In this document: in pieces, positions 1-64,000 of the stretch
Position numbering within the stretch: position 1 is the stretch's first letter
Layout: every line of letters begins with the position of its first letter
Sequence record: MW812342.1
Reading direction: 5' to 3' (one strand)
DNA: 64,000 bases
Notes under the pieces: model-generated
Told to the model about the DNA's origin: nothing
Databases searched by the model: none
What the model saw: only the letters and a program-made list of their open reading frames with translations
Translations under genes and position numbers: made by a program

Positions 1-2
1 AC

Positions 3-617
3 ATCGACCGTATTCTGCCGTGGTGGAAGCTCGGTAGCTCTACCCGTACGGCTACCTCGATTGTGAACTTTACTGCCGCGTCAATTCACGAGCTGCTGCC
101 ATCGTTCCTCGATAAGTACGGAATTAACCTGCAACCGAAGGATATCCAGAACGGGTCGCTGCCGTATGCCAGCAACCCGAACCAAGCGTACAACTACAAT
201 ATCATCATACTCGCCACATCTCCGGCCTATGTTGGTTCATCTGTTGGGCGACTGGATCGCGGTTTGCCGGTACTGGATACATCGATTACGGTTGATGTGT
301 TAACGGAACTGAATCACCCGATTCCGTTGACGAACCAGAAGTGTGTGGATTTGCACACCTTCGGCATCGACTTTACGGCATACAAGAATATGCTGACGGT
401 CAACGCGGCAGGATTGCCGAACTGGGCAGGGCTGCGGGCGCTGTTGGATTCGTTAGGTGTTCCGGCGTACTCTGCGCCACTGAACAGTAACTACGTGTCT
501 GACGTCGCAACCAGCACTGCGCAATACGCCAATAAGGATTTTGACCGTGTGGTGATTCAAACCGGCATCGATGAAACTGGAGCGAAGGGCGTCGCTTACT
601 ACCACTACAACAACTAA
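3..617 (+). CDS. Virion structural protein, 5'-truncated (paralog of the 675 and 4070 family)
   Basis: The frame is open from base 3 (IDRILPWW...) to the GTG at 63. The segment LLPSFLDKYGINLQPKDI matches LLPALNEQYGLALEPSDI in ORF 4070. Confidence 0.65.
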   Translation: MDRILPWWKLGSSTRTATSIVNFTAASIHELLPSFLDKYGINLQPKDIQNGSLPYASNPNQAYNYNIIILATSPAYVGSSVGRLDRGLPVLDTSITVDVLTELNHPIPLTNQKCVDLHTFGIDFTAYKNMLTVNAAGLPNWAGLRALLDSLGVPAYSAPLNSNYVSDVATSTAQYANKDFDRVVIQTGIDETGAKGVAYYHYNN

Positions 618-621
618 AACG

Positions 622-648
622 GAAGGGCCAACCGGCCCTTCTTTTTTT
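622..648 (+). terminator. Intrinsic terminator
   Basis: GAAGGGCC-AACC-GGCCCTTC followed by T7. Confidence 0.85.
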
Positions 649-674
649 GTTCGCGGTGGTTATTAGGAGCCATT

Positions 675-2102
675 ATGCAATTCTATTCCGAAGCGGCGCT
701 ACAACTTATATACCGTCAGGTGAACCGCGATAACCCTAATCTTCCTGTACCCATTAGCGACGACACCGTCGCCGTTAAAGACACGGTCAAGTCAGCGGGT
801 AGCGGTGCGGTACGTAACAGCACCATTACCGTGGTCGGGAAACCGGGTCGGGGGTACTACGGTAAGACTTTGTTATACTTTGACCGCGTGCAGTTGCCAT
901 ACCTGTTCTTCTCAACGCTCCGGCCGATGATTTACTTGCCCAAAACGGTCACCACGTTACAGGCGGCGTTGCCGTACATTAACAGTACCCTCGGGATTAC
1001 ATTAACGATCGATGATTTAGCGACACCGACAACTGTTCTGTCGCCGACCAGCACACCGACGAATATTTCAGTTGGTATCTCGGGCAACTCCCCTGCGTTT
1101 ATCGGGCCATTGCATTTCAGCTACCAGCTGGAACGAGGTAAGTATTACGCCGCATCAGGGCCCGGCCCGAAATACCTGCTCTTGGGTGATGAGAACTTTG
1201 GGTACTTTGGCAAAGTCACCACCGCGGAGATGTTCACGAACTTAGAACTCTGGAACGTTACGCTTGCGGGCAAAGGTACAACCGCGCAACGTCAATTCTT
1301 CGTGGAAGGGTGGTTCAAGTTCTTCTATAAAGGCAACGTGATTTTCATGCCTCAAGGCCCAACGGCCAGCAACCTCAGTTGGAATGACTTGTATAATCTG
1401 GGTTACATGTACGGTATCGATGGGGTAGGGAAATACCCGACGACCACACCGGTAAGTCAGTTAAGACAAATCAGTCTGAACAAAGCAGGGGTGACGTCTT
1501 ATTTCCGCTTGCGTACGCCGAGGGCTTCATTAAACGAACCGGATGCGTACTTCGTCGGACGTCCGGGTACCGGTAACTACGCAGGTTCAGAATTGGAGCT
1601 GTTAACCCGCTTGTTCTCCGGCGGCGAATGGGGGAATGAAAACGGGTCGCAGTGGGGTCAATGGTGTATGATGCAGGACACCATCAGCTCTAACCCATCA
1701 ACGAGTTTCCGTACTTCTACAATGACGGGCACCAACTGGTCGGTGGGCACAAAATCCGGCGCAGGGTCTTCGCAGTATTGGTGGCCGGTACTGGAGTTGA
1801 TTGACCTTAACAGTGCACTGGTGCCAACCGAGTCGGTGATCGGTCGTCTTGAGAATACACTGGCTCCTGTAGTTGGCACTGCCAACTTAACCGAAGGATT
1901 GTCCCCAGTCAGTATGGGTGTACCGAAGACGGTTGAGTTCTCGCCGGTAAGCGCGCAAGCATCGACGATTTCAGAACTCCACCCGCTCGTGTTGGGACTG
2001 CCAAAAACCACCGACTATAAACCGATCGCAGCCACAGCTGCTAATCGTGACATTCAGAAAACCGACCTTTCAGACGCCAACGGTGAACTGGACGGGTTTT
2101 AA
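675..2102 (+). CDS. Virion structural protein, type A (cassette 1)
   Basis: 475 aa with SD AGGAG. It has the N-terminal NRDNP..P / RN..I...G..GY.G...FDR module, a central GPG..LL.GD..GYFG.V...WFKF.YKG module and a C-terminal KTDLSDANGELDGF. This resembles paralogous virion families of phiKZ-like phages. Confidence 0.7.
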   Translation: MQFYSEAALQLIYRQVNRDNPNLPVPISDDTVAVKDTVKSAGSGAVRNSTITVVGKPGRGYYGKTLLYFDRVQLPYLFFSTLRPMIYLPKTVTTLQAALPYINSTLGITLTIDDLATPTTVLSPTSTPTNISVGISGNSPAFIGPLHFSYQLERGKYYAASGPGPKYLLLGDENFGYFGKVTTAEMFTNLELWNVTLAGKGTTAQRQFFVEGWFKFFYKGNVIFMPQGPTASNLSWNDLYNLGYMYGIDGVGKYPTTTPVSQLRQISLNKAGVTSYFRLRTPRASLNEPDAYFVGRPGTGNYAGSELELLTRLFSGGEWGNENGSQWGQWCMMQDTISSNPSTSFRTSTMTGTNWSVGTKSGAGSSQYWWPVLELIDLNSALVPTESVIGRLENTLAPVVGTANLTEGLSPVSMGVPKTVEFSPVSAQASTISELHPLVLGLPKTTDYKPIAATAANRDIQKTDLSDANGELDGF

Positions 2103-2114
2103 GAGGTAATACAC

Positions 2115-3113
2115 ATGGCGTTTATCTTGCGTTGGACGAACCCTAATAAGCTCGCCACGACTGTAAACATCTACCGGGACACGAAAGCGTTGGTGTCGGG
2201 AGCACTGCCCGCACCGATTGCCACACTCACGAACGGGGAAACACAGTGGCGGGATACCACCGCGCTGAAAGGCGGGACGTACTATTATCTGCTGTCCGTC
2301 ACGGCAAACGGCAAGACAGTCTACGGGGCGCAACAAAGTTACGCCATTGAAGTGAAGCGCGGTATTGGCCCGAACACGTTCTTGTGGGGTAACGACGAGT
2401 ACGGCTACATGGGATTGGTGCCGTATGCTGAGCAAATGGATCAATCGCAATTTCCGGCGGCGTTTAACGCGATTAACACCGTGCCTTTCACCGACCGCAT
2501 CCCCATGATGAAGTTCTCTTACCGCGGTAAGATTCTTTATTTGATTGATCGTAACCCCATCTACCCTGCCGATGTGCCGTGGAACACCCTGTATACCGGT
2601 GGCCTGATTTACGGAGTCGATGGGCCGGGGCCAGACGGTTGTTGGGGTGATTCTCAGCCGACTGACCAAGGCGGGAAGATTCTCCACAATAGCGATACCT
2701 ATCGACTGCGTGTCCCTCGTGGCCTGCGGACATTCTCGGAATCGTTAATGTTCCCGTTTGATAATGCGTTGGACAGAACGAACCACGACAAGTTGGTACC
2801 CCAGCCGGAGTATAACGAATTTAACGATTTGATTTATACGCAGGTGTTGGGTTTCCCTGCTAACCGCCGTGCACCGATCAACCGGCCGAATACCACCATT
2901 ATTCTCGGCAACATCGGGTATCCGTCGGGTAATACTGCGTTTAATGGCGGGGTGGCCTGTCAGGAACGCGATACACTGACAAACCGGGCACTGGCGCGTG
3001 GGTTGTTTACGTCCACGACGAAAGAGACCGCGATTGATGTCATGCAGAAGATTACCTACGTTGCGCCGACGCAAGGTTGCCGTTATATCCCCATCATTGA
3101 GTTGCAGGAATAG
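2115..3113 (+). CDS. Virion structural protein, type B (Fn3/Ig-like N-terminus; cassette 1)
   Basis: 332 aa. The N-terminal LRWTNPN..TVNIYR..LATL...W.D...YYY beta-sandwich pattern is followed by the shared GPG/GY.G.V/KF.YRGK module. Confidence 0.7.
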   Translation: MAFILRWTNPNKLATTVNIYRDTKALVSGALPAPIATLTNGETQWRDTTALKGGTYYYLLSVTANGKTVYGAQQSYAIEVKRGIGPNTFLWGNDEYGYMGLVPYAEQMDQSQFPAAFNAINTVPFTDRIPMMKFSYRGKILYLIDRNPIYPADVPWNTLYTGGLIYGVDGPGPDGCWGDSQPTDQGGKILHNSDTYRLRVPRGLRTFSESLMFPFDNALDRTNHDKLVPQPEYNEFNDLIYTQVLGFPANRRAPINRPNTTIILGNIGYPSGNTAFNGGVACQERDTLTNRALARGLFTSTTKETAIDVMQKITYVAPTQGCRYIPIIELQE

Positions 3114-3121
3114 GAGCGGCT

Positions 3122-4057
3122 ATGACTATCCAAATCAAATGGCCGTCACAGGCTTCTAAGGGCTTAACAAGCATTGAGCTATACCGTAAGGTGGGTTGGA
3201 ACGCTACGCTCGATGTAGTGAATCCTGGGACGCCTTATAAGGTGTTAGACCCGTCCGCAACATCGTTCACGGAAAGTCTCAATGACCTGACCGAAAAAAC
3301 CATGTATTCGTATTGGGTAGCGGCGGTGAAAGGTGATGAACGGCTTATCGGTGCGAAGATTGTCCAACCGTTCTATCTGGACACTGGACCGGGTGCGCAA
3401 GCGCCGATTCGGGGAGACTGGATTTGTGGGTACTTCGGGCGGTTAACGAAAGATGAGTTCTTTAACCGTCAGGAAGTGTTAGCGCAATTAACTGCCGCAC
3501 AACAGGGTGTTTACCAATCCGAACCACAATACTGGCATAAATTCGTGTACCGTGGGAAAATTCTATTCTTCCCGGAAACCCATCAGGGTTATGCCAGTTA
3601 TGCGAGCGTGTACAACGCGGGGTTAATGTCAGGTGATGTCGAACTGGCTATCATTCCGAACGGTAGCACCAAGACACCCCAGAACACTCGTGTGCAAAAA
3701 GATGGCCGTCAGTACATCTTACGTATGCCGTGGGGGAATACGCCAGGCGAAGCCAACGGTTGGGGTCCGAAAGGCGAATGGTTCAACACCATGGGCCGTA
3801 TGTTCGGGGCCTCAGGCAGTAACGCTGCGGACAACTTGGTCGCGGAACTGGGGGTGAGTCAACCGTTTTGGAATGACATCCCGGTCCTGTCGAACTCCAG
3901 TTCCAACACAGACATCGGCGCGGTAGGGTTGATTCCTTTGTACGCGGCCAATGGCTTCTACTACGCGTATCCGTACCGGCCAATGGCCTTTACGTCTGTG
4001 ACCGGCGTAACGACCAGCATGTACATGCGTTACGTCTTTGAACTTGTCTTACCATAA
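3122..4057 (+). CDS. Virion structural protein, type C (cassette 1)
   Basis: 311 aa. IKWPSQASKGL..IELYR N-terminus, shared module, and a C-terminal FELVLP. Confidence 0.7.
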   Translation: MTIQIKWPSQASKGLTSIELYRKVGWNATLDVVNPGTPYKVLDPSATSFTESLNDLTEKTMYSYWVAAVKGDERLIGAKIVQPFYLDTGPGAQAPIRGDWICGYFGRLTKDEFFNRQEVLAQLTAAQQGVYQSEPQYWHKFVYRGKILFFPETHQGYASYASVYNAGLMSGDVELAIIPNGSTKTPQNTRVQKDGRQYILRMPWGNTPGEANGWGPKGEWFNTMGRMFGASGSNAADNLVAELGVSQPFWNDIPVLSNSSSNTDIGAVGLIPLYAANGFYYAYPYRPMAFTSVTGVTTSMYMRYVFELVLP

Positions 4058-4069
4058 CGGAGAGCCACC

Positions 4070-5470
4070 ATGGGGCTTTATGCTGCAAACTCACTGAGTT
4101 TAGTGTGCCAGCAAATCCTCCGTGATAACCCCGACCTCCCCTTTCCGCTGACCAAAGATAATATCCTTGTGCTCGGCGGACCTTTCACTACGAACCTTGG
4201 GACAAGCGGGCGAAGAACCCGCCTTGTCTTAAATGGGAAAGCCGGTGCTGGGTTTACGGGGCGCAGAGAGTTTTTCTACGACAGGATTGATTTGTCGAAA
4301 CTCTTTACGGGTATCACGGTGGTGTTTGAGGCGGACGGTAAAGCTGCGACCATTGCAGATTTACTCCCCGCGTTGAACGAACAATACGGGTTGGCGTTGG
4401 AGCCGTCGGATATTTCGAATGCTTCCACACCGTTATCTTACGCGTACCAACCGACTTTTGTGGCAATGACGGTAGCCGCCACCTCTCTTGCGTACACCGG
4501 TTCTCTGTCCGTGACGTGGACACGCAAACCGTCGGGTTACTACCCTGACTCCGGTCCCGGTTCGAAAACGATGTTAATCGGGGATATGACCGCCGGTTAT
4601 TTCGGTACGGTTTCGCAAGCCGAGTTCATCTCAGCTGGAGACCTGTACGACAGTGACCGTACGACGCTCGGCAACTTCACGCCGGTCGTGAATGCGAATC
4701 TCTTCTGGGTTAAGTTTGCCTTGGATGGGGAGATTTATTACTTCCCGAGCAGCACGCTGATGACCGGGGTGTCGTGGAATGCGCTGAATGCCATTGGTGC
4801 GGTGAAAGGCGACAGTCAATATCCGTGGGTGTTGAAAGCTGGCGACGGAACCAATGCGTTTGTTGATTTGTCCCTACCGCGTTCCAACAGCGCCGACCCA
4901 ATGGGGCCTGTGCGTAATGAAGCCGGTAGTGTGTCGGCACGTATCTTCAACAAGCTACATTCCGGGGCATACGGTACCAAGGAATGGGAAAACCTGACGT
5001 TTGACTTAAACACCTTGTTCTTGTGGATGAACCACTATGATGATGGTTCAGCCAACTCGGTCTTTGTGAGTCAGATGAACCAAGCAACTGTGACCAGCAT
5101 TAAGGATAATGTGGCGTACAACTGGCGGCCGATGCTGAAACTGGTAGACGGTAAGGCGATAGTCATTCCCCTGCGTAATGTGCAGGGCGAACCCTTTGGC
5201 CGTATTGTCCCGCCTGCGATGGCAATTGACCAGTCGCGTGACCCGAATATGCCTGTGCGCATGCGTAATATTCTGGGCACGTATTTGCGCACCATTACCG
5301 CACCTACGATGTTGCTCCCACGACCGACACCGCAGGATGCAGTACGCCCGCCAATCAACCTGCGTGCGGGTATCCCAAACGGCGGCTTCCGTTACATGAA
5401 GATTACCGTAGAGTACAGCTCTAAGATACCGCTCAGTAGCCTCGATGGCGAACTCCCTGAATTTCAATAG
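4070..5470 (+). CDS. Virion structural protein, type A' (cassette 2)
   Basis: 466 aa, colinear with ORF 675; ends in SSLDGELPEFQ. Confidence 0.7.
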   Translation: MGLYAANSLSLVCQQILRDNPDLPFPLTKDNILVLGGPFTTNLGTSGRRTRLVLNGKAGAGFTGRREFFYDRIDLSKLFTGITVVFEADGKAATIADLLPALNEQYGLALEPSDISNASTPLSYAYQPTFVAMTVAATSLAYTGSLSVTWTRKPSGYYPDSGPGSKTMLIGDMTAGYFGTVSQAEFISAGDLYDSDRTTLGNFTPVVNANLFWVKFALDGEIYYFPSSTLMTGVSWNALNAIGAVKGDSQYPWVLKAGDGTNAFVDLSLPRSNSADPMGPVRNEAGSVSARIFNKLHSGAYGTKEWENLTFDLNTLFLWMNHYDDGSANSVFVSQMNQATVTSIKDNVAYNWRPMLKLVDGKAIVIPLRNVQGEPFGRIVPPAMAIDQSRDPNMPVRMRNILGTYLRTITAPTMLLPRPTPQDAVRPPINLRAGIPNGGFRYMKITVEYSSKIPLSSLDGELPEFQ

Positions 5471-5478
5471 GTGAAATC

Positions 5479-6531
5479 ATGGCATTAAGATTAAAATGGG
5501 ATAACCCCAACGTTGTCGCCACCAAGACAACGATTTACCGTGGTGATGCACCGCTTGATAACGCGAATCTTCCCGCCCCGCTGGCGACATTGGCGGCGGG
5601 TATCAACGAGTGGGTAGATAACGACGCGAAATTTGGCAACACGTATTACTACATTCTCGGCAGCAAAACCGACGTGGATGAAGTCCTCACCCCGAACCAG
5701 AAGATTCTGGTGGCGGATAACCGCGGTGTGGGGTCCTCTACCCTTCTCTTCGGCGACGACAGTCTGGGTTACTACGGCCAGGTGCTGTCGTCTGACTTCG
5801 TGAACTCAACCCACATCCTCGCCGCTGCGGCAACGACGTCCGGCTTACCGGGTGCGACCATCACTCCGACATGGCACAAGTTTATCCGTAAGGGTAAAAT
5901 TATCTACGTTCCAGACCGCAACTTTGGCAGTTGCGCATGGACGCAGTTGTATCAGGCCGGGTTGGTGTATGGGGTGGATGCTAATGGTCCTGCGGACGCT
6001 ACGCTAACCGGTTTGACGCCGGTGAACCAGAACCGTGTGATTGACTTCAAAGGCAGCAAGTACAAAGTGCGTTGCCTGCGTGGTATCACGGACCGCCCAC
6101 TGACGCTCGATATCTGGAACGCCCAGAAGGCGAACCAAGAGCAGCTCACTGCCCCCGAGGATAACGAATTTAACGATTTGGTTTATCCGCTGATGTGGCC
6201 TGTGCCGATCAAGTATCAACGTCTGCCGAATGTCGCAGAGGACGCGCCCGATGCGATTTTAGGCACGCCGTGGTACGCGTACGATTCCACGACGGCAAAC
6301 AACCTCACCCTGACCAACCGCATCATCTGTCAGGAACGTGCGCCGAATGCAAACGCCGCCGCGTCAGGGATATGTGTACGCGGGGTGCGTTCAGCAACCT
6401 ACGGGCCCAACCCGACACCGTATAGCGCCGATTTCTTGTCAGCAATGCAGTTTAATGCGGCTAACTTGGGTTGTATTTGGATGCCGGTGTTGGAGTTAGT
6501 TGAAGACACCGCCGTTGTTGCAAAGGGGTAA
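5479..6531 (+). CDS. Virion structural protein, type B' (cassette 2)
   Basis: 350 aa, colinear with ORF 2115 (LKWDNPNVVATKTTIYRG..., NEFNDLVY, CQER, W.PVLELVE). Confidence 0.7.
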   Translation: MALRLKWDNPNVVATKTTIYRGDAPLDNANLPAPLATLAAGINEWVDNDAKFGNTYYYILGSKTDVDEVLTPNQKILVADNRGVGSSTLLFGDDSLGYYGQVLSSDFVNSTHILAAAATTSGLPGATITPTWHKFIRKGKIIYVPDRNFGSCAWTQLYQAGLVYGVDANGPADATLTGLTPVNQNRVIDFKGSKYKVRCLRGITDRPLTLDIWNAQKANQEQLTAPEDNEFNDLVYPLMWPVPIKYQRLPNVAEDAPDAILGTPWYAYDSTTANNLTLTNRIICQERAPNANAAASGICVRGVRSATYGPNPTPYSADFLSAMQFNAANLGCIWMPVLELVEDTAVVAKG

Positions 6532-6537
6532 TAGAAA

Positions 6538-7422
6538 ATGGGTGTTAAAATTAGTTGGGATAGCCAAGCAGGGAAAGGGTTGGATGCGGTGGAAGTGTAT
6601 CGCAGCAAAACCAAAATTGACCCGCAAAATCCGGGTACACCTTTGGCAACGCTTGACCCGAACCTGACGTCCTATGAGGACTTCACTGCGGTCAACAAAA
6701 ACCTGTATTACTACTGTCTGGCGGCGAAGAAAGGAACTGAGCGGTCATTCGGTACCAGCCAACTGACGGGGTATTTCTCTGAAACGGGGCCAGGTAATGC
6801 GACCATCGCGCGCGGTAGCTGGAATGCTGGGTTTATGGATCGTGTTCCCAGTGCCTCATTCATCACCGGGGCCGATTTGGCGGCCAAACTCACCGGACTG
6901 GTTTACAGCGGTGGGGTAGGGTCACCGAGCAACTGGTTTAAGTTCGCGTACAAAGGGAAGATTCTGTTCTTCCCAGACGTCGCGTTGTTCACCACAACGT
7001 GGAACCGTTTCTACGATGCGGGCATGGTGTTTGGTACGGACGACTTCGGTAAGACACCGGCGGGGGTGCCGGGATCGGTTAACCAAAAACGTGTTGTGGA
7101 GATCAACGGGTTGCAATACATCGCCCGTTTGGCGAAGCTCTCGGACATCGATTTGGGTAAATACCTGACGGCGCAAGACGATACCATCGCCAGCGAATAC
7201 CGTTCAACGTTAACCCGTCTCGTTCGCGCAACGGTTGAGACTCAAGCCGGGGCCCTACGTCGCCTTGGTGACGGAACCAGCCTGCCGGTGATGTTGGGTC
7301 AGCACTTGTATTCGGCAACGCAGGCGGCTTATGCGCCAGCCGGGTCACCGGCCACATTGGCTGCCATTTCTATCACCAGTAACGCCACCACCGCCATTGT
7401 GCTTGAACTGATTATGCCTTAA
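6538..7422 (+). CDS. Virion structural protein, type C' (cassette 2)
   Basis: 294 aa, colinear with ORF 3122 (ISWDSQAGKGLDAVEVYR; KF.YKGKILFFP; ends VLELIMP). Confidence 0.7.
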   Translation: MGVKISWDSQAGKGLDAVEVYRSKTKIDPQNPGTPLATLDPNLTSYEDFTAVNKNLYYYCLAAKKGTERSFGTSQLTGYFSETGPGNATIARGSWNAGFMDRVPSASFITGADLAAKLTGLVYSGGVGSPSNWFKFAYKGKILFFPDVALFTTTWNRFYDAGMVFGTDDFGKTPAGVPGSVNQKRVVEINGLQYIARLAKLSDIDLGKYLTAQDDTIASEYRSTLTRLVRATVETQAGALRRLGDGTSLPVMLGQHLYSATQAAYAPAGSPATLAAISITSNATTAIVLELIMP

Positions 7423-7470
7423 AAAATAAAGACCCTACTCTCCCGTAAGGAGAGTAGGACTTTTTTATTT
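7421..7470. terminator. Bidirectional intrinsic terminator
   Basis: A-tract, then CCTACTCTCC-CGTAA-GGAGAGTAGG, then a T-tract, between convergent genes. Confidence 0.8.
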
Positions 7471-7950
7471 AGTGACCAGCAAACCGTTCGTGTTTAACGA
7501 GGGCTGTCCTTCGGTGACACACTGGAAGAACGTCATCCCTTCGCCGTTACCGGAAGCCGGGTCAACTGTCGAATACGAATAGGTTGCATTCTTGCCCTGA
7601 CTGCCATGTAATCGGTAATAACGTGTGCCGGTCAGCAGCTCAACACTGCCATCGATTTTACCGAGCAGATCTTTATACAGCTGAGGTGATTGCACATCCC
7701 CGCCCGGATAACTGGCATGCCATGTGGCCCCATTATCCACCACGGTAACGGAGAACGGCATCAGTTCCAGCTTACCGATTTGCGGCTGGTACTTGACAAA
7801 GGTCTCTTTGGCAGCGCTACACTGGTAGACCGTGAACTCGGTCGCAGCAACCGGAATGGTGCCGAATTGGCCCGTTGAATTGGGTGCCATTGCACAGCCC
7901 GCAACCAACAACATCAGCGCGACGAATAACATTTGAAGTTTACGCATCAT
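7465..7950 (-). CDS. Predicted lipoprotein
   Basis: ATG at 7950 has the SD-like AGGTAGGG. The signal peptide MMRKLQMLFVALMLLVAG-C carries the lipobox LVAGC. Confidence 0.7.
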   Translation of the reverse strand: MMRKLQMLFVALMLLVAGCAMAPNSTGQFGTIPVAATEFTVYQCSAAKETFVKYQPQIGKLELMPFSVTVVDNGATWHASYPGGDVQSPQLYKDLLGKIDGSVELLTGTRYYRLHGSQGKNATYSYSTVDPASGNGEGMTFFQCVTEGQPSLNTNGLLVTK

Positions 7951-8075
7951 TTCCCTACCTTTCACAATTTCGATTTTATTAGTGACAAACGTCATATAAC
8001 AAGCCACGTCTGTAAGAAAGTGCGACCCTGCTCCATTTTCTATGCACCACCTGTTAACACTAAGAGGAACACCTG

Positions 8076-8606
8076 ATGGCCATCATCACCCCACAGGCGC
8101 AACTGGTTGCCCTGTTCAATGCGAAAAACGCAAGCCTGCCTCAAGCACTGGCTGCTAGTGACGTTACCTTCGGTGCCGTTGCTTCATACGTGCCAGGCGA
8201 CGGTAGCGATACCCGTAACACCAAACTGACCATCACCGCAGTGGCGGATAACGCCCACTTCACCGGTGCGAAAGAGCTGCACTACACCCGTCTGAGTTCC
8301 GGCATTGTTGGCCCGAAAGCGGTTACCGCTGCACAGGCTGACTGGGACACCGACGAAGAAGTGCTGGCGAAGCTGAATGCGGACGTCATCACTGCCGGTA
8401 AAACCAGCGATGCGTTTGCGTTGTCTGACCTGACCATTACCCGTACCGACGGTGAGAATGGTGCGAAGGTGATTGATATCAGCATCAACGCTGGTCACAT
8501 CAAATACCTGCCGGGTCAAGTGGCGACGTACACCATTACGGAAGAGATCCAGAAAAGCGATCTCAGCACCACTGACGGCGAGCTTGACGGCTTCACCGTT
8601 GCTTAA
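8076..8606 (+). CDS. Short virion structural protein (type-A N-terminal domain plus GELDGF tail)
   Basis: 176 aa with SD GAGGA and TATG at 8041. It has the RNTKLTITA...F.G.K.LHY.R module and ends KSDLSTTDGELDGFTVA. Confidence 0.7.
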   Translation: MAIITPQAQLVALFNAKNASLPQALAASDVTFGAVASYVPGDGSDTRNTKLTITAVADNAHFTGAKELHYTRLSSGIVGPKAVTAAQADWDTDEEVLAKLNADVITAGKTSDAFALSDLTITRTDGENGAKVIDISINAGHIKYLPGQVATYTITEEIQKSDLSTTDGELDGFTVA

Positions 8607-8635
8607 TACCCTGACCGGTATGTTACGGTTCGGTA

Positions 8636-8670
8636 AATAGGGGGCCTCGGCTCCCTGTTTTATTTTTTTC
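8636..8670 (+). terminator. Intrinsic terminator
   Basis: AATAGGGGGC-CTCG-GCTCCCTGTT followed by a T-rich run. Confidence 0.6.
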
Positions 8671-8684
8671 TTCAAGGAGAGCAC

Positions 8685-9185
8685 ATGGCTAAGACATTGC
8701 AAGAAGAGTTCATTGATCTGGTGAATGCCAAAAATCCGGGGTTAGGGTTATCGTTAGCGGACGTTGATTTCAGCGACCCCAGCGATTACACACCTGGTGA
8801 GGAAGGTGGTACACGTAACAGTGTACTGACGTTAACAGCAAAAGCCAGCAGCGCAGGGTTCAAGGGTAGCAAAGCATACCACTTCAACCGCTTCAACTTT
8901 ACCCATCCAAATGGGGAAGATGAGGTGTCGGTAATGATGAGCGACCTAGACCTGTACTGGCAGGAGGATGATTATGTACTGGCGCAGTTTAACAAAGCCT
9001 TGCCTAACCATCCCGTTACCCTGTCAGAGGTTACCATTACCCGCACCACGGTAGAAGGTCGACTGCGCGTGAAGATAAAAATCGTTCCGACGCATTTGAA
9101 GTGGCAAGGTGCGTATGTGTTTGAAATCTACGACGGTAAAACGTTACTGGACAACCGCAACGGCGAGTTAGACGGGTTTAATTAA
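8685..9185 (+). CDS. Short virion structural protein, paralog of 8076
   Basis: 166 aa; LVNAKNP.L...LADVDF...RNSVLTLTA...F.GSK.YHF.R; ends NRNGELDGFN. Confidence 0.7.
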   Translation: MAKTLQEEFIDLVNAKNPGLGLSLADVDFSDPSDYTPGEEGGTRNSVLTLTAKASSAGFKGSKAYHFNRFNFTHPNGEDEVSVMMSDLDLYWQEDDYVLAQFNKALPNHPVTLSEVTITRTTVEGRLRVKIKIVPTHLKWQGAYVFEIYDGKTLLDNRNGELDGFN

Positions 9186-9194
9186 TAAAAGGTG

Positions 9195-9220
9195 TACCGC
9201 TACCCTTCGGGGTAGCGGTA
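9195..9220. terminator. Hairpin/terminator at a convergent junction
   Basis: Perfect 11-bp stem TACCGCTACCC-TTCG-GGGTAGCGGTA with a cUUCGg loop. Confidence 0.75.
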
Positions 9221-9250
9221 TCCTTATTTTAAACGGCCTGTACGGCCTTC

Positions 9251-9961
9251 TCAGGCGTTTAACAGTGGAATCTGCGTAATCGGCTGACTAAGTGGTTGCG
9301 GCTCCCATGTGAGCGTTACGGCGTTAAATGCACGCTTGATGTTCTGATAGCGCGCATTGACACACACCGTGTGTTTCACATCCCACCGTTCATGCTCGGG
9401 AATCGCGTTTTCAATCTGCTCACGAAAGAACAGATAGTTGCGATTGTAGTTCAGCGTGACATCCGAGATCGACGGGTAGCTGTAGAGATGCGGGTCATCG
9501 TTCTTGTCGGCATACGACGGCCAGCCGAAGTTCTTCACCGCTTCGTAGAACGAGTTGGCAAGGAACGCTTCAACCTTCATCATTTCCATAATCCGCAAGA
9601 ACATCAAATCCGCAAACGGCTTATCCGTCGCCCGCGACAAATTGCCAGCCGGGGTATCCGGGTAGGGTACCGGCGACGGGGCTTTCTGATACAGCAGGTC
9701 GTGGATACACGCGGCGGCAGCCCACGGCCCATCAGGATGAAGAATCGGTTGCAACGGTGCCGGGATGCTTGCCAAGTCAGTCACAAAGCCCGCTGGGGCG
9801 GTGACGTACATCAGCGTGTCAGGATGGACACCTGAGCGGTGCACCATGTCATCCAGTCCCGGTTGGTCACGGTACAGTGCCCGCAACGTAAACGGCACCC
9901 GAAAGTCTTCTGTCAAGATGAACCACTGCTTATCCAACACTTTGTACTTCAACTCGTTCAT
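9251..9961 (-). CDS. DUF1353 family protein
   Basis: The motif PAGFVTDLASIP...P.GPW..AA..HD.LY...AD..F...M is characteristic of DUF1353. Confidence 0.8.
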   Translation of the reverse strand: MNELKYKVLDKQWFILTEDFRVPFTLRALYRDQPGLDDMVHRSGVHPDTLMYVTAPAGFVTDLASIPAPLQPILHPDGPWAAAACIHDLLYQKAPSPVPYPDTPAGNLSRATDKPFADLMFLRIMEMMKVEAFLANSFYEAVKNFGWPSYADKNDDPHLYSYPSISDVTLNYNRNYLFFREQIENAIPEHERWDVKHTVCVNARYQNIKRAFNAVTLTWEPQPLSQPITQIPLLNA

Positions 9962-10074
9962 GAAAGCGCCACCTTAACCATACTGAGCACCACCATGCCT
10001 ATAATCGACCCCCACAGCACATACGCAGGTGGATCATCTTCGGTAAAGAATCTTGTCGGTACAGATTTGTTCAT
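9958..10074 (-). CDS. 38-aa single-transmembrane protein (not in ORF track; holin/antiholin-like candidate)
   Basis: Hand translation gives MNKSVPTRFFTEDDPPAYVLWGSIIGMVVLSMVKVALS*. It has an AAGGG SD and its TGA overlaps the DUF1353 ATG (ATGA). Confidence 0.55.
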   Translation of the reverse strand: MNKSVPTRFFTEDDPPAYVLWGSIIGMVVLSMVKVALS

Positions 10075-10093
10075 GGTGATGCCCTTATGATTA

Positions 10094-10693
10094 TTATTTA
10101 GAACATACGCCTACCTTGATAGCGTAGTCGCCCATTTCACGGTAGACGCGGTCATACCAACCGTACGTGAACTCTTCGTTCTGCACACGCTTCTCGGAAA
10201 TCTCGGTGTAGTACGACACCTGATGAGACGTCAGTGCGAACATCAGACGGTTGAAGCCGTCCAGACCACGGGCTTTCAGGAACCCTTCCAGCGCGGTCAT
10301 GGTTGCCGGGCCGATACCACCATCGGCATCGATGTCGGCGTACAGTTTACCCTGACGGTTCAATACGTTCAGGATGCGTTGCAGAGATTTGATGCAGTTA
10401 GCACGACCGGCGTTGATGCCAAAGTCGAACATACGGTCAGCCAAGAGCGGATTCCATGCGAGAATACGGTCAAGGCGCATACGGTCCCACCACCCTTTCT
10501 TGTAGATGTCAAGAGCCATCTGACGCGTCAGGTTACGCATGTCGCCGGTGTACCCGTTTTCACGCGCAGTGGCTTGTGTGATGCCGAAGTTGGTTGGGCC
10601 ACCCAAGTCGTTCGGGTTGTTAACATAACCGGCTTCGATGTTAACCTTGGCCGCAATGATGCCTTCCATACTCCAACGGTCTACAGTTGTCAT
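10094..10693 (-). CDS. Endolysin, glycoside hydrolase family 108 with C-terminal peptidoglycan-binding domain
   Basis: Catalytic-region motif EAGYVNNPNDLGGPTNFGIT, plus FDFGINAG, LQRILN, DGGIGPAT and GW..RV. The ATG at 10693 has SD GAGGA. Confidence 0.88.
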   Translation of the reverse strand: MTTVDRWSMEGIIAAKVNIEAGYVNNPNDLGGPTNFGITQATARENGYTGDMRNLTRQMALDIYKKGWWDRMRLDRILAWNPLLADRMFDFGINAGRANCIKSLQRILNVLNRQGKLYADIDADGGIGPATMTALEGFLKARGLDGFNRLMFALTSHQVSYYTEISEKRVQNEEFTYGWYDRVYREMGDYAIKVGVCSK

Positions 10694-10736
10694 AACATTT
10701 CCTCTAATAAAGAACAACAGTCATAACAACCGTAAG

Positions 10737-10776
10737 AAAAAAAAAGAAAAGCGACCCACCCCCGAAGGAGTGGGTA
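10737..10776 (-). terminator. Intrinsic terminator closing the radical SAM operon
   Basis: ACCCAC.CC-GAA-GG.GTGGGT hairpin with a long A-tract on the plus strand (U-tract on minus). Confidence 0.7.
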
Positions 10777-10780
10777 CGGC

Positions 10781-11437
10781 TTAGGCTACACCGTTATCCG
10801 CAGCAAGCTGCTTAATCGCGGTGAAGTCTTTTTGCTCCGTGAGGATACGGATGCGTTGTTTCAGCACCGACATGACCATGTGCAGGTCATTGTCACGCGT
10901 GATGATTTCCGCATAGAGGGCTTTCACGTCCTCCACCGTCCACGGCTCGATAGGCTCGTTGTTCAGCGTCATCCAGTACATAGGGTCAACCCCAGACTGA
11001 ATATAGCTTTGCATCGATTCGCGCGACTTCTCATCGGCTTGGAACGTCTTGTCACGGAACGCAATCGGTGCGTAGCGTTCTGCGTTATACTTGTCGTTCA
11101 GCTTCGGATAAATCGCATTGACTTCCTGATAGAGGTAGTTCTCCGTCGAGGTCAGCGCGGTACGTACTTGGTCTAAATCAATTTCCAGCACGTTCGCGAT
11201 GAAGTCTTTGGTCTTCTTCATCAGGAATTCAATTTCAACCGGCGACAGGTCGAAGCCTTTGAGTTTCTCGCGGGCTTTCTTGTCACTCATACCGTTAATC
11301 AGATGGTAGTGCAGCAGCAGGCAGAACCCGATACGGTTTTCCATCTGGTCTTGGTATTCTTCCACGTAGTTACCGTAGCGGTCGATACGCGTGCCCCGTT
11401 CGAAATAGCGGGCTTTTATTTCGTCGTTACTAAGCAT
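10781..11437 (-). CDS. DUF4376 domain protein (tail-fibre assembly/chaperone-like)
   Basis: The C-terminal FQADEKSRESM...W.TLNNEPI..T.ED...LY..I..R...LH...LK.RI pattern is typical of DUF4376, which usually lies next to tail-fibre genes. Confidence 0.65.
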   Translation of the reverse strand: MLSNDEIKARYFERGTRIDRYGNYVEEYQDQMENRIGFCLLLHYHLINGMSDKKAREKLKGFDLSPVEIEFLMKKTKDFIANVLEIDLDQVRTALTSTENYLYQEVNAIYPKLNDKYNAERYAPIAFRDKTFQADEKSRESMQSYIQSGVDPMYWMTLNNEPIEPWTVEDVKALYAEIITRDNDLHMVMSVLKQRIRILTEQKDFTAIKQLAADNGVA

Positions 11438-11973
11438 CCGGATTCTCCTGCAATCCCAAGGTCAACCAGCAGACCGAAGTCAATGAACTGGAAATCATTT
11501 TCCAACTCTTCACCCCAGAGCAGTTTGGCCTCTTCTGCTTCGTCGCCCATCTCTTCCAGCGTTTTGCGTGCCACTTCAAATTCGTGGTAGAACGCATCGG
11601 TCAGGTGAGTACCGCGCAGCGCACGGATAGTCACACCAGGGAAGTTCAGGGCCAATCCCACGACGTTGGTTGGGTCTGCATCGCCGGTAGAACGGCGCAG
11701 CACCTGCAACTTGTGTTTCGGGAACGCCACCACACGTTCTTCGAAACCGGGATTACGCTTCTCGATTTCGACAACAGACTGGTGGTCATCTTCCACGCCC
11801 TGTAAAGGCAGGATGACGTTCAGGCCATAACGGTTCAACAGACGAATGGTGTCATCGTTGAAATCTTCACCCGGCACGATCGCATGGATGTTGTACAGCT
11901 TGTGTTTGCGAAGAAACGCATCGACAAGGTGAACGTTACGCCGAGTAAAATTGTGAATCAGCAATGACTTCAT
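11416..11973 (-). CDS. Hypothetical accessory protein of the radical SAM cluster
   Basis: 185 aa; overlaps both neighbours, suggesting translational coupling; no family recognised. Confidence 0.6.
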   Translation of the reverse strand: MKSLLIHNFTRRNVHLVDAFLRKHKLYNIHAIVPGEDFNDDTIRLLNRYGLNVILPLQGVEDDHQSVVEIEKRNPGFEERVVAFPKHKLQVLRRSTGDADPTNVVGLALNFPGVTIRALRGTHLTDAFYHEFEVARKTLEEMGDEAEEAKLLWGEELENDFQFIDFGLLVDLGIAGESGCLVTTK

Positions 11974-13282
11974 TCGAGGCTCCGAGTTCTAATTTAAGTT
12001 TTTCTTTCTGCATACGGTCACGTACACAGCTCGCGCAATAACACATGGATTTGTCATGCAGGTCGGCGACATTCGTGGTACCGGTCTTCTGGTACCAGTA
12101 TTCGGACACCAACAGTTTCGCGGTCGTCCAACCACACTGGCGACGCTCAGCATGGTACTCTTTACGCGCTTCCAGCTCACCGTCACCGTTCTCGTAAGAC
12201 GCGGCCGCACAGCTACCACACGAGTGTTTCATCGGGCAACCTAAGCAGGTGGACGGGTAGTTGGTGTACTGCGTCTGGATTTCGTTCAGGAGCTTGTGAC
12301 CGTCAATGTTCACAATCTCACGCCCACGCAGTTCCGCGACTGCCGAACGGGTGGTTACGGTTGACATGAAGCGGTTACAGCCGTAGATCTTACGGTCGAA
12401 GCCGAGACAGGTCATGTGGGTCAGCGTACCGCAGTAAGGACGTACGCGGTCTGGGTGCAGACGGGTTGCTTCATCGTCCAGCAACTTCTGACGCCAGTCC
12501 GGGTCCCATGTCGCCATGAAGTCCAGCCCATCAGGAATGATGTGGGTCAGGATGTTACGTGGTGACTTGTGGTAGCCGTTGTCGACCCAGTAATCGATAA
12601 CGTCAATCATCTGGTTTGCAATACCCAGAGCCATATCGCGCGACAGGATGTCTTCGTACGTGACGTTACCGGAGATGGTACCACCGCCCGTTTCTTTAAT
12701 CAGGTGAATCATGCTCTCGCCGTAACGAGGCAGAGTTTCACCGGTAAAGGTGGCTTTGATACCGAGTTCTGCAATACCGACAGATTTCAGGTATTGGTAG
12801 CCGCGCATCGCCTGCTCGTACGAACCTTCACGCGACGTGGTGAAGATACGATAGCGGTCGTGCACTTCTGGCAGACCATCGATGGACACACCAATCGACA
12901 GGCGGTCTTTCCAGCGCTCAATGATTTCTTTGCTGATGGGACGGTCGAACAAGGTGCCGTTAGTAGAAATAGAGAATACGTACTGGCGGTTGTCGCGCGC
13001 CGCTAATTCTTCGGCTGTCTCAAAGACGGCTTTCAGAATCTTCGGCTGCATAAACGGCTCACCCCCGATGATGTCGATAATGATTTCGGCATCTTCGATG
13101 TGACGGTCGCGGTCAAAACACGCATGAATAAAATCGACAGCGTCATCCACTTTGTTGTTACGCGGATACTTACGTTCGTAGCAATACGAACAGTCGAGAT
13201 TACAAGACAGGTTAGTTACCACCTGATACGTGAGTGTGGGGCGCTGTTTACGCGTCTGCGATGTAGATCGTTCTTCGCTCAT
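11936..13282 (-). CDS. Radical SAM/SPASM peptide maturase
   Basis: It has CNLDCSYC (CX3CX2C), GGEPF, ISTNG and VSIDG. SPASM Cys array: YCG...C...GCNRF...CLGCPMKHSCGSC...C, with an extra C-terminal CYCASC. Confidence 0.92.
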   Translation of the reverse strand: MSEERSTSQTRKQRPTLTYQVVTNLSCNLDCSYCYERKYPRNNKVDDAVDFIHACFDRDRHIEDAEIIIDIIGGEPFMQPKILKAVFETAEELAARDNRQYVFSISTNGTLFDRPISKEIIERWKDRLSIGVSIDGLPEVHDRYRIFTTSREGSYEQAMRGYQYLKSVGIAELGIKATFTGETLPRYGESMIHLIKETGGGTISGNVTYEDILSRDMALGIANQMIDVIDYWVDNGYHKSPRNILTHIIPDGLDFMATWDPDWRQKLLDDEATRLHPDRVRPYCGTLTHMTCLGFDRKIYGCNRFMSTVTTRSAVAELRGREIVNIDGHKLLNEIQTQYTNYPSTCLGCPMKHSCGSCAAASYENGDGELEARKEYHAERRQCGWTTAKLLVSEYWYQKTGTTNVADLHDKSMCYCASCVRDRMQKEKLKLELGASNEVIADSQFYSA

Positions 13283-14172
13283 TTGATTACCTCATTGCGA
13301 TGTTTGCGAGCGTGAATCGTGCGATTGATGTAACGGTAGGCTTCTTGCCCAATGACTTTCGCCAGCATGTTACAGCCGCTATCGATTTCCATCTCGACAT
13401 CCATCGTGTAGCCGATAGACGCATCGGAGTCCAAGCGAACCAGACCACTGCACGCGTTGCACGACTGCTCAAAGAACTTGCTGATGGAAAACCCTGTTGA
13501 GCCATTGTTCATGACATTCAACCGTTCAATCTGGTCTTCCATTTTGTTGTAACCGAACATGAAGTTCATCACCAAATCTTGGTTCAGCGGTTTCTTCATG
13601 CGGTTGTCCAACAGCAGCGTCATGTCTTTGAAGCCGTAGTGGTAGAGTGCGCGGTGCAAGTCCAGCAAGTCAGTGTGCCAATATTTATCAGCCAACTGCT
13701 CACGAGTCACCACGGCCCACGTATGGACGTTGTTCAGCGCAGCCATCACTTCGAAGGCTTCGAATGCACCATCTTCAACGACACGCCAGAGCGGACGTTC
13801 GCTCTTTTTGTATCCATCGAACGACACACAGATACGGTTAAACTGTTGCAGCATCGGGAGGTGCTCCAGACGCATTTTCAGACCGTTCGTGTATAGCTCG
13901 TGAGTGAGATGCGGGTAACGGGCTTTGACCTCTGCCAGCAACGGCTCAATCTTGCGGGTTGCCATTAACGGCTCACCGCCCGTCCAGTTCATCCCTTGTA
14001 AAGTCGGGTACTTCTCCAGTTGTTCAAACAGCGCTTCACGCTGAATTTCCCGACCAACATCTTTTGTGTCCATGTAATACGCTCCGCCGCAGAAACTACA
14101 ATCCAAATTACACTTGGACGTCGTCACTATCGACAGCTCGGTAGGGGGACGTATTTGTGGTGCATCGGTCAT
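13279..14172 (-). CDS. Radical SAM protein (short, Twitch-like C-terminal Cys)
   Basis: It has CNLDCSFC, WTGGEPL, LYTNG and VSFDG, then C-terminal CNAC...GC. Its stop overlaps the start of the SPASM gene (ATGA). Confidence 0.88.
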   Translation of the reverse strand: MTDAPQIRPPTELSIVTTSKCNLDCSFCGGAYYMDTKDVGREIQREALFEQLEKYPTLQGMNWTGGEPLMATRKIEPLLAEVKARYPHLTHELYTNGLKMRLEHLPMLQQFNRICVSFDGYKKSERPLWRVVEDGAFEAFEVMAALNNVHTWAVVTREQLADKYWHTDLLDLHRALYHYGFKDMTLLLDNRMKKPLNQDLVMNFMFGYNKMEDQIERLNVMNNGSTGFSISKFFEQSCNACSGLVRLDSDASIGYTMDVEMEIDSGCNMLAKVIGQEAYRYINRTIHARKHRNEVIK

Positions 14173-14190
14173 TGCAGATTGCTCCAGTTT

Positions 14191-15069
14191 TTAATAGATC
14201 GCGAAAAGGGGGTCTTCCTCAAATTTCGCGCCCACATCCAACAGGAAATCGGAGTGGTAGGCTTCGAGAATTTGATTCAGAATCGCATGACGGTCGTTAA
14301 CCCGTTTGAGGTCATCGAGGGTCACGATTCGCGACTTGATGTTTGAAACTGCCTTTTCTTCGTCAGCTGTCAGGGAAACCTTCGTCAGAAGGAAACTCAC
14401 CAGCTTGCTCAGGTCAGCCTCGGTGCCCGGCGCTTCACCGTAACGCCACTGAACCAAGAACTGCATCCACGGTTTGCGGATACGGCGACTGATTTCGTGG
14501 GGGTCGGTAATCGCTTCGAACTGCTCATCTACCGCATTCCAGCGGAACTTGTAGCTGTACGCCAGCAAGTCGGCCAGACAATGGATACCGAGCGTTTCAT
14601 AACCTACGATGTGGTGGTATTTTTCCACACCTTTATATTCTTCCGTGCCGGTTGGTACTAAGGTGTACCAGAACGGGTTAGAAGACGGGTAGTCCCAGCT
14701 CCACTCGCGACGAACCATGGGAATGACGTCCAAATCCGCAAACGGCGTGAAGATCATTTCCAAATCCATCGAGTGGTTCAGGACTGCATCAGTAAAGAAA
14801 TACTTACCGTCAATCAGTCGGCCACTGGAGTTCAGCTCGCTTTCGTTAAACTTCACATGCTGAACGGTGTGCTTACCGATGGAGTAGGTATTCTCTTCGG
14901 TGTACTGCTTACGGACAATGTCCCGCCCACGTACCTTAGGCCATTCGCCTGGCAGCATCGAGATAAGGCGTACTTCGTCCGCGATGTGTGCTTTCACACT
15001 GTCGTACGACGAAATGTGTAACGGGAAATTTTGCGTCGTGCGGTACGCCAAATGGAGGTCGTTCTTCAT
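14191..15069 (-). CDS. Hypothetical accessory protein of the radical SAM cluster
   Basis: 292 aa with SD AAGGA, lying between the precursors and the first rSAM; no family recognised. Confidence 0.65.
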   Translation of the reverse strand: MKNDLHLAYRTTQNFPLHISSYDSVKAHIADEVRLISMLPGEWPKVRGRDIVRKQYTEENTYSIGKHTVQHVKFNESELNSSGRLIDGKYFFTDAVLNHSMDLEMIFTPFADLDVIPMVRREWSWDYPSSNPFWYTLVPTGTEEYKGVEKYHHIVGYETLGIHCLADLLAYSYKFRWNAVDEQFEAITDPHEISRRIRKPWMQFLVQWRYGEAPGTEADLSKLVSFLLTKVSLTADEEKAVSNIKSRIVTLDDLKRVNDRHAILNQILEAYHSDFLLDVGAKFEEDPLFAIY

Positions 15070-15087
15070 GGTTTCTTTATCCTTACT

Positions 15088-15297
15088 TTATCGGTTACCC
15101 GCGCCGTAACTGCACCCACCACTGCACGTCCAGCTACAGCTACCGCCGCAGTTATAGTGCGTAAGTGGAAGCCCAGCAAGGTTGTTGGTCGAACTGACCG
15201 TGCCGCGTGTGGCGATATAGTTGTTGGCCTGTGCGGTCGTGATGTAGCCTTCGACGCTTTGCACCCGATCGCGAATGTTTTTCAATGAGATTGCCAT
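15088..15297 (-). CDS. CXXX-repeat precursor peptide 3 (short core)
   Basis: 69 aa: leader MAISLKNIRDRVQSVE... plus core CGGSCSWTCSGGCSYGAGNR (4 Cys); SD GAGGA. Confidence 0.8.
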   Translation of the reverse strand: MAISLKNIRDRVQSVEGYITTAQANNYIATRGTVSSTNNLAGLPLTHYNCGGSCSWTCSGGCSYGAGNR

Positions 15298-15318
15298 AGG
15301 TCCTCACTCGATAGATTT

Positions 15319-15711
15319 CTATCGACTGCCTGAACAGCCAGAGCATCCCGTACAACTTGAACTACAGGAACCAGAACAGTTACCGGAGCACGTACCCGAA
15401 CAACCGGAGCACCCGCCCGAACACGAACCAGAACATCCTGAGCACCCACTGGTACACCCAGCAGTACAGCTCGACGAACAAGAGGAACCGCAGCTCCCTG
15501 ATGCCGAACCGGAACAGCCACCTGAACAGCTAGAACAACCCCAGCTACAGGTTCCGCCGCAATCGTAATGAACACGTCCTTGGCCGCCGAATAAGTCGAC
15601 GTTATTGGTTGCCTTACCACGAATGTAGGTTTGTACCCCACCTTCCGTTTTTAAGGCGTTCGCTTCGATCACCGCAATGCGATCCGCGAGGTTTCGTAAG
15701 TTGATAGCCAT
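15319..15711 (-). CDS. CXXX-repeat precursor peptide 2
   Basis: 130 aa: 50-aa leader MAINLRNLADRIAVIE... plus an 80-aa Cys/Ser/Gly core with 20 Cys; SD GGGAG. Confidence 0.82.
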   Translation of the reverse strand: MAINLRNLADRIAVIEANALKTEGGVQTYIRGKATNNVDLFGGQGRVHYDCGGTCSWGCSSCSGGCSGSASGSCGSSCSSSCTAGCTSGCSGCSGSCSGGCSGCSGTCSGNCSGSCSSSCTGCSGCSGSR

Positions 15712-15720
15712 TGTTGCTCC

Positions 15721-16110
15721 CTACTGTGGACCAGAGCACGCAGAACAACCGGTGCAGCTAGAAGAACATGACCCAGCGCAACCGCCGCCACACTTACCAC
15801 TGCACGATGACGCACAGGTACCTGAGCAACCCGAACAACCCGAACACCCACCACCGCAGTTAGAAGAACAGCTACCCACGCACGTAGAAGTACAAGTCCC
15901 TGCGCAGCTGGTACAGCTTGCAGAACACCCGTTAGAACACGACCAGCTACAACTGCCGCCACAATCCAGACGGGAGGGAGACCACCCACTGAACGAGTCC
16001 GCAGCGTTGTAAGCTTTCGATGCCACCTGCCCGTCTACACGGGGCCCGGTCGCATAGTTTGCTTCCACATTGTTAACGCGGTCGCGTATGTTTTTCATTG
16101 AAATTGCCAT
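15721..16110 (-). CDS. CXXX-repeat precursor peptide 1
   Basis: 129 aa: 49-aa leader MAISMKNIRDRVNNVE... plus an 80-aa core with 21 Cys; SD AAGGA. Confidence 0.82.
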   Translation of the reverse strand: MAISMKNIRDRVNNVEANYATGPRVDGQVASKAYNAADSFSGWSPSRLDCGGSCSWSCSNGCSASCTSCAGTCTSTCVGSCSSNCGGGCSGCSGCSGTCASSCSGKCGGGCAGSCSSSCTGCSACSGPQ

Positions 16111-16126
16111 ACGTTTCCTTTGTCAA

Positions 16127-16165
16127 TAAAAAAATGAGGACGCTGCCATAATGACAGCTCCTCAT
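16127..16165 (-). terminator. Intrinsic terminator between the fibre gene and the precursors, with TATG at the hairpin apex
   Basis: The minus strand reads ATGAGGA-GCTGTCA-TTA-TGGCAGC-G-TCCTCAT-TTTTTT. Confidence 0.7.
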
Positions 16166-16175
16166 GTAATAAGTG

Positions 16176-17381
16176 TTATCGTGAACCCGCTTCGGCCTGT
16201 ACGTCGTCGCGAGAAGTCAGGCTGCTGTTGACGTGTACCGCCGCCTGAACCACACCACCATATTGCTTGTGGAGATAGTTCGGGTGTGGGTTATCCGCGT
16301 TAACGTGGTTCTGGAGATTCTGCGACAGGGTGTTGATGGAGTTCTGCAACCCAGCAACTTGCTGTTTCAGTGCATTGAGCTGACCAGAGAGATCCTGAAT
16401 CTGCTGCTGCGTGTCGGAACCGGCGGCTTCCAAATCACTGATGCGCTGCTTGAGCCCATTGATGACTTGGTTTTGGTCGTTAACCATCTTCTGGAGTTGC
16501 AACACCAGAGAGTTCAGGTCAGCCTGTTGCAGAGCTGCCTTTTGGTAGTTCAACGCCACCGAGTTCAGCTGGTCGTTCCACGAACCGAGCGCATTGACCA
16601 CGGCGTCAATACGTGCCCCGAGAGCCGTGTCCGCTGCTTTCAAATTACCAATGTCCGCGAGGACAGCGTTGATGGCAGTCTGGACGGTTTGAATCAGCGC
16701 GCGGATTTCAGTTTCAGTGAGGCCATTCGCCTGATGAATGTCCAGTGCGTGAACGTTACCTTTGGCATCGATGTGCGATTGCAGCGCCGCCATCATCTGG
16801 GTTTGCATGTCAGTCATGGCTGCCAGAATCTGTTGGAGCTGAACTTCGTTACCGGAGTTAATCGCATCGGTCATCAACGCGAGCTGCGTGATGATGTATT
16901 CGAAACCAAACAGGTCGCCGAGGTCTTTAAAGGCCGGGGCGGCTGCAAAGGTATCCGGGACATTACGCAGGTCAGCAAAGTCAACTTTGCGGTCTTCAAG
17001 GTTGGCATCAGCCAACGCCTGTTTAATCGCAGAGATAACCGCCGACTGTGGCCCACCGACAACCTGTGCAAGACAGACGATGTCGGTTGGAATGGCCGGG
17101 TTAGTGACGACCACACCCATACAAATTTCGCGGTTCTTAGCGAGCTTCATGTACGCAGGGTGAATGTAAATCAGCTCGTAGTCGGTACCGCGTTTATAGA
17201 TGGTGTTGGGTTGGTTGGCAGGCCGCATACGGAACGTATCCGCAAAGAACGGCCCTGCTGGGAAAGCGAACGCACGGTTGACCTTCCCCCCACCTAACAC
17301 AACCGGGACATTGACCGCGTTACTGGACGCAGCCCCTGTCAGGTCAAGTGGGTATTGAAATAGAATATCTGGCATGGCCAA
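16176..17381 (-). CDS. Virion structural/tail-fibre-like protein with a long coiled coil
   Basis: 401 aa. It has the N-terminal Y.LD.TG...N / P.GPFF module shared with the giant fibres, a heptad-rich C-terminal half and H...NPH motifs. Confidence 0.7.
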   Translation of the reverse strand: MAMPDILFQYPLDLTGAASSNAVNVPVVLGGGKVNRAFAFPAGPFFADTFRMRPANQPNTIYKRGTDYELIYIHPAYMKLAKNREICMGVVVTNPAIPTDIVCLAQVVGGPQSAVISAIKQALADANLEDRKVDFADLRNVPDTFAAAPAFKDLGDLFGFEYIITQLALMTDAINSGNEVQLQQILAAMTDMQTQMMAALQSHIDAKGNVHALDIHQANGLTETEIRALIQTVQTAINAVLADIGNLKAADTALGARIDAVVNALGSWNDQLNSVALNYQKAALQQADLNSLVLQLQKMVNDQNQVINGLKQRISDLEAAGSDTQQQIQDLSGQLNALKQQVAGLQNSINTLSQNLQNHVNADNPHPNYLHKQYGGVVQAAVHVNSSLTSRDDVQAEAGSR

Positions 17382-17422
17382 ACTCCCTTAGTGAGACGTC
17401 CTTGTCTCGACGTGTTAGATGG

Positions 17423-20400
17423 TTACGGCAACTTAGGCATAAGATTGACCGTCAGTTTCGACGGGGTTACCGTTCCGCCATAAAAGTTGACGCCGTTACC
17501 GATGTACAACGCATTGTCCGCAATCATCACTGGGATGTGTTGGCTGAAGACAACGTCCCCATGCACAATCGGGAAATAGTCATCGATGGAAACCCCCGCA
17601 GGCATCGCAACTTTATAAACTTCCAGCACACCGCCGGTGATGCGGGCAACGGAACCGCTTACGTTCGTTGCAGCACGAATCCCCACGGTGGACGCGTCAG
17701 AGGTATAGAACACTGTCGCTGTGCCGTTATCCACGTTTGCGATGCTGAACGCGGCGAAGGAAGCAGCTTGTCCACCGGTGATGCCATCAAACACAAACGT
17801 GTTTTTGACACCGACTTCCGCCTGAAGCGTGACTTCTGCCAATTGAGAAGAGACCCTCGTGGTGACGCCGAGGTTCGCGTTGGTAAATCCGATGGTGCCG
17901 GAACCCAACGTGTAACCCGGTTTCAGTTTGATTTTCACCGTCGGGGTCGACGGCGTCACTTCCACGATCATTCTCCATGCAATCGAATTGACAGCCGACA
18001 TCCCCGGTATACCCACTGAGTACCCGTTATCCACGTCTGAAACTTGACCAACATTGGCCCCTTTCATCGTGAACTTCTTGTAGTCTTTAGGTAAGGTAGA
18101 TGTCAGTGCATCGCGAAACAGCTCGATGGGCACCTTGTGACTTTGTGCAGCAAAGACGCCGCCAATCAACGAGACATCCAGATAACCGCCAGCGGTGGCC
18201 GCAGGTGCAGCAAGCGGTTGTTTACGCAGCAGGCCCAGACGAGAAAGGCGCGCTTCACTGTCCACATTCACATCGTGACTGTATACGGTTTCGGCGTGCT
18301 CCGTCAGCTGCTTCAATTCACCGAGGCGTTTCACTTTCGTGAACTCACTCGACAGAATACGCTGACTGTCTGTTACCACCGTCCCGATGAACAACCGGGT
18401 ACTGGTATCTGGCAGGCGTTCGGTCAGCAGCTGGTATTCCGGCTTCCCGTTGACTACCGCAGCGTGCATGTAGAACGTGCGGTTTTGATACGCACCGGGG
18501 AACAACGTCTTAATGTTCTGGTTGTACGCATCCAACGTGTAATAGTCGGAGCCGAACCGTAAGCTCTCCGACTCGGTGATGTACAACTCCCACCCTTCGG
18601 CTGTTTTTACCCCGGCCACAATCTCGAACGGTCGAGCGGTCGGTACCCATCCCGGCACATTGGCCATGTACTCCTCAGGAGTCGCGGCTGGGCCAGCAAG
18701 GTAGGCCGGTGAGACGTAGGCTTGGTTTGTACGAGCAAGCTTATTACCGACAATCGTCAACTGCGTCGGGTTGTAGTAATACGCTGAACTCAACATCGTC
18801 GCACCAGTCTTAACGAGCTTCGACCCGTTTAAGGAGAAGATCATCTCAAAATGCTTCGACCCCGCGCCCCCAACCACGTTGTACTGATACACGTTTGGCA
18901 AATGCAGGAAGCCGGTACCATCACCTTTCTCGTAAAAGATAGGCTGCGTGTAACGTTGGTTGTGGTAGTGGTAGTACGTGATGCTCATTGCCGTAATAGA
19001 CGGCTCGGCAATGTTGACGCCGTACACCAAGTCGGTGGTGGTTATCGGGAAGGTTACTGTTGAACCCGACACGGTAGGGTAAATCTGGAACAGGTAGTAG
19101 TCGACGAAACGGCTGCTGTTGCGGTCACTCTTCACCGCCACCTGCACCAACCAAATTGGCTTGGCATCCTTCGGACGAATCGCCCACACCGAGAACTGTG
19201 GATCAGCCCCTGCGTTGATGTACTCGTTCGCGTATGCGTTTGCCGCCCCAGACGGTGCTTGTGACTTAATGGTGCTGATAAGCGTGTTCCAGTCGCTTTG
19301 GCTAATCGTCAGCACGTCAGCCGTTGGGCTGTCACCCACCGCTTGGTAGTTCTGACTGCCCGGCGCTGTCCAGTAAGCACCATGTGGTTTCCCGTTTTGC
19401 AGGGTACCGGATGCACACCACGTCATGTTCCCCAGCTTGTAATACTTCGCAAGGTCAAACGCGCGACGTACGTTAGACGGGCCTAACCCACCAAAGTCCG
19501 GCGAGTAGCGGGTGTTCGGGTCAGTCTCGACATAGACCGCGCTGGTCTCGGTAATCGGAGCCAGCAGGTAGGCGTTATTACCGAGGTATACCGCCCCACT
19601 GTACCCGACCTTCAACACCGACCCTACACCGCCGTCAAATACCCACAAATCCACCTGATTCATACCGTAGGCACTGTGGGCCTCCAGATGGTCAAACAGC
19701 GAACGGGTATCATCACCCACTTTGCAGCGGGCAATGCCTGTCTGCGTGGCAGCATCACCGGGGTCAAAGTACGTCCAGAAATACGGGCTGTCATCCGTGG
19801 GGTAAACGTGGGTACGGCTGTTGGCTTGGCCGTATGGCCATTTCGTCTGGAACCCTTTGGCGTGCAGCTCCTCCCCGGTGGCGAGATACAACCCATCAGC
19901 ATCAATCTTCAGTGGGAAAATCTCCGGGTTCTCCAGCGTGACTGCGAACGAATCCATATCGACCACATACGACGACGGCCACACGGTAAACGGATACGAC
20001 CCGTCGGCATTCGCCAAATAGATTGTACCGACCACACCCACACGCAAGGTCGCGTTTTTCAATGCGACACCGGCATGCGTCTGTGGACCATGTGCAATGT
20101 TACGCACCTGCCACTTTGCCAGCCCTGCTGCCGTCACTGTCGACAAACCGTTCGCCACCACCGTGGTGGAACCGGGGTCAATTGGTTGACGCAGGTTCAC
20201 AAAGACACCTTGACGGCTGCTACCACCGGTTAATGCCACAGAGGCAAACGTGATGGTTTTGTTGGCGTTGACCGTACCGACCAACATAAAGGTGCGGTAA
20301 TAGTTGTTGGTGATTTCCATACGCAGGATATACACCCGGTCTTTGTAGACCACAACATGATCCGTCGATTGGTTCGGGCTGTAGTTAAACGTAGAACCGG

Positions 20401-22444
20401 AGCCGGGCAGATCGGTTGGGAAGGTCGTCTGCCACACACGCAGGTGCTTCTTCTGGTTCAGCGTCCCGTCGAACATGACGGTGTAATAGTTGTTGTCTGT
20501 TCCCAGACACACCATCGCATCTTCGCCACACACGACGATCGCCACCAGAGCCACCCCAGGGTACGCACTCAAGCCTGCCGGTTGATAAACGTTCGAGGTT
20601 TGCTGGCGTTTAACCATTTTCCCCGCGCTGTCAATCGGAGCGTAAGAGTAATAGATGTGGTCCGTATTCGGTAAGCCGTCGTTGGCGTTCCGTAAGGCAT
20701 ACACCGTATCCCCTTCCTGCTTAATCACGCCCAGTGACTGTGCCGGACTATAACGCTTGGCAAACCCTGCGTAGTTTCCAACCGCCGGGATAGGCAGGTA
20801 GCCGGGATTACCGTAAGCTGCACCACCGGTCGTCCACGACGGCATCAGACCGTCCAGCACACCTTTGTACTCATTCAGGCGTTGCTGCACGTTGTAACCC
20901 TGCTTAGACGTCACCACTTTATCCGTGGTGGCATCAATCGCATCCCACAGCTGCAACAGACCCGCATCCGTATCGGACGCAGTTGGGACACCTGTCAGGT
21001 CAGCGAACGTGTGCGTGTGGTTAGCCAGCGCTTTATTTGCCAGCACTGCACGAATCGCGTTGGTCAGCGGTTTCTCAGCAGGTGCTGTGTTGTTGATGTT
21101 CCCCACACCCACATCCGCGGTCGTCAGGGTGAGGGATTGGGTGGTACCGTTATCAACGAACTTCTTCCCGTTAATGGTGTACGTGTTATCCACGTAATCG
21201 TCCAGTGTCTTTTTCAGGACGTTAACGGCGTACTGCGAAATCGCGGTACCGGAAGAGATGTTGGCAGACAGGTTGGTAATGGCAAACAGACCCGGCACCT
21301 TGTCGGTTGCGGTAGGCAGTTGCGCATTCATGGTCAATGGGGAAGACTGCTTAGCGGTACCGAACGCTTTGATGGTATCCGTTGAAGCAAAGTAGGCGTT
21401 CCCCGGTAGCAGTTTTACTTCAGACAGGTACAATGAGACCATATCCGGTGTAACTAAGTAGGCACCGTTAAAGATTGGTGCAACTGCGCCATTGAGCACA
21501 TACGCGGTGTTCAAACCGGAACCCAGCTCAACACCCACGCCCCGTTCATTGCTGTCTGCATCGGCAGTGATGTTAATGGCACGGGTGGTGGTGATAAGGA
21601 ACTTGTCACCTTGCAAGGTAATGACGTGGCTGGAGTCGGCGGTACGGAATGTCAGGGCACCGTTGTTCAGCACCTTGAGGCGACCACGCAGTTCGCCGAG
21701 TACCACCGGCATCAGGGTGTCGATGTGTGCCTGCTGAATGCCGTTTGTTTTCATGATGGCGACTAACTCGTCCAGCGTCTTACCGAACGCCTTCGTTGAG
21801 TCAATTGCCTTGGTCAATACTTTTAACGCCCCAATCTCATCAGCCGTGTACTGGTGTGCGTTTTTGATACGGTGGTGACTGTACAGGTTGTCATCGAAAA
21901 TCTTTTTACCGTTGGCAAAAATCAAATCGGTGACTCCGGTGTACGCCGCATCCATTTCCCCTGCGCGTTTAATCAAACCCTGACGGATGTCGTCCAGCGC
22001 TTTAACCACCTCGTCACGCAGCAATGCTTCGTCCAGGTTGGCAGGCGGGTCGATTGCAGGAATCACTGGCGCATAACGCATCAGTTCAGACCAGTCGGTG
22101 TTACGTGGGTCTTTGATGTCCTCTTTTACTAAGAACTTACCAATCTCGGTTTGTGGCACGCGGTATTCACGGCCAACGGAATAGATTGTGTAGTCAACGG
22201 AGGTGTCCCCGTTAATCAACATAATCCCGCCGTAGATTTGGTCTTTCATTGCGACAGCGGCTTCTTTGTAATAGTAGCCGAGGTAGTAATCCAGACCCTC
22301 AATAAGCTTTACGCCTGCGCTGTTCTTCAGCTCAAGCCCGGTACGGAAGAACGGCCCCTCAGGAGGGATGACCACATTGTATTTGTTCGGATACGTGGTC
22401 GTCAGTAGCGTACCGGTAAATTTGGCTACGTTCGTGCTCGCCAT
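17423..22444 (-). CDS. Giant tail-fibre-like virion protein 3
   Basis: 1673 aa; PPEGPFF N-terminus, fibre motifs (DVGVGNINNTA..KP, HTH, PTA...G) and a large beta-rich insert. Confidence 0.7.
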   Translation of the reverse strand: MASTNVAKFTGTLLTTTYPNKYNVVIPPEGPFFRTGLELKNSAGVKLIEGLDYYLGYYYKEAAVAMKDQIYGGIMLINGDTSVDYTIYSVGREYRVPQTEIGKFLVKEDIKDPRNTDWSELMRYAPVIPAIDPPANLDEALLRDEVVKALDDIRQGLIKRAGEMDAAYTGVTDLIFANGKKIFDDNLYSHHRIKNAHQYTADEIGALKVLTKAIDSTKAFGKTLDELVAIMKTNGIQQAHIDTLMPVVLGELRGRLKVLNNGALTFRTADSSHVITLQGDKFLITTTRAINITADADSNERGVGVELGSGLNTAYVLNGAVAPIFNGAYLVTPDMVSLYLSEVKLLPGNAYFASTDTIKAFGTAKQSSPLTMNAQLPTATDKVPGLFAITNLSANISSGTAISQYAVNVLKKTLDDYVDNTYTINGKKFVDNGTTQSLTLTTADVGVGNINNTAPAEKPLTNAIRAVLANKALANHTHTFADLTGVPTASDTDAGLLQLWDAIDATTDKVVTSKQGYNVQQRLNEYKGVLDGLMPSWTTGGAAYGNPGYLPIPAVGNYAGFAKRYSPAQSLGVIKQEGDTVYALRNANDGLPNTDHIYYSYAPIDSAGKMVKRQQTSNVYQPAGLSAYPGVALVAIVVCGEDAMVCLGTDNNYYTVMFDGTLNQKKHLRVWQTTFPTDLPGSGSTFNYSPNQSTDHVVVYKDRVYILRMEITNNYYRTFMLVGTVNANKTITFASVALTGGSSRQGVFVNLRQPIDPGSTTVVANGLSTVTAAGLAKWQVRNIAHGPQTHAGVALKNATLRVGVVGTIYLANADGSYPFTVWPSSYVVDMDSFAVTLENPEIFPLKIDADGLYLATGEELHAKGFQTKWPYGQANSRTHVYPTDDSPYFWTYFDPGDAATQTGIARCKVGDDTRSLFDHLEAHSAYGMNQVDLWVFDGGVGSVLKVGYSGAVYLGNNAYLLAPITETSAVYVETDPNTRYSPDFGGLGPSNVRRAFDLAKYYKLGNMTWCASGTLQNGKPHGAYWTAPGSQNYQAVGDSPTADVLTISQSDWNTLISTIKSQAPSGAANAYANEYINAGADPQFSVWAIRPKDAKPIWLVQVAVKSDRNSSRFVDYYLFQIYPTVSGSTVTFPITTTDLVYGVNIAEPSITAMSITYYHYHNQRYTQPIFYEKGDGTGFLHLPNVYQYNVVGGAGSKHFEMIFSLNGSKLVKTGATMLSSAYYYNPTQLTIVGNKLARTNQAYVSPAYLAGPAATPEEYMANVPGWVPTARPFEIVAGVKTAEGWELYITESESLRFGSDYYTLDAYNQNIKTLFPGAYQNRTFYMHAAVVNGKPEYQLLTERLPDTSTRLFIGTVVTDSQRILSSEFTKVKRLGELKQLTEHAETVYSHDVNVDSEARLSRLGLLRKQPLAAPAATAGGYLDVSLIGGVFAAQSHKVPIELFRDALTSTLPKDYKKFTMKGANVGQVSDVDNGYSVGIPGMSAVNSIAWRMIVEVTPSTPTVKIKLKPGYTLGSGTIGFTNANLGVTTRVSSQLAEVTLQAEVGVKNTFVFDGITGGQAASFAAFSIANVDNGTATVFYTSDASTVGIRAATNVSGSVARITGGVLEVYKVAMPAGVSIDDYFPIVHGDVVFSQHIPVMIADNALYIGNGVNFYGGTVTPSKLTVNLMPKLP

Positions 22445-22475
22445 GAAAAAACACTCCTACGTATTGATAAAAGGT

Positions 22476-22495
22476 TACCGCCCTTTCGGGCGGTA
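22476..22495 (-). terminator. Hairpin/terminator between fibre genes
   Basis: TACCGCCC-TTTC-GGGCGGTA (GAAA loop on the minus strand) followed by a short U-run. Confidence 0.55.
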
Positions 22496-22530
22496 GCTTG
22501 CGGGTAACACGCCCGCAAGCGTGCACCCCT

Positions 22531-25500
22531 TTATACCCACTGACCGAGGTCAGTTCCATCTGTCGTGCGTTCAGCGTCCATTTTATCCTGCAACACTTTC
22601 CACAACTTCGTGGTCATGTGCAGCGGGTTAATCCTTTTCGCTGTGTAGCGGTCAGCCACGAACCACATCGTATCCGCCACGGTAGCTTCCGTTATCGTGG
22701 TGAGCAATGTCCCGCCAGTATCGTAGAGTTCGTACGTGAACTCCAGCGTCAGCGGATCAGGTGTGTACCCCGGCAAGTAAGCCAGTTGGAGTTTTAACCC
22801 CCCGCGCCGTGCCGAGACCGGAACGCTGATTTCGCCCGCGACGGGTGAACCGTAGGCCACATTCACCACCTGTCCGCCGATAGCAATCTGACGTACCGCA
22901 TTGGCCGCTGAGCCTTTGACGATTTTCAGTTTTGCTACTTTGGAAGGTTGTGGCAGGTTGTAATCAAGCATCAACCCAGCGACAAGGAAGTTGGTGCCAT
23001 CGCTGCTGCCGTATTTCCCAAACCAGTTGCCGTTTGTAACAACAGAATGTGCCGATTGAAGCAGCGCATCCCGGTTAAACGCCAACGGCAGGTAACCTGC
23101 GTGTGATGCGTGGAATGAACGGCAACCCATCGGCACTAACTGGTATTCGGTGTACCGCATGTCCGGCGTGTACACGCCCGCAGGTAACACCACGGTCGCA
23201 TTCTTAACCGGTGTGCTCGGTAACACCCCAGAATCGGCGTAGGACTCGAACAGTGAACGCAGGTACTGGTATTTGTCTTCTGACATACCGATGCCGTCTA
23301 ACGGTGCAACTGAACCGAGCAATGTACAAGTGCTGGCACCCCCTGCGAGTGGCGGAAGTTCAAGCCCAACAAACCCGCCCATCAATCCACGAATGTCCAC
23401 ATCAAACTGAATATCGAGTTCATTAATGACGAGTGGCACATCATTGTCAGTTGGGTTGCCGGGGAAGAACACACTGAACACCGAAAGCTTGCGCAACGTG
23501 ACATTGTACGTGTACCGCACTGCCAATCGCGGAGAGCCCGCTTTCAGGCTCGTCAAGTCCATCACACCCAATACCGAGGCCGCTTCGTTCTTTCTGACCG
23601 ACGTGGTTTTGGAATAGAGCACGTTGGACTCAAATGTCGGAAGCGTTGCCAACACGGCAGCGTGGGAAACGATAGAGGTCGCGTATCCGTAGTCCGGCTC
23701 GGTTGCACCATCGAGTGGCACGCGCAGATAACGGTTACGGTAATCGGTACTCTCATTCCCCAACACCGGTGAAGCAAACAACAACGTTGGTATCGGATGA
23801 GTAAACAGGCCATTCGTCTGGTACTCATCGTACACCAACCCGCCTTGGAACGTCGCTGCACCACCCAGCTTTGGATTCGACGGGGTGTACCACCACTGGG
23901 GTGTCTGCTCCGTAGTCTCCAGCAGCATATACGCTTTGCGGGTGGTGCTGTTACGGGACATCTGCGCCAAGCCGTAGATATTGTCATACCCTGCTGACAT
24001 TTCGCCGTACATTGCTGACGGGGAATTAAAGCGGAGCTTGCCGATGGGTAACATCGTCGGGTTATCCGTCAGTACCCAGTCAAGGGCCACCGGGATATGT
24101 TGCTGCAAACTGGCAATGTGATCAGCCGCTTCGTTGGAGATCCCGTAATCGTGCATCTTCGGGAAACTGATGGTCGATGTAGCAATGCCACCCGCAGGCG
24201 CATCGACAACACCAATCAATGCCGTTTCCGGTGACACCTCATTGGTCAGTTGCGGCTCAGCACGGCTGTACATGGATTGTGTTACCATGTTCAGGTACAG
24301 GTAATGCCGGTTACCAAACGTCGGCGTCATGAACTCCCCGAGCTGGGCAATCGGCGTTCCGACGTCACTGCGGTAAATTGGCAGAGCCTCGTCGTACACC
24401 TCGAAGGCCATCGCTGCTGCCTTAGTCGGGTCGTTACAATCCGCACGAATCCCCAGACAGGCAGACTGCTTCGCAGAATTCACATCGACTTCCAAGAAGA
24501 ACGGTGAATTACCCGTACCCACTTGCTGACCGTCCAGATAGACCGTTACCTTACCACCTGCCACGATATACAGCCGCAGCGTGCCTGTGTACGATTTTAA
24601 GCGCAGTTTAGACAGCAGGGAGATAACGGACAGGTCACCCATCCCGTTGGCTTTCAGGCCGATTGGGACGGCTTTTAAAGCAAACTTCGGTTGGGACGAG
24701 ATACCAGTGAAGTCAAGGTTCGCCAAGACGTTTTTTACCGCAGGCGTCCAGTTACGCTCCATCGTGTTGTTCGGGCTGAACCAGTTGAACATCGGGGTGG
24801 TTTCGAGGTTAATCGAGCCACTCACTTTACCTTCCGCCCGGTCATTCCCCCGCAGATAGAAATACTGGAGGTCTTTGACTTGCAGAATCCGACCGGACGC
24901 AACCGACCACGTCGAGGCATCGATGATGGAAAAGTCTGTCGACACCCCGGACCTCACCGATTTCAACGCTGCACTAATCACATCCAAACGATCGCTCAGG
25001 CGTTTCAGGACATTCGGTGTCACACCTTTATTGGCGACCAGACCATCGTCCAAATTGGTATACCGACCCAGACCCTCGGTGAGGTTCGTTGCCAGCGGCA
25101 AGTTTAAGGACGCGAACGTGTGTTTGTGCCCTTTATCGCTTAGCCCATCCATCGCGGTAGACTGGTCAGCCGATACCGGTTTATCGAGGTCGGCGGTGTT
25201 ATCCGCTTGGCCCAGGCCGATGTCTGCTTTTGTCAACACGCGTGCACCGTCATCCATCGGTTTGGAGTTGAGCATGGTGGTTTTTGCCACGTAGCCCGAC
25301 GCCTTACCTTCGTACGGCTGCAACGAATCCGGGGTCGATGCAACACCCGTGGTTTCGTCACCCACACCGGATTTCAATACTGCGGTGCCTTTTACGGTAC
25401 CGGTAGCGGTGGGGAGTGACAGCGTGGCTTTGACCGGATCGGCTTTTGACCCTTTACCGGTTACCGAAATCCCCCCGCGGCCTTGGACGTAAATCTTCTG

Positions 25501-26610
25501 GTCATCCGGGTCACTGGTTTGCCCGCCGTCTGTCGGCTGATACTTCATCAGCAGCGTGGTGGTGAGCAGTACCTTCCCGTTCAGGGTCAGTTTGTCCATC
25601 CCCAAAACGTTACCAGAGGATTCAATACGCAGGGTGTTCGTCCCTGACGTCCACTCCATGAAACGGGTGGTGGGGTCATTGGCTTCATAACCCGCAGCCA
25701 GAATAACCGCACCGTTGCTTTTAATCGTAAAGGCGGTATCGGTAAACGTGATTTCCGATGTGCCACTTTTCGACTTGAACAGCGAACGGTTGGCCGCGAG
25801 TTGCTGAATAAAGACACCGGAAACATCTTTGCACGCCCACTTCTCGATATACTTATCGATATCGCTTTGCTGGAGCCCCAAGGCGCGGATTTCAGCCGTC
25901 AGGGTACGTAGGGTCTTCCCGTAAGCTAAGAACGTGTCTGGGGTCTTCAGGTTCGCAGGGTGCGCATTCGCTTGCGCGGGAGTCGTCCCGTGTGGGTTGT
26001 GTGCTGCGATGTGTGCCGGGTAGTTAAAGTTGGTGATCTCTTTGGCTAATCCGGCAACGGTGACTTTCAGGGCGGCAAGCTTTGCCTTAACGGCATCGTT
26101 CGCAGCCTCAGAGTCCAGTTCCACATCGTGCACCGCGGAGGCCACGTACTTTTTGTTCAGCAGGTCATGCCATGACGTGGCAGCCGGTTTAGGTGGGAAG
26201 AATGTCGGGCGATTGTCAACCTTAAACCAGTCTGCATCCACTGGGTTATTCAGGTATTTAATCAGTTCATCGAGAATGTCAATGAACGGCGAATAGAACG
26301 TATCCCCCAACGCTTGACCTACAAAGGTCAAAGACCCACCGATTTTCGGATTGATGAGATGGACACCGCACGCAACGGGTGTGGCGACCGACTCATTCAG
26401 TTCTGGCATCTGGTAGGTTATTTCATAATCGACCCCACGGGTAAGCGGGGTCGTACTGCCTGCCGCAGTCACCACTAAACTGACTTCGAAGAACGGGCGG
26501 TTTTTCAGAATCACCACCCGGTCATCGGCCTTATCGTTTGTGATGATGCGTTCTTCCGTGAACGCATTTGCGGGGCTAGTACCCTTCCAGTCGTAAGGAT
26601 ACGAAACCAT
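22531..26610 (-). CDS. Giant tail-fibre-like virion protein 2
   Basis: 1359 aa; YPYDWKG..N / RPFF N-terminus; HNPHG.T; DIGLGQADNTADLDKPVS; HKH. Confidence 0.7.
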   Translation of the reverse strand: MVSYPYDWKGTSPANAFTEERIITNDKADDRVVILKNRPFFEVSLVVTAAGSTTPLTRGVDYEITYQMPELNESVATPVACGVHLINPKIGGSLTFVGQALGDTFYSPFIDILDELIKYLNNPVDADWFKVDNRPTFFPPKPAATSWHDLLNKKYVASAVHDVELDSEAANDAVKAKLAALKVTVAGLAKEITNFNYPAHIAAHNPHGTTPAQANAHPANLKTPDTFLAYGKTLRTLTAEIRALGLQQSDIDKYIEKWACKDVSGVFIQQLAANRSLFKSKSGTSEITFTDTAFTIKSNGAVILAAGYEANDPTTRFMEWTSGTNTLRIESSGNVLGMDKLTLNGKVLLTTTLLMKYQPTDGGQTSDPDDQKIYVQGRGGISVTGKGSKADPVKATLSLPTATGTVKGTAVLKSGVGDETTGVASTPDSLQPYEGKASGYVAKTTMLNSKPMDDGARVLTKADIGLGQADNTADLDKPVSADQSTAMDGLSDKGHKHTFASLNLPLATNLTEGLGRYTNLDDGLVANKGVTPNVLKRLSDRLDVISAALKSVRSGVSTDFSIIDASTWSVASGRILQVKDLQYFYLRGNDRAEGKVSGSINLETTPMFNWFSPNNTMERNWTPAVKNVLANLDFTGISSQPKFALKAVPIGLKANGMGDLSVISLLSKLRLKSYTGTLRLYIVAGGKVTVYLDGQQVGTGNSPFFLEVDVNSAKQSACLGIRADCNDPTKAAAMAFEVYDEALPIYRSDVGTPIAQLGEFMTPTFGNRHYLYLNMVTQSMYSRAEPQLTNEVSPETALIGVVDAPAGGIATSTISFPKMHDYGISNEAADHIASLQQHIPVALDWVLTDNPTMLPIGKLRFNSPSAMYGEMSAGYDNIYGLAQMSRNSTTRKAYMLLETTEQTPQWWYTPSNPKLGGAATFQGGLVYDEYQTNGLFTHPIPTLLFASPVLGNESTDYRNRYLRVPLDGATEPDYGYATSIVSHAAVLATLPTFESNVLYSKTTSVRKNEAASVLGVMDLTSLKAGSPRLAVRYTYNVTLRKLSVFSVFFPGNPTDNDVPLVINELDIQFDVDIRGLMGGFVGLELPPLAGGASTCTLLGSVAPLDGIGMSEDKYQYLRSLFESYADSGVLPSTPVKNATVVLPAGVYTPDMRYTEYQLVPMGCRSFHASHAGYLPLAFNRDALLQSAHSVVTNGNWFGKYGSSDGTNFLVAGLMLDYNLPQPSKVAKLKIVKGSAANAVRQIAIGGQVVNVAYGSPVAGEISVPVSARRGGLKLQLAYLPGYTPDPLTLEFTYELYDTGGTLLTTITEATVADTMWFVADRYTAKRINPLHMTTKLWKVLQDKMDAERTTDGTDLGQWV

Positions 26611-26620
26611 TTGCTTCTCC

Positions 26621-29600
26621 TTAATCTCTAAATACGATGGCCTTGTAGTTGCTGCCTACGAGCTGCAAGTCCATCCCCACGTAGTTAATCGCGCTTGGCA
26701 GACCATCCGCCCATTGTGCCGCGGCGATGCTGTTTGCGATAACGGATTTCTTGAGGTCAATCGCTTGCGAGTTCCCGGCGACACCTTCGTAAATACGCAC
26801 ACGTCCCAACTCGCTGTAGTTGTTCAGGTAGTCGAGTGCCGAAACGTATTTGTGTTGCGCGTTGAACTGGCTACCGGTATAACTCAGTTTGATTTTTGCC
26901 GTATTGCTCAACGATGCCCCGATGCCGAAATAAATCGGTTTTTCAGGTGTGTTGAGAAGCAGGGCAACATCGAAATCCGCCGCCGCTAAACGGCTTGTGA
27001 TGTCTGTCGTGCTTTTCGCCCCGGTGTCTGTCCGCTCAATCACCATCGTTGACGCTGTCGCGCTTAACGTCACCGTGTACTTGAGGGTGTAGTTAATCAG
27101 ACTGACGGTACCGGTCATGACGATATTAGGTCCACGGTTGATGCCGTAGGTCAGCCGCGGATTGAGTCTGTCAAAAGAAGACGCTACCGCGTAACGGGAC
27201 TCGTCGATACCCAACGTGAATCCCGGCGTCGGCCCGACCGCACCCCAGTTCCCGCATAACGCAAGGTTGACACGGTTACCCGCGGGACTGTTAATTCCCG
27301 ACGTGGTCACGGCAAGGGACAAGGTACGGAAGCCATTACCTTTCTTGTACGCCAAGAGGTGCAGTACACCATCGCCGCTAACGCCATTCACCTCCGGCAC
27401 GATGTTCACACCCACACCGTCAACGTACGAGAGTGGTGTCAAGTTCACCCATCCCGCACGGAACGTACTGGTAACCCGAAAACCCTCATCGGTAGGGTAG
27501 CCCGCCGCGAGCGCCGTCAGACCATCGACAGAAAACTCTCGCCAGTCACTACCGACCGTGTTCACCGAGCCTGACCCACCGGCCCACGAAATGCCTTCTT
27601 TTCCGTAGCTGTACCCAAAATCCGCCTGCGTGATAGCACGGGGAGTGTGGGCATTCACATCGGCGGCGTGGTCAGTCAGTTCACGGTAGTCACCCAAGCG
27701 TGTCACGTTACGCACACTGGCAGAGACAACCCCGTCTTCGTCGGTCAGGATATCACCGATGCGCGTCATCGTTTCCGATTCAGCCAGATTGGCACTATCT
27801 TTAATGACGTAGACCGCCGCATTGTCAACGATGTCCACGAAGATACCGAAAGTGGTGTCTTCATGACTTGCCGGGAACAGCTCCGCGACGTTGAACGTGG
27901 TCAGCGGCACCGTGTAATCCCGCCCAACGAAATAGTTGTTCGCTTTGATGGAGACCATCCAACCCGTAACCGTCACAGCGGCTTGAATTGCACCGTTGCC
28001 GCTGTCACCGTAACGCAGGATATCAATCACCGCATTCGGGTCACTGTTATCCTGAACCGCTTCAAGTTTCGCCACGTCTTTCAATTGTTGAACCACGTAG
28101 GAACCGTCGAGGGCAAGCGTGGCATCATTTACCAGCCCACCGTAGCGAATAAGACCCGCTTTCGCCGTGGTGGCCGAACCGATACTAAACGCCGGTGCAT
28201 CATGGGTGTGACCAACTTGCGCATACTTCGCAAACTCGGTGGCTTGTGCAGTAGAAACCGGCAAGGTGTCGTCGCTGATGTTTTCCACACTGCCCAGATT
28301 CAACGTGTACTTATCGATGGTCACTGACGAGGCTAGTGACACTCCGTTAATGTACGCGCGGGCTTTCTCGAGTTTTCCGGTGAACGTTTGTGCCAGCTTT
28401 TTAATCAGTGCCGGGGTGGCGGCTAACGATTGCGAATCACCAAACTCGCTGGTGAGTAAGCGCATGGCAAGTGTGTTGACGTCTGAGTCAGACGGCGGAA
28501 CAAAGGTGAGGATAAACGGTTGGGTTTCAATCCCGTTACCAGTGATGGTGACCGTTGTGGAGTTGGCACCGTAATAGACACCGTCACCACCCCCGCTGTT
28601 CCCCGGCAGGTACTGACCAACCGTCGTCGGGTCGAGTAAGATTTTGTTGTTCCACCGCAGACCACGCGAGTCAGGGTAGAGCACAAACGTATTCGCCCCG
28701 GCGGTAAACGTAATCGGTTGGTTACCGGCAGACACTCGGATATTGTCCCGCGCTAAGACACGCACCGCCTTGTCGTCAACCTGCAAGTTCGTCCCCACAC
28801 CGTTCGACTCGGCGTCTTTTGATGAGGTGATGGACGACAGGCCCGGCAGCATGGTGAAGGTACCCGTAATCGTGCGGGCAGCACCGGTACGGAGCATTTT
28901 GTCGGTGAAGTCTGCGGCTTTCGCGCTGAGGCCATTCACATACGTGGCTAATTGCGCCTGTGTGCGTCCATACACGAGCGTTGCATCGTCAGCAATACCG
29001 TTGGTCTCAATCGCCCGCATACGCCCGTAGGAATCGTCTCCGTGGGGATTGTTCTTATCGGTAACGTGTGCGATTGCCGGTGAGGTACGATACAGCCGGT
29101 CAACCAACTCGTGATACTTTTTGAGGATGGTTAAGACATCGCTGCCGTCGGAGTTTGCCGGGACTTGCGCAAGCTTCTTACCGATGGCCGCAATGGCCGT
29201 CATCAGTTCACGCTCACCTTTCCAGTTTTCCCAATCGAACTGGATATCCACCGGGGGGAAGTACACGTCCCCAATGACCATCTCCCATTGACACTCGGAC
29301 GGGAAGACGTCTTTATTACGGTCACGCTCAGCGTTGACCTGCGCAGTCGTGCCAGCACCGATACCTACCGCGTGGTAATCCAGTGTGAAGTTCTGCGTGT
29401 AATCGGGGTTAATTATCCACACCATGCCGTGTGTGGCACGGCCCGTCCGCTGCATAGAGGTCATGTACGGATGGGTAATGACATAGTCCGCGCCCAGCTT
29501 TAAAACTTTACCAGCACTTTTGACGACCAATGAACCGGTGTAAAAAGGGCCATTCTTCGGGACCAGCATGCGGTACTTCGTACCAATGACGGTTCCCGGC

Positions 29601-29656
29601 TCACCGGTAATTTTATTACCCGGTAATTTTTGATGCGGGTCAAAGACGACAGCCAT
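26621..29656 (-). CDS. Giant tail-fibre-like virion protein 1
   Basis: 1011 aa; PKNGPFY N-terminus; NNPHG; LGSVENISD..PVS.AQ; HTH; paralogous to the two downstream giants. Confidence 0.7.
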   Translation of the reverse strand: MAVVFDPHQKLPGNKITGEPGTVIGTKYRMLVPKNGPFYTGSLVVKSAGKVLKLGADYVITHPYMTSMQRTGRATHGMVWIINPDYTQNFTLDYHAVGIGAGTTAQVNAERDRNKDVFPSECQWEMVIGDVYFPPVDIQFDWENWKGERELMTAIAAIGKKLAQVPANSDGSDVLTILKKYHELVDRLYRTSPAIAHVTDKNNPHGDDSYGRMRAIETNGIADDATLVYGRTQAQLATYVNGLSAKAADFTDKMLRTGAARTITGTFTMLPGLSSITSSKDAESNGVGTNLQVDDKAVRVLARDNIRVSAGNQPITFTAGANTFVLYPDSRGLRWNNKILLDPTTVGQYLPGNSGGGDGVYYGANSTTVTITGNGIETQPFILTFVPPSDSDVNTLAMRLLTSEFGDSQSLAATPALIKKLAQTFTGKLEKARAYINGVSLASSVTIDKYTLNLGSVENISDDTLPVSTAQATEFAKYAQVGHTHDAPAFSIGSATTAKAGLIRYGGLVNDATLALDGSYVVQQLKDVAKLEAVQDNSDPNAVIDILRYGDSGNGAIQAAVTVTGWMVSIKANNYFVGRDYTVPLTTFNVAELFPASHEDTTFGIFVDIVDNAAVYVIKDSANLAESETMTRIGDILTDEDGVVSASVRNVTRLGDYRELTDHAADVNAHTPRAITQADFGYSYGKEGISWAGGSGSVNTVGSDWREFSVDGLTALAAGYPTDEGFRVTSTFRAGWVNLTPLSYVDGVGVNIVPEVNGVSGDGVLHLLAYKKGNGFRTLSLAVTTSGINSPAGNRVNLALCGNWGAVGPTPGFTLGIDESRYAVASSFDRLNPRLTYGINRGPNIVMTGTVSLINYTLKYTVTLSATASTMVIERTDTGAKSTTDITSRLAAADFDVALLLNTPEKPIYFGIGASLSNTAKIKLSYTGSQFNAQHKYVSALDYLNNYSELGRVRIYEGVAGNSQAIDLKKSVIANSIAAAQWADGLPSAINYVGMDLQLVGSNYKAIVFRD

Positions 29657-29688
29657 TTTCTACTCCTTAATATCCAAGTCGTCGAGTT

Positions 29689-29697
29689 CATACTATG
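29689..29697. promoter_or_regulatory. Back-to-back TATG late-promoter motifs (divergent)
   Basis: CATA-C-TATG lies in the 66-bp gap between divergent structural genes. TATG is the phiKZ-type non-virion RNAP late promoter motif. Confidence 0.45.
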
Positions 29698-29722
29698 ACC
29701 TGAACCCTTAGAGGAATCGCTT

Positions 29723-30982
29723 GTGGATGCTATTTATCAAGTGCGGGGCGACTGTGCATTTGGCTTCTCCAGAGACACCCGGACTTGGGTTGCCATCGAC
29801 GTTTCCCAGCCATTAAAAACACTCTGTGGGGATTACCACACCTTCGAAGTGGGGTTAGAATCCCTCGGACGCGAGTTTACCTTATTCAGTCTGTATTACT
29901 TAGGCGAACTCCAGCAGCGTTCTGATACGTTGCAAGACTGGTTAAACACCAAAGCGGGGATAAGTCTGGCCCTGTTGAAAGATGGTCTGCCTAAGCTCGA
30001 GTTTGTAGAAGGCCACTACCAGTGCCTGAATGCCCCTGTGGGGCCAGAAGCCTATCTGTGCCCACCAAACTATCACTACAGTCAGGATTTTGCGTTAGAC
30101 GACGCGAGCGACATGGTGGTGCTGGCAACCGGGGACGACCGGCAGACATTAGCCACCAATGCGTTGTTCAACGTTAACGGTCAGTGGGTACCCCACAAAC
30201 AAGACACCGTGGGTGTGCGCTTACCGGGGGCGGGTAATGTGGTTCGTCGTAGCGGACAATCGGACATCGGGTGTTGGTTCTTCGATGACATTGGATCGGT
30301 TGAAACGTATCCCCTGAAAGACCTGACGATTACCAAACTGGACACCACGCGTGATTACCACTCTACCCTGATGGTCTCACTCCCAGCGAGTATTACCGGG
30401 AAAACGGTCGGGTATGTGATTGGCGGTATCCTGCATTGGTTGAAACCGGAGTTCTATTTCAGCGACAAAGCAATCATGCTGAGTCTGCCGAACATGAGCC
30501 TGATTAAAACCATCATGGAAACCCGTGAGTATTACGACTGGGAGAAAATCGGTCTGGGGGATTTGTCCACGCCGACTTCGGTCAATGCGCTCAAGAACCC
30601 GGAGAACTTCAAAGCGTTACTCCAGCACGAGTCGAGCTTCATCGTGTTGGTCGATAACCCGTATCTGGAGTTTGAAGAACTCGGTCTGAATCACGGTGCG
30701 TCGTATGGCCGTTTCCACCTGCGTGACCCGAATGATATCGACAGTGAAAAGCCACTCGGCCCACTGTTTAATCAGTTCGGCAAATGCGTGGGCTACTGGC
30801 CAACGTGGGAAGACGGTGAATGGACATTCCATACCGGCGAGCTGACTCGACCCAATTGGTTGTTTAATCGCAGCCAGTGGCAGAATCAGGGTCTGGTGAA
30901 TGACGCCATCCCGATTCACAGTTATCAGCCGTACCGCGTTATCAACGCGTACATGAAGCGCGTTAAAGCACGAAAAAAATAA
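29723..30982 (+). CDS. Conserved jumbo-phage virion structural protein (putative)
   Basis: 419 aa, GTG start with SD GAGGA, divergent from the fibre operon; no specific family recognised. Confidence 0.6.
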   Translation: MDAIYQVRGDCAFGFSRDTRTWVAIDVSQPLKTLCGDYHTFEVGLESLGREFTLFSLYYLGELQQRSDTLQDWLNTKAGISLALLKDGLPKLEFVEGHYQCLNAPVGPEAYLCPPNYHYSQDFALDDASDMVVLATGDDRQTLATNALFNVNGQWVPHKQDTVGVRLPGAGNVVRRSGQSDIGCWFFDDIGSVETYPLKDLTITKLDTTRDYHSTLMVSLPASITGKTVGYVIGGILHWLKPEFYFSDKAIMLSLPNMSLIKTIMETREYYDWEKIGLGDLSTPTSVNALKNPENFKALLQHESSFIVLVDNPYLEFEELGLNHGASYGRFHLRDPNDIDSEKPLGPLFNQFGKCVGYWPTWEDGEWTFHTGELTRPNWLFNRSQWQNQGLVNDAIPIHSYQPYRVINAYMKRVKARKK

Positions 30983-31030
30983 CCTGTCTACCTCTCCTTC
31001 ACGGGAGAGGTAGTGGTTTTACTTTTTTTT
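30975..31030. terminator. Bidirectional terminator
   Basis: CTACCTCTCC-TTCACG-GGAGAGGTAG flanked by A- and T-tracts. Confidence 0.8.
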
Positions 31031-31032
31031 TC

Positions 31033-31242
31033 TTATTCAGCTTTGTAGACGATGGCGCTACCGTGCTGGGTGTTGTTGCCGGAGATACCGACCACCTTGA
31101 ACGCATCGCCGCCTGCTTCTTCGGCTTTCTTAGCCAGCGCGGCAGTTACGTCGTCAACAGTCGAACCGGTAGCACTGACGTTACCGATTTTCTTGTAGTT
31201 AGACGGAATGGTTTCTGCGCTTGCGAACTCTTTAATGCTCAT
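31033..31242 (-). CDS. DUF1471 (YdgH/BhsA/McbA/YhcN-like) domain protein lacking a signal peptide
   Basis: IGNVSATGSTVDDVTAALAKKAEEAGGDAFKV...N..HGSA.VYK is the DUF1471 pattern; SD GAGGA. Confidence 0.8.
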   Translation of the reverse strand: MSIKEFASAETIPSNYKKIGNVSATGSTVDDVTAALAKKAEEAGGDAFKVVGISGNNTQHGSAIVYKAE

Positions 31243-31304
31243 TACAAAATCCTCTTTCTGATTAAAGGCACAATGCCATGTAGCATATTAACAGGCCAGA
31301 ACAG

Positions 31305-31342
31305 TAAAAAGAAAAGAACCCTACTCCGAGGAGTAGGGGTTT
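31305..31342 (-). terminator. Intrinsic terminator
   Basis: CCCTACTCC-GA-GGAGTAGGG with an A-rich tract on the plus strand. Confidence 0.65.
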
Positions 31343-31496
31343 CCCATGGCGTTAATTTAGACCGAGGTCTGCCATGCCTATTGTGAACATCTTCAAATTA
31401 GCGCTGAAAAAAAGTGGCTGCTTAACAAGACGGGGTTTAATGTCGTCGAGTAGTCGACAGCTATGACGTTTGTCATAATAGACAGGTGTCTTGTAA

Positions 31497-31751
31497 TTAA
31501 TGTTTCAATTCGTTCCGCTTGGTGTGAAACACCATATCGCGTTTCGCCGGGGTCAGTATCGGATAGTCAACAAAACCCGGTTGGTGGCGATTTTTCTCTT
31601 TGGCTTCTTTCGAGGCCCAGAAAGGAACATCCAGCACAAACACCAGTTCCCCACGCGCCACAGGGCCAGTGTAACCCTGCTGACCTACGACTGAACTGTC
31701 GATAAGTCCGGGTTGTCCCGTAAACGTAATCATTCTGTCTTTGATACCCAT
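31497..31751 (-). CDS. Hypothetical protein downstream of the spike
   Basis: 84 aa, starting 11 nt after the spike stop, with AGGG upstream. Confidence 0.5.
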   Translation of the reverse strand: MGIKDRMITFTGQPGLIDSSVVGQQGYTGPVARGELVFVLDVPFWASKEAKEKNRHQPGFVDYPILTPAKRDMVFHTKRNELKH

Positions 31752-31762
31752 CGTTCTGCCCT

Positions 31763-32689
31763 TTATTGCGGTTTCGATACCAGCTGACCATCACCCTGTT
31801 CGCGGTGTGTGTGAACGGAGAACGTGATATTCGCAATCTTCGCATCGGACACAGTAAACAACCCTTTACCTTCACCTGTCCCAGCGTACATGAAGTCTTT
31901 CATCACATCGACATTGCCAGTGAACTTAGACTTCGGTGAATCGACCAGCCAGTCTTGTGTCTTGAAGGTGGCGGACTTACCGGCCGTCACATCCCAGACT
32001 TCACACTTACCCTTGATGGTTTTGGTTTCCATGTTTATCGATTTCTTCGAGAACATGAAGATGTCTTCTTTGTTCATGTTGATTTTCGAGAGCATGGCGT
32101 TTTCAAACCCAAGGTCATATTCCAGTGAGTTCATGTAATACTGGTTACCGAGGTGGTCACGGCAAAGCCATGTACCATCACGGGTGTTGAACTGATGAAT
32201 GTAGGCCGCTTTCTCCCCGTTCATCATTGACGTACGCAACGTGATGTGTCCGTCCATCGGTGAGTAGTTCACCACGTAGGCATTCGACAAGTCATCAGCC
32301 ATCATGTTGTTCGGGTCGGCTGAGAACGCAAAGATAGCATCCTCTAACCGCTTCACGTTCGCGGTGTTCAGGTCAACCCAAAAGAAGATGTCCGTTTCGC
32401 CCAGTTGGTAGATTAACACTTGGTCTTCTTTACGGACGTTTGGGGAGTTGACCCGGTTCGAGTTGAACTTCCACCACCGTGCAGTAATGGTGTTCCCCTC
32501 TTTGACTTTCAGGTTATCGGTTGCGGTGCCCGTGGAGTGGGATTTTTCTGTTTCCATCTCTTGGACAGCAACCTTGGTCGGTTCCATGAAGCTGACTTCA
32601 ATGGGAATGATTCTCACGATATCGGTTTTCCGTGCTTTGTCTTCGGCAACGATACCCAGAGAATAGAAATGGACTTGAGACTTTTCCAC
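31763..32689 (-). CDS. Baseplate central spike (gpV/gp5/VgrG-like)
   Basis: It has an OB-fold-like N-terminus (A.W...N.NRV.SP.VRK...V.IY), a beta-helix-like repeat region and a C-terminal HTH (HxH) iron-binding apex. The GTG at 32689 has a perfect GAGGAGG SD; an alternative ATG lies at 32710. Confidence 0.78.
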   Translation of the reverse strand: MEKSQVHFYSLGIVAEDKARKTDIVRIIPIEVSFMEPTKVAVQEMETEKSHSTGTATDNLKVKEGNTITARWWKFNSNRVNSPNVRKEDQVLIYQLGETDIFFWVDLNTANVKRLEDAIFAFSADPNNMMADDLSNAYVVNYSPMDGHITLRTSMMNGEKAAYIHQFNTRDGTWLCRDHLGNQYYMNSLEYDLGFENAMLSKINMNKEDIFMFSKKSINMETKTIKGKCEVWDVTAGKSATFKTQDWLVDSPKSKFTGNVDVMKDFMYAGTGEGKGLFTVSDAKIANITFSVHTHREQGDGQLVSKPQ

Positions 32690-32974
32690 GTTTACCTCCT
32701 CGGTTCTCATATTACCCCTTTTTTACGTCTGATCCGTTTGATGTGTCGAAGGGAAACCGTCGGGGGAAAGGGGGGATCTGTGTGAGGATTGCATAGATCA
32801 ACGGAGGTAGCGTCCCTGCTACCGACACCCTTTATTCTTTTTGTCTTGACCTTGCCTTATTCTTTTTTTACATCAGTGAGCAGTCGTATGGCATTGGGCC
32901 ATACGGATACTGTTTTCGACTCCCGATTAGGGAACCGTCGGTTATCCTTTCTTCCTTTTTCAGAGGTATTAGAG

Positions 32975-33682
32975 ATGGGCAAAATCAATTACAACTTCGA
33001 CTTTAAGTTAGGTGCTAAGCTCTTAGAAGAAAATGTTCTTCGCGCCCCAAACTCTCATTGGCGTGTGAAGTTTGGGAAGCTCCTTGCGGAATCTGGCATA
33101 CGGGCTATCGCGGCTCCGTACTATAACATTCGCGATTTGGTTCCCGTAACCCCTTGCGAAGACCGTGAAGGGGGTGCGGTGATTCTCGAACTCAATGATA
33201 ACGAATACCTGCGGCAGTTAGAGAACCACTACGCGAAGATGCTCACCGCGGCACACGAAGCCGTCGATAAGAAAGTCGTGGTTGGTAACGTGTCCTCTAA
33301 ACTGACTATTCGTCAGCATGGCGGCTCCAAAAGGGCAGTTGTGTTAGAGCTGTGGATAATGGGGAACATCAATGACGGACACCCACAGGGCGTGAAGCCG
33401 TTTACGGAATGTTTTGTGTTTGAAGCTGAAATGGAACGCGATCCGTACCCGACCGGCACGACGGATTTTGGTACTGACGAAGAACGCATCCCAGATGTAC
33501 AAGAACGCAGCATTAATTCGCCGGTCTATCTGGTACAGGCTCAAAACGTGAAGTCCACCTTTGGTGTGGGGGCAAAAGAAAACCCCGAACGCATCTACAT
33601 CATGGCGCGTTGGGCAGGCTGGAGTGAAGTGAAATTCTACGGCGGTCAGGTGTTGCTGATAGCGAAGCTGTCTATCGGTTAA
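32975..33682 (+). CDS. Hypothetical protein
   Basis: The likely start ATG 32975 (MGKINYNF) has SD GAGG; 235 aa. Confidence 0.6.
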   Translation: MGKINYNFDFKLGAKLLEENVLRAPNSHWRVKFGKLLAESGIRAIAAPYYNIRDLVPVTPCEDREGGAVILELNDNEYLRQLENHYAKMLTAAHEAVDKKVVVGNVSSKLTIRQHGGSKRAVVLELWIMGNINDGHPQGVKPFTECFVFEAEMERDPYPTGTTDFGTDEERIPDVQERSINSPVYLVQAQNVKSTFGVGAKENPERIYIMARWAGWSEVKFYGGQVLLIAKLSIG

Positions 33683-33686
33683 CGTT

Positions 33687-33704
33687 GTGGGGCTTCGGCC
33701 CCAC
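33687..33704 (+). terminator. Hairpin/terminator
   Basis: GTGGGGC-TTCG-GCCCCAC. Confidence 0.6.
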
Positions 33705-33719
33705 TCTGATTATATTTTT

Positions 33720-33746
33720 TCTCAGATATATATTACTTAGGTGAGA
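33720..33746 (+). promoter_or_regulatory. Early (virion RNAP) promoter
   Basis: TCTCAGATATATATTACTTAGGTGAGA contains the phiKZ early consensus TATATTAC and is 26/27 identical to the copy at 36710. Confidence 0.75.
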
Positions 33747-33790
33747 TTGCATTCGTAATCTTTAACCTTACTGACTATCGAGGAACGCGT

Positions 33791-34330
33791 ATGTTCATTT
33801 TACAGACCCACCACGAATTGATGACCGACGCTAAGTACCACCACTGTGACGCGGCGAAAGAGTATCGCTTTCCTGTAAGCCTAGACCATTTACTGTACCT
33901 AAAGAAGCTGACGTACCTCGTGACGCTGGACGGCGATAAAGCCACACACGTTCAACCGCTGACCATGGTGGGGGATACCTGTTATCTTTACGTCGACAAA
34001 ATCAGTGTCGGTACGCTAAGTGCGCTACGTTTACTGTTAGGCCCATTCAGGAATACACATAAGGCGTTATTTCAAATCGTCTGCAAGCCAGAAGGTCGCG
34101 ATGTGGCAATCCCGGCACGTTATTACGGGTTTGCTGTTCCTAAAGAAATGGCCACACTGGAGCATCTTTCTAAAGTCATGGCTGAAGAAGTTGCACGCAT
34201 CCAGTTGGAAACTATTGCAGAGTTACCAGAAGGGCAGGAACTGGTTATGCAATGGTCGCCCGATGAAGATTTGGCCGATTACCTCATCGGTAACGGTTTT
34301 ACGTTTGCTAACGTTGTTTACGATTTATAG
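33791..34330 (+). CDS. Hypothetical early protein
   Basis: 179 aa, SD GAGGA. Confidence 0.65.
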   Translation: MFILQTHHELMTDAKYHHCDAAKEYRFPVSLDHLLYLKKLTYLVTLDGDKATHVQPLTMVGDTCYLYVDKISVGTLSALRLLLGPFRNTHKALFQIVCKPEGRDVAIPARYYGFAVPKEMATLEHLSKVMAEEVARIQLETIAELPEGQELVMQWSPDEDLADYLIGNGFTFANVVYDL

Positions 34331-34348
34331 ACTATCGAGGAAGCTACT

Positions 34349-34954
34349 ATGTGCCAATTTCCAGATTTTAAAGATATCCTGAATGAACTTGAGCAGGATG
34401 CGGACAGTGTTGAGTACGCAGAGTTAGCGCGGTTCTTACCCAACGATACTTCTAACCTCTACGATATCCTTGACCCTGAGGCAGTATTAAGCGTCAGCCT
34501 TATCCGGGCACAGAACACGGGGTTCGCAAAGAACCTGTTTGGTGATCTGTTCAATGGCCTGAATCGCGACATGCTTATCAGTTCCTCACAACTTCGTGTG
34601 GAAGCTTCGACGATACGTATTCGTCGCTGGGGCCGAAGTATCCGAGTCATGGGGGTATCCTTATTTTACAAACCCAACCTGTTCCCGGATGACAAAGGCC
34701 CAATTGAAATACACCTCGCACTTCGGGACGGGTGGGAAGATACGTGGATGGCGGTTGAACATGACAAGTTCCCTGACCCAAACGACGTTACAGCCAACGA
34801 GCCGATGCGGTTACTTTCCGCGAACGACCTGCGTGCTATTTGCAGTCCTTTAATCCCGCGCGAACATCACCCTCGCGTTATTGCCGCATTAGCTAACCAA
34901 TACGGTTGGCGCAGAGCAATTCCAGCAGGTAATCAAGTGTGCTTAATCGGATGA
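34349..34954 (+). CDS. Hypothetical early protein
   Basis: 201 aa, SD GAGGA. Confidence 0.65.
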   Translation: MCQFPDFKDILNELEQDADSVEYAELARFLPNDTSNLYDILDPEAVLSVSLIRAQNTGFAKNLFGDLFNGLNRDMLISSSQLRVEASTIRIRRWGRSIRVMGVSLFYKPNLFPDDKGPIEIHLALRDGWEDTWMAVEHDKFPDPNDVTANEPMRLLSANDLRAICSPLIPREHHPRVIAALANQYGWRRAIPAGNQVCLIG

Positions 34955-35496
34955 AAAATAAAATGATTGTAAAACAAATGAACAGCGGTGAAATCATGTT
35001 CAATTACGGTAAAGAATTTCCTGCCGTGCAAAAATTACCTATCGCCGGGGAATACATCGTCTTTGAAGATGATCACAAACCAGCAGTTATCTTCAAATAT
35101 GCCATGATGGGGGCATCGCGCGTTTTCCTGCTCGAGTCCATCTTCACCACCAAAAGCGAACTGTCCGCGCGCGAACTGTGTGCGTTTTGTCCCGGTGGGC
35201 CAAAGCAGTTTTCGGTTATCTTTGTTCTTCCTCTTTCACTTACGGTCGAGGATAAAGACCCGACGGGTTCCATTTGTGCACCAGACGGCGAGAACGGTTA
35301 CAAAGGGATTAGCGATGCGTTGATTTTGACCGACGCGCACCACTTCTCTAACGACGACATTGACAAGTTACTGAAAGGTGCAGAAGGCCGTAATGTGGCT
35401 GTCTGCTACGGCAATGACGTTCTCCGTACAAAAGCGCTGCGCCATCTGGCGGAGCACCACAACTATTGTGTAGCAAAACACATCTATTCATTCTAA
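34951..35496 (+). CDS. Hypothetical early protein
   Basis: ATGA overlap with the upstream stop; alternative GTG start at 34939. Confidence 0.6.
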   Translation: MKNKMIVKQMNSGEIMFNYGKEFPAVQKLPIAGEYIVFEDDHKPAVIFKYAMMGASRVFLLESIFTTKSELSARELCAFCPGGPKQFSVIFVLPLSLTVEDKDPTGSICAPDGENGYKGISDALILTDAHHFSNDDIDKLLKGAEGRNVAVCYGNDVLRTKALRHLAEHHNYCVAKHIYSF

Positions 35497-35506
35497 GGAG
35501 CAAGAC

Positions 35507-36070
35507 ATGCGCTATGAAGCGTTTCACATCTGCAAACCTTCTACCTTCATTGAGTCACTGAAAGCAATGGAGGGCACCACCCTCGTTGAAATGCGCCCGA
35601 CGTTCTATACAGCGACTCGTGAAGGGGCGCAAAAGATTGCCAAGCAGTACGGCAGCGTGACAATCATCCCGGTCACACTCAGCCTGTCGCGTCCGTTTAT
35701 CAACGCACCGGAAGCGGCGCGAATCACACTCGACTGGTTCTATGAGTTCCTTCCAGCCTATAAAGTGCTTGCGATCGCCGGTCGATTCGAGCACCTTTTA
35801 GTCAACACCAGTCGCTGGCAGGAACTTGAGGCCAGTCACGGGACACCACTCACACTGGCCGCTCTTTACGACCGGAGCCTTCAGGACTTCTTGACGTTAC
35901 CTTTAGAAATCTGTGCATTAGCCGAAGATGGCGCGATACGGAACATGGTTTCGTCAATGGGGTACGATGGCTTCATCTATGGTGGTAGCGGCGATGCCGA
36001 AGGGGAAGTGATTTATTATCCCCTGAACACCGCCAGCATTCGCTATGGCAGTGAAGAAATGGTGAGTTAA
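35507..36070 (+). CDS. ADP-ribosyltransferase-like protein (ART-PolyVal type)
   Basis: Motif order FH...FYT..R..A...Y...V.L.L.RPF...GYDGFI...E.IYYP.N...IRY matches the ART-PolyVal pattern. Confidence 0.55.
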   Translation: MRYEAFHICKPSTFIESLKAMEGTTLVEMRPTFYTATREGAQKIAKQYGSVTIIPVTLSLSRPFINAPEAARITLDWFYEFLPAYKVLAIAGRFEHLLVNTSRWQELEASHGTPLTLAALYDRSLQDFLTLPLEICALAEDGAIRNMVSSMGYDGFIYGGSGDAEGEVIYYPLNTASIRYGSEEMVS

Positions 36071-36074
36071 GTCG

Positions 36075-36098
36075 TGGGGACACTGTCCCCAATTTTTT
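36075..36098 (+). terminator. Intrinsic terminator
   Basis: TGGGGAC-ACT-GTCCCCA followed by a T-run. Confidence 0.65.
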
Positions 36099-36130
36099 AC
36101 AACAGCAATCTATATTTTTAGGATAACATC

Positions 36131-36703
36131 ATGCTACAAATGCACAGCTATTTTGATACAGCTGAATTGGAACGTCTGCAACGTGAAGGAAAACTTCCCG
36201 TCGGACTATCACTGGGCAGTATTCAGAAATGCATGAGCAACGGGGACGGGGTATTACTGGTATTCCGTTGTGCGCGATCATGGGACGTGAAAGCTGCCCT
36301 TGTCTCGTTGCCCATCGGCGAAACCAAAAATACCCGCAAGGTGCTGACGGCGTTTTGCTCCGTCTACGAACTGCCATCTGAGGCATTTTATCACCACCTT
36401 GAATCCAATCACTTTGCCAGCGCCGAAGTTCACATCCCATCCTCAGCCTGTCTGACCGATGACTTCCCAGAGTGGGTGGTCTATCGCCATGTACGACAAG
36501 CACCCGGTGTGCCTGATGAAATGCGTATACTCGTGCCGGGGTTGGTTGATGAAGCATTGGCCAAGCTGGATGACAACGATCGTCCAGAACGCATGGAAAT
36601 CTTTGTGGCCCGTAAAGCCATCAAGGATGTCGGTAACAACATGCGTGGGTTAATCAAGCGCGGCTTTATCTCGCGCAAGTTCATTTACCAGCTCACGCAA
36701 TAG
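36131..36703 (+). CDS. Hypothetical protein
   Basis: 190 aa, SD AGGA. Confidence 0.6.
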   Translation: MLQMHSYFDTAELERLQREGKLPVGLSLGSIQKCMSNGDGVLLVFRCARSWDVKAALVSLPIGETKNTRKVLTAFCSVYELPSEAFYHHLESNHFASAEVHIPSSACLTDDFPEWVVYRHVRQAPGVPDEMRILVPGLVDEALAKLDDNDRPERMEIFVARKAIKDVGNNMRGLIKRGFISRKFIYQLTQ

Positions 36704-36709
36704 AAATAA

Positions 36710-36736
36710 TCTCAGATATATATTACCTAGGTGAGA
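36710..36736 (+). promoter_or_regulatory. Early (virion RNAP) promoter
   Basis: TCTCAGATATATATTACCTAGGTGAGA. Confidence 0.75.
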
Positions 36737-36791
36737 GTTAGCTATTAACTCTTGCCTTTCTTTTGTTTTACCATTTACAAGGATTAACATC

Positions 36792-37256
36792 GTGGATATT
36801 TCAACAGTTATTGCTGTGCGTCGAGTGCTGGTCAATCGCAACAAAGTCATTGCGCACTTTGAAAGCTTCAAAGATAAGCTGGGCGAATTGTGGAAAGCAG
36901 TTCGTGAAGCCAATGGTGACAAAGAGCAGTTGAACGCAGACTCTCAGGTAGTGGTGTTCGCCACGAACCTGCCGATGTCTGTCCGGGTCGCGGTCATGGA
37001 CAAGTTCTGCAACTGGGCCGACCTGCGGGCGCGTGACGTCCTCGGTCAGCTCGAACTGAAAGACAACGATGTTGAAATCGAAACCTACGTGCAGTGTGCC
37101 GTAGAGCGTGTCGGCGACAGCACCTTCATCAAGTTCACCGAAGAGTTGAGCGGTATCGAGCGCCGCATTGAAATCACCTATTACGAACTGGCGGGAATGA
37201 TCGCAGGCGGGTACAACTTCAGCGAAGATGCTCGTCTCTTCTTTACCGTCCGCTGA
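36792..37256 (+). CDS. Hypothetical early protein
   Basis: 154 aa, GTG start with SD AAGGA. Confidence 0.6.
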   Translation: MDISTVIAVRRVLVNRNKVIAHFESFKDKLGELWKAVREANGDKEQLNADSQVVVFATNLPMSVRVAVMDKFCNWADLRARDVLGQLELKDNDVEIETYVQCAVERVGDSTFIKFTEELSGIERRIEITYYELAGMIAGGYNFSEDARLFFTVR

Positions 37257-37262
37257 TTCCTT

Positions 37263-37285
37263 GTGGTGACCCTTGGGGTCACCGC
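37263..37285 (+). terminator. Hairpin/terminator
   Basis: GTGGTGACCC-TTG-GGGTCACCGC. Confidence 0.55.
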
Positions 37286-37314
37286 ATCCTTAACTTTTTT
37301 AAGAGAATAAAAAA

Positions 37315-37698
37315 ATGCGCAAGCTCCTCTCGACTATCGCGGTTGTATGTTTTGTACTGGCAGGACTGTCTAAAGTGGTGGAAGCGAACGATACTACGTT
37401 CGACAAATTTAAACCGGCAGACGATACCTATCCGATGGCTCCCGATGAACACGCCGAGTTGCTTCGATTTCAAGGAGACATCTACGTGTACAAACTGGTG
37501 GGTGCAGATGGTAGCTGCCATGGAGTGGCCCTTGCAAATGGTCATACCCGCTTCTACCAGCGCCTCGAAGATATCGGGTGTGACCCAAATATCGACCATG
37601 TGTCCTTTGCCCCTTCTGAACTAGAAGGTTATCAGACGTTGAACTTCTACAGTAAAACCGTCGCGGTTGGGCGGATCACAATTAAAGCTCAGGAGTAA
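37315..37698 (+). CDS. Secreted/periplasmic protein
   Basis: Signal-like N-terminus MRKLLSTIAVVCFVLAGLSKVVEA (A-X-A-like site VEA); two Cys in the mature part. Confidence 0.6.
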   Translation: MRKLLSTIAVVCFVLAGLSKVVEANDTTFDKFKPADDTYPMAPDEHAELLRFQGDIYVYKLVGADGSCHGVALANGHTRFYQRLEDIGCDPNIDHVSFAPSELEGYQTLNFYSKTVAVGRITIKAQE

Positions 37699-37702
37699 TA
37701 TC

Positions 37703-38104
37703 ATGAAAGTTATCCTTACGCTGTTGGTTGCAACCCTGTTTAGTTTTGCCAATTTGTCTTACGCGAACACCAAACCTCGGTATCCCGACCACATCACTTA
37801 CGAAAAGACCAAGGTCTCTTTCTGGTGTCAGCGTGAGGATATCAAAGCCGGTGATTGCGACGTGGTCTCCATGACCCCGGATGAAGAATGGGTGTCCGTC
37901 ACCGGCACTCCGGGCACTGCATGTGAAGATACCCCAATCGGTATCGTGAACATGCGTACGGGCAAAGCACGCGATATCGATTATGACGGTGGGTGCAAAA
38001 CCCAGACCCGTCCGCAGTTTGTACAGATGGCTGATGGCAAGATAGGCTTGCAGGTCGTCGATGTTAAAGCCAATTGGGCAATCACCACTGTTCCCCTGAA
38101 CTAA
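37703..38104 (+). CDS. Secreted/periplasmic protein with 4 Cys
   Basis: Start ATG 37703 (SD AGGAG); signal MKVILTLLVATLFSFANLSYA. Confidence 0.65.
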   Translation: MKVILTLLVATLFSFANLSYANTKPRYPDHITYEKTKVSFWCQREDIKAGDCDVVSMTPDEEWVSVTGTPGTACEDTPIGIVNMRTGKARDIDYDGGCKTQTRPQFVQMADGKIGLQVVDVKANWAITTVPLN

Positions 38105-38114
38105 GGAAAGTCAC

Positions 38115-38504
38115 ATGCGTCACGCAGTTGCAGTTATCTCTGGTTTCGTTTTCGCGTTAGCCGTTTCGCTTACCCCTACCGCTTCCGCGTCAACGGACAT
38201 CGGTGCTATCTTGCAGGAGATTCAGTATCAGTACAACCCGCCGGATTTCGGCGTGTGTGAGAAGGGTACCGTGGCGTGTAAAGAAGTCGGCAAGAAGGAC
38301 GAGTTTATTCTCGTCCATGCTGACGGTGGCACCCAATGTCCTGCTGGATATTACTTCATCCTGAATTCCAAAGAGGGAATCATTGAGCCGGTCATCGCAC
38401 CGACCTGTGACCCTTCTTTGAAAATTGGTTTCGCACACAGCAGTCGTGCCATTGAACTCGCCTTGTTTGGTAAAGTCTCAGGCACTGTTCCGCTCGACCG
38501 CTAA
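38115..38504 (+). CDS. Secreted/periplasmic protein with 4 Cys (paralog of 37703)
   Basis: Signal MRHAVAVISGFVFALAVSLTPTASA; Cys spacing similar to ORF 37703. Confidence 0.65.
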   Translation: MRHAVAVISGFVFALAVSLTPTASASTDIGAILQEIQYQYNPPDFGVCEKGTVACKEVGKKDEFILVHADGGTQCPAGYYFILNSKEGIIEPVIAPTCDPSLKIGFAHSSRAIELALFGKVSGTVPLDR

Positions 38505-38588
38505 CGGTTTGGCCCTGTAACGTTTTCCCCCTAAGATGTTATCCTGGTTGCAGGGTCCTTTTTATTCTTGACTATCGAGGTTTATATC

Positions 38589-39134
38589 ATGATTACTTCC
38601 ATTACCACAGCCGTTAATACCGCCCGTCGTTACTTCGAAGTGAAAACTGCATACAACATCGACCGGTTCCGTTTCCAGTCGATGGTTTCAACCGCCCACA
38701 AACTGCTCACCCTGTCGGATGCGATTCGCCGTGATGGGGATGAGCAGGCGGTGGCGTTGGCAGAAAGTATCAGCCATCACTGGTTTACCAAAACGTTGGG
38801 GTCTAGCTTGTTTGCTGAACACAAGGAAGTCTTCCTTGCGGTGCAGTCGTGGATTTATGCGTCCGGCCATCAGTTTGACGTGTCGCAAAACCAATACGCC
38901 ACCGATGAGTATTGCCAATACATTCTGGTCTTACCACCTGCCACATCGACGCCAAAGATTTTGAATCTGACCAATTCGGAAATGGCGTTACCGGACTTCG
39001 TGCGCTCGGAAATGCACAAAAAGGCAAACGGTGTGCTGCAAATTGGCAAACGTCGTTTACCTATCTTTGATTTTACTCGCCGTGAGTGTGGACCGTCGTA
39101 CAATGTCGTGAGCGGATATTGGCCGACTGTCTAA
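38589..39134 (+). CDS. Hypothetical protein
   Basis: ATG 38589 follows the GACTATCGAGG leader motif. Confidence 0.6.
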   Translation: MITSITTAVNTARRYFEVKTAYNIDRFRFQSMVSTAHKLLTLSDAIRRDGDEQAVALAESISHHWFTKTLGSSLFAEHKEVFLAVQSWIYASGHQFDVSQNQYATDEYCQYILVLPPATSTPKILNLTNSEMALPDFVRSEMHKKANGVLQIGKRRLPIFDFTRRECGPSYNVVSGYWPTV

Positions 39135-39139
39135 GTCGC

Positions 39140-39173
39140 AGAGGGTGGGGGCTATTGCCCACCCTCTTTTTTT
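39140..39173 (+). terminator. Intrinsic terminator
   Basis: AGAGGGTGGG...CCCACCCTCT followed by a T-run. Confidence 0.8.
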
Positions 39174-39191
39174 GCCCAAAAAGGAACCACT

Positions 39192-39767
39192 ATGTTTGAC
39201 CAACAACTGTTAACTGCATTGCGTGTACTGGAAATTCAAGAGTCCCTGAAGAACGGCACCAGTGCGTTTATGATGGGGTGTCCAAAGGAGACCTTTGACA
39301 TATTCCGTCAACATCCAACCCTTGGCCCGTGGATGGAAAAGACGTTTCCTCACACACTGGCGGCCATTGATGCGTACTTCGAAGAACCCGAAGAAGAACG
39401 CAACATGCACGAAGATCCGTTCCGCTACCTGACCAACAACGAAATGCCGGTGCGTGTTATGTTGGTGTCAAACACCGACAGTACGATTACATGCGAGTTC
39501 CCGGATTGGGGCAACGGTAAATCCCGCGCGGTGGTGATTCGTAATCCCGATGGCTATCAGCCTGTGGGTGCGCCGGGAACCCTTTACACTTTCCAGAACC
39601 CCTCCTCGCCGTACATCGTTCCGGTCTTCTTGGGTGACAAGGCCCCCCTCTATACCCACGACCTCGCGATCATGATGACTCAGGTTACACTGGAACTGTT
39701 ACAGTCCGAAGAAGGTGTGGCGTGGAGTAACATTTTGGCAGAGCGTTCAAAAGACGCACAAGCCTGA
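39192..39767 (+). CDS. Hypothetical protein
   Basis: 191 aa, SD AAGGA. Confidence 0.62.
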   Translation: MFDQQLLTALRVLEIQESLKNGTSAFMMGCPKETFDIFRQHPTLGPWMEKTFPHTLAAIDAYFEEPEEERNMHEDPFRYLTNNEMPVRVMLVSNTDSTITCEFPDWGNGKSRAVVIRNPDGYQPVGAPGTLYTFQNPSSPYIVPVFLGDKAPLYTHDLAIMMTQVTLELLQSEEGVAWSNILAERSKDAQA

Positions 39768-39770
39768 TAC

Positions 39771-39800
39771 GGTGGCCCTCGGGCCACCTCTTTTAATTTT
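39771..39800 (+). terminator. Intrinsic terminator
   Basis: GGTGGCCC-TC-GGGCCACC followed by a T-rich run. Confidence 0.65.
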
Positions 39801-39857
39801 TTTACGTGAGTATTAGTGATTATGAAAGAACTACAACTAATTCATTAGGACCTCACG

Positions 39858-42371
39858 ATGCTGAAGGTTGAGCGCATTATTCTAAAAGGTTTTACGGGCA
39901 TGGGATTGCACGAAATCGAAACCTTTGATTTCACTCTCATGTCCGAAGTGACCATTATCTTAGGGGGTAATGGCTGCGGAAAAACAAGTCTGTTGAATGT
40001 CTTCTTCCCGATAGCCCCACCGAAAACCGATTTTATCGACGGGGGGATGTATACCAATATCGCCCTGTGTGGTGATGACCGTTACGAATTTAAAGTGAAG
40101 CGTGACGGAAACAGTCTGGTTTGTTTTATCAAAAATCTGACCAAAGATTTGGTGGTGTTGGATCACGCCAATGCCAAAGTGTATAACTCCCGTGTTTACG
40201 AACTGACCGGAATAGATAAAGAAGTCAAAGAACTCATCAACGGCGAGTCGTTATTAACGAACGGGAATACTGAACAACGTCGCAAATGGTTCACACGCAT
40301 GTCCACATCGGACTTGAGCTACGCACTGGACTTCTACAAGAAGTTGCGTAAGCAAGCCAGTCTGATGAACGGGGCAATTGACCACACGGCGAAAAAGATA
40401 GCGGATTTGCAAGTGCGTGTCCTGCACGACGATGAAGAACGCAAACTGCTTAGCGCTCGTCTGGTGGAGATGGAGGCAGAACTCCGTCAGCTCGACGACG
40501 CTATCGCTATCCTTCCAAACTTTGACGGGTCATCCAACAAAGAGAAAATCGTTGCGTTCTTAAAAAGTCTGGAAAGTCAGGTCGCCAAGGTGTTGAACGA
40601 GCGCACCCTGCCTACGGATTTGGAAATCAGTGTGGCAGAACAGACCCTCTCCGTGTGGAAAGAGTCTGCGGCATCGGCCGATGCCACGACCGACGCGTAC
40701 AGCCGCGAGCTGTCCATTCTGATGGATGAGGCAACCCGTCAGGAATACCTGATGAAAAATCACAGCGGCCTCAAGGAGACGATGGAAACCCAATCGGCAG
40801 CATTGAACGAAATGGTTAAGCATGTCACCGCTTGGCCTGATCTGATTGCCGAGGGGTCTATCACCACGCAAATGCTGTTAAACGCACAGAACGACCTCTC
40901 TCAGTGGTCTTACTCGTTATCCGGGTCGTTAGATGAAATCATTCACCCGTCCCGTTTACGAGAGGCTGAGGGCCGTTTAACGGAGCATGACGCTATCTCT
41001 GCACAACTGCGTGAGCAACTCCAGCGGGCGGAGAATGTGTTGCGGGGGTTAGAGCATGACCGGACACATTTTCTCGATACGCAGGAAGTCGCCTGTCCCC
41101 GTTGTACGCATGTCTTTCGTCCGGGTGTCAATGACAGCTTAGAGAATATCGAAGCGGCCATTAGGCGCGAAGTCAGTGTGTGTAACGCACTGCGGGAAAA
41201 GATTGCGGTACACCAGTCCGCGCGCGGTGACATTGAAACGGATGTGATGGCAAAACGCCGCATCCGTGACATCATCATGACGTATACGAAAGACCCGGTT
41301 GTGGGGTTGTTCTTCAAGCGGTTGATTGAAGAAGAAGTCTTTACCGTGAACCGCGACCGTTATGCAATGTTGTCTGTTCAGTTCTTCGACGAGTTGAAGT
41401 GGGCGATTGAATACCGTCGGGTATTTGAAGACCTGATGAAGTCCAAGAAGGATTGGGATGAGGCAGTAAACGCGGTGGGGAATATCGACGGGGCGCTGAA
41501 CTCGAAGATTGACCGTATTCGAGCGCTGTTAGCAGAGTCCTCTCAGAAGCGCTCAGACGCGCAACGCGAGGTTGTGAAATGGCGTGAAGAGTTACACCGT
41601 TTGAATGATGTGCGCACGACAGTGGAGTTCCTGAGCCGCGCTTTTACGGTTCTGGACACCATGATAGAAACCTCAACCACCAACGTGATGGTAAGCTGCT
41701 TACAAACCAAGCGACAATCGTTACTGGATACGTACTCTGTGGCCCGTGACCGTTTCCGTCAAATGGACAGTGAGCTGAACGTGCTGGCGTCGTTGGAGGC
41801 TGAGCAGAAAGAACTGCAACACCGGCAGAAAAACATTCGTCTCATGATTACCGCGTGGTCACCAGAGAAGGGTGTATTGAAAAAGTACATCTACAACTCG
41901 GTCGTGCGTATCACGGAGATGATGAACCGTTATATCGGGGCAGTGTGGCAATACCCGATGAACGTTTTGCCGTGTGATGTCAGTGAAGGCGATTTGGATT
42001 ACACGTTCCCGTACACGCTAAAAAACAACCCAGAGCCTGTGGTGGATGTCATTAAAGGCTCCAAAGCACAGAAAAACATCTTTAACCTGAGCTACCGCTT
42101 AACCGCCTACAAAGGACTGAACTTACGTCAGTATCCTTTGCTATTGGACGAGCCGTCAGAAGGGATGGATGAAGAACACAAGCAAGCACTCGTGGCCTTT
42201 ATCAAGATGTTGGCTGAATCGGGGGAATTCTCTCAGGTCATCGTGGTCTCTCACGAACCCGAGGTGCATTCCAAGTTGAACGAAGCGACGTACTGTGTTG
42301 TCGAACCAACGGGTGTGACGTTACCCCCGGTTTACAACGTGGGCGTGAAAATCAAATACGCAGGTCAGTAA
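39858..42371 (+). CDS. sbcC: SbcC/Rad50-like SMC ATPase
   Basis: Walker A GGNGCGKTS, coiled coils, zinc hook CPRC, signature-like GSKAQK, Walker B/D-loop LLLDEPSEGMD and H-loop VSHE. Confidence 0.88.
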   Translation: MLKVERIILKGFTGMGLHEIETFDFTLMSEVTIILGGNGCGKTSLLNVFFPIAPPKTDFIDGGMYTNIALCGDDRYEFKVKRDGNSLVCFIKNLTKDLVVLDHANAKVYNSRVYELTGIDKEVKELINGESLLTNGNTEQRRKWFTRMSTSDLSYALDFYKKLRKQASLMNGAIDHTAKKIADLQVRVLHDDEERKLLSARLVEMEAELRQLDDAIAILPNFDGSSNKEKIVAFLKSLESQVAKVLNERTLPTDLEISVAEQTLSVWKESAASADATTDAYSRELSILMDEATRQEYLMKNHSGLKETMETQSAALNEMVKHVTAWPDLIAEGSITTQMLLNAQNDLSQWSYSLSGSLDEIIHPSRLREAEGRLTEHDAISAQLREQLQRAENVLRGLEHDRTHFLDTQEVACPRCTHVFRPGVNDSLENIEAAIRREVSVCNALREKIAVHQSARGDIETDVMAKRRIRDIIMTYTKDPVVGLFFKRLIEEEVFTVNRDRYAMLSVQFFDELKWAIEYRRVFEDLMKSKKDWDEAVNAVGNIDGALNSKIDRIRALLAESSQKRSDAQREVVKWREELHRLNDVRTTVEFLSRAFTVLDTMIETSTTNVMVSCLQTKRQSLLDTYSVARDRFRQMDSELNVLASLEAEQKELQHRQKNIRLMITAWSPEKGVLKKYIYNSVVRITEMMNRYIGAVWQYPMNVLPCDVSEGDLDYTFPYTLKNNPEPVVDVIKGSKAQKNIFNLSYRLTAYKGLNLRQYPLLLDEPSEGMDEEHKQALVAFIKMLAESGEFSQVIVVSHEPEVHSKLNEATYCVVEPTGVTLPPVYNVGVKIKYAGQ

Positions 42372-42544
42372 TGTACAATGCAGCGGTATCGATAGTAGGT
42401 TGGGTTCTGACGGTGTTGTACATCGTCTTTGGGGCAGGGTGGGCGGTCGGTATCGCGACCGCTTCGCTGTTCATGATTGCATGGCCAATGCCGTTGCGGT
42501 TTGCTAAGCGGGTAAAAGCAAAATACAAAGGAGATAAGCCGTGA
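42371..42544 (+). CDS. 57-aa membrane microprotein (not in ORF track)
   Basis: MYNAAVSIVGWVLTVLYIVFGAGWAVGIATASLFMIAWPMPLRFAKRVKAKYKGDKP*; TAATG overlap with sbcC. Confidence 0.55.
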   Translation: MYNAAVSIVGWVLTVLYIVFGAGWAVGIATASLFMIAWPMPLRFAKRVKAKYKGDKP

Positions 42545-42648
42545 TGTTCGATGTGGTGTTTACGTTTGGTTGTTTGTATCTTGTTGCACGTTCGCTGAAC
42601 TGGGTGTTGAAACGTGCTAAATTTAAAGGAGCCTACGATGAAGTCTAG
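42544..42648 (+). CDS. 34-aa membrane microprotein (not in ORF track)
   Basis: MFDVVFTFGCLYLVARSLNWVLKRAKFKGAYDEV*; TGATG overlap; SD AAGGAG. Confidence 0.5.
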   Translation: MFDVVFTFGCLYLVARSLNWVLKRAKFKGAYDEV

Positions 42649-42835
42649 AAAACCAATGTGTGAATGCACCATTACGTGGTGGGATGCTTTGGGTGTTATC
42701 GGGACGTTGCTGATAGTCCTTTTTTTGAAGTGGGATTGGTTCGTCATCGCCATCGTCGCACTTGAAACGTTTGTACTGGGTATGCGCTTCGGCCGTAACC
42801 CGGCGTATTTTAAACCGCTGCTGTTCTGGCGGTAA
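42638..42835 (+). CDS. 65-aa two-TM membrane protein
   Basis: ATG 42638 with SD AAGGAG; two hydrophobic stretches. Confidence 0.6.
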   Translation: MKSRKPMCECTITWWDALGVIGTLLIVLFLKWDWFVIAIVALETFVLGMRFGRNPAYFKPLLFWR

Positions 42836-42840
42836 CTATA

Positions 42841-42948
42841 ATGACTAAGATCTTCAAGGGTCTACTTTGCACCATCCTTTGTTTCGTTACTGGTACAAGC
42901 GCATTTGCCTTTGGGGCGGTGTATTCCTTGTGCATGGGATTGTTCTGA
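42841..42948 (+). CDS. 35-aa hydrophobic microprotein (not in ORF track)
   Basis: MTKIFKGLLCTILCFVTGTSAFAFGAVYSLCMGLF*, 5 nt after the previous stop. Confidence 0.4.
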   Translation: MTKIFKGLLCTILCFVTGTSAFAFGAVYSLCMGLF

Positions 42949-42962
42949 TATAGGACCAATTC

Positions 42963-43214
42963 ATGAATAAAGAAAATCCATCTGAGAAAGATGACCTCGA
43001 TGATAGGGTGCGGAAGATAGTAGTAATCGGTCTGGGGATGACCGGTTTTTCTACTGCACGCTCCATTGACGATTTCGCTCAGGAAGTAAAATTAGAGAAT
43101 GTGAAGTTGGAGCGGCGTTTTGGTGAAGACTGGCGGGGAAACCAGATGAGCCATAAACGGCATGTGGGGAAACATGCCGCAAAAACGCGACTTTGGAAAA
43201 GTCAACGACGATAA
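42963..43214 (+). CDS. Hypothetical protein with an isolated GxGxxG loop and basic tail
   Basis: 83 aa; KIVVIGLGMTGFSTA; SD AGGA. Confidence 0.55.
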   Translation: MNKENPSEKDDLDDRVRKIVVIGLGMTGFSTARSIDDFAQEVKLENVKLERRFGEDWRGNQMSHKRHVGKHAAKTRLWKSQRR

Positions 43215-43289
43215 TAGCAACCATGCTATGCGTACTACGCAACCGATTTCACTAACCGTCTTTTAGGCGGTCTCACTCAGGATAATAAG

Positions 43290-43775
43290 ATGATTGAAGC
43301 AGCGATTCTTAAAGACTCGACTGAGCTGACATTAGATCAGCAGAAACAGTTGTTAGGTTTACATTATGCATTTTTGAATTATCAACGTAGCGTTTTAGGC
43401 GTCAAGATTGACGTGCCTGAGCTGGCCATTGCCACGCTGTTCCGAGGTAACCGCATTGCGGTTGCGCTTGTTGCGGGTCGTGTGGTGGGCTACTGCATTT
43501 ACCGGGTCATTTCCGGGGTGCTAAAACTGCGTACGCTCTTTGTGGCCGAAGAATACCGTCGTTCCGGTATGATGTCTGCCCTCATTGAGTTGATTAGCGC
43601 GCGTGAGGTCTATGCCAATGCACAGCTGACCGTGCATCAAAAATGCCGACCTGCGCACAATCTCTTTACACGTCTCGGGTACGTGGCCAGTGAGTTAGAT
43701 GGCTGGTTAAACCTGTTCTTTGATAAACACGCCAGTTTGGCCAATAACAAGACCACACAATCAGCCGTTGTTTAA
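43290..43775 (+). CDS. GNAT-family acetyltransferase
   Basis: VVGYC...L.TLFVAEEYRRSGM (motif A), L.V...N/C.PA.NLF..LGY (motif B). Confidence 0.8.
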   Translation: MIEAAILKDSTELTLDQQKQLLGLHYAFLNYQRSVLGVKIDVPELAIATLFRGNRIAVALVAGRVVGYCIYRVISGVLKLRTLFVAEEYRRSGMMSALIELISAREVYANAQLTVHQKCRPAHNLFTRLGYVASELDGWLNLFFDKHASLANNKTTQSAVV

Positions 43776-43780
43776 AACTG

Positions 43781-43838
43781 TAGCTCTCCTTACGAATCAC
43801 CTCACTATGAGTGAAGTGTTTTTACGTGAGGAGAGCTA
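43781..43838 (+). promoter_or_regulatory. SD-sequestering RNA hairpin with an apical TATG late-promoter motif
   Basis: The 14-bp stem TAGCTCTCCTTACG/CGTGAGGAGAGCTA (one G-U) covers the GAGGAG of ORF 43842. An inner TCAC-TATG-AGTGA hairpin sits at the apex. Confidence 0.6.
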
Positions 43839-43841
43839 TTT

Positions 43842-44174
43842 ATGTTAAACCCTAAAATTTCTTTTATCCCGGAAGTCGTCTGTGCGCAAGAATACGCACG
43901 GGTGGTTCCCTTCTTAAAGGACACACTTATGGCTGAGCCAAAGCATGTGAATGTGGGAACGATTGGTCATGTTGATCATTCACGTTCCGGTATCTCGGCG
44001 TGCATTTCTGGTGCGCTGGGTACGTTACCTAAAACCACGACTCTCTGGGACGTGGTTCGTGTCAAACCACAACAACCGCTGAATGTCATGAATGCGAGCG
44101 TGTTGGAGTTGGTTGAGGACGCACTGCTCAATGGCAAAGATGTTTACGTTGCCAAAGTCCATCCAAAGGTGTGA
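43842..44174 (+). CDS. Small protein containing an EF-Tu G1/P-loop-like segment
   Basis: PKHVNVGTIGHVDHSRSG versus EF-Tu KPHVNVGTIGHVDHGKT. Confidence 0.65.
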   Translation: MLNPKISFIPEVVCAQEYARVVPFLKDTLMAEPKHVNVGTIGHVDHSRSGISACISGALGTLPKTTTLWDVVRVKPQQPLNVMNASVLELVEDALLNGKDVYVAKVHPKV

Positions 44175-44689
44175 CCGTGAGTCAGGTTGACATCTACGGT
44201 GAGGAGCACACGGTAGATGAACGCAATCGGGTAGAGTGGGCAATACTCGATAACCATCGTCACAAACCATACCAGTTCCTGCTGTGTGAGGAGTTGGGGC
44301 CGTATGCATGGCACACACCCAAAGACATCAAGCAAGCCATCAAAGACCGCATGTGGAGTATTTCGCCGCGTGGGTTGGAGCTGGCCTTGAAGCTCGGCGT
44401 ACCGGCCATCGGTATTGACCTTTGGGATGACGATGTTTATGCCCAAGATATCAAAGATAGAAACGGCTTTGCGGTCAATGTAAGCCGGAGTTTCTTCTTA
44501 CGTGAAACCAAAATGGTTGACACGATAGAGGAGTACCGACAGAAAGGTCGGTTGGCCGTCATGTTAGGTGACGCGCATTTACGTACCGTTGCGACAAAAG
44601 AGTTGGGTGAACCTTCTCTGGTGTGGCAGCGGTTTCGAAAAGACAAGCAAGTGGTTATCTACCGTAGCCCTTGCAAAGAAATTGACTAA
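44171..44689 (+). CDS. EreA/ChaN/TIKI-like fold protein (putative metal-dependent hydrolase)
   Basis: Ordered motifs YGEEH, LLCEE, GID, RE..M and LGDAH. Confidence 0.5.
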   Translation: MTVSQVDIYGEEHTVDERNRVEWAILDNHRHKPYQFLLCEELGPYAWHTPKDIKQAIKDRMWSISPRGLELALKLGVPAIGIDLWDDDVYAQDIKDRNGFAVNVSRSFFLRETKMVDTIEEYRQKGRLAVMLGDAHLRTVATKELGEPSLVWQRFRKDKQVVIYRSPCKEID

Positions 44690-44701
44690 GGATAACAGGC
44701 C

Positions 44702-45094
44702 ATGACTTTTAGACCCGCCATTCAAACCGTTTATAAAGACGAAGCAGAAATCGCACGCCTGTCGCAATTGGCGCACGAAATGATGTTGCGTTGGAAGTGC
44801 ACCCAAATCGGTAATACCATGCTGACCCGCCTTAATTTCCTGCTGCGTATGGAGCCGGTGATTGAAGCTGCCAACATCACACCGAAGTACCTTCGACCGT
44901 CTTTGTTCCGTGAAGTCAAAATGTTGACCCATGTTGGTGTCGATGTGCGGAAAGTCTGGCCTGCTATGATGAACCCGCAGAAATGCGAACAAATTACGTC
45001 AACCATCAATCTTGTGTCTTGCCTTCGCCGTAGTGGAATACACCACGAAGGGTTGGAAGCCGCATTTGCTTCCTGGGTAAGGAAAAATAAATGA
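44702..45094 (+). CDS. Hypothetical protein
   Basis: 130 aa in a tightly packed operon. Confidence 0.55.
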   Translation: MTFRPAIQTVYKDEAEIARLSQLAHEMMLRWKCTQIGNTMLTRLNFLLRMEPVIEAANITPKYLRPSLFREVKMLTHVGVDVRKVWPAMMNPQKCEQITSTINLVSCLRRSGIHHEGLEAAFASWVRKNK

Positions 45095-45339
45095 CCAAAG
45101 TTATACCGGAGCACGTCTCCGAAGCTTTAAAAGAGTTGTCGGGTGTTCACCGACCACTCATCAGTGTGTGCAGTGAATACGAACGCATCTATCTGCATTC
45201 GACATTAGCCATTGCACTGCGGTGGTACGAGAAAGACCTTCGTCCGGTAGAGGAGGGCTATAAACGTACCTTCTACTACACCCGTAAAGAAGAGTTCCCA
45301 CACACGGTCGTCTTTACGCACGACGATGAGGTTATCTAA
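45091..45339 (+). CDS. Hypothetical protein
   Basis: 82 aa; ATGA-type overlap; SD AAGGA. Confidence 0.55.
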   Translation: MTKVIPEHVSEALKELSGVHRPLISVCSEYERIYLHSTLAIALRWYEKDLRPVEEGYKRTFYYTRKEEFPHTVVFTHDDEVI

Positions 45340-45589
45340 CATGGTACAGTTTCACGGTGATGGTTTTGTTGAGGTTCCGCGTCGTTGGAACCCGAAATCT
45401 ATGGCAGCCCTGTGCGTGGCAAGCGCATTGAAGTGGCCGCAGACCTTGCGTACAGAAGCGGAGTTCATTGCGGTTCATCCACAGACTGGCGGTGATTCTG
45501 TGTTGCGTCCGGCGATGGCGGCTGCAATCGTGGCGCATGTTGAGAAAGGTGTACAGAGCGCGTGGTCACATGCTCGTCTTTCGCGATGA
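45326..45589 (+). CDS. Hypothetical protein
   Basis: 87 aa overlapping both neighbours; the start may be the internal ATG (MVQF). Confidence 0.45.
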   Translation: MRLSNMVQFHGDGFVEVPRRWNPKSMAALCVASALKWPQTLRTEAEFIAVHPQTGGDSVLRPAMAAAIVAHVEKGVQSAWSHARLSR

Positions 45590-46055
45590 ACGTCATGTAG
45601 ACGGCGACTTGTTTAATGCCCCGGAGACCTATAAGGTCATCACGATAAACTGTGTCGGGGCAATGGGCAAGGGTATTGCTTTGGCATGCCGTGAACGTTA
45701 CCCCGATTTGTATGAAAACTATCGCGCGCGTTGCCGTGCCGGTGAAATCACCATCGGGCATGTCTACCTCTACGAAGAGGAGAAAATTATTCTGCTGCCA
45801 ACCAAGACCCATTTTAAGATGCGGTCTGAGTTGTCATTTGTCACAACGGGGATTGATGCGTTAGCCGACCTCGGACGTGACTTAAACGATTCCATTGCGA
45901 TCCCTCCGTTAGGGATGGTCAATGGGTGGATGAAATGGAAAGAACGTGTAGAGGTGTATCACCACCTGTACAACCGGCTACAACCTGGAGAAACGAACTA
46001 TCGCGTATACTTGCCTTTAGCATTAATCACAGAGGCAAAGAAAGCCTTAATCTAA
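45570..46055 (+). CDS. Macrodomain protein, DarG/TARG1-like ADP-ribosyl hydrolase
   Basis: GDLF..., NCVGAMGKGIAL...YP..Y..Y...C, IILLPTK.HF...S, SIAIPPLG..NG...W; the catalytic-position Lys of the PTK motif is retained. Confidence 0.82.
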   Translation: MLVFRDERHVDGDLFNAPETYKVITINCVGAMGKGIALACRERYPDLYENYRARCRAGEITIGHVYLYEEEKIILLPTKTHFKMRSELSFVTTGIDALADLGRDLNDSIAIPPLGMVNGWMKWKERVEVYHHLYNRLQPGETNYRVYLPLALITEAKKALI

Positions 46056-46058
46056 ACT

Positions 46059-46085
46059 TTCTTAAATAGATATTATCACATGGGC
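46059..46085 (+). promoter_or_regulatory. Early promoter variant
   Basis: TTCTTAAATAGATATTATCACATGGG aligns with the 33720/36710 motif and sits directly after a stop codon. Confidence 0.5.
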
Positions 46086-46170
46086 ACGTACCAAGGAGTC
46101 ATTGCTGTCCGCGCCGTTATTCATGTCGAGTAACGGAAAAGTATAAAGAACACCAACGGAGTATACGACG

Positions 46171-46935
46171 ATGTTACGTTTCATTCTTATTTGTTTGGCG
46201 ACAATGCTGTCGTTTAACGCAGCTGCCATCACTTCGAGTCCAAAGAAGGACTACGCAACAGAGTTCAAGATGATTGAGGGCCGGTTTGAAAAGGTTCGCC
46301 CCCTCATCGTGAAAATCAGTAATGAACAAGGCGTGCACAGCGGCCTTATGACCACGCTGATTTATAAGGAATCCACGTTCAACCGCATGGCGGTGAATAA
46401 ACAAGGCAGTACGGCAAAAGGGCTCGTCGGTATGACTGACCCCACCAAGCGAGCGATGCTCAAAATGTACGGTAAGCAGCTTGGCCTTGCCCGCAACGCA
46501 GACATTCATAATTCGCGCGTGGCCATTAAATTAGCCTCGGCCTATCTTAACCATGTCGAAAACGCCATGACCAAACGCTTGAAGCGTCCTGTGTCTAACG
46601 GAGAAATATATCTGGGCTACAAATTTGGCCCTGCGGGTGCTATCGCTATGCTCAAGAAGAAACCGTCTAAAGCGGCTCGTGAGCTTCGCTCCTATAAACG
46701 GGATGCGGCCTTTTATGGCGCGTTGGTTAAGCCTATCGATGCATCTGAACCCGAAAAACAAACCGCCGCCGTCAAACCCGACGACAGCGAGAAAGTTGCC
46801 GAACTCCAAGAGATTTGGCACACCCTGTACGGCACATACGCGCCGGTAACACGCACCACGTTACTGGCCTCTACCTTGACTATAGGAGCACCGCTTGAAC
46901 ATCGTCCAACAACCATGGTATCCCGCTTTATGTAA
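46171..46935 (+). CDS. Lytic transglycosylase (SLT family) with an N-terminal signal peptide
   Basis: Signal MLRFILICLATMLSFNAAA; IYKESTFN (catalytic Glu), S.AKGL..M, AYL, Y.GY.FGP.GA, as in phiKZ-type SLT domains. Confidence 0.8.
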   Translation: MLRFILICLATMLSFNAAAITSSPKKDYATEFKMIEGRFEKVRPLIVKISNEQGVHSGLMTTLIYKESTFNRMAVNKQGSTAKGLVGMTDPTKRAMLKMYGKQLGLARNADIHNSRVAIKLASAYLNHVENAMTKRLKRPVSNGEIYLGYKFGPAGAIAMLKKKPSKAARELRSYKRDAAFYGALVKPIDASEPEKQTAAVKPDDSEKVAELQEIWHTLYGTYAPVTRTTLLASTLTIGAPLEHRPTTMVSRFM

Positions 46936-47407
46936 AGCGGCACAATTGACAGCCGGTGACATTCTGTCAATTGCGTTAGGGGCTGACACCACTGACCCTG
47001 AAAAACCATTTACCCGAGAAGAGTTCTCGGAGCGCCACAACTTCTGGGATGCGTTTGAAACTGCGTTCGGTGATACCGAAGATGCAGAATTCGATTGGAA
47101 CGCAAACCAAGCGGTCATGTGGATATGTGGCATGCGCCCGTATGTTGACGAAACCGAAGTCGGTCATGTCCTGACGTGGCGACAGAACCAACCGTACAAT
47201 CGCGACCTGAGCTTCACCGAAGCGTACATGGAAGCGTCTGTTGCGTTGCAGAACATTTTCTGGGGCGAGTCAGCGTACGTTCAACGTTCGTTCCTGACCA
47301 TTCTGGAAAAGCTCAAGCAGACGCACAAAATCTGGCGCAGTGAAACGGCCCCAGAGCATCTGTTTGTGCTGGAGTACCAAGTGGTACCTAACCAGCCGTT
47401 AGTGTAA
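46895..47407 (+). CDS. Hypothetical protein
   Basis: 170 aa; TTG start with SD AGGAG; overlaps the SLT 3' end. Confidence 0.55.
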   Translation: MNIVQQPWYPALCKAAQLTAGDILSIALGADTTDPEKPFTREEFSERHNFWDAFETAFGDTEDAEFDWNANQAVMWICGMRPYVDETEVGHVLTWRQNQPYNRDLSFTEAYMEASVALQNIFWGESAYVQRSFLTILEKLKQTHKIWRSETAPEHLFVLEYQVVPNQPLV

Positions 47408-47410
47408 CCG

Positions 47411-47450
47411 AAAACACCAGACCTTTCGGGGTCTGGTTGTTTTAATTTAT
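47411..47450 (+). terminator. Intrinsic terminator
   Basis: ACCAGACC-TTTCG-GGTCTGGT-type stem followed by a T-rich run. Confidence 0.7.
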
Positions 47451-47475
47451 TTTGCCCCCTACAAGGAGAATCTTT

Positions 47476-47964
47476 ATGTTTGCACGTTATCAACGTTGGG
47501 GACACAACGATCCCTATGCCTACTTCATGTTAAACGCGCTGGTCGTCTGCACCCTCTTTTACGCTTACGGGGTCTTCGTGCTTAACCAAGACCCGGCCGG
47601 GGCATTCTTGTTTGTCTATATCGGCATGTGGGTCTTCTGTTGCAGTATCATGGCCATCCTCTATCGACTGACCATGATAGATCATTGGGTAGAGCAGTCA
47701 GGCTACACCCTTGAAGAATTGGGTTGGCTACAATTGCTTGCAGTGGAAGAAGTGCGTGGGTTATACAAGACTGCCGATTGGACAGACTTGAGAAACGCAG
47801 CGAAACGGATTCATCGGGAGTTGCCAAACTTTGACATGGACTACGCGATCATGGCTATTGTCTGGGCACAAAGCAAACGAAATAGACCGGTTAAGGTCTG
47901 TGAGGATGCTACGGATTACATTTCGTTCAACCCGAAGTTATGGCACATCATCAATTACATTTAA
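47476..47964 (+). CDS. Two-TM membrane protein
   Basis: ATG 47476 with SD AAGGAG; two hydrophobic helices. Confidence 0.62.
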   Translation: MFARYQRWGHNDPYAYFMLNALVVCTLFYAYGVFVLNQDPAGAFLFVYIGMWVFCCSIMAILYRLTMIDHWVEQSGYTLEELGWLQLLAVEEVRGLYKTADWTDLRNAAKRIHRELPNFDMDYAIMAIVWAQSKRNRPVKVCEDATDYISFNPKLWHIINYI

Positions 47965-47977
47965 GGAAAAAATAATA

Positions 47978-48541
47978 ATGGCTAGTACATCGCTAATTAA
48001 GCTGGCGGAAATCAGAAAGCCCATCCATCCGTTCCGGTTGTACATGCTCACCCGGTGGCGCTTCATCTCCACGTACGTGGTACTGGTGGCGATGTGTTTG
48101 ATCTCCTCGGTCATTCTCTCGCTGTTGACCAACTGGAGCGCATTCGATTTACTGGTGTTTGAATCCTTCGCCATTCCGGTGCTTCTCACCCTCAGTGTCA
48201 CGGGGTACCTGAAACGTCGTTGGATACAGAAATCCACACTGACCACGGACGATGTTTACGAACTGGTCGCTTACGGAAAATGGCTAATCCGTAAGTACGG
48301 TAAGCGGATGGAGTGGCCGACAATCTGCGCGGCAGCTTCTAACCCTGAACCGAAAGTCGGTTCGCAGGCGGGGTATTCAAGCCCGCCACGTTTCGACCGT
48401 GATTATCCACAAGAGGCTGTGCTGGGCGGCATTCTCTGCGCCATGGTAAAAGAAGGCGGTTGGGATTCCTTGCCACAGGAAGCCATCAATGCCATGTTCT
48501 ATTACCCGGACATCTACAAACCGTTCTACGGTCACTATTAA
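47978..48541 (+). CDS. Two-TM membrane protein (paralog of 47476)
   Basis: ATG 47978 with SD AAGGA; TM pair followed by WI.KS.LT.DD and W.TI.AAA. Confidence 0.62.
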   Translation: MASTSLIKLAEIRKPIHPFRLYMLTRWRFISTYVVLVAMCLISSVILSLLTNWSAFDLLVFESFAIPVLLTLSVTGYLKRRWIQKSTLTTDDVYELVAYGKWLIRKYGKRMEWPTICAAASNPEPKVGSQAGYSSPPRFDRDYPQEAVLGGILCAMVKEGGWDSLPQEAINAMFYYPDIYKPFYGHY

Positions 48542-48593
48542 TTTTACGTAATCCACCCTTTTAATGACTATCTAAAACACAAGGAATAACAAC

Positions 48594-49475
48594 ATGTTTC
48601 ATGCTTCCGTAATCAAAGCCCTCGTTGCTCGTATCCAGTCACGCGACTTCTCTTACCCACTGAATGCGCTGAATGCCCTCAGTAACCTGATCGTTATGCG
48701 TAACGCGGGCCTGAATACCGTTACGGGTTCTGAACTCGATGCGCTGCTCGGTTGTGAACTGGAAAAAGTGTTCCCGCTACCCGCGATCCAGATTGTCGTC
48801 GATGGTGTTGAAAACACCGTGACCATCAACGGTCACAAGTTCCACACGCCGGAAGAAGAAGCGGCGAAGCTGACATGGCGTCCGCATCCGGCATGGGGTG
48901 TCGTGGTTAAAGACGAGGCCGGTGTCTACCAGCTCATCGCGTCTGCCGATCCGTACCGTATTCCTCGCGGTGAAATGTCCATTCCGTTTGATTATGCTGA
49001 GTACGCCGAATCGATCGGCGCTATCAAGCAGGACAACATGCTGATGTCTCGCGGTCAGGTTATCTGGGAAATTCGTAACTGGTCTGATGTGTCGAAGATT
49101 CTCAACTCCTGTGAATACTTCGAAATGGGTATTCAGCGTCGCCAGCGTCAGTTCGGTGAAGAAACCCCTACCCTGCTCGGTAACGAAAACGATTTGAAAA
49201 CCACCTTCGTTGATACCTCTCTGCTGGAAGAACGTGGTCTGGAAATCGGGGTGTATGGTAACTCTGTGCTGGAACTGGTTGACCGTCTGATTAAAGTCGA
49301 AGGCGAAACCGTGAAGGTGGACATCGACGAAGAACAAATGGCCATCGTCGCGAAGATTCACAAAGAGCTGGGTATCGATGCAATTGTCGAACAGCTCAAG
49401 CAAGTCCCGGCCAAGAAGCGTACCCGCAAAGAAGTACGCGGTATCATGGCTGCCTTCCTCGCGCAAGACAAATAA
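48594..49475 (+). CDS. Hypothetical protein
   Basis: 293 aa, SD AAGGA. Confidence 0.7.
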   Translation: MFHASVIKALVARIQSRDFSYPLNALNALSNLIVMRNAGLNTVTGSELDALLGCELEKVFPLPAIQIVVDGVENTVTINGHKFHTPEEEAAKLTWRPHPAWGVVVKDEAGVYQLIASADPYRIPRGEMSIPFDYAEYAESIGAIKQDNMLMSRGQVIWEIRNWSDVSKILNSCEYFEMGIQRRQRQFGEETPTLLGNENDLKTTFVDTSLLEERGLEIGVYGNSVLELVDRLIKVEGETVKVDIDEEQMAIVAKIHKELGIDAIVEQLKQVPAKKRTRKEVRGIMAAFLAQDK

Positions 49476-49520
49476 ATAAAAAGCCTACCTACCCCATCGG
49501 GGTAGGTAGCTTTATTTTTT
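49476..49520. terminator. Bidirectional terminator (near-identical to 59511)
   Basis: ATAAAAAGCCTACCTACCCCATCGGGGTAGGTAGCTTTATTTTTT. Confidence 0.85.
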
Positions 49521-50137
49521 TAATTTGTTAAGCCCGCGTCTTTGATGATTTTCAACATGTTGTCGTTCATCACCTGCAACTCATTCGCGCGCTGGAGCGC
49601 TGCTGCCAACTGCTCAGTCAGCGGTGCCGTTTGCCGAATTGTGGCTTTGCGGCGTGCTTCCATCTTGATATGGTCTTCCTCGGTGACAGTCCCCTCGTAC
49701 TGCATGACGGTCAACTCACCGGTGGTTTCCACACCCACTTGCGATTTAATCAGCGCGACGATATCGTCGTTCAGTTTACTCGCATCCACATAACTCGGTG
49801 TCAACCCCAAATCAAACACATACACATTACGGGTATACGCAATGGAGTTCTGTCCGGGGTAATCTGCCAAGAACGTGTTAGGCACATAACGGACTTCTCC
49901 GTCGGTCGATTTGAACGTTAAGATTGCAGCCTTAACGTCCGCGTCATCGAGGTAGTCCTGCCGCGATAACCCTTTTGGTTCGTAATACTTGAGATAAACA
50001 TCCTCACCGTCGCGAACCAGTTCGGGAAACGTACGGATGGCCTCCAGTTTGAAGACCACGTTGTTCGGAAACTCGTAGGGGTTATTCGCAGTGAACAACC
50101 CGGCTAAGTTTACCTCTGGCGTCAAAGGTATCCGCAT
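49520..50137 (-). CDS. Putative virion structural protein
   Basis: 205 aa; late-oriented operon with the 50148 gene; resembles conserved phiKZ-like structural genes that lie near RNase H. Confidence 0.55.
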   Translation of the reverse strand: MRIPLTPEVNLAGLFTANNPYEFPNNVVFKLEAIRTFPELVRDGEDVYLKYYEPKGLSRQDYLDDADVKAAILTFKSTDGEVRYVPNTFLADYPGQNSIAYTRNVYVFDLGLTPSYVDASKLNDDIVALIKSQVGVETTGELTVMQYEGTVTEEDHIKMEARRKATIRQTAPLTEQLAAALQRANELQVMNDNMLKIIKDAGLTN

Positions 50138-50147
50138 TTACGACTCC

Positions 50148-51506
50148 TTATTGCCAAACAGCGCTACGTGCCAGAACACGGAACTCCACGTTATCGAACT
50201 CAAAGACCCAGAAGGTTAACCCATCGTGATCTTCGTCTTCCATTTTCACCACGTTCAGGGATGAGTTATATGGATGGTACTCCTCGGCCGCAATAAGTGC
50301 TTCGAGGTATAAGCTCAACCATTCGGTGGTCGGTTTTGATACGCGGGAGATATCCGGGTTGCTGCTACCAATCAATGCGTAGTCTGGAATGATGTCCATC
50401 AAGGACGCTTTCTTCTTATCATTCTCAGGGCCAGCGATTGCGATAGCATTGAGCGACTTATAAATGCTCGGCAGGTCAGAAACTTCCGTGGTCGGCAACG
50501 GGATAGTGCCGTTATTTTTCTCAGCAGCGGTGAGCGCACGCCATTCGCCGAATTTGGAAATGGCTTTTACCTGGAGATCATATGGGAACAGGGGCAAATA
50601 TAATGCCGCGACGTCTTCTTGGTTTGGAATCCCTCGGATAGACCAACCGGGAATGATGGTGAATTTGGTTGTGGTGAAAATCTCCGGGAAGACCGGCACC
50701 CAATCCTTATTTCCATAATCCGAGTTCGCCAGAATGTAATCACGCAGTGCTTGTTTCTGGCGAGTTGGGTTCAAACCTGCCCGACCGTAGATTATGAGGG
50801 TCATTGGAATGACCAACGTAGCCTCATAGTCCTCGCGATCGTGCCAGGTGTAGTTGTGCGTTAAACGCGCCGTAAATGGATAACCGTCAGCGAGCACGTT
50901 GACTTTATCATCGTGGTCGGGTAAGTTGAAAGATTCCATCGCTTTTGCGACAACCGTTTTGACAGCTTGGAAAGTGTCAACCGGCATGATGGGCATCTGC
51001 ACTTCAATTTCCCAGCCAAGATAGTCTTGATCAAAATCAGCGTCTGAGAACCAAACCATAATTTGGTTATCAACATCGGATGGACTTTCTACTTTGTCCG
51101 CCGTGGTTTCGAATTTCCAGCTCACCCAGCGTGGGAACCAGTTACCGTTTGCCTGAATCATGGCACCCGTCTGCACATTGCTGATTGTGGTTTGGAATTG
51201 TCCCACTAACAAACGCTGAAACTCTGACTCGTCATTTTTCGTGTTGCCCAGAATCGCTTGGTTATAAATCCACTGGGTCAGTCCGAGGACGTGGTCAGTA
51301 AAGAGTGCCGGTACCTTTATCTTCGTCTCATCGCGAAGATACGTGAACGCCACTAATTCAACCTGAAGGTTAGCCTTAGCGAATTTTTGTTTGTTCTTCG
51401 CAAAAGACCAACTTTGATCGGATAACTCACCTACTGGAGCAACTGCACCTTCAGGAGCGTTATCGATTAGTGCCGGTATTTCGATGAAGCCTTGTAAATT
51501 GAACAT
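50148..51506 (-). CDS. Putative virion structural protein
   Basis: The likely start is ATG 51506 (MFNLQGFIEIP), about 452 aa; upstream in-frame starts overlap the divergent gene. Confidence 0.55.
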   Translation of the reverse strand: MFNLQGFIEIPALIDNAPEGAVAPVGELSDQSWSFAKNKQKFAKANLQVELVAFTYLRDETKIKVPALFTDHVLGLTQWIYNQAILGNTKNDESEFQRLLVGQFQTTISNVQTGAMIQANGNWFPRWVSWKFETTADKVESPSDVDNQIMVWFSDADFDQDYLGWEIEVQMPIMPVDTFQAVKTVVAKAMESFNLPDHDDKVNVLADGYPFTARLTHNYTWHDREDYEATLVIPMTLIIYGRAGLNPTRQKQALRDYILANSDYGNKDWVPVFPEIFTTTKFTIIPGWSIRGIPNQEDVAALYLPLFPYDLQVKAISKFGEWRALTAAEKNNGTIPLPTTEVSDLPSIYKSLNAIAIAGPENDKKKASLMDIIPDYALIGSSNPDISRVSKPTTEWLSLYLEALIAAEEYHPYNSSLNVVKMEDEDHDGLTFWVFEFDNVEFRVLARSAVWQ

Positions 51507-51528
51507 AAAAATAAACTCCGAGGTGAGC

Positions 51529-52017
51529 ATGATAGCTGCAATTATTAAACTGCTTCCTTTTCTCCAGTTGCTTTTAGAAGCATTCAAGCCGGGGGATGGA
51601 GAAAAGGTAACCCGAGCCAATAAAATCACAGCACTCGCAATCGTTTTACTTCTGACGTATTCACTCTTTGTGTCGTACGCCTACGTTGACCAGTTTCATA
51701 AATTGGTTCAGATTCGAGAACACGACCAGTACGTCGCTCGCCAGAACGAGGAGCGTGGAGAGACCATCAAAACGCAGGCGGATGAGTTACGGACGCTCTA
51801 CAGCCGCATTTTCGAATGCTTGAGCAATCGACCATATGATGGCGCGAAGGGCGCAGCAAGCGTCCCTCCACCTGCACCAGTAGCGGTACCTCAAACGCCG
51901 GTTCACACCGAAACCAAAACCACCGACAACAAACGCGAAGCTGCGGCGAAGCCGGTAGGTGTAGTAGATATGAGTCAGTTCCGTCAAGAACTGCTCAGGA
52001 ACCTAAACGAGGAGTGA
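51529..52017 (+). CDS. Putative inner-membrane spanin (i-spanin)
   Basis: ATG 51529 with SD GAGGTG; a TM helix followed by a coiled coil, a Cys and a Pro-rich linker; overlaps a lipoprotein gene. Confidence 0.5.
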   Translation: MIAAIIKLLPFLQLLLEAFKPGDGEKVTRANKITALAIVLLLTYSLFVSYAYVDQFHKLVQIREHDQYVARQNEERGETIKTQADELRTLYSRIFECLSNRPYDGAKGAASVPPPAPVAVPQTPVHTETKTTDNKREAAAKPVGVVDMSQFRQELLRNLNEE

Positions 52018-52484
52018 AAATGAGGGTCATGCTAATTTGCTTATCGCTGTTGCTCGCAGCGTGTAGCAGCTGGGCACCCGTCAAACCGGCCACTGTCAAT
52101 ACGGAGTGGTCGGTGCGTGAACTTGGACCGCCCCCTGTCTATCCGCAAGGGGTTGTAAGTCTGGAAGACCCGCGTTATCGGGCGTGGGTGGCAGACGTTA
52201 ATGCGTATGCGTACTACGTGTTCGTGTACGCCCGTAATCTTAACGATTACGCCAGAGTTCACGGGTGGCGGCCACCGCAGGTTGCGCCCATTTGTGAGAA
52301 GTTTGATTTGTGGGTGGTTCATCCCATACCACAACGCATTACCTTGGACGAACGTGCTCGCCGTCCTGAGGACATCTCACGCGATTTGGCAACGCAGCTC
52401 AAGCGCATCCTACTGAACTACCGTGAAGATCGTAAGTCTTTCCAAAAAGCATACGAAGCCCACCTTAGCACATGCCTTAACTAA
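52014..52484 (+). CDS. Lipoprotein, putative outer-membrane spanin (o-spanin)
   Basis: Lipobox LLAAC, Pro-rich mature N-terminus and two Cys; directly coupled to the upstream TM/coiled-coil gene. Confidence 0.55.
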   Translation: MKMRVMLICLSLLLAACSSWAPVKPATVNTEWSVRELGPPPVYPQGVVSLEDPRYRAWVADVNAYAYYVFVYARNLNDYARVHGWRPPQVAPICEKFDLWVVHPIPQRITLDERARRPEDISRDLATQLKRILLNYREDRKSFQKAYEAHLSTCLN

Positions 52485-52487
52485 ACA

Positions 52488-52527
52488 CGACACCTATTCC
52501 TTCGGGGGTAGGTGTCGCTTTATTTTT
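52488..52527 (+). terminator. Intrinsic terminator
   Basis: CGACACCTATTCC-TTCG-GGGGTAGGTGTCG followed by a T-rich run. Confidence 0.75.
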
Positions 52528-52571
52528 ACACAACCAACCCATCTAATGTATACCCACAGGAGAGTTTAATC

Positions 52572-53327
52572 ATGACCGAAGTCACCCCAACCAAACGCAC
52601 GCCGAATATCTTCGATGCACCCGATATCCATATCCCGACCATCGTTATCGGCATTGATGCCGAAACCAAGTCAACCCGTGCCGATGCGTATCCGGTTGCT
52701 ATCGGGGCAGGGGCGTGGGACATCGCCACTATGCGTCTTATCGCTACGCATTATCAAACCATCGACCCGAACGATGAGAAAGCCAAGGCCATCTTCCATG
52801 AAGATCCGTACACCATGGCATGGTGGCGTGGCGAAGGGGATAACCCTGACTACGCACCGTCGCGTGAAGCGTACGCCGAAGCCTTCTCCGGCACGATGCC
52901 GATGCCCGAAGCGCTCTGGGGGATGTACAACTTCCTTGAGAAGTTCAAATCTCACAAGGTTGCACTGACTATGCGCGGCCCAGAGTTTGACCAACCGATT
53001 CTGATGAACGCGTTTGCCCAGTGTGATGTCCCAACGAGTCTCTTAAAACGTTTCTCAATGTTGGACTCTGACCGGACGGCCGAGCGTATTATGCACGCCT
53101 TCAACCTGACGCCGGACTACCGTGCGGAGTCACACAACTGGACACGCGGGAAAGACGCTTATCTGCACCATGCCTGTTTTGATGCGGCGCGTGAAGGTTA
53201 CATTACTGCTCGTATTTATCACTTAGCGTTGATTGCACGTCTGCACGGCTTTGACCGTATGCTGGAAGCGCACAACCAACTGATGACCGGTGAATATACG
53301 GCTGTGGATTATCTGAGAGAGGAATAA
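52572..53327 (+). CDS. DEDDh 3'-5' exo(ribo)nuclease (Rv2179c/DUF5051-like)
   Basis: IGIDAET (Exo I), T..WW, G.EFD..IL (Exo II), D.RT and HHACFDA (Exo III). Confidence 0.8.
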   Translation: MTEVTPTKRTPNIFDAPDIHIPTIVIGIDAETKSTRADAYPVAIGAGAWDIATMRLIATHYQTIDPNDEKAKAIFHEDPYTMAWWRGEGDNPDYAPSREAYAEAFSGTMPMPEALWGMYNFLEKFKSHKVALTMRGPEFDQPILMNAFAQCDVPTSLLKRFSMLDSDRTAERIMHAFNLTPDYRAESHNWTRGKDAYLHHACFDAAREGYITARIYHLALIARLHGFDRMLEAHNQLMTGEYTAVDYLREE

Positions 53328-54847
53328 TGGACGTTAAAGAGTACGATCATGTCGTCGTCTATACGGACGGTAGTCGTGTGGGCCCTCCTAATGGTACGGG
53401 GGGCGGTATCCATGGATACGCTTTCAACAGTGGGGTGTTAAATGAAAACACCCCATACAGCCTGCCGGACGTAGAGGAGTGTGTCACGACCAACGGGTAC
53501 AAGAAGTTCCCGAAGGACATTAAGAAGCCCACGGTACCCGAAACAGTTGATTTCTTTGACTGTGTAATTCCCGTTCCGGCGGAGTTCTGGTCAGACGTGG
53601 CAGAACTGATGGCATTTATCAGTCTCTTTGAAAACTCACCCATTCTTGCCAAGAACTACACCATCTATATTGATGCGTCATACGTGGTCAACGCGTGGAA
53701 TGATTGGATGGATGGCTGGCGTAAGCGCGGTTGGACGAAAGCAGACGGTACCCCGATTGCTAACGTGAATCTCATCAAGAAGATGGATGAGATTAAAGCC
53801 CGCTTGCGTCAAGAAGGCCGTTCTATCCGCGTGATCAAAATCAAAGGCCACGCAGGGTTCTACGGTAACGAGCGGGCGGACATGATGGCGCGTAAAGCCT
53901 CGTCAATGGTCGCGGCGGGGCAAGGGGTTGAGTACCGTCCGTTGTGGAGTGTCTCCGGCGAGCTGCCAGCAGAACCCGAAGCTGAGGTGATGGGTACTGA
54001 CGGCAGTTTACTCAACATGCCGAAAATCACCAACACGAAGTTCTGTTATCCGTTGGTGAATGAAGAACACCCGACCATGACCATTAACGGCGAGAGCTGG
54101 AAATACATGTTCGGTGGGAACCACGCAAAGAACAAGGAAGATATCGTGTTCATCGGGAAGATGATTCCCGATGCGCAGTTTGCGGTGTTCCTGAGCAAAG
54201 AGGGTTGGGATAACGTTTACCAGTTGGTCAATAAGCACAACGAGCTGGCGTGGGATAATGTTCCACCAATGAAGCGTTACGACCCGATTGCCATTGTGTA
54301 CAACACGATGATTAAGCGCAAGAAGTTCCAAGATGCCGCCAAAGAAGGGTTGCCGGTTAACCTGATGAAATTCAGTGAAGACGGTAACCTGTGGCTATAT
54401 GAAGACCTTGCGATTACCCGTGTCGTGCGCCCTGCGCTGCTTTCTTACCGTGCGTTGGAAATCCGTGATGAACTGGCTGCCTTTTTGCGTGACGGCGTAG
54501 AAGACCGCCCAAGTGTTGTGCTGAACGATATCACTCATCTGCTGTTCGATGAGAAAGACAAACCGGTGAAGACCTTCTACCGTAATGTCGATGTCAGCTT
54601 CAACGTGAAGGTGAATTACCCCGAAAGTGACAAGCAGATTCCGATTATCCTGACTCGTAATATCGACATGCCGGATCGTACCGACATGAACCGTATCATG
54701 GAGCCTGGCGGTAAATGGTACGTGGCTTGTCGTCGTCCCCAGAAACGTTGCGTGGAATTTGCTGTGGTCTATATCGGTAAGGAGTACCATGGACTGTGGT
54801 GTGGCTATTATGCCAACAAACGCATCCTGAAAGAAGAGGAAGTGTAA
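53327..54847 (+). CDS. rnhA: Ribonuclease HI with a long C-terminal extension
   Basis: YTDGS, AEL.A, IDASYV, W...W.K.GW...G.PI.N, IKGHAG..GNE.AD..A. Confidence 0.9.
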   Translation: MDVKEYDHVVVYTDGSRVGPPNGTGGGIHGYAFNSGVLNENTPYSLPDVEECVTTNGYKKFPKDIKKPTVPETVDFFDCVIPVPAEFWSDVAELMAFISLFENSPILAKNYTIYIDASYVVNAWNDWMDGWRKRGWTKADGTPIANVNLIKKMDEIKARLRQEGRSIRVIKIKGHAGFYGNERADMMARKASSMVAAGQGVEYRPLWSVSGELPAEPEAEVMGTDGSLLNMPKITNTKFCYPLVNEEHPTMTINGESWKYMFGGNHAKNKEDIVFIGKMIPDAQFAVFLSKEGWDNVYQLVNKHNELAWDNVPPMKRYDPIAIVYNTMIKRKKFQDAAKEGLPVNLMKFSEDGNLWLYEDLAITRVVRPALLSYRALEIRDELAAFLRDGVEDRPSVVLNDITHLLFDEKDKPVKTFYRNVDVSFNVKVNYPESDKQIPIILTRNIDMPDRTDMNRIMEPGGKWYVACRRPQKRCVEFAVVYIGKEYHGLWCGYYANKRILKEEEV

Positions 54848-55602
54848 TGCGCAAGGTATTCAGTGAAGTCTTAACGATGCACACGGATAGCCTGATGAAG
54901 GGGTTGTGTGATTACGCATACATGACCTACATCAAAGGGCGCGCCGAGGTGGGGATTGGCGACGCAATACCGAATTTCGATTGTGCGGCAATCAGTCGTA
55001 AAGCGATGGCAGAAGTGGTAGCCCAGTTATTGATAGATGCGATTGCTTCCATCAACGGCAACACTGGATACGATTTCCATCAACGTTTGATGATTCCTCG
55101 TGTTCCAACTGCCAAATACAAAGCGTGGCGGGAATCAGGGAACTGTGGGATGTTCACCATCGAAGAGATGTTTGACGCCCACTGTCGTGAACTCCCCGCA
55201 TCCGAGCTAGTTATCGGCGCAATGAAATGGTACACCACCCGTTTCGTGGATGAGATTTACAATCTCTTCGGCAGTGATGACCAAATCGGTTGGGAAGGCG
55301 CGGCGGTTATCTTTACGCAACGCGACATGTTGGTGCAGCAGATATTGGATGATCGCGTTTGTCTGGCGTTGCTGGAGCACGGCGACTACGAGTTTGCTGC
55401 CGAGGCGGAAGACATTGCAGACTTGCGCGATGAACTGTTCCAGTGGCCATTCTCTTTTGTGATGCAGGACGACATTCGGGCGCTACAAGAAAGTATCCCG
55501 ACGTATATCCTGCCCGCAGAAGACCAAGACTCTGAGGAAAAACTGGGGGTCGAACTCTACGTCTTAAAACCGGAGGTTATTGATAAAATCAAAAAACTCT
55601 GA
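54847..55602 (+). CDS. Hypothetical protein
   Basis: ATG 54847 overlaps the RNase H stop; SD GAGGA. Confidence 0.6.
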   Translation: MRKVFSEVLTMHTDSLMKGLCDYAYMTYIKGRAEVGIGDAIPNFDCAAISRKAMAEVVAQLLIDAIASINGNTGYDFHQRLMIPRVPTAKYKAWRESGNCGMFTIEEMFDAHCRELPASELVIGAMKWYTTRFVDEIYNLFGSDDQIGWEGAAVIFTQRDMLVQQILDDRVCLALLEHGDYEFAAEAEDIADLRDELFQWPFSFVMQDDIRALQESIPTYILPAEDQDSEEKLGVELYVLKPEVIDKIKKL

Positions 55603-55624
55603 GATAGATATTATCTTGGTGAGT
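55598..55624 (+). promoter_or_regulatory. Early promoter variant
   Basis: TCTGAGATAGATATTATCTTGGTGAGT aligns with the 33720/36710 motif. Confidence 0.62.
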
Positions 55625-55644
55625 AGTCTATAAGGAGTATCAAC

Positions 55645-56379
55645 ATGCTTCGTGTCAACACCCCCGAACTCCTGCTCTTTAACCCCTCGCTCGTCGAGGG
55701 GTTGTTCGACAAGATGTGGGAGCGGTACTTTAGAGAGGAGATGAATTCTGACCCGTGGTGGGAACGCTATCGTGGTGACTTCTTTCTGGACTCTTCGCAG
55801 ATTACGCTGGACGTGTTCAGCCGGTGTGTGGAGGAAGTAGTACAAGCTGCAAACTTGCGTCGTCCGATGGACTTCAATTACATCACGTTTGATTTTTCAT
55901 GGTACATGGACAATTACAACTACGAATGTGATTTGGGGATAGATGACCAAGAGAAGATTGAAAACAAAATGTTTGATTTCTTCCACTTTGCAATTAATCA
56001 ATTGGTTTCGCAGGAGTTCTTAGATGCGGCATGCAAACGACTGACCCCCACATGGGAATCCTTAACGGAACTCGTGGGTCAACGTGGCATTGTGGGCTTC
56101 TGGTACGAACCCTGTCAAGGCCAGCTGCACATGGACTCAGGACGCGACCACGTCTGGGCAGTGCAAGAAGGGGATTACGACGCTGAGCTGTATGCCGAAT
56201 GGCAAGGTGCGGTGGCAGGCACACTCTTTTACCACGCCACCATTGGCGATGGTAATGAGTTTTATTTATTTAATGGGTCGCTTATCCAAGACGGACAAAC
56301 ACTTGACCACATCCCCCTTGGGGAGATGGTGACGCTGTGTCGTCTGACTGAACAAGCACAAACTACAATTGACCTTTAA
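55645..56379 (+). CDS. Acidic hypothetical early protein
   Basis: 244 aa, SD AAGGAG; visibly D/E-rich. Confidence 0.65.
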   Translation: MLRVNTPELLLFNPSLVEGLFDKMWERYFREEMNSDPWWERYRGDFFLDSSQITLDVFSRCVEEVVQAANLRRPMDFNYITFDFSWYMDNYNYECDLGIDDQEKIENKMFDFFHFAINQLVSQEFLDAACKRLTPTWESLTELVGQRGIVGFWYEPCQGQLHMDSGRDHVWAVQEGDYDAELYAEWQGAVAGTLFYHATIGDGNEFYLFNGSLIQDGQTLDHIPLGEMVTLCRLTEQAQTTIDL

Positions 56380-56391
56380 GGAGTATCTACC

Positions 56392-56760
56392 ATGAAACTT
56401 GATCAAGCTATCCAACAGTATGTTACCCAATTTGACCGCCATGGTCTGTTCCTGCTGCGCTTCACTAACGAAACTCAACTGCTGGAACACAACCCAAAAA
56501 CGTTCGCAGTCGTGTATGAGAACGACGGTATCGGTGAGCCGGAGCGTATGACACTGCGTAAACTGCGTCAGGACGCCATCGAAGCCAAGGTCGTTCATGT
56601 ACAGCCGGTTGTCTGTGCCCAAGGTTGGCCGGGTAAGCTCGATGTCGAAGCGGACGTGGTATTGAATGTCGTGCAAGACGGTGATGCTCGCCGACTGGTG
56701 CCGGTAAAATGGCGTACTCTCGATACCCTGCCAGACGCCGTTGAATTCACGGAGCTGTAA
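56392..56760 (+). CDS. Hypothetical protein
   Basis: 122 aa, SD AAGGAG. Confidence 0.62.
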   Translation: MKLDQAIQQYVTQFDRHGLFLLRFTNETQLLEHNPKTFAVVYENDGIGEPERMTLRKLRQDAIEAKVVHVQPVVCAQGWPGKLDVEADVVLNVVQDGDARRLVPVKWRTLDTLPDAVEFTEL

Positions 56761-56762
56761 AT

Positions 56763-57503
56763 ATGGATATGCGTCCAGTCAGGTTATACCTGCTGACGGC
56801 GCTTCACGATCACTTGATGCGTCTCGGTGAGGCGCATCATATCGCGAAGACAGCATACCTGATGATTGCGCGAGAAATCGCGCGATCTGACTTACGCTGC
56901 CGTCACAAATGGTTGTTAACGGATGTGTGTGAACGTTTGAAACAGCAAGTGGTCGGGGGCCAATCGCTCAACCATGCTCTATCCTACGTTTGGGTTTACG
57001 ATGACATTCGGGACGAGATGTACGTAGATAATGCGCATCGTGTTGTGAAACTAATCGAACGGGTGACGAACGATTACTACGCAACCACCGGCGGGCTGAC
57101 AACGGAGGTGAATATCCAAAGCACCATTTTGGATTCGCTTCGTGAAACGGCCAATCATCTCGATGCCCCCATTCTTTTTTCTACCGACTACGACCTGTTG
57201 CGTTTTCGTATCTGGTTTACGGGGGAAATGGATGACGTCGATATGCACGAGTTGTGGTGTCATGACGTGCACAGCATGGACGAATGGACTGGCCTCCTTA
57301 CGACCTACCCATCGGAGAAGTACCTGTGGCGGCAAGATCACGAGCCGTTAATTCCAGAACGTCTGAATGATGAAGGTTACGACGTCGAAGCATTCTGGAA
57401 AAATATCTCGATTCTCAGTTTGGACAAGCTCTACGTTATGGCGAAGGAGCGTCTGTGTTCCGAGGATGACGACCGATGCGAACTGTACACAGCTATGCAC
57501 TGA
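56763..57503 (+). CDS. Acidic hypothetical protein
   Basis: 246 aa, 2 nt after the upstream stop. Confidence 0.6.
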   Translation: MDMRPVRLYLLTALHDHLMRLGEAHHIAKTAYLMIAREIARSDLRCRHKWLLTDVCERLKQQVVGGQSLNHALSYVWVYDDIRDEMYVDNAHRVVKLIERVTNDYYATTGGLTTEVNIQSTILDSLRETANHLDAPILFSTDYDLLRFRIWFTGEMDDVDMHELWCHDVHSMDEWTGLLTTYPSEKYLWRQDHEPLIPERLNDEGYDVEAFWKNISILSLDKLYVMAKERLCSEDDDRCELYTAMH

Positions 57504-57892
57504 TGATGTTTCAGGCGTGGTGGCCCAAACTCACGGAAGGGATTGTCGGCGTTTCCGGGTGGGAATATGTGCTCGTGACCTCGTACCTGATAGAGTGTGC
57601 GAAGAACGGCCTTATTCTCCCCAGTGAGCGTCGACAAATGCTGCTCATGGAAAAGCTGGACTCCATGTACCCCGCAGCCATGTTCCAACATCGCAAGCAT
57701 CTGTTTCATTCTGCGCTTGTTGAGTTGGGTGAAGAACGCACCGCGGTTATCGTAAAGAAAATACGCGATGAGATGGTTAATGTGTCACGCGAACTTAATC
57801 TGGTTTGGGTCGGTGTGTCTTATACGCCGTTAGATGTTGTTCGTTGTCGCTACCAAGTTAATTTCGCAGCCACAACCCGAGGTGTTGCATGA
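57503..57892 (+). CDS. Hypothetical protein
   Basis: The likely start is ATG 57503 (TGATG overlap). Confidence 0.55.
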   Translation: MMFQAWWPKLTEGIVGVSGWEYVLVTSYLIECAKNGLILPSERRQMLLMEKLDSMYPAAMFQHRKHLFHSALVELGEERTAVIVKKIRDEMVNVSRELNLVWVGVSYTPLDVVRCRYQVNFAATTRGVA

Positions 57893-58428
57893 AAGTGTTA
57901 TTAGACTTCTCGTTATCCGAATCTCGAGCCAAGCTCGATGCGGTTTTGCTAACGATGAAGAAGTCATTGGAGTTTGAAGTCCACAACGCACTCGCCGAAT
58001 ATGAGCGTTCGTTAAAAGTGGAAACGGGCGATACCTATTGTCTGGTCGATGCCGAGGGGATTGTCAAAACCACGGTCGACTCGATGATTGATAAAGTCCG
58101 TAACGTCCTCAGTACCCCGCTGCCGGTAATGGTAGCCCACTGGGACGATGGGGCCGATGTGCTTGACCTGATTCGTGATGCCTTTGAAAAAGGTGCGGCG
58201 AACATGGAAAGTATGGCGCTGGGTGATGCTACCGAGGTGTACGTGACTGTCCCCATGAAAGAGGGCGGGAACAACTTTGAGATGGTGTCGCTGCACGATG
58301 TGCTGAACACGGCCAATTCGCAGGCGATTGACAAGATACTGAATGATGCGTGCGTTAAAGTGCGCGACATCTGTATCAAGGAGATTGTCTACATTCAGGA
58401 AAAACTCTTAAAGGGAGCTACCTGGTGA
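57889..58428 (+). CDS. Hypothetical protein
   Basis: 179 aa; ATGA overlap; SD GAGG. Confidence 0.6.
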   Translation: MKVLLDFSLSESRAKLDAVLLTMKKSLEFEVHNALAEYERSLKVETGDTYCLVDAEGIVKTTVDSMIDKVRNVLSTPLPVMVAHWDDGADVLDLIRDAFEKGAANMESMALGDATEVYVTVPMKEGGNNFEMVSLHDVLNTANSQAIDKILNDACVKVRDICIKEIVYIQEKLLKGATW

Positions 58429-59030
58429 AACTCCACATTAACCTGACCCCCGGTAACTTTGAAAAGCACTGGCCGGAAATGATGATGCAAATCCGTGAAT
58501 CTATGGATGCGTTTCTTCATGATCACAATGAGTTATCGGTTGAGGACAACAAACTCCTCACCATGTTACTCTGGTCAACGATGTTTCATCCTATATCACA
58601 ACTGTCTAAATCCATGCTGACGTTTGAATTTGACAATACCGATGTCAAAGACAAGCGTATCGAGAAGAACATCGAGATTATCACCCTCGATACCAAACTC
58701 GACAGCGTACTGGAAGACATTCGTGACGAGCTGAATGTGGAGCTGTTGAAGTTCCACAAAGAAGCCATCACGGAAAATGAAACGCTCAACGCGTGGGTGC
58801 AGACATGGACGGACGAGGCCCGCAATAAACTGCGTGATGATCTGGTCGAGTTAGTTCATCGCCATATCTCGACACTGCTTGACGTGTTGTTCGCACAGCT
58901 GACGGTGGAAATCATCGAAATCTCCTTCCGCTTCCGCCCGCGTCCGGTGTTAGTATCAACAGACGGTGGCGCGAAGATGGTCGGGCGTATGTCGGATATG
59001 ATTCAGGACGTCCCTGACGAACCGGCTTAG
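58425..59030 (+). CDS. Acidic hypothetical protein
   Basis: 201 aa; GTGA overlap; SD GGGAG. Confidence 0.6.
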   Translation: MKLHINLTPGNFEKHWPEMMMQIRESMDAFLHDHNELSVEDNKLLTMLLWSTMFHPISQLSKSMLTFEFDNTDVKDKRIEKNIEIITLDTKLDSVLEDIRDELNVELLKFHKEAITENETLNAWVQTWTDEARNKLRDDLVELVHRHISTLLDVLFAQLTVEIIEISFRFRPRPVLVSTDGGAKMVGRMSDMIQDVPDEPA

Positions 59031-59032
59031 CC

Positions 59033-59515
59033 ATGAACGTTTATTTCGATTACGACGATTCGCACATCCGACAGATGTGGGTGGATGCATTTGACAGTAT
59101 CCGCATTGAGCTACAGGAATACCTGCGGGAACAGATGCGTGGTGGCTGTTCACACACAGAGTCGGTGGTTTTGGCGCAAACGTTGTTACAACCCACCTAT
59201 CAAGTGTTTTACAAGTTGCACAATGGGGTATTTCGGACGATCGTCGAAAAGGAAGACTTGGATGCCGAAGAGTATTCTTTTGAGATTGACGACGAACCAT
59301 ACCGGAAACTGATCTGCGAGTGCATCGAGAAGTCGGTTGCCGATACAAAAACGGCGTGGAATGTCAGAACACTCCCCGTACTGTTTGATCGGGATACTGT
59401 CTGCCACAAAATCGGGGACATCCTCACTGAGCATCTGGATGAGTTTATCATCGAGTTGATTGGGTACATGGAAGTCTTTGTCAATGAGCAGATAGAGCAA
59501 CGTCGAAATAAATAA
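59033..59515 (+). CDS. Acidic hypothetical protein
   Basis: 160 aa, 2 nt after the upstream stop. Confidence 0.6.
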   Translation: MNVYFDYDDSHIRQMWVDAFDSIRIELQEYLREQMRGGCSHTESVVLAQTLLQPTYQVFYKLHNGVFRTIVEKEDLDAEEYSFEIDDEPYRKLICECIEKSVADTKTAWNVRTLPVLFDRDTVCHKIGDILTEHLDEFIIELIGYMEVFVNEQIEQRRNK

Positions 59516-59558
59516 AAAGCCTACCTACTCCCGAAGGAGTAGGTAGCTTTATTTTTTT
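59511..59558. terminator. Bidirectional terminator (near-identical to 49476)
   Basis: AATAAAAAGCCTACCTACTCCGAAGGAGTAGGTAGCTTTATTTTTTTT. Confidence 0.85.
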
Positions 59559-60320
59559 TTATTTTGAATTGGCCTTTAAGGCTTTCAGTCTATCCCCGGT
59601 CTGGCTTAATGCTTGAATCAGCTCGTTGTTCTGTTTCATGAACAGACCAAACAGCTCAACCCAATCGGATGCCATATCCAGCATCTTGACGATTTCAGCA
59701 GCACACTGCGGGTGTACCGGTGTTTCTGCTAACTCATCTGTGCTGGCACCGATGCTGGCAATCAGCTTATCGATGTTACGCTTGAGCTTTTCGGTAATCT
59801 CTTTGCTCAGTGCTTTGCTGCGGTTGAACGCCACATCAATTTCACCGGCATTGTGGAAGACCTTCTCAATCGGACGTTGGTCGACCGACGTTGTGGTGTA
59901 AGACACGGCCAATTTCTTGACGAGGTCTTTCGGGTCAACGTTTTTGAGGGGGTACTTCAAATCTTTGAAGCGGAACCCGACAGGAATGGTAAGCATCCCT
60001 TTGTCATGGGTAAATGCGGCCAGTTGGCGGTTCACCGGTTCCAGCACACCGTCAATCAGGTTGTCCAGTACCGACCAGACCGATTCCAGACGCTGGATAT
60101 GGTCAATCATGTACACGTTCAGGCCCGGTGGTACGGTGACAAGCATCCCAGAGAAGTGCAGGAACTTCTCTTGCTGCATCCACTTGGACATTGCCGACAT
60201 GTCATCGTAGTTTGCCGGTTTGATTTCTTGTTCGCTTCCGTTAAACGTTTTAGGAAGCACAGCCGACACTTTCGAGGCAAAAGTAGAAAGCGCGGCAATC
60301 GGGTTCAGGTTCATTTTCAC
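59559..60320 (-). CDS. Putative virion (head) protein
   Basis: 253 aa, helical, with a TATG motif upstream (60341-60344, minus strand) and an N-terminal segment ending in G-S-E. It lies next to RecA, as a structural gene does in phiKZ-like genomes. Confidence 0.5.
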   Translation of the reverse strand: MKMNLNPIAALSTFASKVSAVLPKTFNGSEQEIKPANYDDMSAMSKWMQQEKFLHFSGMLVTVPPGLNVYMIDHIQRLESVWSVLDNLIDGVLEPVNRQLAAFTHDKGMLTIPVGFRFKDLKYPLKNVDPKDLVKKLAVSYTTTSVDQRPIEKVFHNAGEIDVAFNRSKALSKEITEKLKRNIDKLIASIGASTDELAETPVHPQCAAEIVKMLDMASDWVELFGLFMKQNNELIQALSQTGDRLKALKANSK

Positions 60321-60340
60321 CTCGGTGGAAGGGTAGGCTA

Positions 60341-60380
60341 CATACTAAGTCTTTTTACGGTTAAGCCCTGTGTTATGTAG
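60341..60380. promoter_or_regulatory. Divergent TATGTAG late-promoter motifs
   Basis: CTACATA at about 60338-60344 (TATGTAG on minus) and TATGTAG at 60374-60380 (plus), each about 20-30 nt upstream of an SD and start. Confidence 0.45.
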
Positions 60381-60406
60381 ACGACTAACCCCCTGAGGAA
60401 TTCAAG

Positions 60407-60682
60407 ATGCAAATCAAAATGTTTACGCGTGCCTTGTCCGCGAAATTCGAACCTGAAATCTATTTTACCCCCCTGCGCAAAGACAATGAGGGTAACCGTC
60501 TGGTGGTTGGCCGCGTCCTTAAATCTGAAACGCTGGCTGACGGTAAGCGTCAGTTGACGATTGAAATCGACGATCGCAACAAAAACCGTTTCAAAGACGT
60601 TGGCGAAGAAGCCTGGGTCGAACAACACTTCGAAATCAATAACAAGCGTCGTCTGATGCTGCCTACCAAAAAACGCAGCTAA
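60407..60682 (+). CDS. Hypothetical protein
   Basis: 91 aa, SD GAGGA. Confidence 0.62.
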   Translation: MQIKMFTRALSAKFEPEIYFTPLRKDNEGNRLVVGRVLKSETLADGKRQLTIEIDDRNKNRFKDVGEEAWVEQHFEINNKRRLMLPTKKRS

Positions 60683-60694
60683 CGGAGCATCGAC

Positions 60695-62194
60695 ATGGCA
60701 GGTCCAGCAAAACAAGTTATGGGCGAAGTGATTCGTCCACGCTTTAACGTCTACACCATTATGGATCACGCACTCGGTACGTACGTGAAAGGTGAAGACG
60801 GTCTCTACTACCTGAACGGTGGTTTTGCCCACATCATGGGCTTTGCGGGTCGCGGTAACACCTTTAAGTCGACGTTGATGGATTTCTGCATCTTCCAGAT
60901 GCTGATTCGTTACCGTGCTGCATGGGGGTCGAAGTTTGATACCGAGGTCTCAGCAGCACTCGATCGTTTAGAGCAGGGTTACATCTCTGCGCAGAACGCC
61001 AACGGCATCCATGACGGGTCTTCTGTTCTGAGCCTCATTGAGGATCAGCGTTATAACCTCGTCGGCTCTGACGTGATGCCGGGTGAAGAATATTACGCCA
61101 ACTACATCCGTGATGAAGTAGAAGGTCGTTTCAAAGCGTATATGGGTGGCAAGGGTGTGCGTGAGACGCCGTTCCCTGACCCGGTACGTAAACGCAATAA
61201 AACCATGAATGACCCGTGGTATTATTCCATCGACTCCCTGTCTGAGTGGCACTCGTCTAAGATTGAAGACAAACACTCTGAAACCAAAGTCGGTGACTCT
61301 GAGCAGAACGCCCTGAACATGCGTGACTCACTGGAGAAATCCAACATGATGTCTCGCTGGCCGTCTGCGCTGGCGCGTGGCGGTTTCTTCCTAGCCTTCG
61401 TTGCACAGCTTGCCGACGATTCCGGTAAAGCAATGTCGCAGGGTGGCAGCAAAGCGAAACCGGCTAACGCCAAACTGCTCGATGATGCAGGCGATGATCT
61501 GAAATTCGCCGGTATCCCACGTCGTCAGATTTCCTTCCTGACCAACTCCCTGCTGGTAGCAACCAAATCGGGCGAGCTGAAACACGAAGGTAGTTACGAC
61601 GCGAAGACCGGTGTCAACGAAGAGTTGTACCCAACCAAGCGTTCGAAGGCAATGAATGCCTCGGTGAACGACCTGAAAGAAATCGTCTTCACGCAGTATC
61701 GTGCGAAGGGCGGACATACGGGTGTGAAATTCCGTATGGTGTTCTCTCAGGAGATGGGTCTGCTGTATCACCTGTCGCTGTGGCATTACCTCGATAAGGT
61801 ACTGAAAACCGAATACGGTTACACCAGTGCCGGTTCCGGTGGTGCGATTAAAGAGCTGGCGATTCTGCCGGGTCTCAAATTCGGTCGTACAACGATTCGC
61901 GATCTCTGCGATGAGAATGTCCGTCTGCGTCGTGCGCTGGAGATTACCGCAGCACTGGCGTACATGCAGAACAACTACCACCGTCTGGAAATGAAGTACC
62001 ATATCTCTCCTCAGGAATTGTATGAGAAGATCAACGAGAAATGGGACTGGGATGAAATCCTGGATAACACCGTTGAGTATTGGATGTTCAAAGACCAGGA
62101 AGTCAAAGGTGGTAAACGCACACTGACGGCGATGTCTCTGCTGGCAATGGCGGTGGATGGTCTGGAACCGAAGTTCTTAACCAAGAAAAAGTAA
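60695..62194 (+). CDS. uvsX: RecA/UvsX-like recombinase (phiKZ type)
   Basis: Walker A GFAGRGNTFKST, DTE, Walker B SIDSLS and FVAQ; matches the jumbo-phage RecA family. Confidence 0.82.
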   Translation: MAGPAKQVMGEVIRPRFNVYTIMDHALGTYVKGEDGLYYLNGGFAHIMGFAGRGNTFKSTLMDFCIFQMLIRYRAAWGSKFDTEVSAALDRLEQGYISAQNANGIHDGSSVLSLIEDQRYNLVGSDVMPGEEYYANYIRDEVEGRFKAYMGGKGVRETPFPDPVRKRNKTMNDPWYYSIDSLSEWHSSKIEDKHSETKVGDSEQNALNMRDSLEKSNMMSRWPSALARGGFFLAFVAQLADDSGKAMSQGGSKAKPANAKLLDDAGDDLKFAGIPRRQISFLTNSLLVATKSGELKHEGSYDAKTGVNEELYPTKRSKAMNASVNDLKEIVFTQYRAKGGHTGVKFRMVFSQEMGLLYHLSLWHYLDKVLKTEYGYTSAGSGGAIKELAILPGLKFGRTTIRDLCDENVRLRRALEITAALAYMQNNYHRLEMKYHISPQELYEKINEKWDWDEILDNTVEYWMFKDQEVKGGKRTLTAMSLLAMAVDGLEPKFLTKKK

Positions 62195-62234
62195 TCTGTT
62201 GTGGCGGGGCAACCCGCCACTTGAGGAGCAACCC

Positions 62235-62516
62235 ATGCGTTATCAAAATGATATTGTCGAGCGGTTGCGTCAAGGTATTGCAGCAGTAAATCGTGAGGTG
62301 AGTGATCAGCTGGTTGTTGAGCTGAGTAAACCCCACCACAACCTCTCCGATTTTGCACAGTGTACGAATCAGTTCTACACCAAGCTGCTCGGTACGAATG
62401 GCGCTAACCAACACGCGTTCAGTATTCCTGAGAATACGGACGCCATCCCGTTCTGGATTGAAGATCTGGAATCCGCAGTCTTGCCTGTCCTGCGTGTCGC
62501 GGGGGCAATGCAATGA
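62235..62516 (+). CDS. Hypothetical protein
   Basis: ATG 62235 with SD GAGGAG; ATGA overlap with the RNAP gene. Confidence 0.6.
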   Translation: MRYQNDIVERLRQGIAAVNREVSDQLVVELSKPHHNLSDFAQCTNQFYTKLLGTNGANQHAFSIPENTDAIPFWIEDLESAVLPVLRVAGAMQ

Positions 62517-63181
62517 AATTAGATCCTGCACGCCGTAAGAAGGCCGAAGCGTTTATCTATCAGCTGTTAACACTCATCGACCCGTCAGGGATTAACACCG
62601 AAGCCGCGAAAGCGTCGATTCCGGGGTTAAGCGACGAAGACTTTAACAAGCTACGCCACGGCATTCCGATTTATAACCCGGCGGGCAGTAAGGTGCAAAT
62701 CGACCACATGCGCAACGTAGAAATTTGTCGTGCGCTGGGGTTAGAGTTGTGCCAGCGTCTGTACTTTACGGAACCGAAGACGGGGCTTGTGCACCGGACT
62801 CGTTGGCCGCATATTGTCGTGCCCTTACCGGTACGCCGACAGACGCAGATGCGAGAAAAGAAAATTGCTGTTGCGAAGAACGACCGTGTTCGCGACAAAC
62901 TCTCTGGCCAAGTGGTCGGTCCATCCAAAGCGTCCGGGGTCTCCTTCCCTGAGTCGTACATTATGTTCTCGGATGGTCTGGACAACAGCTTGGAAGAGTT
63001 CTTGCATGCGCGTGGAGGTAACGAAGCACTGCAACGTGCGTTCTACCAATCCATCCGACTAACTGGCCAAGGCCGTATCAAGATACCCGGTGCAGAGCGC
63101 ACCTCCAGTAAAGCCACTCGTACGTGGAGTGCCTATTACAAAGCCATGGGTATCGGTAACAGCATAGGTTCCCCGCAATGA
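62513..63181 (+). CDS. Virion RNA polymerase beta subunit, C-terminal fragment (phiKZ gp149-like)
   Basis: LPVRRQ.Q...KK.....D...D.LSGQV.G.SK...VSFPE......GL...L.E....RGG.; VSFPE corresponds to the beta GQRFGEME region. It lies next to RecA as in phiKZ-like genomes. Confidence 0.8.
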   Translation: MKLDPARRKKAEAFIYQLLTLIDPSGINTEAAKASIPGLSDEDFNKLRHGIPIYNPAGSKVQIDHMRNVEICRALGLELCQRLYFTEPKTGLVHRTRWPHIVVPLPVRRQTQMREKKIAVAKNDRVRDKLSGQVVGPSKASGVSFPESYIMFSDGLDNSLEEFLHARGGNEALQRAFYQSIRLTGQGRIKIPGAERTSSKATRTWSAYYKAMGIGNSIGSPQ

Positions 63182-63906
63182 GAACAGGACGTCGCTATCT
63201 GGTAGATATAGATACACTTTTCGACACCCGCTTAGGTTGGGCGAAGGTCATTGCACCTGAGGCGTTAGAGAAACTCGAGTTAGATGCTTTCCGTAAACGT
63301 CACACCGATATCTGGGCAGAAGCGATTGGTATCCAAAACTGGTCTGAACAACTCAAACAACGTGACAAACGCGCGTTGTTCATGTCAGACCCGACAGAGT
63401 TTCTGTTGGGTTTGAAGAATCAGGTGCTCGTTGACTTGACCACATTAGTAATGTCGTCGCCGATTGACCGACCGACTGTTACGATTAACATGTGGCCTTA
63501 CACCGACCTCACGGCTGAGCAATCGGACACGTTCTTACAGAACTTCCGTCAGCTGTACAACGAGGTTAAGGTGGACATGGTCTATATCGATCACAAAGAT
63601 CTTTCTCCCGGACGTCTCGACAGCATGTGGGACATCTGGTACATGTTCGACTGGTTTAATTGGGTCACTGTCCACGCGGGAAATTTTGCGAAAAAAATAC
63701 CCCAGTTTAAAATCCACCCGCCAGCGTTGCTGACGGACGGACTTACGACTGAGGCGATTGAAGCGATAGAGCGCGATGGGGTGAACCCGTTTAGCGCATT
63801 GACACGGTTCATGGAAGAACTGGTCACTATCGATCCGGTGGATGCCCGGCTGTATTCTATTCTTCGTCCGCTGAACCCCCAGGACGAGCAAACGCCACAG
63901 CCATAA
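63178..63906 (+). CDS. Conserved jumbo-phage protein with an N-terminal DxD (HAD-like) motif
   Basis: 242 aa; YLVDIDTLFDTR; ATGA overlap with the RNAP gene. Confidence 0.6.
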   Translation: MRTGRRYLVDIDTLFDTRLGWAKVIAPEALEKLELDAFRKRHTDIWAEAIGIQNWSEQLKQRDKRALFMSDPTEFLLGLKNQVLVDLTTLVMSSPIDRPTVTINMWPYTDLTAEQSDTFLQNFRQLYNEVKVDMVYIDHKDLSPGRLDSMWDIWYMFDWFNWVTVHAGNFAKKIPQFKIHPPALLTDGLTTEAIEAIERDGVNPFSALTRFMEELVTIDPVDARLYSILRPLNPQDEQTPQP

Positions 63907-64000
63907 TGGCATTCACGTCAATCTTTTCGCCAACGGGTGCCAGCTCGCCTTCTTTGTGTTCCTGTTTAGGGACGTTAGGAAGTGCGGGTTGGTACCCGGT
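63857..64000 (-). CDS. Possible 3' end of a minus-strand gene entering from beyond the window
   Basis: Open frame ...GYQPALPNVPKQEHKEGELAPVGEKIDVNAIMAVAFARPGGSADEE* overlaps ORF 63178 convergently by 50 nt. Confidence 0.3.
   Translation of the reverse strand, partial: TGYQPALPNVPKQEHKEGELAPVGEKIDVNAIMAVAFARPGGSADEE

What the first reader, a model, noticed from the sequence alone, without database searches (positions are those of the whole stretch)
10781..16110. Jumbo-phage RiPP-like system: three CXXX-repeat precursors plus two radical SAM maturases embedded in the tail-fibre module
Seen directly: one minus-strand, tightly overlapping operon of precursor1, precursor2, precursor3, an orphan, rSAM, rSAM/SPASM, an orphan and DUF4376. 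It is bounded by terminators and sits between the tail-fibre genes and the endolysin. Established: SPASM rSAM enzymes install thioether (sacti/ranthi) or C-C crosslinks on Cys-rich ribosomal peptides. Bacterial CXXX-repeat target/maturase families exist (as I recall, TIGR04114, TIGR04115 and TIGR04119) but are largely uncharacterised biochemically. Inference: no transporter, peptidase or immunity gene is present, and the neighbours are fibre genes and a fibre chaperone. The products are therefore more likely post-translationally crosslinked (or metal/Fe-S-loaded) virion filaments or tips than secreted antimicrobials. That would be a phage-encoded RiPP chemistry used to build the virion.
Basis: partly seen in the sequence, partly recalled or inferred. 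Interest (0 to 1): 0.93.

Follow-up and report, generated by a model that had tools for sequence, protein, structure and literature searches.

The report
Radical-SAM cassette for cysteine-ladder tail fibres
A giant Erwinia phage carries three small proteins made of a cysteine every fourth residue, next to two radical-SAM enzymes; relatives in many other phages have the same cysteine ladder fused to the end of a tail fibre, so this antibiotic-type peptide chemistry appears to be used to build part of the virus tail.

Summary
Window 10781-16110 (Erwinia jumbo phage pEa_SNUABM_10, Machinavirus, Chimalliviridae) holds one terminator-bounded minus-strand operon. It encodes three paralogous CXXX-array proteins (21, 20 and 4 Cys), a 292-aa partner, a short radical SAM enzyme, a radical SAM/SPASM enzyme, a 185-aa orphan and a DUF4376 protein.

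- The nearest non-jumbo relatives of the SPASM enzyme all lie in phage or prophage tail modules, directly after a tail-fibre protein whose C-terminus is the same Cys array.
- All 79 viral contigs recovered with the enzyme carry a Cys-array gene beside it.
- A four-part core (array, orfA-like protein, short rSAM, SPASM rSAM) recurs in at least two tail types. In one phage the two enzymes are fused.
- The 'leaders' are homologous to the fibre shaft just before the array.

By curated cut-offs the enzymes fall in a sister clade of TIGR04115, not inside it. The chemistry (probably thioether cross-links) and presence in the virion are inferred, not shown. Published SPN3US proteomics cannot test this, because its precursor genes are mis-annotated. 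No paper describing the system was found. I class it as a new variant of a known kind, of high interest.

The parts
15721..16110 (-). pre1: 129-aa mini-fibre/precursor. About 49 N-terminal residues, then a 21-Cys CXXX/CXX array.
   Evidence: phrog_6085 at E 1.5e-48. 21 Cys in all 15 jumbo loci. Third-codon-position changes dominate and 21/21 Cys are kept against SPN3US.
15319..15711 (-). pre2: 130-aa paralogue with a 20-Cys array (5 + 15, with one Cys position lost).
   Evidence: phrog_6085 at E 1.2e-49. 20-23 Cys in all jumbo loci.
15088..15297 (-). pre3: 69-aa short paralogue with the same N-terminal region and array entry motif but only 4 Cys.
   Evidence: phrog_6085 at E 3.8e-29. A short third paralogue of about 69 aa is present in all 15 jumbo loci.
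14191..15069 (-). orfA: 292-aa conserved partner of unknown fold; the third non-substrate core component.
   Evidence: phrog_8030. An iterated HMM finds it next to the rSAM pair in prophages L005 and L006 and in viral loci L106-L111. AF2 pLDDT 88, with no PDB or BFVD fold match other than its own orthologue. Only 45 clusters among 1.84 billion representative proteins.
13279..14172 (-). rSAM-A: 297-aa radical SAM enzyme with a C-terminal conserved three-Cys motif (probable single auxiliary cluster).
   Evidence: PF04055 at E 4e-11. Invariant C21, C25, C28 and GGEP, with near-invariant C238, C241 and C267. Fused to an rSAM-B-type enzyme in L110.
11936..13282 (-). rSAM-B: 448-aa radical SAM enzyme with a seven-Cys SPASM-type C-terminal domain and no N-terminal RRE.
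   Evidence: Best NCBIfam hits are TIGR04115 (126.5 bits, cut-off 350) and PapB (125 bits, cut-off 340). Best PDB hit is CteB 5wgg at E 2.3e-12. Invariant Cys are C27, C31, C34, C284, C302, C346, C349, C355, C358 and C383.
11416..11973 (-). orfB: 185-aa orphan specific to the jumbo-phage version of the cassette.
   Evidence: phrog_7988. Found only in the 15 jumbo loci. No PDB sequence hit.
10781..11437 (-). DUF4376 protein, 218 aa; last gene of the operon; specific to the jumbo-phage version.
   Evidence: PF14301 at E 5.5e-10. phrog_8169, plus weak matches to tail fiber and tail protein PHROGs. Found only in jumbo loci.
16127..16165 (-). Terminator-like hairpin plus U7 between the upstream tail gene and pre1.
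   Evidence: -19.6 kcal/mol, z -2.65.
10754..10775 (-). Terminator-like hairpin just after the DUF4376 stop codon.
   Evidence: 9 pairs, 6 of them G-C, followed by a T-rich tail.
9251..9961 (-). DUF1353 protein (236 aa), annotated 'tail assembly chaperone' in relatives; possibly associated with the cassette.
   Evidence: PF07087 at E 4.4e-16. Lies directly after the rSAM pair in the Campylobacter prophage L006 and directly after DUF4376 in CR5.
16176..22444 (-). Context: the two upstream tail genes (401 aa at 16176-17381; 1673 aa at 17423-22444).
   Evidence: phrog_2163, virion structural protein. SPN3US orthologues gp167 and gp168 are tail proteins by mass spectrometry. The 1673-aa protein is the most diverged gene against Machina, at 71% identity.

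Best explanation
This is a maturation cassette for a cysteine-ladder tail appendage. The three small proteins are free-standing versions of a domain that in other phages forms the C-terminal end of a tail fibre. Each has a short fibre-shaft segment, a conserved entry motif (C-G/N-G-S/T-C-S-W-x-C in the window) and a strictly periodic array with Cys at every fourth, occasionally third, residue. In the reducing cytoplasm two radical SAM enzymes act on the arrays. One has a seven-Cys SPASM-type domain (rSAM-B) and one has a three-Cys auxiliary motif (rSAM-A). The conserved partner orfA may present the substrate, since no RRE domain is detectable. The most likely chemistry is cysteine-to-carbon thioether cross-links, within a chain or between chains. 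This would give a redox-insensitive, covalently stapled rod that is mounted on the tail or baseplate together with the neighbouring fibre proteins. Shown here: the gene content, the motifs, the family relationships, the strict co-occurrence, the fibre fusions and the enzyme fusion. Inferred: the thioether chemistry, the role of orfA, and retention of the product in the virion.
For: 1. The nearest non-jumbo relatives of rSAM-B (31-39% identity) all lie in tail modules. In a P2-like Campylobacter prophage the order is baseplate W/J/I, fibre, 250-aa protein, rSAM, rSAM, DUF1353, then sheath and tube. A Deferribacter prophage has the cassette after a GpJ-type tail protein. The third case is a 213-kb phage contig.
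2. In each of these, the gene before the cassette is a fibre protein ending in a Cys array. The Campylobacter protein has the PF12571 tail-fibre N-terminus.
3. phrog_6085, the family built on the jumbo precursors, matches the C-termini of proteins whose N-termini match tail-fibre PHROGs. L110 matches phrog_2631 at 2.7e-32; L006 and L111 behave likewise.
4. An HMM of the jumbo 'leaders' hits the pre-array segment of fibres L111 (1.4e-7), L008 (4.8e-6) and L109 (2.8e-4).
5. All 79 IMG/VR loci recovered with an rSAM-B relative have a same-strand ORF within about 3 kb carrying at least 6 closely spaced Cys. Named neighbours in 17 distant loci are mostly baseplate, tail and tail-fibre families.
6. 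The core of array, orfA, rSAM-A and rSAM-B recurs. The two enzymes are fused in L110.
7. No peptidase, transporter, immunity or RRE family was detected in the operon.
8. Cys number and register are fixed across genera (21, 20-23 and 2-4 Cys in all 15 jumbo loci), and every Cys is kept while about 70% of codons change. This points to a defined structure.
9. The closest characterised relatives form thioethers: PapB family, CteB and QhpD. A SPASM radical SAM enzyme that puts thioether cross-links into a Cys-rich protein rather than a short peptide has been shown for CrpC/CrpA (PMC13692751).
Against: - There is no direct evidence that the three proteins are in the virion. The SPN3US virion mass-spectrometry tables list gp167-169 as tail proteins but do not list gp164-166, and list gp161-163 only as non-virion traces. 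This negative result is weak, because the annotated gp166 is a wrong-frame ORF and the other two precursors are unannotated. The K/R-free, possibly cross-linked core would also escape tryptic analysis.
- The arrays lack the Asp/Glu acceptors used by the PapB substrate, so the chemistry may differ.
- rSAM-B scores far below the curated cut-offs of every named family.
- A monomer AF2 model of pre1 is disordered, with pLDDT 40.
- Between close relatives the arrays are conserved (94-98%) while the 1673-aa fibre diverges (71%). The arrays are therefore not the variable receptor-binding determinant.
- A branch in Firmicutes MAGs pairs TIGR04115 enzymes with 50-90-aa Cys-rich peptides that look like ordinary RiPPs.
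Confidence: 0.6

Rival explanations
1. Classical RiPP. The three proteins are precursors whose N-terminal about 50 residues are leaders. The radical SAM enzymes cross-link the cores. A host or unlinked protease removes the leader, and the peptides are released at lysis as antimicrobial, signalling or superinfection-exclusion molecules.
For: The proteins have a leader-plus-core layout, exist as several paralogous precursors, and sit with a SPASM-type maturase whose best named hits are RiPP maturases. The operon is adjacent to the endolysin. Related TIGR04115 enzymes in Firmicutes MAGs sit beside 50-90-aa Cys-rich peptides.
Against: No peptidase, transporter, immunity gene or RRE was found in the cassette. 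In relatives the array is the C-terminus of 250-670-aa tail-fibre proteins. The second half of the 'leader' is homologous to fibre shaft. The cassette is consistently placed in baseplate or fibre modules and takes the slot of the fibre-assembly gene in a P2-like prophage.
Confidence: 0.15
2. Assembly-only module. The array is modified and helps the neighbouring fibres to fold or trimerise, like an intramolecular or trans-acting chaperone, but it is cleaved off or left behind and is absent from the mature virion.
For: The cassette occupies the position of the fibre-assembly chaperone gene in the P2-like prophage. DUF1353 ('tail assembly chaperone' in RefSeq) and DUF4376 are linked to it. The precursors do not appear in the SPN3US virion tables.
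Against: The mass-spectrometry negative is uninformative. A strictly conserved 21-Cys ladder and two dedicated radical SAM enzymes are a heavy investment for a transient helper. No self-cleaving peptidase domain was detected.
Confidence: 0.12
3. Metal- or iron-sulfur-binding ladder. The arrays chelate metal ions or clusters, in the manner of metallothionein or a metal-stabilised fibre needle. The radical SAM enzymes load or remodel these rather than forming carbon-sulfur cross-links.
For: Cys makes up 15-16% of the proteins, at regular spacing among small residues. Metal-stabilised fibre tips are known in other phages (my own knowledge, not tested here).
Against: The nearest characterised relatives of rSAM-B are thioether-forming peptide and protein maturases. 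No known metallochaperone or cluster-assembly family was detected.
Confidence: 0.08
4. Unrelated neighbours. The radical SAM enzymes act on a nucleotide, cofactor or lipid, and the Cys-rich ORFs are incidental or are not genes.
For: rSAM-A gives weak hits to QueE, MoaA, viperin and NrdG activase models.
Against: Co-occurrence is 79 of 79 viral loci. The partner architecture is conserved and the enzymes are fused in one phage. Codon-position statistics and complete Cys conservation show real coding sequence. All the weak hits are far below their cut-offs.
Confidence: 0.03

Closest known systems
NCBIfam TIGR04115 (radical SAM peptide maturase, CXXX-repeat target family) with TIGR04114 / Pfam PF27846 (Cys-rich repeat target)
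   Same: A radical SAM enzyme with a SPASM-type domain encoded next to a protein carrying long CXXX arrays. TIGR04115 is the best-scoring family for rSAM-B. Bona fide TIGR04115 members (434-586 bits) also lie in viral contigs next to arrays, and in L120 after baseplate genes.
   Different: rSAM-B scores 126.5 bits against a cut-off of 350, and the precursors score 9-13 bits against 20, so this is a sister clade. It has a different entry motif (a C-S-W type, whereas the TIGR04115-type loci have a Gly-Leu/Met type). It also has a second radical SAM enzyme and the orfA partner. I found no biochemical or biological study of either clade.
Thioether-forming radical SAM/SPASM maturases: PapB (freyrasin) and CteB (SCIFF, PDB 5wgg)
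   Same: Same enzyme architecture. These are the second-best NCBIfam hit (PapB, 125 bits) and the best PDB hit (CteB, E 2.3e-12). Their substrates are also Cys-rich.
   Different: The scores are far below the cut-offs (340 and 425). There is no N-terminal RRE, which CteB has. There are no Asp acceptors such as freyrasin uses. The substrates have 20-21 Cys or are whole fibres, not peptides of about 45 residues.
Radical SAM/SPASM enzymes that cross-link proteins: QhpD (quinohemoprotein amine dehydrogenase) and CrpC/CrpA of Methanococcus voltae
   Same: These are precedents for thioether cross-links installed in a protein rather than in an exported peptide. CrpA also has a shared N-terminal region and a C-terminal Cys-rich repeat. 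The QhpD model gives a weak hit of 65 bits.
   Different: Both are cellular enzymes or subunits, not viral structural proteins. Each uses a single radical SAM enzyme. Their repeat units differ.
His-Xaa-Ser system (HxsB/HxsC paired radical SAM enzymes)
   Same: A SPASM-type enzyme paired with a short radical SAM enzyme, acting on a short-period repeat protein. rSAM-B hits HxsB at 82 bits and rSAM-A hits HxsC at 33 bits.
   Different: The scores are far below the cut-offs (370 and 268). The repeat is different, and no link with phage tails is known to me.
Phage tail-fibre assembly genes (for example the gene after the fibre gene in P2-like phages)
   Same: Same genomic slot: directly after the fibre gene and before the sheath gene in the Campylobacter prophage.
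   Different: Those chaperones are non-enzymatic. Here the slot holds two radical SAM enzymes plus two accessory proteins.

Membership tests
Radical SAM superfamily (both enzymes) | Three-Cys cluster motif near the N-terminus and a match to PF04055 above the gathering score | tested here: met
   rSAM-A scores 43.8 bits and rSAM-B 56.5 bits against a cut-off of 29.5. The cluster Cys and GGEP are invariant.
SPASM-domain radical SAM enzymes (rSAM-B) | C-terminal domain with about seven conserved Cys for two auxiliary clusters | tested here: met
   Seven invariant Cys downstream of the core (C284, C302, C346, C349, C355, C358, C383) in 14 diverse relatives. The region aligns to the C-terminal part of CteB. 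Caveat: no Pfam SPASM model was reported at E <= 0.01.
TIGR04115 rSAM_Cxxx_rpt | Score at or above the curated cut-off of 350 bits | tested here: not met
   126.5 bits. Relatives in L013, L113 and L120 do pass, at 383-586 bits.
TIGR04115 rSAM_Cxxx_rpt | Encoded next to a CXXX-repeat target | tested here: met
TIGR04114 / PF27846 Cys-rich repeat target | Score at or above the curated cut-off of 20 bits | tested here: not met
   pre1 9.3 bits, pre2 12.8 bits, pre3 no hit. The fibre L008 passes at 20.7 bits.
PapB-family ranthipeptide maturase (NF047865) | Score at or above 340 bits, with a substrate carrying acidic acceptor residues after each Cys | tested here: not met
   125 bits. The cores contain no Asp or Glu.
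SCIFF maturase (TIGR03974) | Score at or above 425 bits, with a six-Cys precursor of about 45 residues | tested here: not met
   61 bits. The precursors are 129-130 aa with 20-21 Cys.
RiPP natural product | Leader removed by a dedicated or linked peptidase, and product exported | tested here: not met
   No peptidase, transporter or RRE family was found in the eight proteins or their flanks. Cleavage itself is not testable with these tools.
RiPP natural product | Ribosomal precursor with a recognition region and a modified core, next to its maturase | tested here: met
   The N-terminal about 50 residues are conserved separately from the core, and the maturases are adjacent. Modification itself was not tested.
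Phage tail fibre / tail appendage | Homology to fibre proteins and location in the tail module | tested here: met
   The leader HMM hits fibre shafts. The phrog_6085 domain is fused to tail-fibre N-termini in relatives. The neighbours are mass-spectrometry-verified tail proteins in SPN3US.
Phage tail fibre / tail appendage | Protein present in purified virions | tested here: inconclusive
   The proteins are not listed in the SPN3US virion tables, but the true ORFs are mis-annotated or missing there.
HxsB/HxsC paired radical SAM system | Scores at or above 370 and 268 bits, with a His-Xaa-Ser repeat target | tested here: not met
   82 and 33 bits. The repeats are Cys-based.

The most novel reading that the evidence does not exclude
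Radical SAM enzymes covalently staple phage tail fibres. The CXXX ladder would be a virion building block whose thioether (or other radical-installed) cross-links lock chains together independently of redox state. On this reading the 'CXXX-repeat RiPP' families TIGR04114/04115 and their sister clades are, in the main, phage tail-maturation systems spread across at least two tail types. The three jumbo-phage paralogues (21, 20-23 and 2-4 Cys, always in that order) might even form one mixed fibre.
Probability: 0.4. Interest if true: 0.9.

Novelty: new variant of a known kind. Interest (0 to 1): 0.82.

Why it matters
As far as I know and could find, post-translational modification of phage structural proteins by radical SAM enzymes has not been described. 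If the reading is right, several things follow.

- A chemistry known from antibiotic-like peptides would become a way to build virus particles.
- Two uncharacterised database families, and one more found here (orfA), would be placed in a biological context.
- It would explain why these 'RiPP' clusters lack proteases and exporters.
- It would suggest how virions assembled in a reducing cytoplasm, and living in anoxic habitats, obtain covalent stabilisation without disulfides.

The question is directly testable. The only cultured phages with the system are the SPN3US-like jumbo phages, which already have virion proteomics data that can be re-searched.

There is also a practical point. The substrate genes are mis-called or missed in many deposited genomes, including the model phage SPN3US.

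Tried and rejected
- Literature. Seven full-text searches were run, covering radical SAM with jumbo phage, SPN3US, CXXX repeat and TIGR04114/04115/PF27846, and tail fiber with thioether or SPASM. None found a paper on this system. The jumbo-phage comparative review does not mention it. The original SPASM bioinformatics paper is not held.
- SPN3US proteomics. Checked, but uninformative for the precursors.
- Structure of orfA. The model is confident, but Foldseek finds nothing in the PDB (best E 0.16) and only its own orthologue in BFVD.
- Structure of pre1. pLDDT 40, only N-terminal helices. It gives no information on the array.
- PDB sequence searches with orfB, DUF4376 and pre1 gave nothing meaningful.
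- The protein-database search with pre1 returned only 4 hits, which shows how rarely these genes are called.
- Are rSAM-A and rSAM-B recent duplicates? No. They share only the cluster motif region.
- Does TIGR04119 correspond to orfA or rSAM-A? It is a separate SPASM-like domain fused to TIGR04115 enzymes in Firmicutes MAGs, and it was not among the listed matches of the window's proteins.
- Most of the 80 genome-contig loci from the pattern scan are partial matches to other radical SAM families without arrays. They were set aside.
- The alternative-frame ORFs over the arrays (for example 15282-15641 and 15669-15989) were rejected as genes on the codon-position evidence.

Full report
IDENTITY AND OBSERVATION

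The finding's region is 100% identical to Erwinia phage pEa_SNUABM_10 (MW812342.1) and 96% identical to phage Machina. Machinavirus is now placed in Chimalliviridae. They are tightly packed, with gaps of 9-21 nt followed by overlaps of 4-38 nt.

The operon is bounded by terminator-like hairpins. Upstream, a hairpin with a U7 run lies at 16127-16165. Downstream, a hairpin lies at 10754-10775. The endolysin (GH108 + PG_binding_3) follows at 10094-10717. Upstream lie a 401-aa and a 1673-aa protein. Their SPN3US orthologues gp167 and gp168 are tail proteins by mass spectrometry.

THE THREE SMALL PROTEINS

pre1 (129 aa), pre2 (130 aa) and pre3 (69 aa) share an N-terminal region of about 50 residues and an entry motif. 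Each then runs into an array with Cys at every fourth, sometimes third, residue. The arrays hold 21, 20 and 4 Cys. The cores consist almost only of C, S, G, T and A.

- No other long array exists in any frame of the 64-kb window.
- Between the window and SPN3US, differences in the arrays fall mainly on third codon positions (17/15/48 and 22/16/56). Every Cys is kept (21/21 and 20/20). These are therefore real genes under strong constraint, and the overlapping alternative-frame ORFs are not genes.
- All 15 jumbo-phage loci recovered from IMG/VR carry the same triad in the same order, with 21, 20-23 and 2-4 Cys.
- The proteins belong to phrog_6085. They score only 9-13 bits on TIGR04114, whose cut-off is 20.

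THE ENZYMES

rSAM-B (448 aa):
- It has the radical SAM cluster motif and seven further invariant Cys in a C-terminal domain of SPASM type.
- It has no N-terminal extension that could be an RRE, because the cluster motif starts at residue 27.
- Its best family hits are TIGR04115 (126.5 bits, cut-off 350) and the PapB family (125 bits, cut-off 340).
- Its best solved relative is the thioether-forming CteB.

rSAM-A (297 aa):
- It has the cluster motif, GGEP, and a conserved C-terminal three-Cys motif. This suggests a single auxiliary cluster.
- It is not a recent duplicate of rSAM-B.

THE DECISIVE COMPARATIVE EVIDENCE

A protein search with rSAM-B gave the jumbo-phage family at 49% identity or more. 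The next group lies at 31-39%. I looked up three of these, and all are in tail modules.

1. A P2-like Campylobacter prophage. Its gene order is baseplate W, J and I; a fibre with the PF12571 N-terminus; a 250-aa protein; an rSAM; an rSAM; DUF1353; then sheath and tube.
2. A Deferribacter prophage, where the cassette follows a GpJ-type tail protein.
3. A 213-kb phage contig.

In each case the protein just before the cassette is a fibre whose C-terminus is a Cys array. Two of the three have the same C-S-W entry motif as the window.

Further links between the jumbo precursors and fibres:
- phrog_6085 matches the C-termini of long proteins whose N-termini match tail-fibre PHROGs.
- An HMM built from 31 jumbo 'leaders' hits the 25-35 residues preceding the array in fibres L111, L008 and L109, at E 1.4e-7 to 2.8e-4.

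The window's 'precursors' are thus free-standing versions of a fibre C-terminal module.

DISTRIBUTION

- A pattern scan of IMG/VR returned 79 distinct loci with an rSAM-B relative at 25-99% identity. Every one has a same-strand ORF within about 3 kb carrying at least 6 closely spaced Cys.
- In the genome collection, only the dozen or so full-length matches have an array. The weaker hits are other radical SAM families.
- Several viral relatives are bona fide TIGR04115 members, at 383-586 bits. One of them (L120) sits after a baseplate wedge gene and a tail gene.
- Across 17 distant loci, the named neighbour families are mainly baseplate, tail and tail-fibre families.
- Local iterated HMM searches show that orfA-like proteins accompany the enzyme pair in the prophages and in viral loci L106-L111. 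orfB and DUF4376 are confined to the jumbo phages. DUF1353 recurs in the Campylobacter prophage.
- In L110 the two enzymes are fused into one 686-aa protein.
- Among deposited phage genomes, only the SPN3US-like jumbo phages and uncultured faecal contigs carry the system.
- orfA is a tiny family, with 45 clusters among 1.84 billion representatives. Its model is confident, but no known fold matches it.

MECHANISM

The best-supported reading has three steps.
1. The arrays are modified in the cytoplasm by the two enzymes, with orfA as a possible substrate-presenting partner.
2. Cysteine-carbon thioether cross-links are installed.
3. The stapled rods become part of the tail or fibre apparatus.

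The thioether proposal rests on two points. The nearest characterised relatives, the PapB family, CteB and QhpD, form such links. A SPASM enzyme has also been shown to cross-link a Cys-rich protein (PMC13692751). This step remains inference. The arrays lack the acidic acceptors of the PapB substrate, and the window's enzymes fail every curated cut-off.

The arrays are conserved between close relatives (94-98%) while the 1673-aa fibre protein is only 71% identical. They therefore look like a conserved structural element and not the variable receptor-binding determinant.

WHAT IS NOT SHOWN

Virion presence is untested. The SPN3US mass-spectrometry tables do not list gp164-166. However, the annotated gp166 is a wrong-frame ORF over the true 134-aa gene, and the 130-aa and 68-aa paralogues are unannotated. 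A protein-database search with pre1 returned only four hits, which shows that these genes are generally missed. A monomer model of pre1 is disordered.

RIVALS

I keep four rivals, with these probabilities:
- a released RiPP (0.15);
- an assembly-only helper (0.12);
- a metal-binding ladder (0.08);
- unrelated neighbours (0.03).

MEMBERSHIP AND NOVELTY

By architecture and context the system works like the TIGR04114/04115 CXXX-repeat system. By the curated scores it is a sister clade and not a member. It adds a second radical SAM enzyme and orfA.

I found no publication on the system or on its link to phage tails. I rate it a new variant of a known kind, with high interest.

Noticed in passing
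L004 (JN641803 SPN3US) 8192-9221; record 143191-144220: The annotated SPN3US gp166 (111 aa) is a wrong-frame ORF lying over the true 134-aa Cys-array gene. The 130-aa and 68-aa paralogues are not annotated at all. Several other deposited genomes show no feature under the precursor match.
   Followed up: yes
window 15275-16012, both strands: Long alternative-frame and antisense ORFs (for example 15282-15641, 15669-15989, 15275-15568 and 15677-16012) arise from the repetitive GC-rich codons of the arrays. Codon-position statistics show that they are not the coding frame.
   Followed up: yes
L110 7134-9194 (IMGVR_UViG_3300028886_000034, 284 kb): The short rSAM and the SPASM rSAM are fused into one 686-aa protein. 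It lies after an orfA-like gene and a tail-fibre protein ending in a Cys array.
   Followed up: partly
L015 7968-10100 and L019 7938-10124 (Firmicutes MAGs): TIGR04115 enzymes are fused to a TIGR04119 domain (a SPASM-like domain without a radical SAM core). They sit beside 73-88-aa Cys-rich peptides. This branch looks like an ordinary RiPP system.
   Followed up: partly
window 17423-22444: The 1673-aa baseplate/fibre protein is only 71% identical to its Machina orthologue, while all neighbouring genes are 94-99% identical. It is the likely host-specificity determinant.
   Followed up: partly
one search hit list (for example P0003, P0007, P0034): The phage rSAM is deposited under bacterial names (Salmonella, E. 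coli, '[Curtobacterium] plantarum') on contigs of about 240 kb. One cluster was seen on 598 contigs. Jumbo-phage genomes are evidently common inside bacterial assemblies.
   Followed up: no
window 9194-9221: A strong bidirectional terminator-like hairpin (11-12 pairs) lies between the convergent DUF7941 gene (8685-9185, + strand) and the DUF1353 gene (9251-9961, - strand).
   Followed up: no
window 10094-10717: The longest endolysin ORF starts at a TTG and gives 207 aa. The Machina orthologue is annotated as 199 aa, so the true start is probably an internal codon.
   Followed up: no
L013, L115, L118, L127, L128: One subfamily has the Cys array at the N-terminus, followed by a conserved non-Cys C-terminal domain of about 110 aa. 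This is the reverse of the fibre-type layout.
   Followed up: no

Follow-up and report, generated by a model that had tools for sequence, protein, structure and literature searches.

"Orphan" pairs of radical-SAM (rSAM) genes have long been noted in the genomes of SPN3US-like phages. In the Erwinia jumbo phage pEa_SNUABM_10 such a pair lies next to three small paralogous genes, here called A, B and C, of which A and B encode long Cys-repeat tails. The question raised by this locus is what A, B and C are: released RiPPs, metal-binding scaffolds, assembly factors, or structural proteins that the neighbouring enzymes modify. "The window" refers to the whole stretch of DNA analysed, 64,000 nucleotides of record MW812342.1. 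The relevant features, in order of transcription, are the following.

17423..22444, minus strand: baseplate/tail-fibre candidate, 1673 aa; counterpart of SPN3US gp168 by synteny alone
16176..17381, minus strand: coiled-coil virion structural protein, 401 aa; SPN3US gp167 homologue, phrog_2163; immediately upstream of A
16127..16165, minus strand: hairpin followed by U7, between the 401-aa gene and gene A; dG -19.6 kcal/mol, z -2.65
15721..16110, minus strand: gene A, type A Cys-repeat protein, 129 aa; 49-aa fibre-shaft-like head, CGGSCSW, 80-aa tail with 21 Cys
15319..15711, minus strand: gene B, type B Cys-repeat protein, 130 aa; head of 50 aa, tail of 80 aa; 20 Cys and an in-register Ala
15088..15297, minus strand: gene C, type C short paralogue, 69 aa; 49-aa head, CGGSCSW junction, 20-aa tail with 4 Cys only
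14191..15069, minus strand: accessory protein, 292 aa, phrog_8030; in this place, between the Cys-repeat genes and the rSAM genes, in all cassettes
13279..14172, minus strand: small rSAM enzyme, 297 aa; CX3CX2C at 21/25/28, C-terminal Cys 238, 241 and 267
11936..13282, minus strand: large rSAM enzyme with SPASM-type Cys, 448 aa; CX3CX2C at 27/31/34, seven C-terminal Cys
11416..11973, minus strand: cluster-less protein, 185 aa, phrog_7988; predicted fold weakly resembles a partial TIM barrel of rSAM maturases
10781..11437, minus strand: DUF4376 protein, 218 aa; last gene ahead of the terminator, uncertain member of the cassette
10754..10775, minus strand: terminator-like hairpin, 9 pairs then a T-run; closes the minus-strand gene string

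Coding status and Cys registers of A, B and C

The A, B and C frames are coding and the genes are constrained. Relative to pEa_SNUABM_6, third codon positions account for 42 of the 51 nucleotide differences in A, 32 of 35 in B and 26 of 29 in C, and the changed codons are synonymous in 38 of 45, 32 of 35 and 25 of 28 cases, respectively. Each gene is preceded by a purine-rich RBS, and a single PHROG family, phrog_6085, matches all three products (E values 1e-29 to 1e-50). The third-position bias led us to reject the possibility that the three are artefacts of a Cys/Ser/Gly-rich antisense frame. A recent repeat expansion or slippage array was also rejected, as the DNA repeats are weak and short and TRF returned 2-copy arrays only.

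These genes are easily overlooked. Pfam and NCBIfam scans of the three proteins gave no match even at an E value of 10; the scanned Pfam set seemingly lacks the PF27846 model ("tSAM_targ_Cxxx_rpt"), since fibres that carry a precomputed PF27846 hit were likewise unmatched. A word-indexed protein search with A returned only four matches, because gene callers usually miss such ORFs, and in many records antisense or wrong-frame ORFs are annotated instead.

When tails are counted from the first Cys, the ORFs give heads of 49, 50 and 49 aa, tails of 80, 80 and 20 aa, and 21, 20 and 4 Cys for A, B and C, confirming the architecture and the shared tail start described in the first-pass annotation. 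The 80-aa count is valid only from the Cys; the core start "(D/N)C" given there is a looser wording. All three N-termini fit MAI-x-(L/M)(K/R)N(I/L)xDR(V/I)xx(V/I)E and all three tails begin (D/N)CGG(S/T)CSW(S/G/T)CS, while those of A and B end CSSSCTGCS(A/G)CSG. The A and B tails are built of CXXX and CXX units of Ser, Gly and Thr, with neither Asp nor Glu; Cys makes up 25% of the tails at regular spacing, and the tails of the trio offer at most one Lys/Arg cleavage site. B has one 7-residue gap between Cys, CSGSASGSC (7 = 3+1+3), and the 21st register is real because its Ala aligns with a Cys in the B proteins of CR5, EarlPhillipIV and Phobos.

The equal tails had been read as a ruler-like length constraint, to be checked by comparing cores among homologues. 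We compared 20 GenBank and 16 IMG/VR SPN3US-like loci, covering five named genera, and three distant metagenomic lineages. A, B and C are present at all 36 SPN3US-like loci, and no split-form lineage compared has lost a member of the trio. Type A carries 21 Cys at 36 of 36 loci, indicating that the Cys registers are under constraint and do not drift freely, whereas its tail length ranges from 78 to 84 aa even among these close relatives. Tails of 80/80 aa for A/B are confined to the closest Machinavirus group; other relatives have 78/81-82, 81/83-84, 82/82, 84/83 and 83/92 aa. An exact 80-aa ruler is thus rejected, and what survives of the proposal is the conserved number of Cys in SPN3US-like phages. 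The three distant lineages depart from 21, with tails of 59-88 aa and 15-23 Cys. Across the split-form lineages as a whole, the A/B counts run in parallel (21/21, 21/23, 19/21, 15/16, 21/22). Type C is truncated at every locus compared, with 2 Cys in Derbicusvirus, Wellingtonvirus and the distant phages, in keeping with the cap-like role first suggested for it.

The fibre-shaft-like head and the cassette in other phages

The distribution of the cassette indicates the company that A, B and C keep. By tblastn, 62 phage records hold the 292-aa protein and 63 hold the large rSAM; a single one of them is not SPN3US-like. The order A-B-C, 292-like protein, small rSAM, large rSAM and a protein of ~175 aa is preserved in distant contigs whose 292-like protein has no more than 19-33% identity. 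A homologue of the 185-aa protein lies 3' of the large rSAM in a distant cassette, and the DUF4376 protein is found 3' of the cassette in distant contig L129. In one lineage an extra copy of the small rSAM sits between A and B.

Among cellular sequences, the large rSAM has its nearest relatives (31-39% identity) in prophage tail modules, and there the Cys repeats occur on fibres. A Campylobacter P2-like prophage has the order baseplate W/J/I, fibre, 250-aa 292-like protein and two rSAMs; its fibre combines a Pfam Phage_tail_fib N-terminus (E value 2e-40) with a Cys-repeat C-terminus. A Deferribacter fibre with HxH repeats ends in ...NADQLGGQAGSYYRCSDCSWTCSS and ~100 aa of CXX(X) repeats; after it come two rSAMs, preceded by a 292-like protein (hhalign 98%, E value 2e-14). 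A further 27 fibre-like proteins share this C-terminal junction and the repeats, and some of them also bear coiled coils or collagen repeats; precomputed PF27846 hits exist for 12 of the 27. Accessory protein and rSAM genes lie 3' of the fibre in all three contexts checked. The fused fibres are 185-476 aa long and their modules carry 12-34 Cys. In jumbo phages and in P2-like, siphovirus-like and T7-like-terminase contexts, the genes map to the tail/baseplate region. As judged from these gene neighbourhoods, the Cys-repeat module is shown to co-occur strictly with the rSAM pair across unrelated phage types. A contig profile search with the large-rSAM alignment returned mostly unrelated SPASM enzymes (22-37% identity), with the generic CNLxCxYCY pattern dominant, and Cys-repeat ORFs in that search were limited to L046-L048 and L065.

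The fused fibres also account for the head. In A, B and C it comprises ~50 residues, a short heptad-like segment and, after it, an NAxxLxG....Y-x-C motif. A junction profile was built from the 27 fused fibres (12 of them with precomputed PF27846), using only the 52-aa segment that precedes the repeats in these tail-fibre proteins. Searched against the 808 ORFs of the window, it matched B (E value 7e-11), C (4e-10) and A (1e-4), and no other ORF; this indirectly supports a place for the three among the PF27846-type CXXX-repeat targets. The homology to tail fibres is confined to the head, and there to the last ~45 residues before the fibres' Cys module. By sequence, the head is a homologue of the terminal part of a tail-fibre shaft, not a RiPP leader of the typical sort. 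Of the two roles first offered for it, the coiled-coil seed fits this result better than the RRE-binding leader. No RRE family was matched in any cassette protein by Pfam or NCBIfam, which speaks against an RRE-type leader; an RRE is not obligatory for RiPPs.

These comparisons bear directly on whether A, B and C are classical phage-encoded RiPPs, from which a ~49-aa leader would be removed to release Cys-rich cores for competition, host manipulation or anti-defence. At the sequence level A and B do have a precursor layout, a non-repeat head of 49-50 aa and a Cys-repeat tail, and they lie beside SPASM-type rSAMs related to sacti- and ranthipeptide maturases. Peptides of 62-79 aa with CXXX repeats occur near related rSAMs in Firmicutes (L047, L048, L065), and in one distant phage (L039) the cassette is outside the tail module, among non-structural genes (Acb2-like, nucleotidyltransferase-like), a setting that counts against a structural role. 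Yet a cassette conserved across very large distances shows neither an RRE nor, in searches of its proteins with Pfam, NCBIfam and PHROG, any protease or transporter family; the supposed leader is homologous to the end of a fibre shaft and in many phages is continuous with a full fibre; type C is almost devoid of a core; and the location in tail/baseplate regions recurs in all four kinds of phage context. We consider a classical RiPP improbable.

The radical-SAM enzymes and their putative substrates

Both enzymes carry CX3CX2C, and they score 56.5 and 43.8 bits against PF04055 (gathering score 29.5). In the large rSAM, Cys 284, 302, 346, 349, 355, 358 and 383 are invariant in 24 homologues, the seven-Cys pattern of a SPASM domain with two auxiliary clusters; the small rSAM has three C-terminal Cys only. 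JGI labels homologues of the large rSAM "with 4Fe4S-binding SPASM domain", and a Pfam scan of the protein itself reported no SPASM match. Its top NCBIfam match is TIGR04115, a "CXXX-repeat target" maturase (E value 2e-36), at 126.5 bits against a curated cut-off of 350, followed by the PapB family NF047865 (4e-36) at 125 bits against a cut-off of 340. Because both scores fall far under their cut-offs, the chemistry of these families is not confidently transferable. The best match of solved structure is CteB (5wgg, E value 2e-12), with which the large rSAM aligns from CteB residue 105 onwards, without the ~100-aa N-terminal region, an RRE-sized extension.

The 292-aa protein has a confident AF2 model, and a PDB sequence search and fold searches of PDB and BFVD returned its own family only; for this reason we claim no RRE, protease or chaperone role for it. 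The 185-aa protein has no cluster-binding Cys. Its predicted fold is weakly like an rSAM barrel, with marginal Foldseek E-values (2e-3 to 2e-2).

The reading that we favour, and hold to be somewhat probable, is that A, B and C are fibre-type structural proteins, targets of the rSAMs with putative thioether-type cross-links, and not classical secreted RiPPs. That they are targets of the adjacent enzymes, as the first-pass annotation had supposed, is supported by the co-occurrence of module, rSAMs and accessory protein across unrelated phages, from which we infer an enzyme-substrate relation. The head would probably serve oligomerisation or docking, and the Cys-repeat tails of A and B would be the substrate of both rSAMs, with which the 292-aa and 185-aa proteins may work. 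The likeliest chemistry would be Cys-derived thioether cross-links of the sactionine or ranthionine type; acceptors of the PapB type (Asp) are absent from the tails. Cross-links of this kind would staple the tails covalently into a rod or tip on the baseplate-fibre apparatus that resists proteases and heat. Most other phages have the module as the C-terminus of a single fibre protein, which presumably forms a homotrimer; SPN3US-like jumbo phages have it separated from the fibre as three paralogues, two of them long and the third cap-like, and these may form a joint assembly. The sequences are compatible with the 2:1 or 1:1:1 hetero-oligomer proposed at first pass. A more specific model, which we regard as possible but doubtful, is an A:B:C hetero-trimer nucleated by the heads and the C..CSW motif and capped by C, the A and B tails being paired in register (21:21) and stapled by thioethers into rods, in the fused fibres as well.

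A different use of the same Cys is as unmodified metal- or Fe-S-binding scaffolds, comparable to metallothioneins or the His-metal sites of fibre needles, the rSAMs then acting elsewhere or receiving clusters from the tails. The Cys density and regular spacing of the tails would suit such a scaffold, as would the Deferribacter fibre, which joins HxH repeats to the Cys module; in other phages, metal ions lie on the trimer axis at the fibre tip. This explanation, which we find quite unlikely, leaves aside that the module, two rSAMs and the accessory protein stay strictly together across unrelated phages, that maturation of such repeats defines the curated families closest to the large rSAM, and that Cys counts such as 21 are not multiples of 4.

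Whether A, B and C reach the virion bears on the remaining alternative. The SPN3US annotation on which the proteomics relied lacks the three ORFs or has them in a wrong frame (0 of 3 correct), so the published proteomes are blind to them; the terms gp162-gp167 were not found in the supplements searched as text, a term search that is weak on detection. That the three are only assembly factors, transient trimerisation templates or chaperone-like caps for giant fibres absent from the mature particle, is very unlikely: their genes do follow fibre and virion genes, the usual place of fibre-assembly genes, C does resemble a cap, and the trio has no proteomic record, but that absence is explained by mis-annotation and by tails nearly without Lys/Arg sites, the module belongs to the fibre polypeptide itself in fused versions, and two rSAM enzymes are a large investment for a discarded factor.

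If A, B, C and the fused fibre C-termini are cross-linked fibre-type proteins, phages harden or shape their adsorption apparatus by RiPP-type radical chemistry, which would be an unusual chemistry for building a virus particle and would join two fields so far apart, RiPP/rSAM enzymology and phage structural biology. It would also give a function to the orphan rSAM pairs of SPN3US-like genomes and imply a fibre tip module widespread among the phage types listed above. An A:B:C stapled rod in particular would represent a kind of covalently cross-linked fibre tip not described before, and the first case of a virion structural protein matured by rSAMs. SPN3US offers amber-mutant genetics and virion proteomics, which makes the reading directly testable; earlier proteomic searches were blind to the trio because the genes are misannotated in many records.

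Comparison with known systems

Our search of the literature on rSAMs with jumbo phages, tail fibres or CXXX repeats found no description of the cassette, and we know of no fibre domain described as a Cys-repeat C-terminal module served by rSAMs. Familiar distal parts of tail fibres are those of the Phage_tail_fib fibres of P2-like phages and metal-stabilised needles, for example T4 gp37. In bona fide fibres that carry the Cys module, the segment directly ahead of it is homologous to the head of A, B and C, and the placement of the three genes after baseplate and fibre genes, with the accessory gene next, is that of fibre-assembly genes. Unlike in tail fibres, the Cys module is here detached as three separate small proteins.

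Among rSAM systems, PapB/freyrasin and CteB/thermocellin have in common with the phage large rSAM the rSAM core and the SPASM Cys pattern. CteB carries an N-terminal RRE, whereas the phage enzyme lacks one, its CX3CX2C starting at residue 27. PapB links Cys to Asp in CX3D motifs; the phage tails contain neither Asp nor Glu. QhpD/QhpC is one example of thioether cross-links on a protein. A second is CrpC/CrpA of Methanococcus voltae, where a SPASM rSAM is reported to install thioethers on a Cys-rich protein, not a short peptide, and N-terminal protein domains of CrpA to guide engagement (PMC13692751); this sets a precedent for a protein substrate of thioether rSAM chemistry. It differs from the phage cassette in having unrelated substrates and organisms, one rSAM only and no phage or fibre context.

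The closest relatives are the CXXX-repeat rSAM-target systems (TIGR04115, PF27846), which likewise place Cys-repeat substrates beside a SPASM-type rSAM; the B-type protein of one distant cassette carries a precomputed PF27846 hit. The phage version differs in its two rSAMs, the 292-aa accessory protein and the cluster-less 185-aa protein, and its substrates differ in being three paralogues with a fibre-shaft-like head in a tail/baseplate module setting. The cassette is best read as a variant of these known systems.

Genes A, B and C and their setting

At positions 11000-18000 the window matches Erwinia phage pEa_SNUABM_10 (MW812342), a jumbo phage of 239 kb, with 100% identity. Identity is 94-95% with Machina, Huxley, Parshik, pSal-SNUABM-04 and pEa_SNUABM_42/43, and 89% with pEa_SNUABM_6. 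All are members of the SPN3US-like group. The cassette, which opens with the paralogous genes A, B and C, sits inside a long string of genes on the minus strand. Each product consists of a non-repeat N-terminal head and a Cys-repeat tail, counted from the first Cys.

Gene order around the cassette
17423-29656, minus: three giant baseplate/fibre candidates (1011, 1359 and 1673 aa), counterparts by synteny of SPN3US gp170/169/168, at the position of SPN3US baseplate/fibre paralogue family C (gp168-170)
Next, minus: 401-aa coiled-coil virion protein, homologue of gp167
15721-16110, minus: A, head 49 aa, tail 80 aa, 21 Cys
15319-15711, minus: B, head 50 aa, tail 80 aa, 20 Cys
15088-15297, minus: C, head 49 aa, tail 20 aa, 4 Cys
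Next, minus: 292-aa protein, 297-aa (small) rSAM, 448-aa (large) rSAM
11416-11973, minus: 185-aa protein (phrog_7988)
10781-11437, minus: 218-aa DUF4376 protein
10775-10754, minus: terminator-like hairpin
10094-10717, minus: GH108 + PG_binding_3 endolysin, directly downstream of the cassette terminator

The A, B and C reading frames are coding. Of 115 nucleotide differences from pEa_SNUABM_6, 100 affect the third position of a codon, and of 108 codons that differ, 95 still encode the same amino acid; an RBS precedes each gene, and all three belong to phrog_6085. The common start and CGG(S/T)CSW motif noticed in the first-pass annotation are borne out: MAI..N..DR..(V/I)E and the junction between head and tail are present in A, B and C. 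Measurement of the ORFs from the first Cys likewise confirmed the equal 80-aa tails of A and B, with 21 and 20 Cys, and the in-register Ala of B lies within its single long Cys gap, at exactly the position that holds Cys in B of CR5, EarlPhillipIV and Phobos. The DNA of the region contains only weak, two-copy repeats, so the Cys periodicity is old and encoded with diversified codons.

In many GenBank records the Cys-repeat genes are overlaid by antisense or wrong-frame ORFs that stand in place of A or B; pEa_SNUABM_6, Huxley, Phobos and Caitlin are examples.

Misannotated spans (L-numbers are comparison loci)
Window 15282-16012, both strands
L002 7787-8029
L006 7425-7760
L016 2058-2795

In SPN3US none of the three genes is correctly annotated: SPN3US_0166 is a wrong frame of B, and A and C are unannotated. 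Because of this misannotation, and because the tails have at most one tryptic site, published SPN3US proteomes are blind to these proteins.

Several features of the surroundings deserve mention. Near 30000 the G+C content falls from ~0.54 to ~0.49, and between 29.7 and 31 kb the main coding strand changes from minus to plus, which together probably mark a module boundary. An amber mutation is known in SPN3US gene 168, designated "expected essential". A minus-strand hairpin at 16127-16165 (14 pairs then U7; dG -19.6 kcal/mol, z -2.65), missed by the consensus scan owing to a bulge, separates the stop codon of the 401-aa virion gene from the RBS of A; it could be a terminator, attenuator or RNA-stability element setting cassette expression. 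The last ~40 residues of the 401-aa protein (..HPxYLxKxxGGxVxxxxHV..L....DV.A; 16176-16300) recur in the distant contig L038 at the end of a 129-aa protein (3318-3707) directly upstream of gene A, which hints at a partner or docking site for the heads. A DUF4376 gene follows the cassette in the distant contig L129 (3463-4125) as well, but is not counted as a firm part of the system, since its SPN3US homologue, gp161, is reported to belong to a 20-member head-protein paralogue family.

Number of cysteine units

The extracted trios come from an SPN3US-like set (20 phages in GenBank plus 16 IMG/VR contigs, spanning Machinavirus, Erskinevirus, Seoulvirus, Derbicusvirus and Wellingtonvirus) and from three metagenomic phages at a much greater distance. 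Throughout the SPN3US-like set type A keeps 21 Cys, with an invariant CXXC at Cys 5-6, while its tail varies from 78 to 84 aa as CXX units give way to CXXX or the reverse. For type B the register count is 21 (20 Cys plus Ala, or 21 Cys) except in Wellingtonvirus (23 Cys, 92 aa). Type C always ends ~12-21 aa past the junction and retains 4 Cys or just 2. In the three distant lineages the A/B counts are 19/21, 15/16 and 21/22; the counts track each other, a covariation carried largely by one short/short lineage. The strict conservation of length first proposed thus holds locally: since type A tails span 78-84 aa and type B tails reach 92 aa elsewhere, the exact 80 + 80 is confined to the closest relatives, and the constrained quantity is the number of Cys units.

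Relation of the heads to tail-fibre ends

Outside the jumbo phages, the large rSAM has its closest relatives (31-39% identity) in prophage tail modules. A P2-like prophage of Campylobacter pinnipediorum has the order baseplate W/J/I, fibre, 250-aa protein, two rSAMs, DUF1353 and sheath gene, and its fibre begins with Phage_tail_fib (E 2e-40) and ends in a CXXC/CXXXC run. The Deferribacter abyssi fibre (302 aa, containing HxH repeats) ends NADQLGGQAGSYYRC-SD-CSWTCSS followed by ~100 aa of CXX(X) repeats, and precedes a 250-aa protein and two rSAMs. By hhalign, both 250-aa proteins show homology to the 292-aa family (98.3%, E 2e-14; 88%, E 3e-6). A search seeded with the Deferribacter junction found 27 further proteins of 185-476 aa, among them proteins with collagen repeats, with long coiled coils or with motifs typical of fibres. 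All 27 end ...NAxxL(D/N/G)G....(Y/H)Y(R/D)C...CSWTC... plus 12-34 Cys, and 12 have a precomputed match to PF27846, the Pfam family of CXXX-repeat rSAM targets. In three contexts an accessory protein bearing the hallmark motifs of the family comes after the fibre, together with rSAM genes; these contexts contain, respectively, a T7-like terminase, a siphovirus-like tail module that includes a GpJ-like protein and GH108 endolysin, and a DnaB-like gene. In the siphovirus-like contig L127 a GH108 + PG_binding_3 pair lies just past the rSAM cassette, ~4.5 kb downstream from the fibre gene.

An HMM of the 52-aa junction of the fibres alone, with the repeat region left out, was run against the 808 six-frame ORFs of the window. 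It matched B (7e-11, over most of the head), C (4e-10) and A (1e-4), and no other ORF among the 808. The heads, initially taken for leaders, thus correspond to the end of a fibre shaft, namely its last coiled-coil-like stretch and "NAxxLxG" motif, and the Cys repeat is a C-terminal fibre module. A weakness of the favoured, structural reading is that one distant phage has its cassette among non-structural genes. A role as a transient assembly factor is the least probable alternative that we considered.

A second Cys-repeat subtype, which lacks the CSW junction and has an N-terminal domain of ~100 aa, adjoins a single large rSAM.

Second-subtype loci
L020 1829-2479 (protein P0004), after an ORF with a tail-fibre-like C-terminus
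L046 7103-7870
L133 4430-5023, in a 30-kb human-gut phage scaffold

Cassette enzymes and the likely product

By tblastn, 62 phage records contain the 292-aa protein and 63 the large rSAM, all but one SPN3US-like; the 292-aa family has just 23 members among 1.8 billion representative proteins. The distant members looked up adjoin rSAM genes wherever the contig continues past the gene (the short contigs L131 and L132 stop at it and show no rSAM). Three distant contigs keep the full order A, B, C, 292-like, small rSAM, large rSAM and ~175-aa protein. The SPN3US-like IMG/VR contigs L022 (2392-3303) and L023 have an additional small rSAM (303 aa) between A and B, as well as the usual one after the 292-like gene.

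Both rSAMs pass PF04055 and carry CX3CX2C. Near its C-terminus the large one bears a SPASM-like set of seven invariant Cys, and it matches the CXXX-repeat-target maturase family TIGR04115 (E 2e-36), the PapB family (E 4e-36) and CteB (5wgg; E 2e-12), the first two with scores far under curated cut-offs. The 292-aa protein has a confident AF2 model (pLDDT 88), for which a fold search of PDB and BFVD gave no match beyond its own family. The predicted model of the 185-aa protein, likewise confident (pLDDT 89), best matches, in PDB, the partial TIM barrels of the rSAM maturases SkfB, ChlB, SuiB and CteB, plus QueE (probability 0.97-0.99, E 2e-3 to 2e-2). This protein has neither cluster-binding Cys nor CX3CX2C, and a homologue follows the large rSAM in the distant contig L042 (24% identity, E 8e-8); with modest confidence, it may be a degenerate, cluster-less rSAM-like subunit.

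We infer both the cross-linking chemistry and the virion location of A, B and C. The head would oligomerise or dock the protein, and in the fused versions would form part of a trimeric fibre; in jumbo phages an A:B:C assembly is possible, with C as cap. The nearly invariant Y-x-C..CSW junction, as the sole part of the tail that C retains, may be a common recognition or nucleation element. The two rSAMs and accessory proteins would turn the Cys of the CXXX/CXX units into cross-links, which should yield a rod or tip that is stapled covalently and resists proteases. Thioethers are our best guess: PapB, CteB, SCIFF and CXXX-repeat maturases, the nearest families with known chemistry, make them, and SPASM rSAMs can modify entire Cys-rich proteins (PMC13692751). 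Asp is ruled out as acceptor, since the tails contain none. A classical RiPP released by leader cleavage is unlikely: no protease, exporter or RRE was found in the cassette proteins, nor an N-terminal region of RRE size in the large rSAM. We consider a metal or Fe-S scaffold free of covalent modification a shade less likely again.

In the searchable literature we found no description of the systematic placement of Cys-repeat targets at phage tail-fibre C-termini, of their fixed pairing with an accessory protein of 250-300 aa and a second rSAM, or of the split three-paralogue form with its conserved 21-Cys count in SPN3US-like jumbo phages. The cassette should surprise phage structural biologists and RiPP enzymologists alike, and is directly testable. 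What it has in common with the TIGR04115/PF27846 systems is a Cys-repeat target of a SPASM rSAM, a kind known to database curators.
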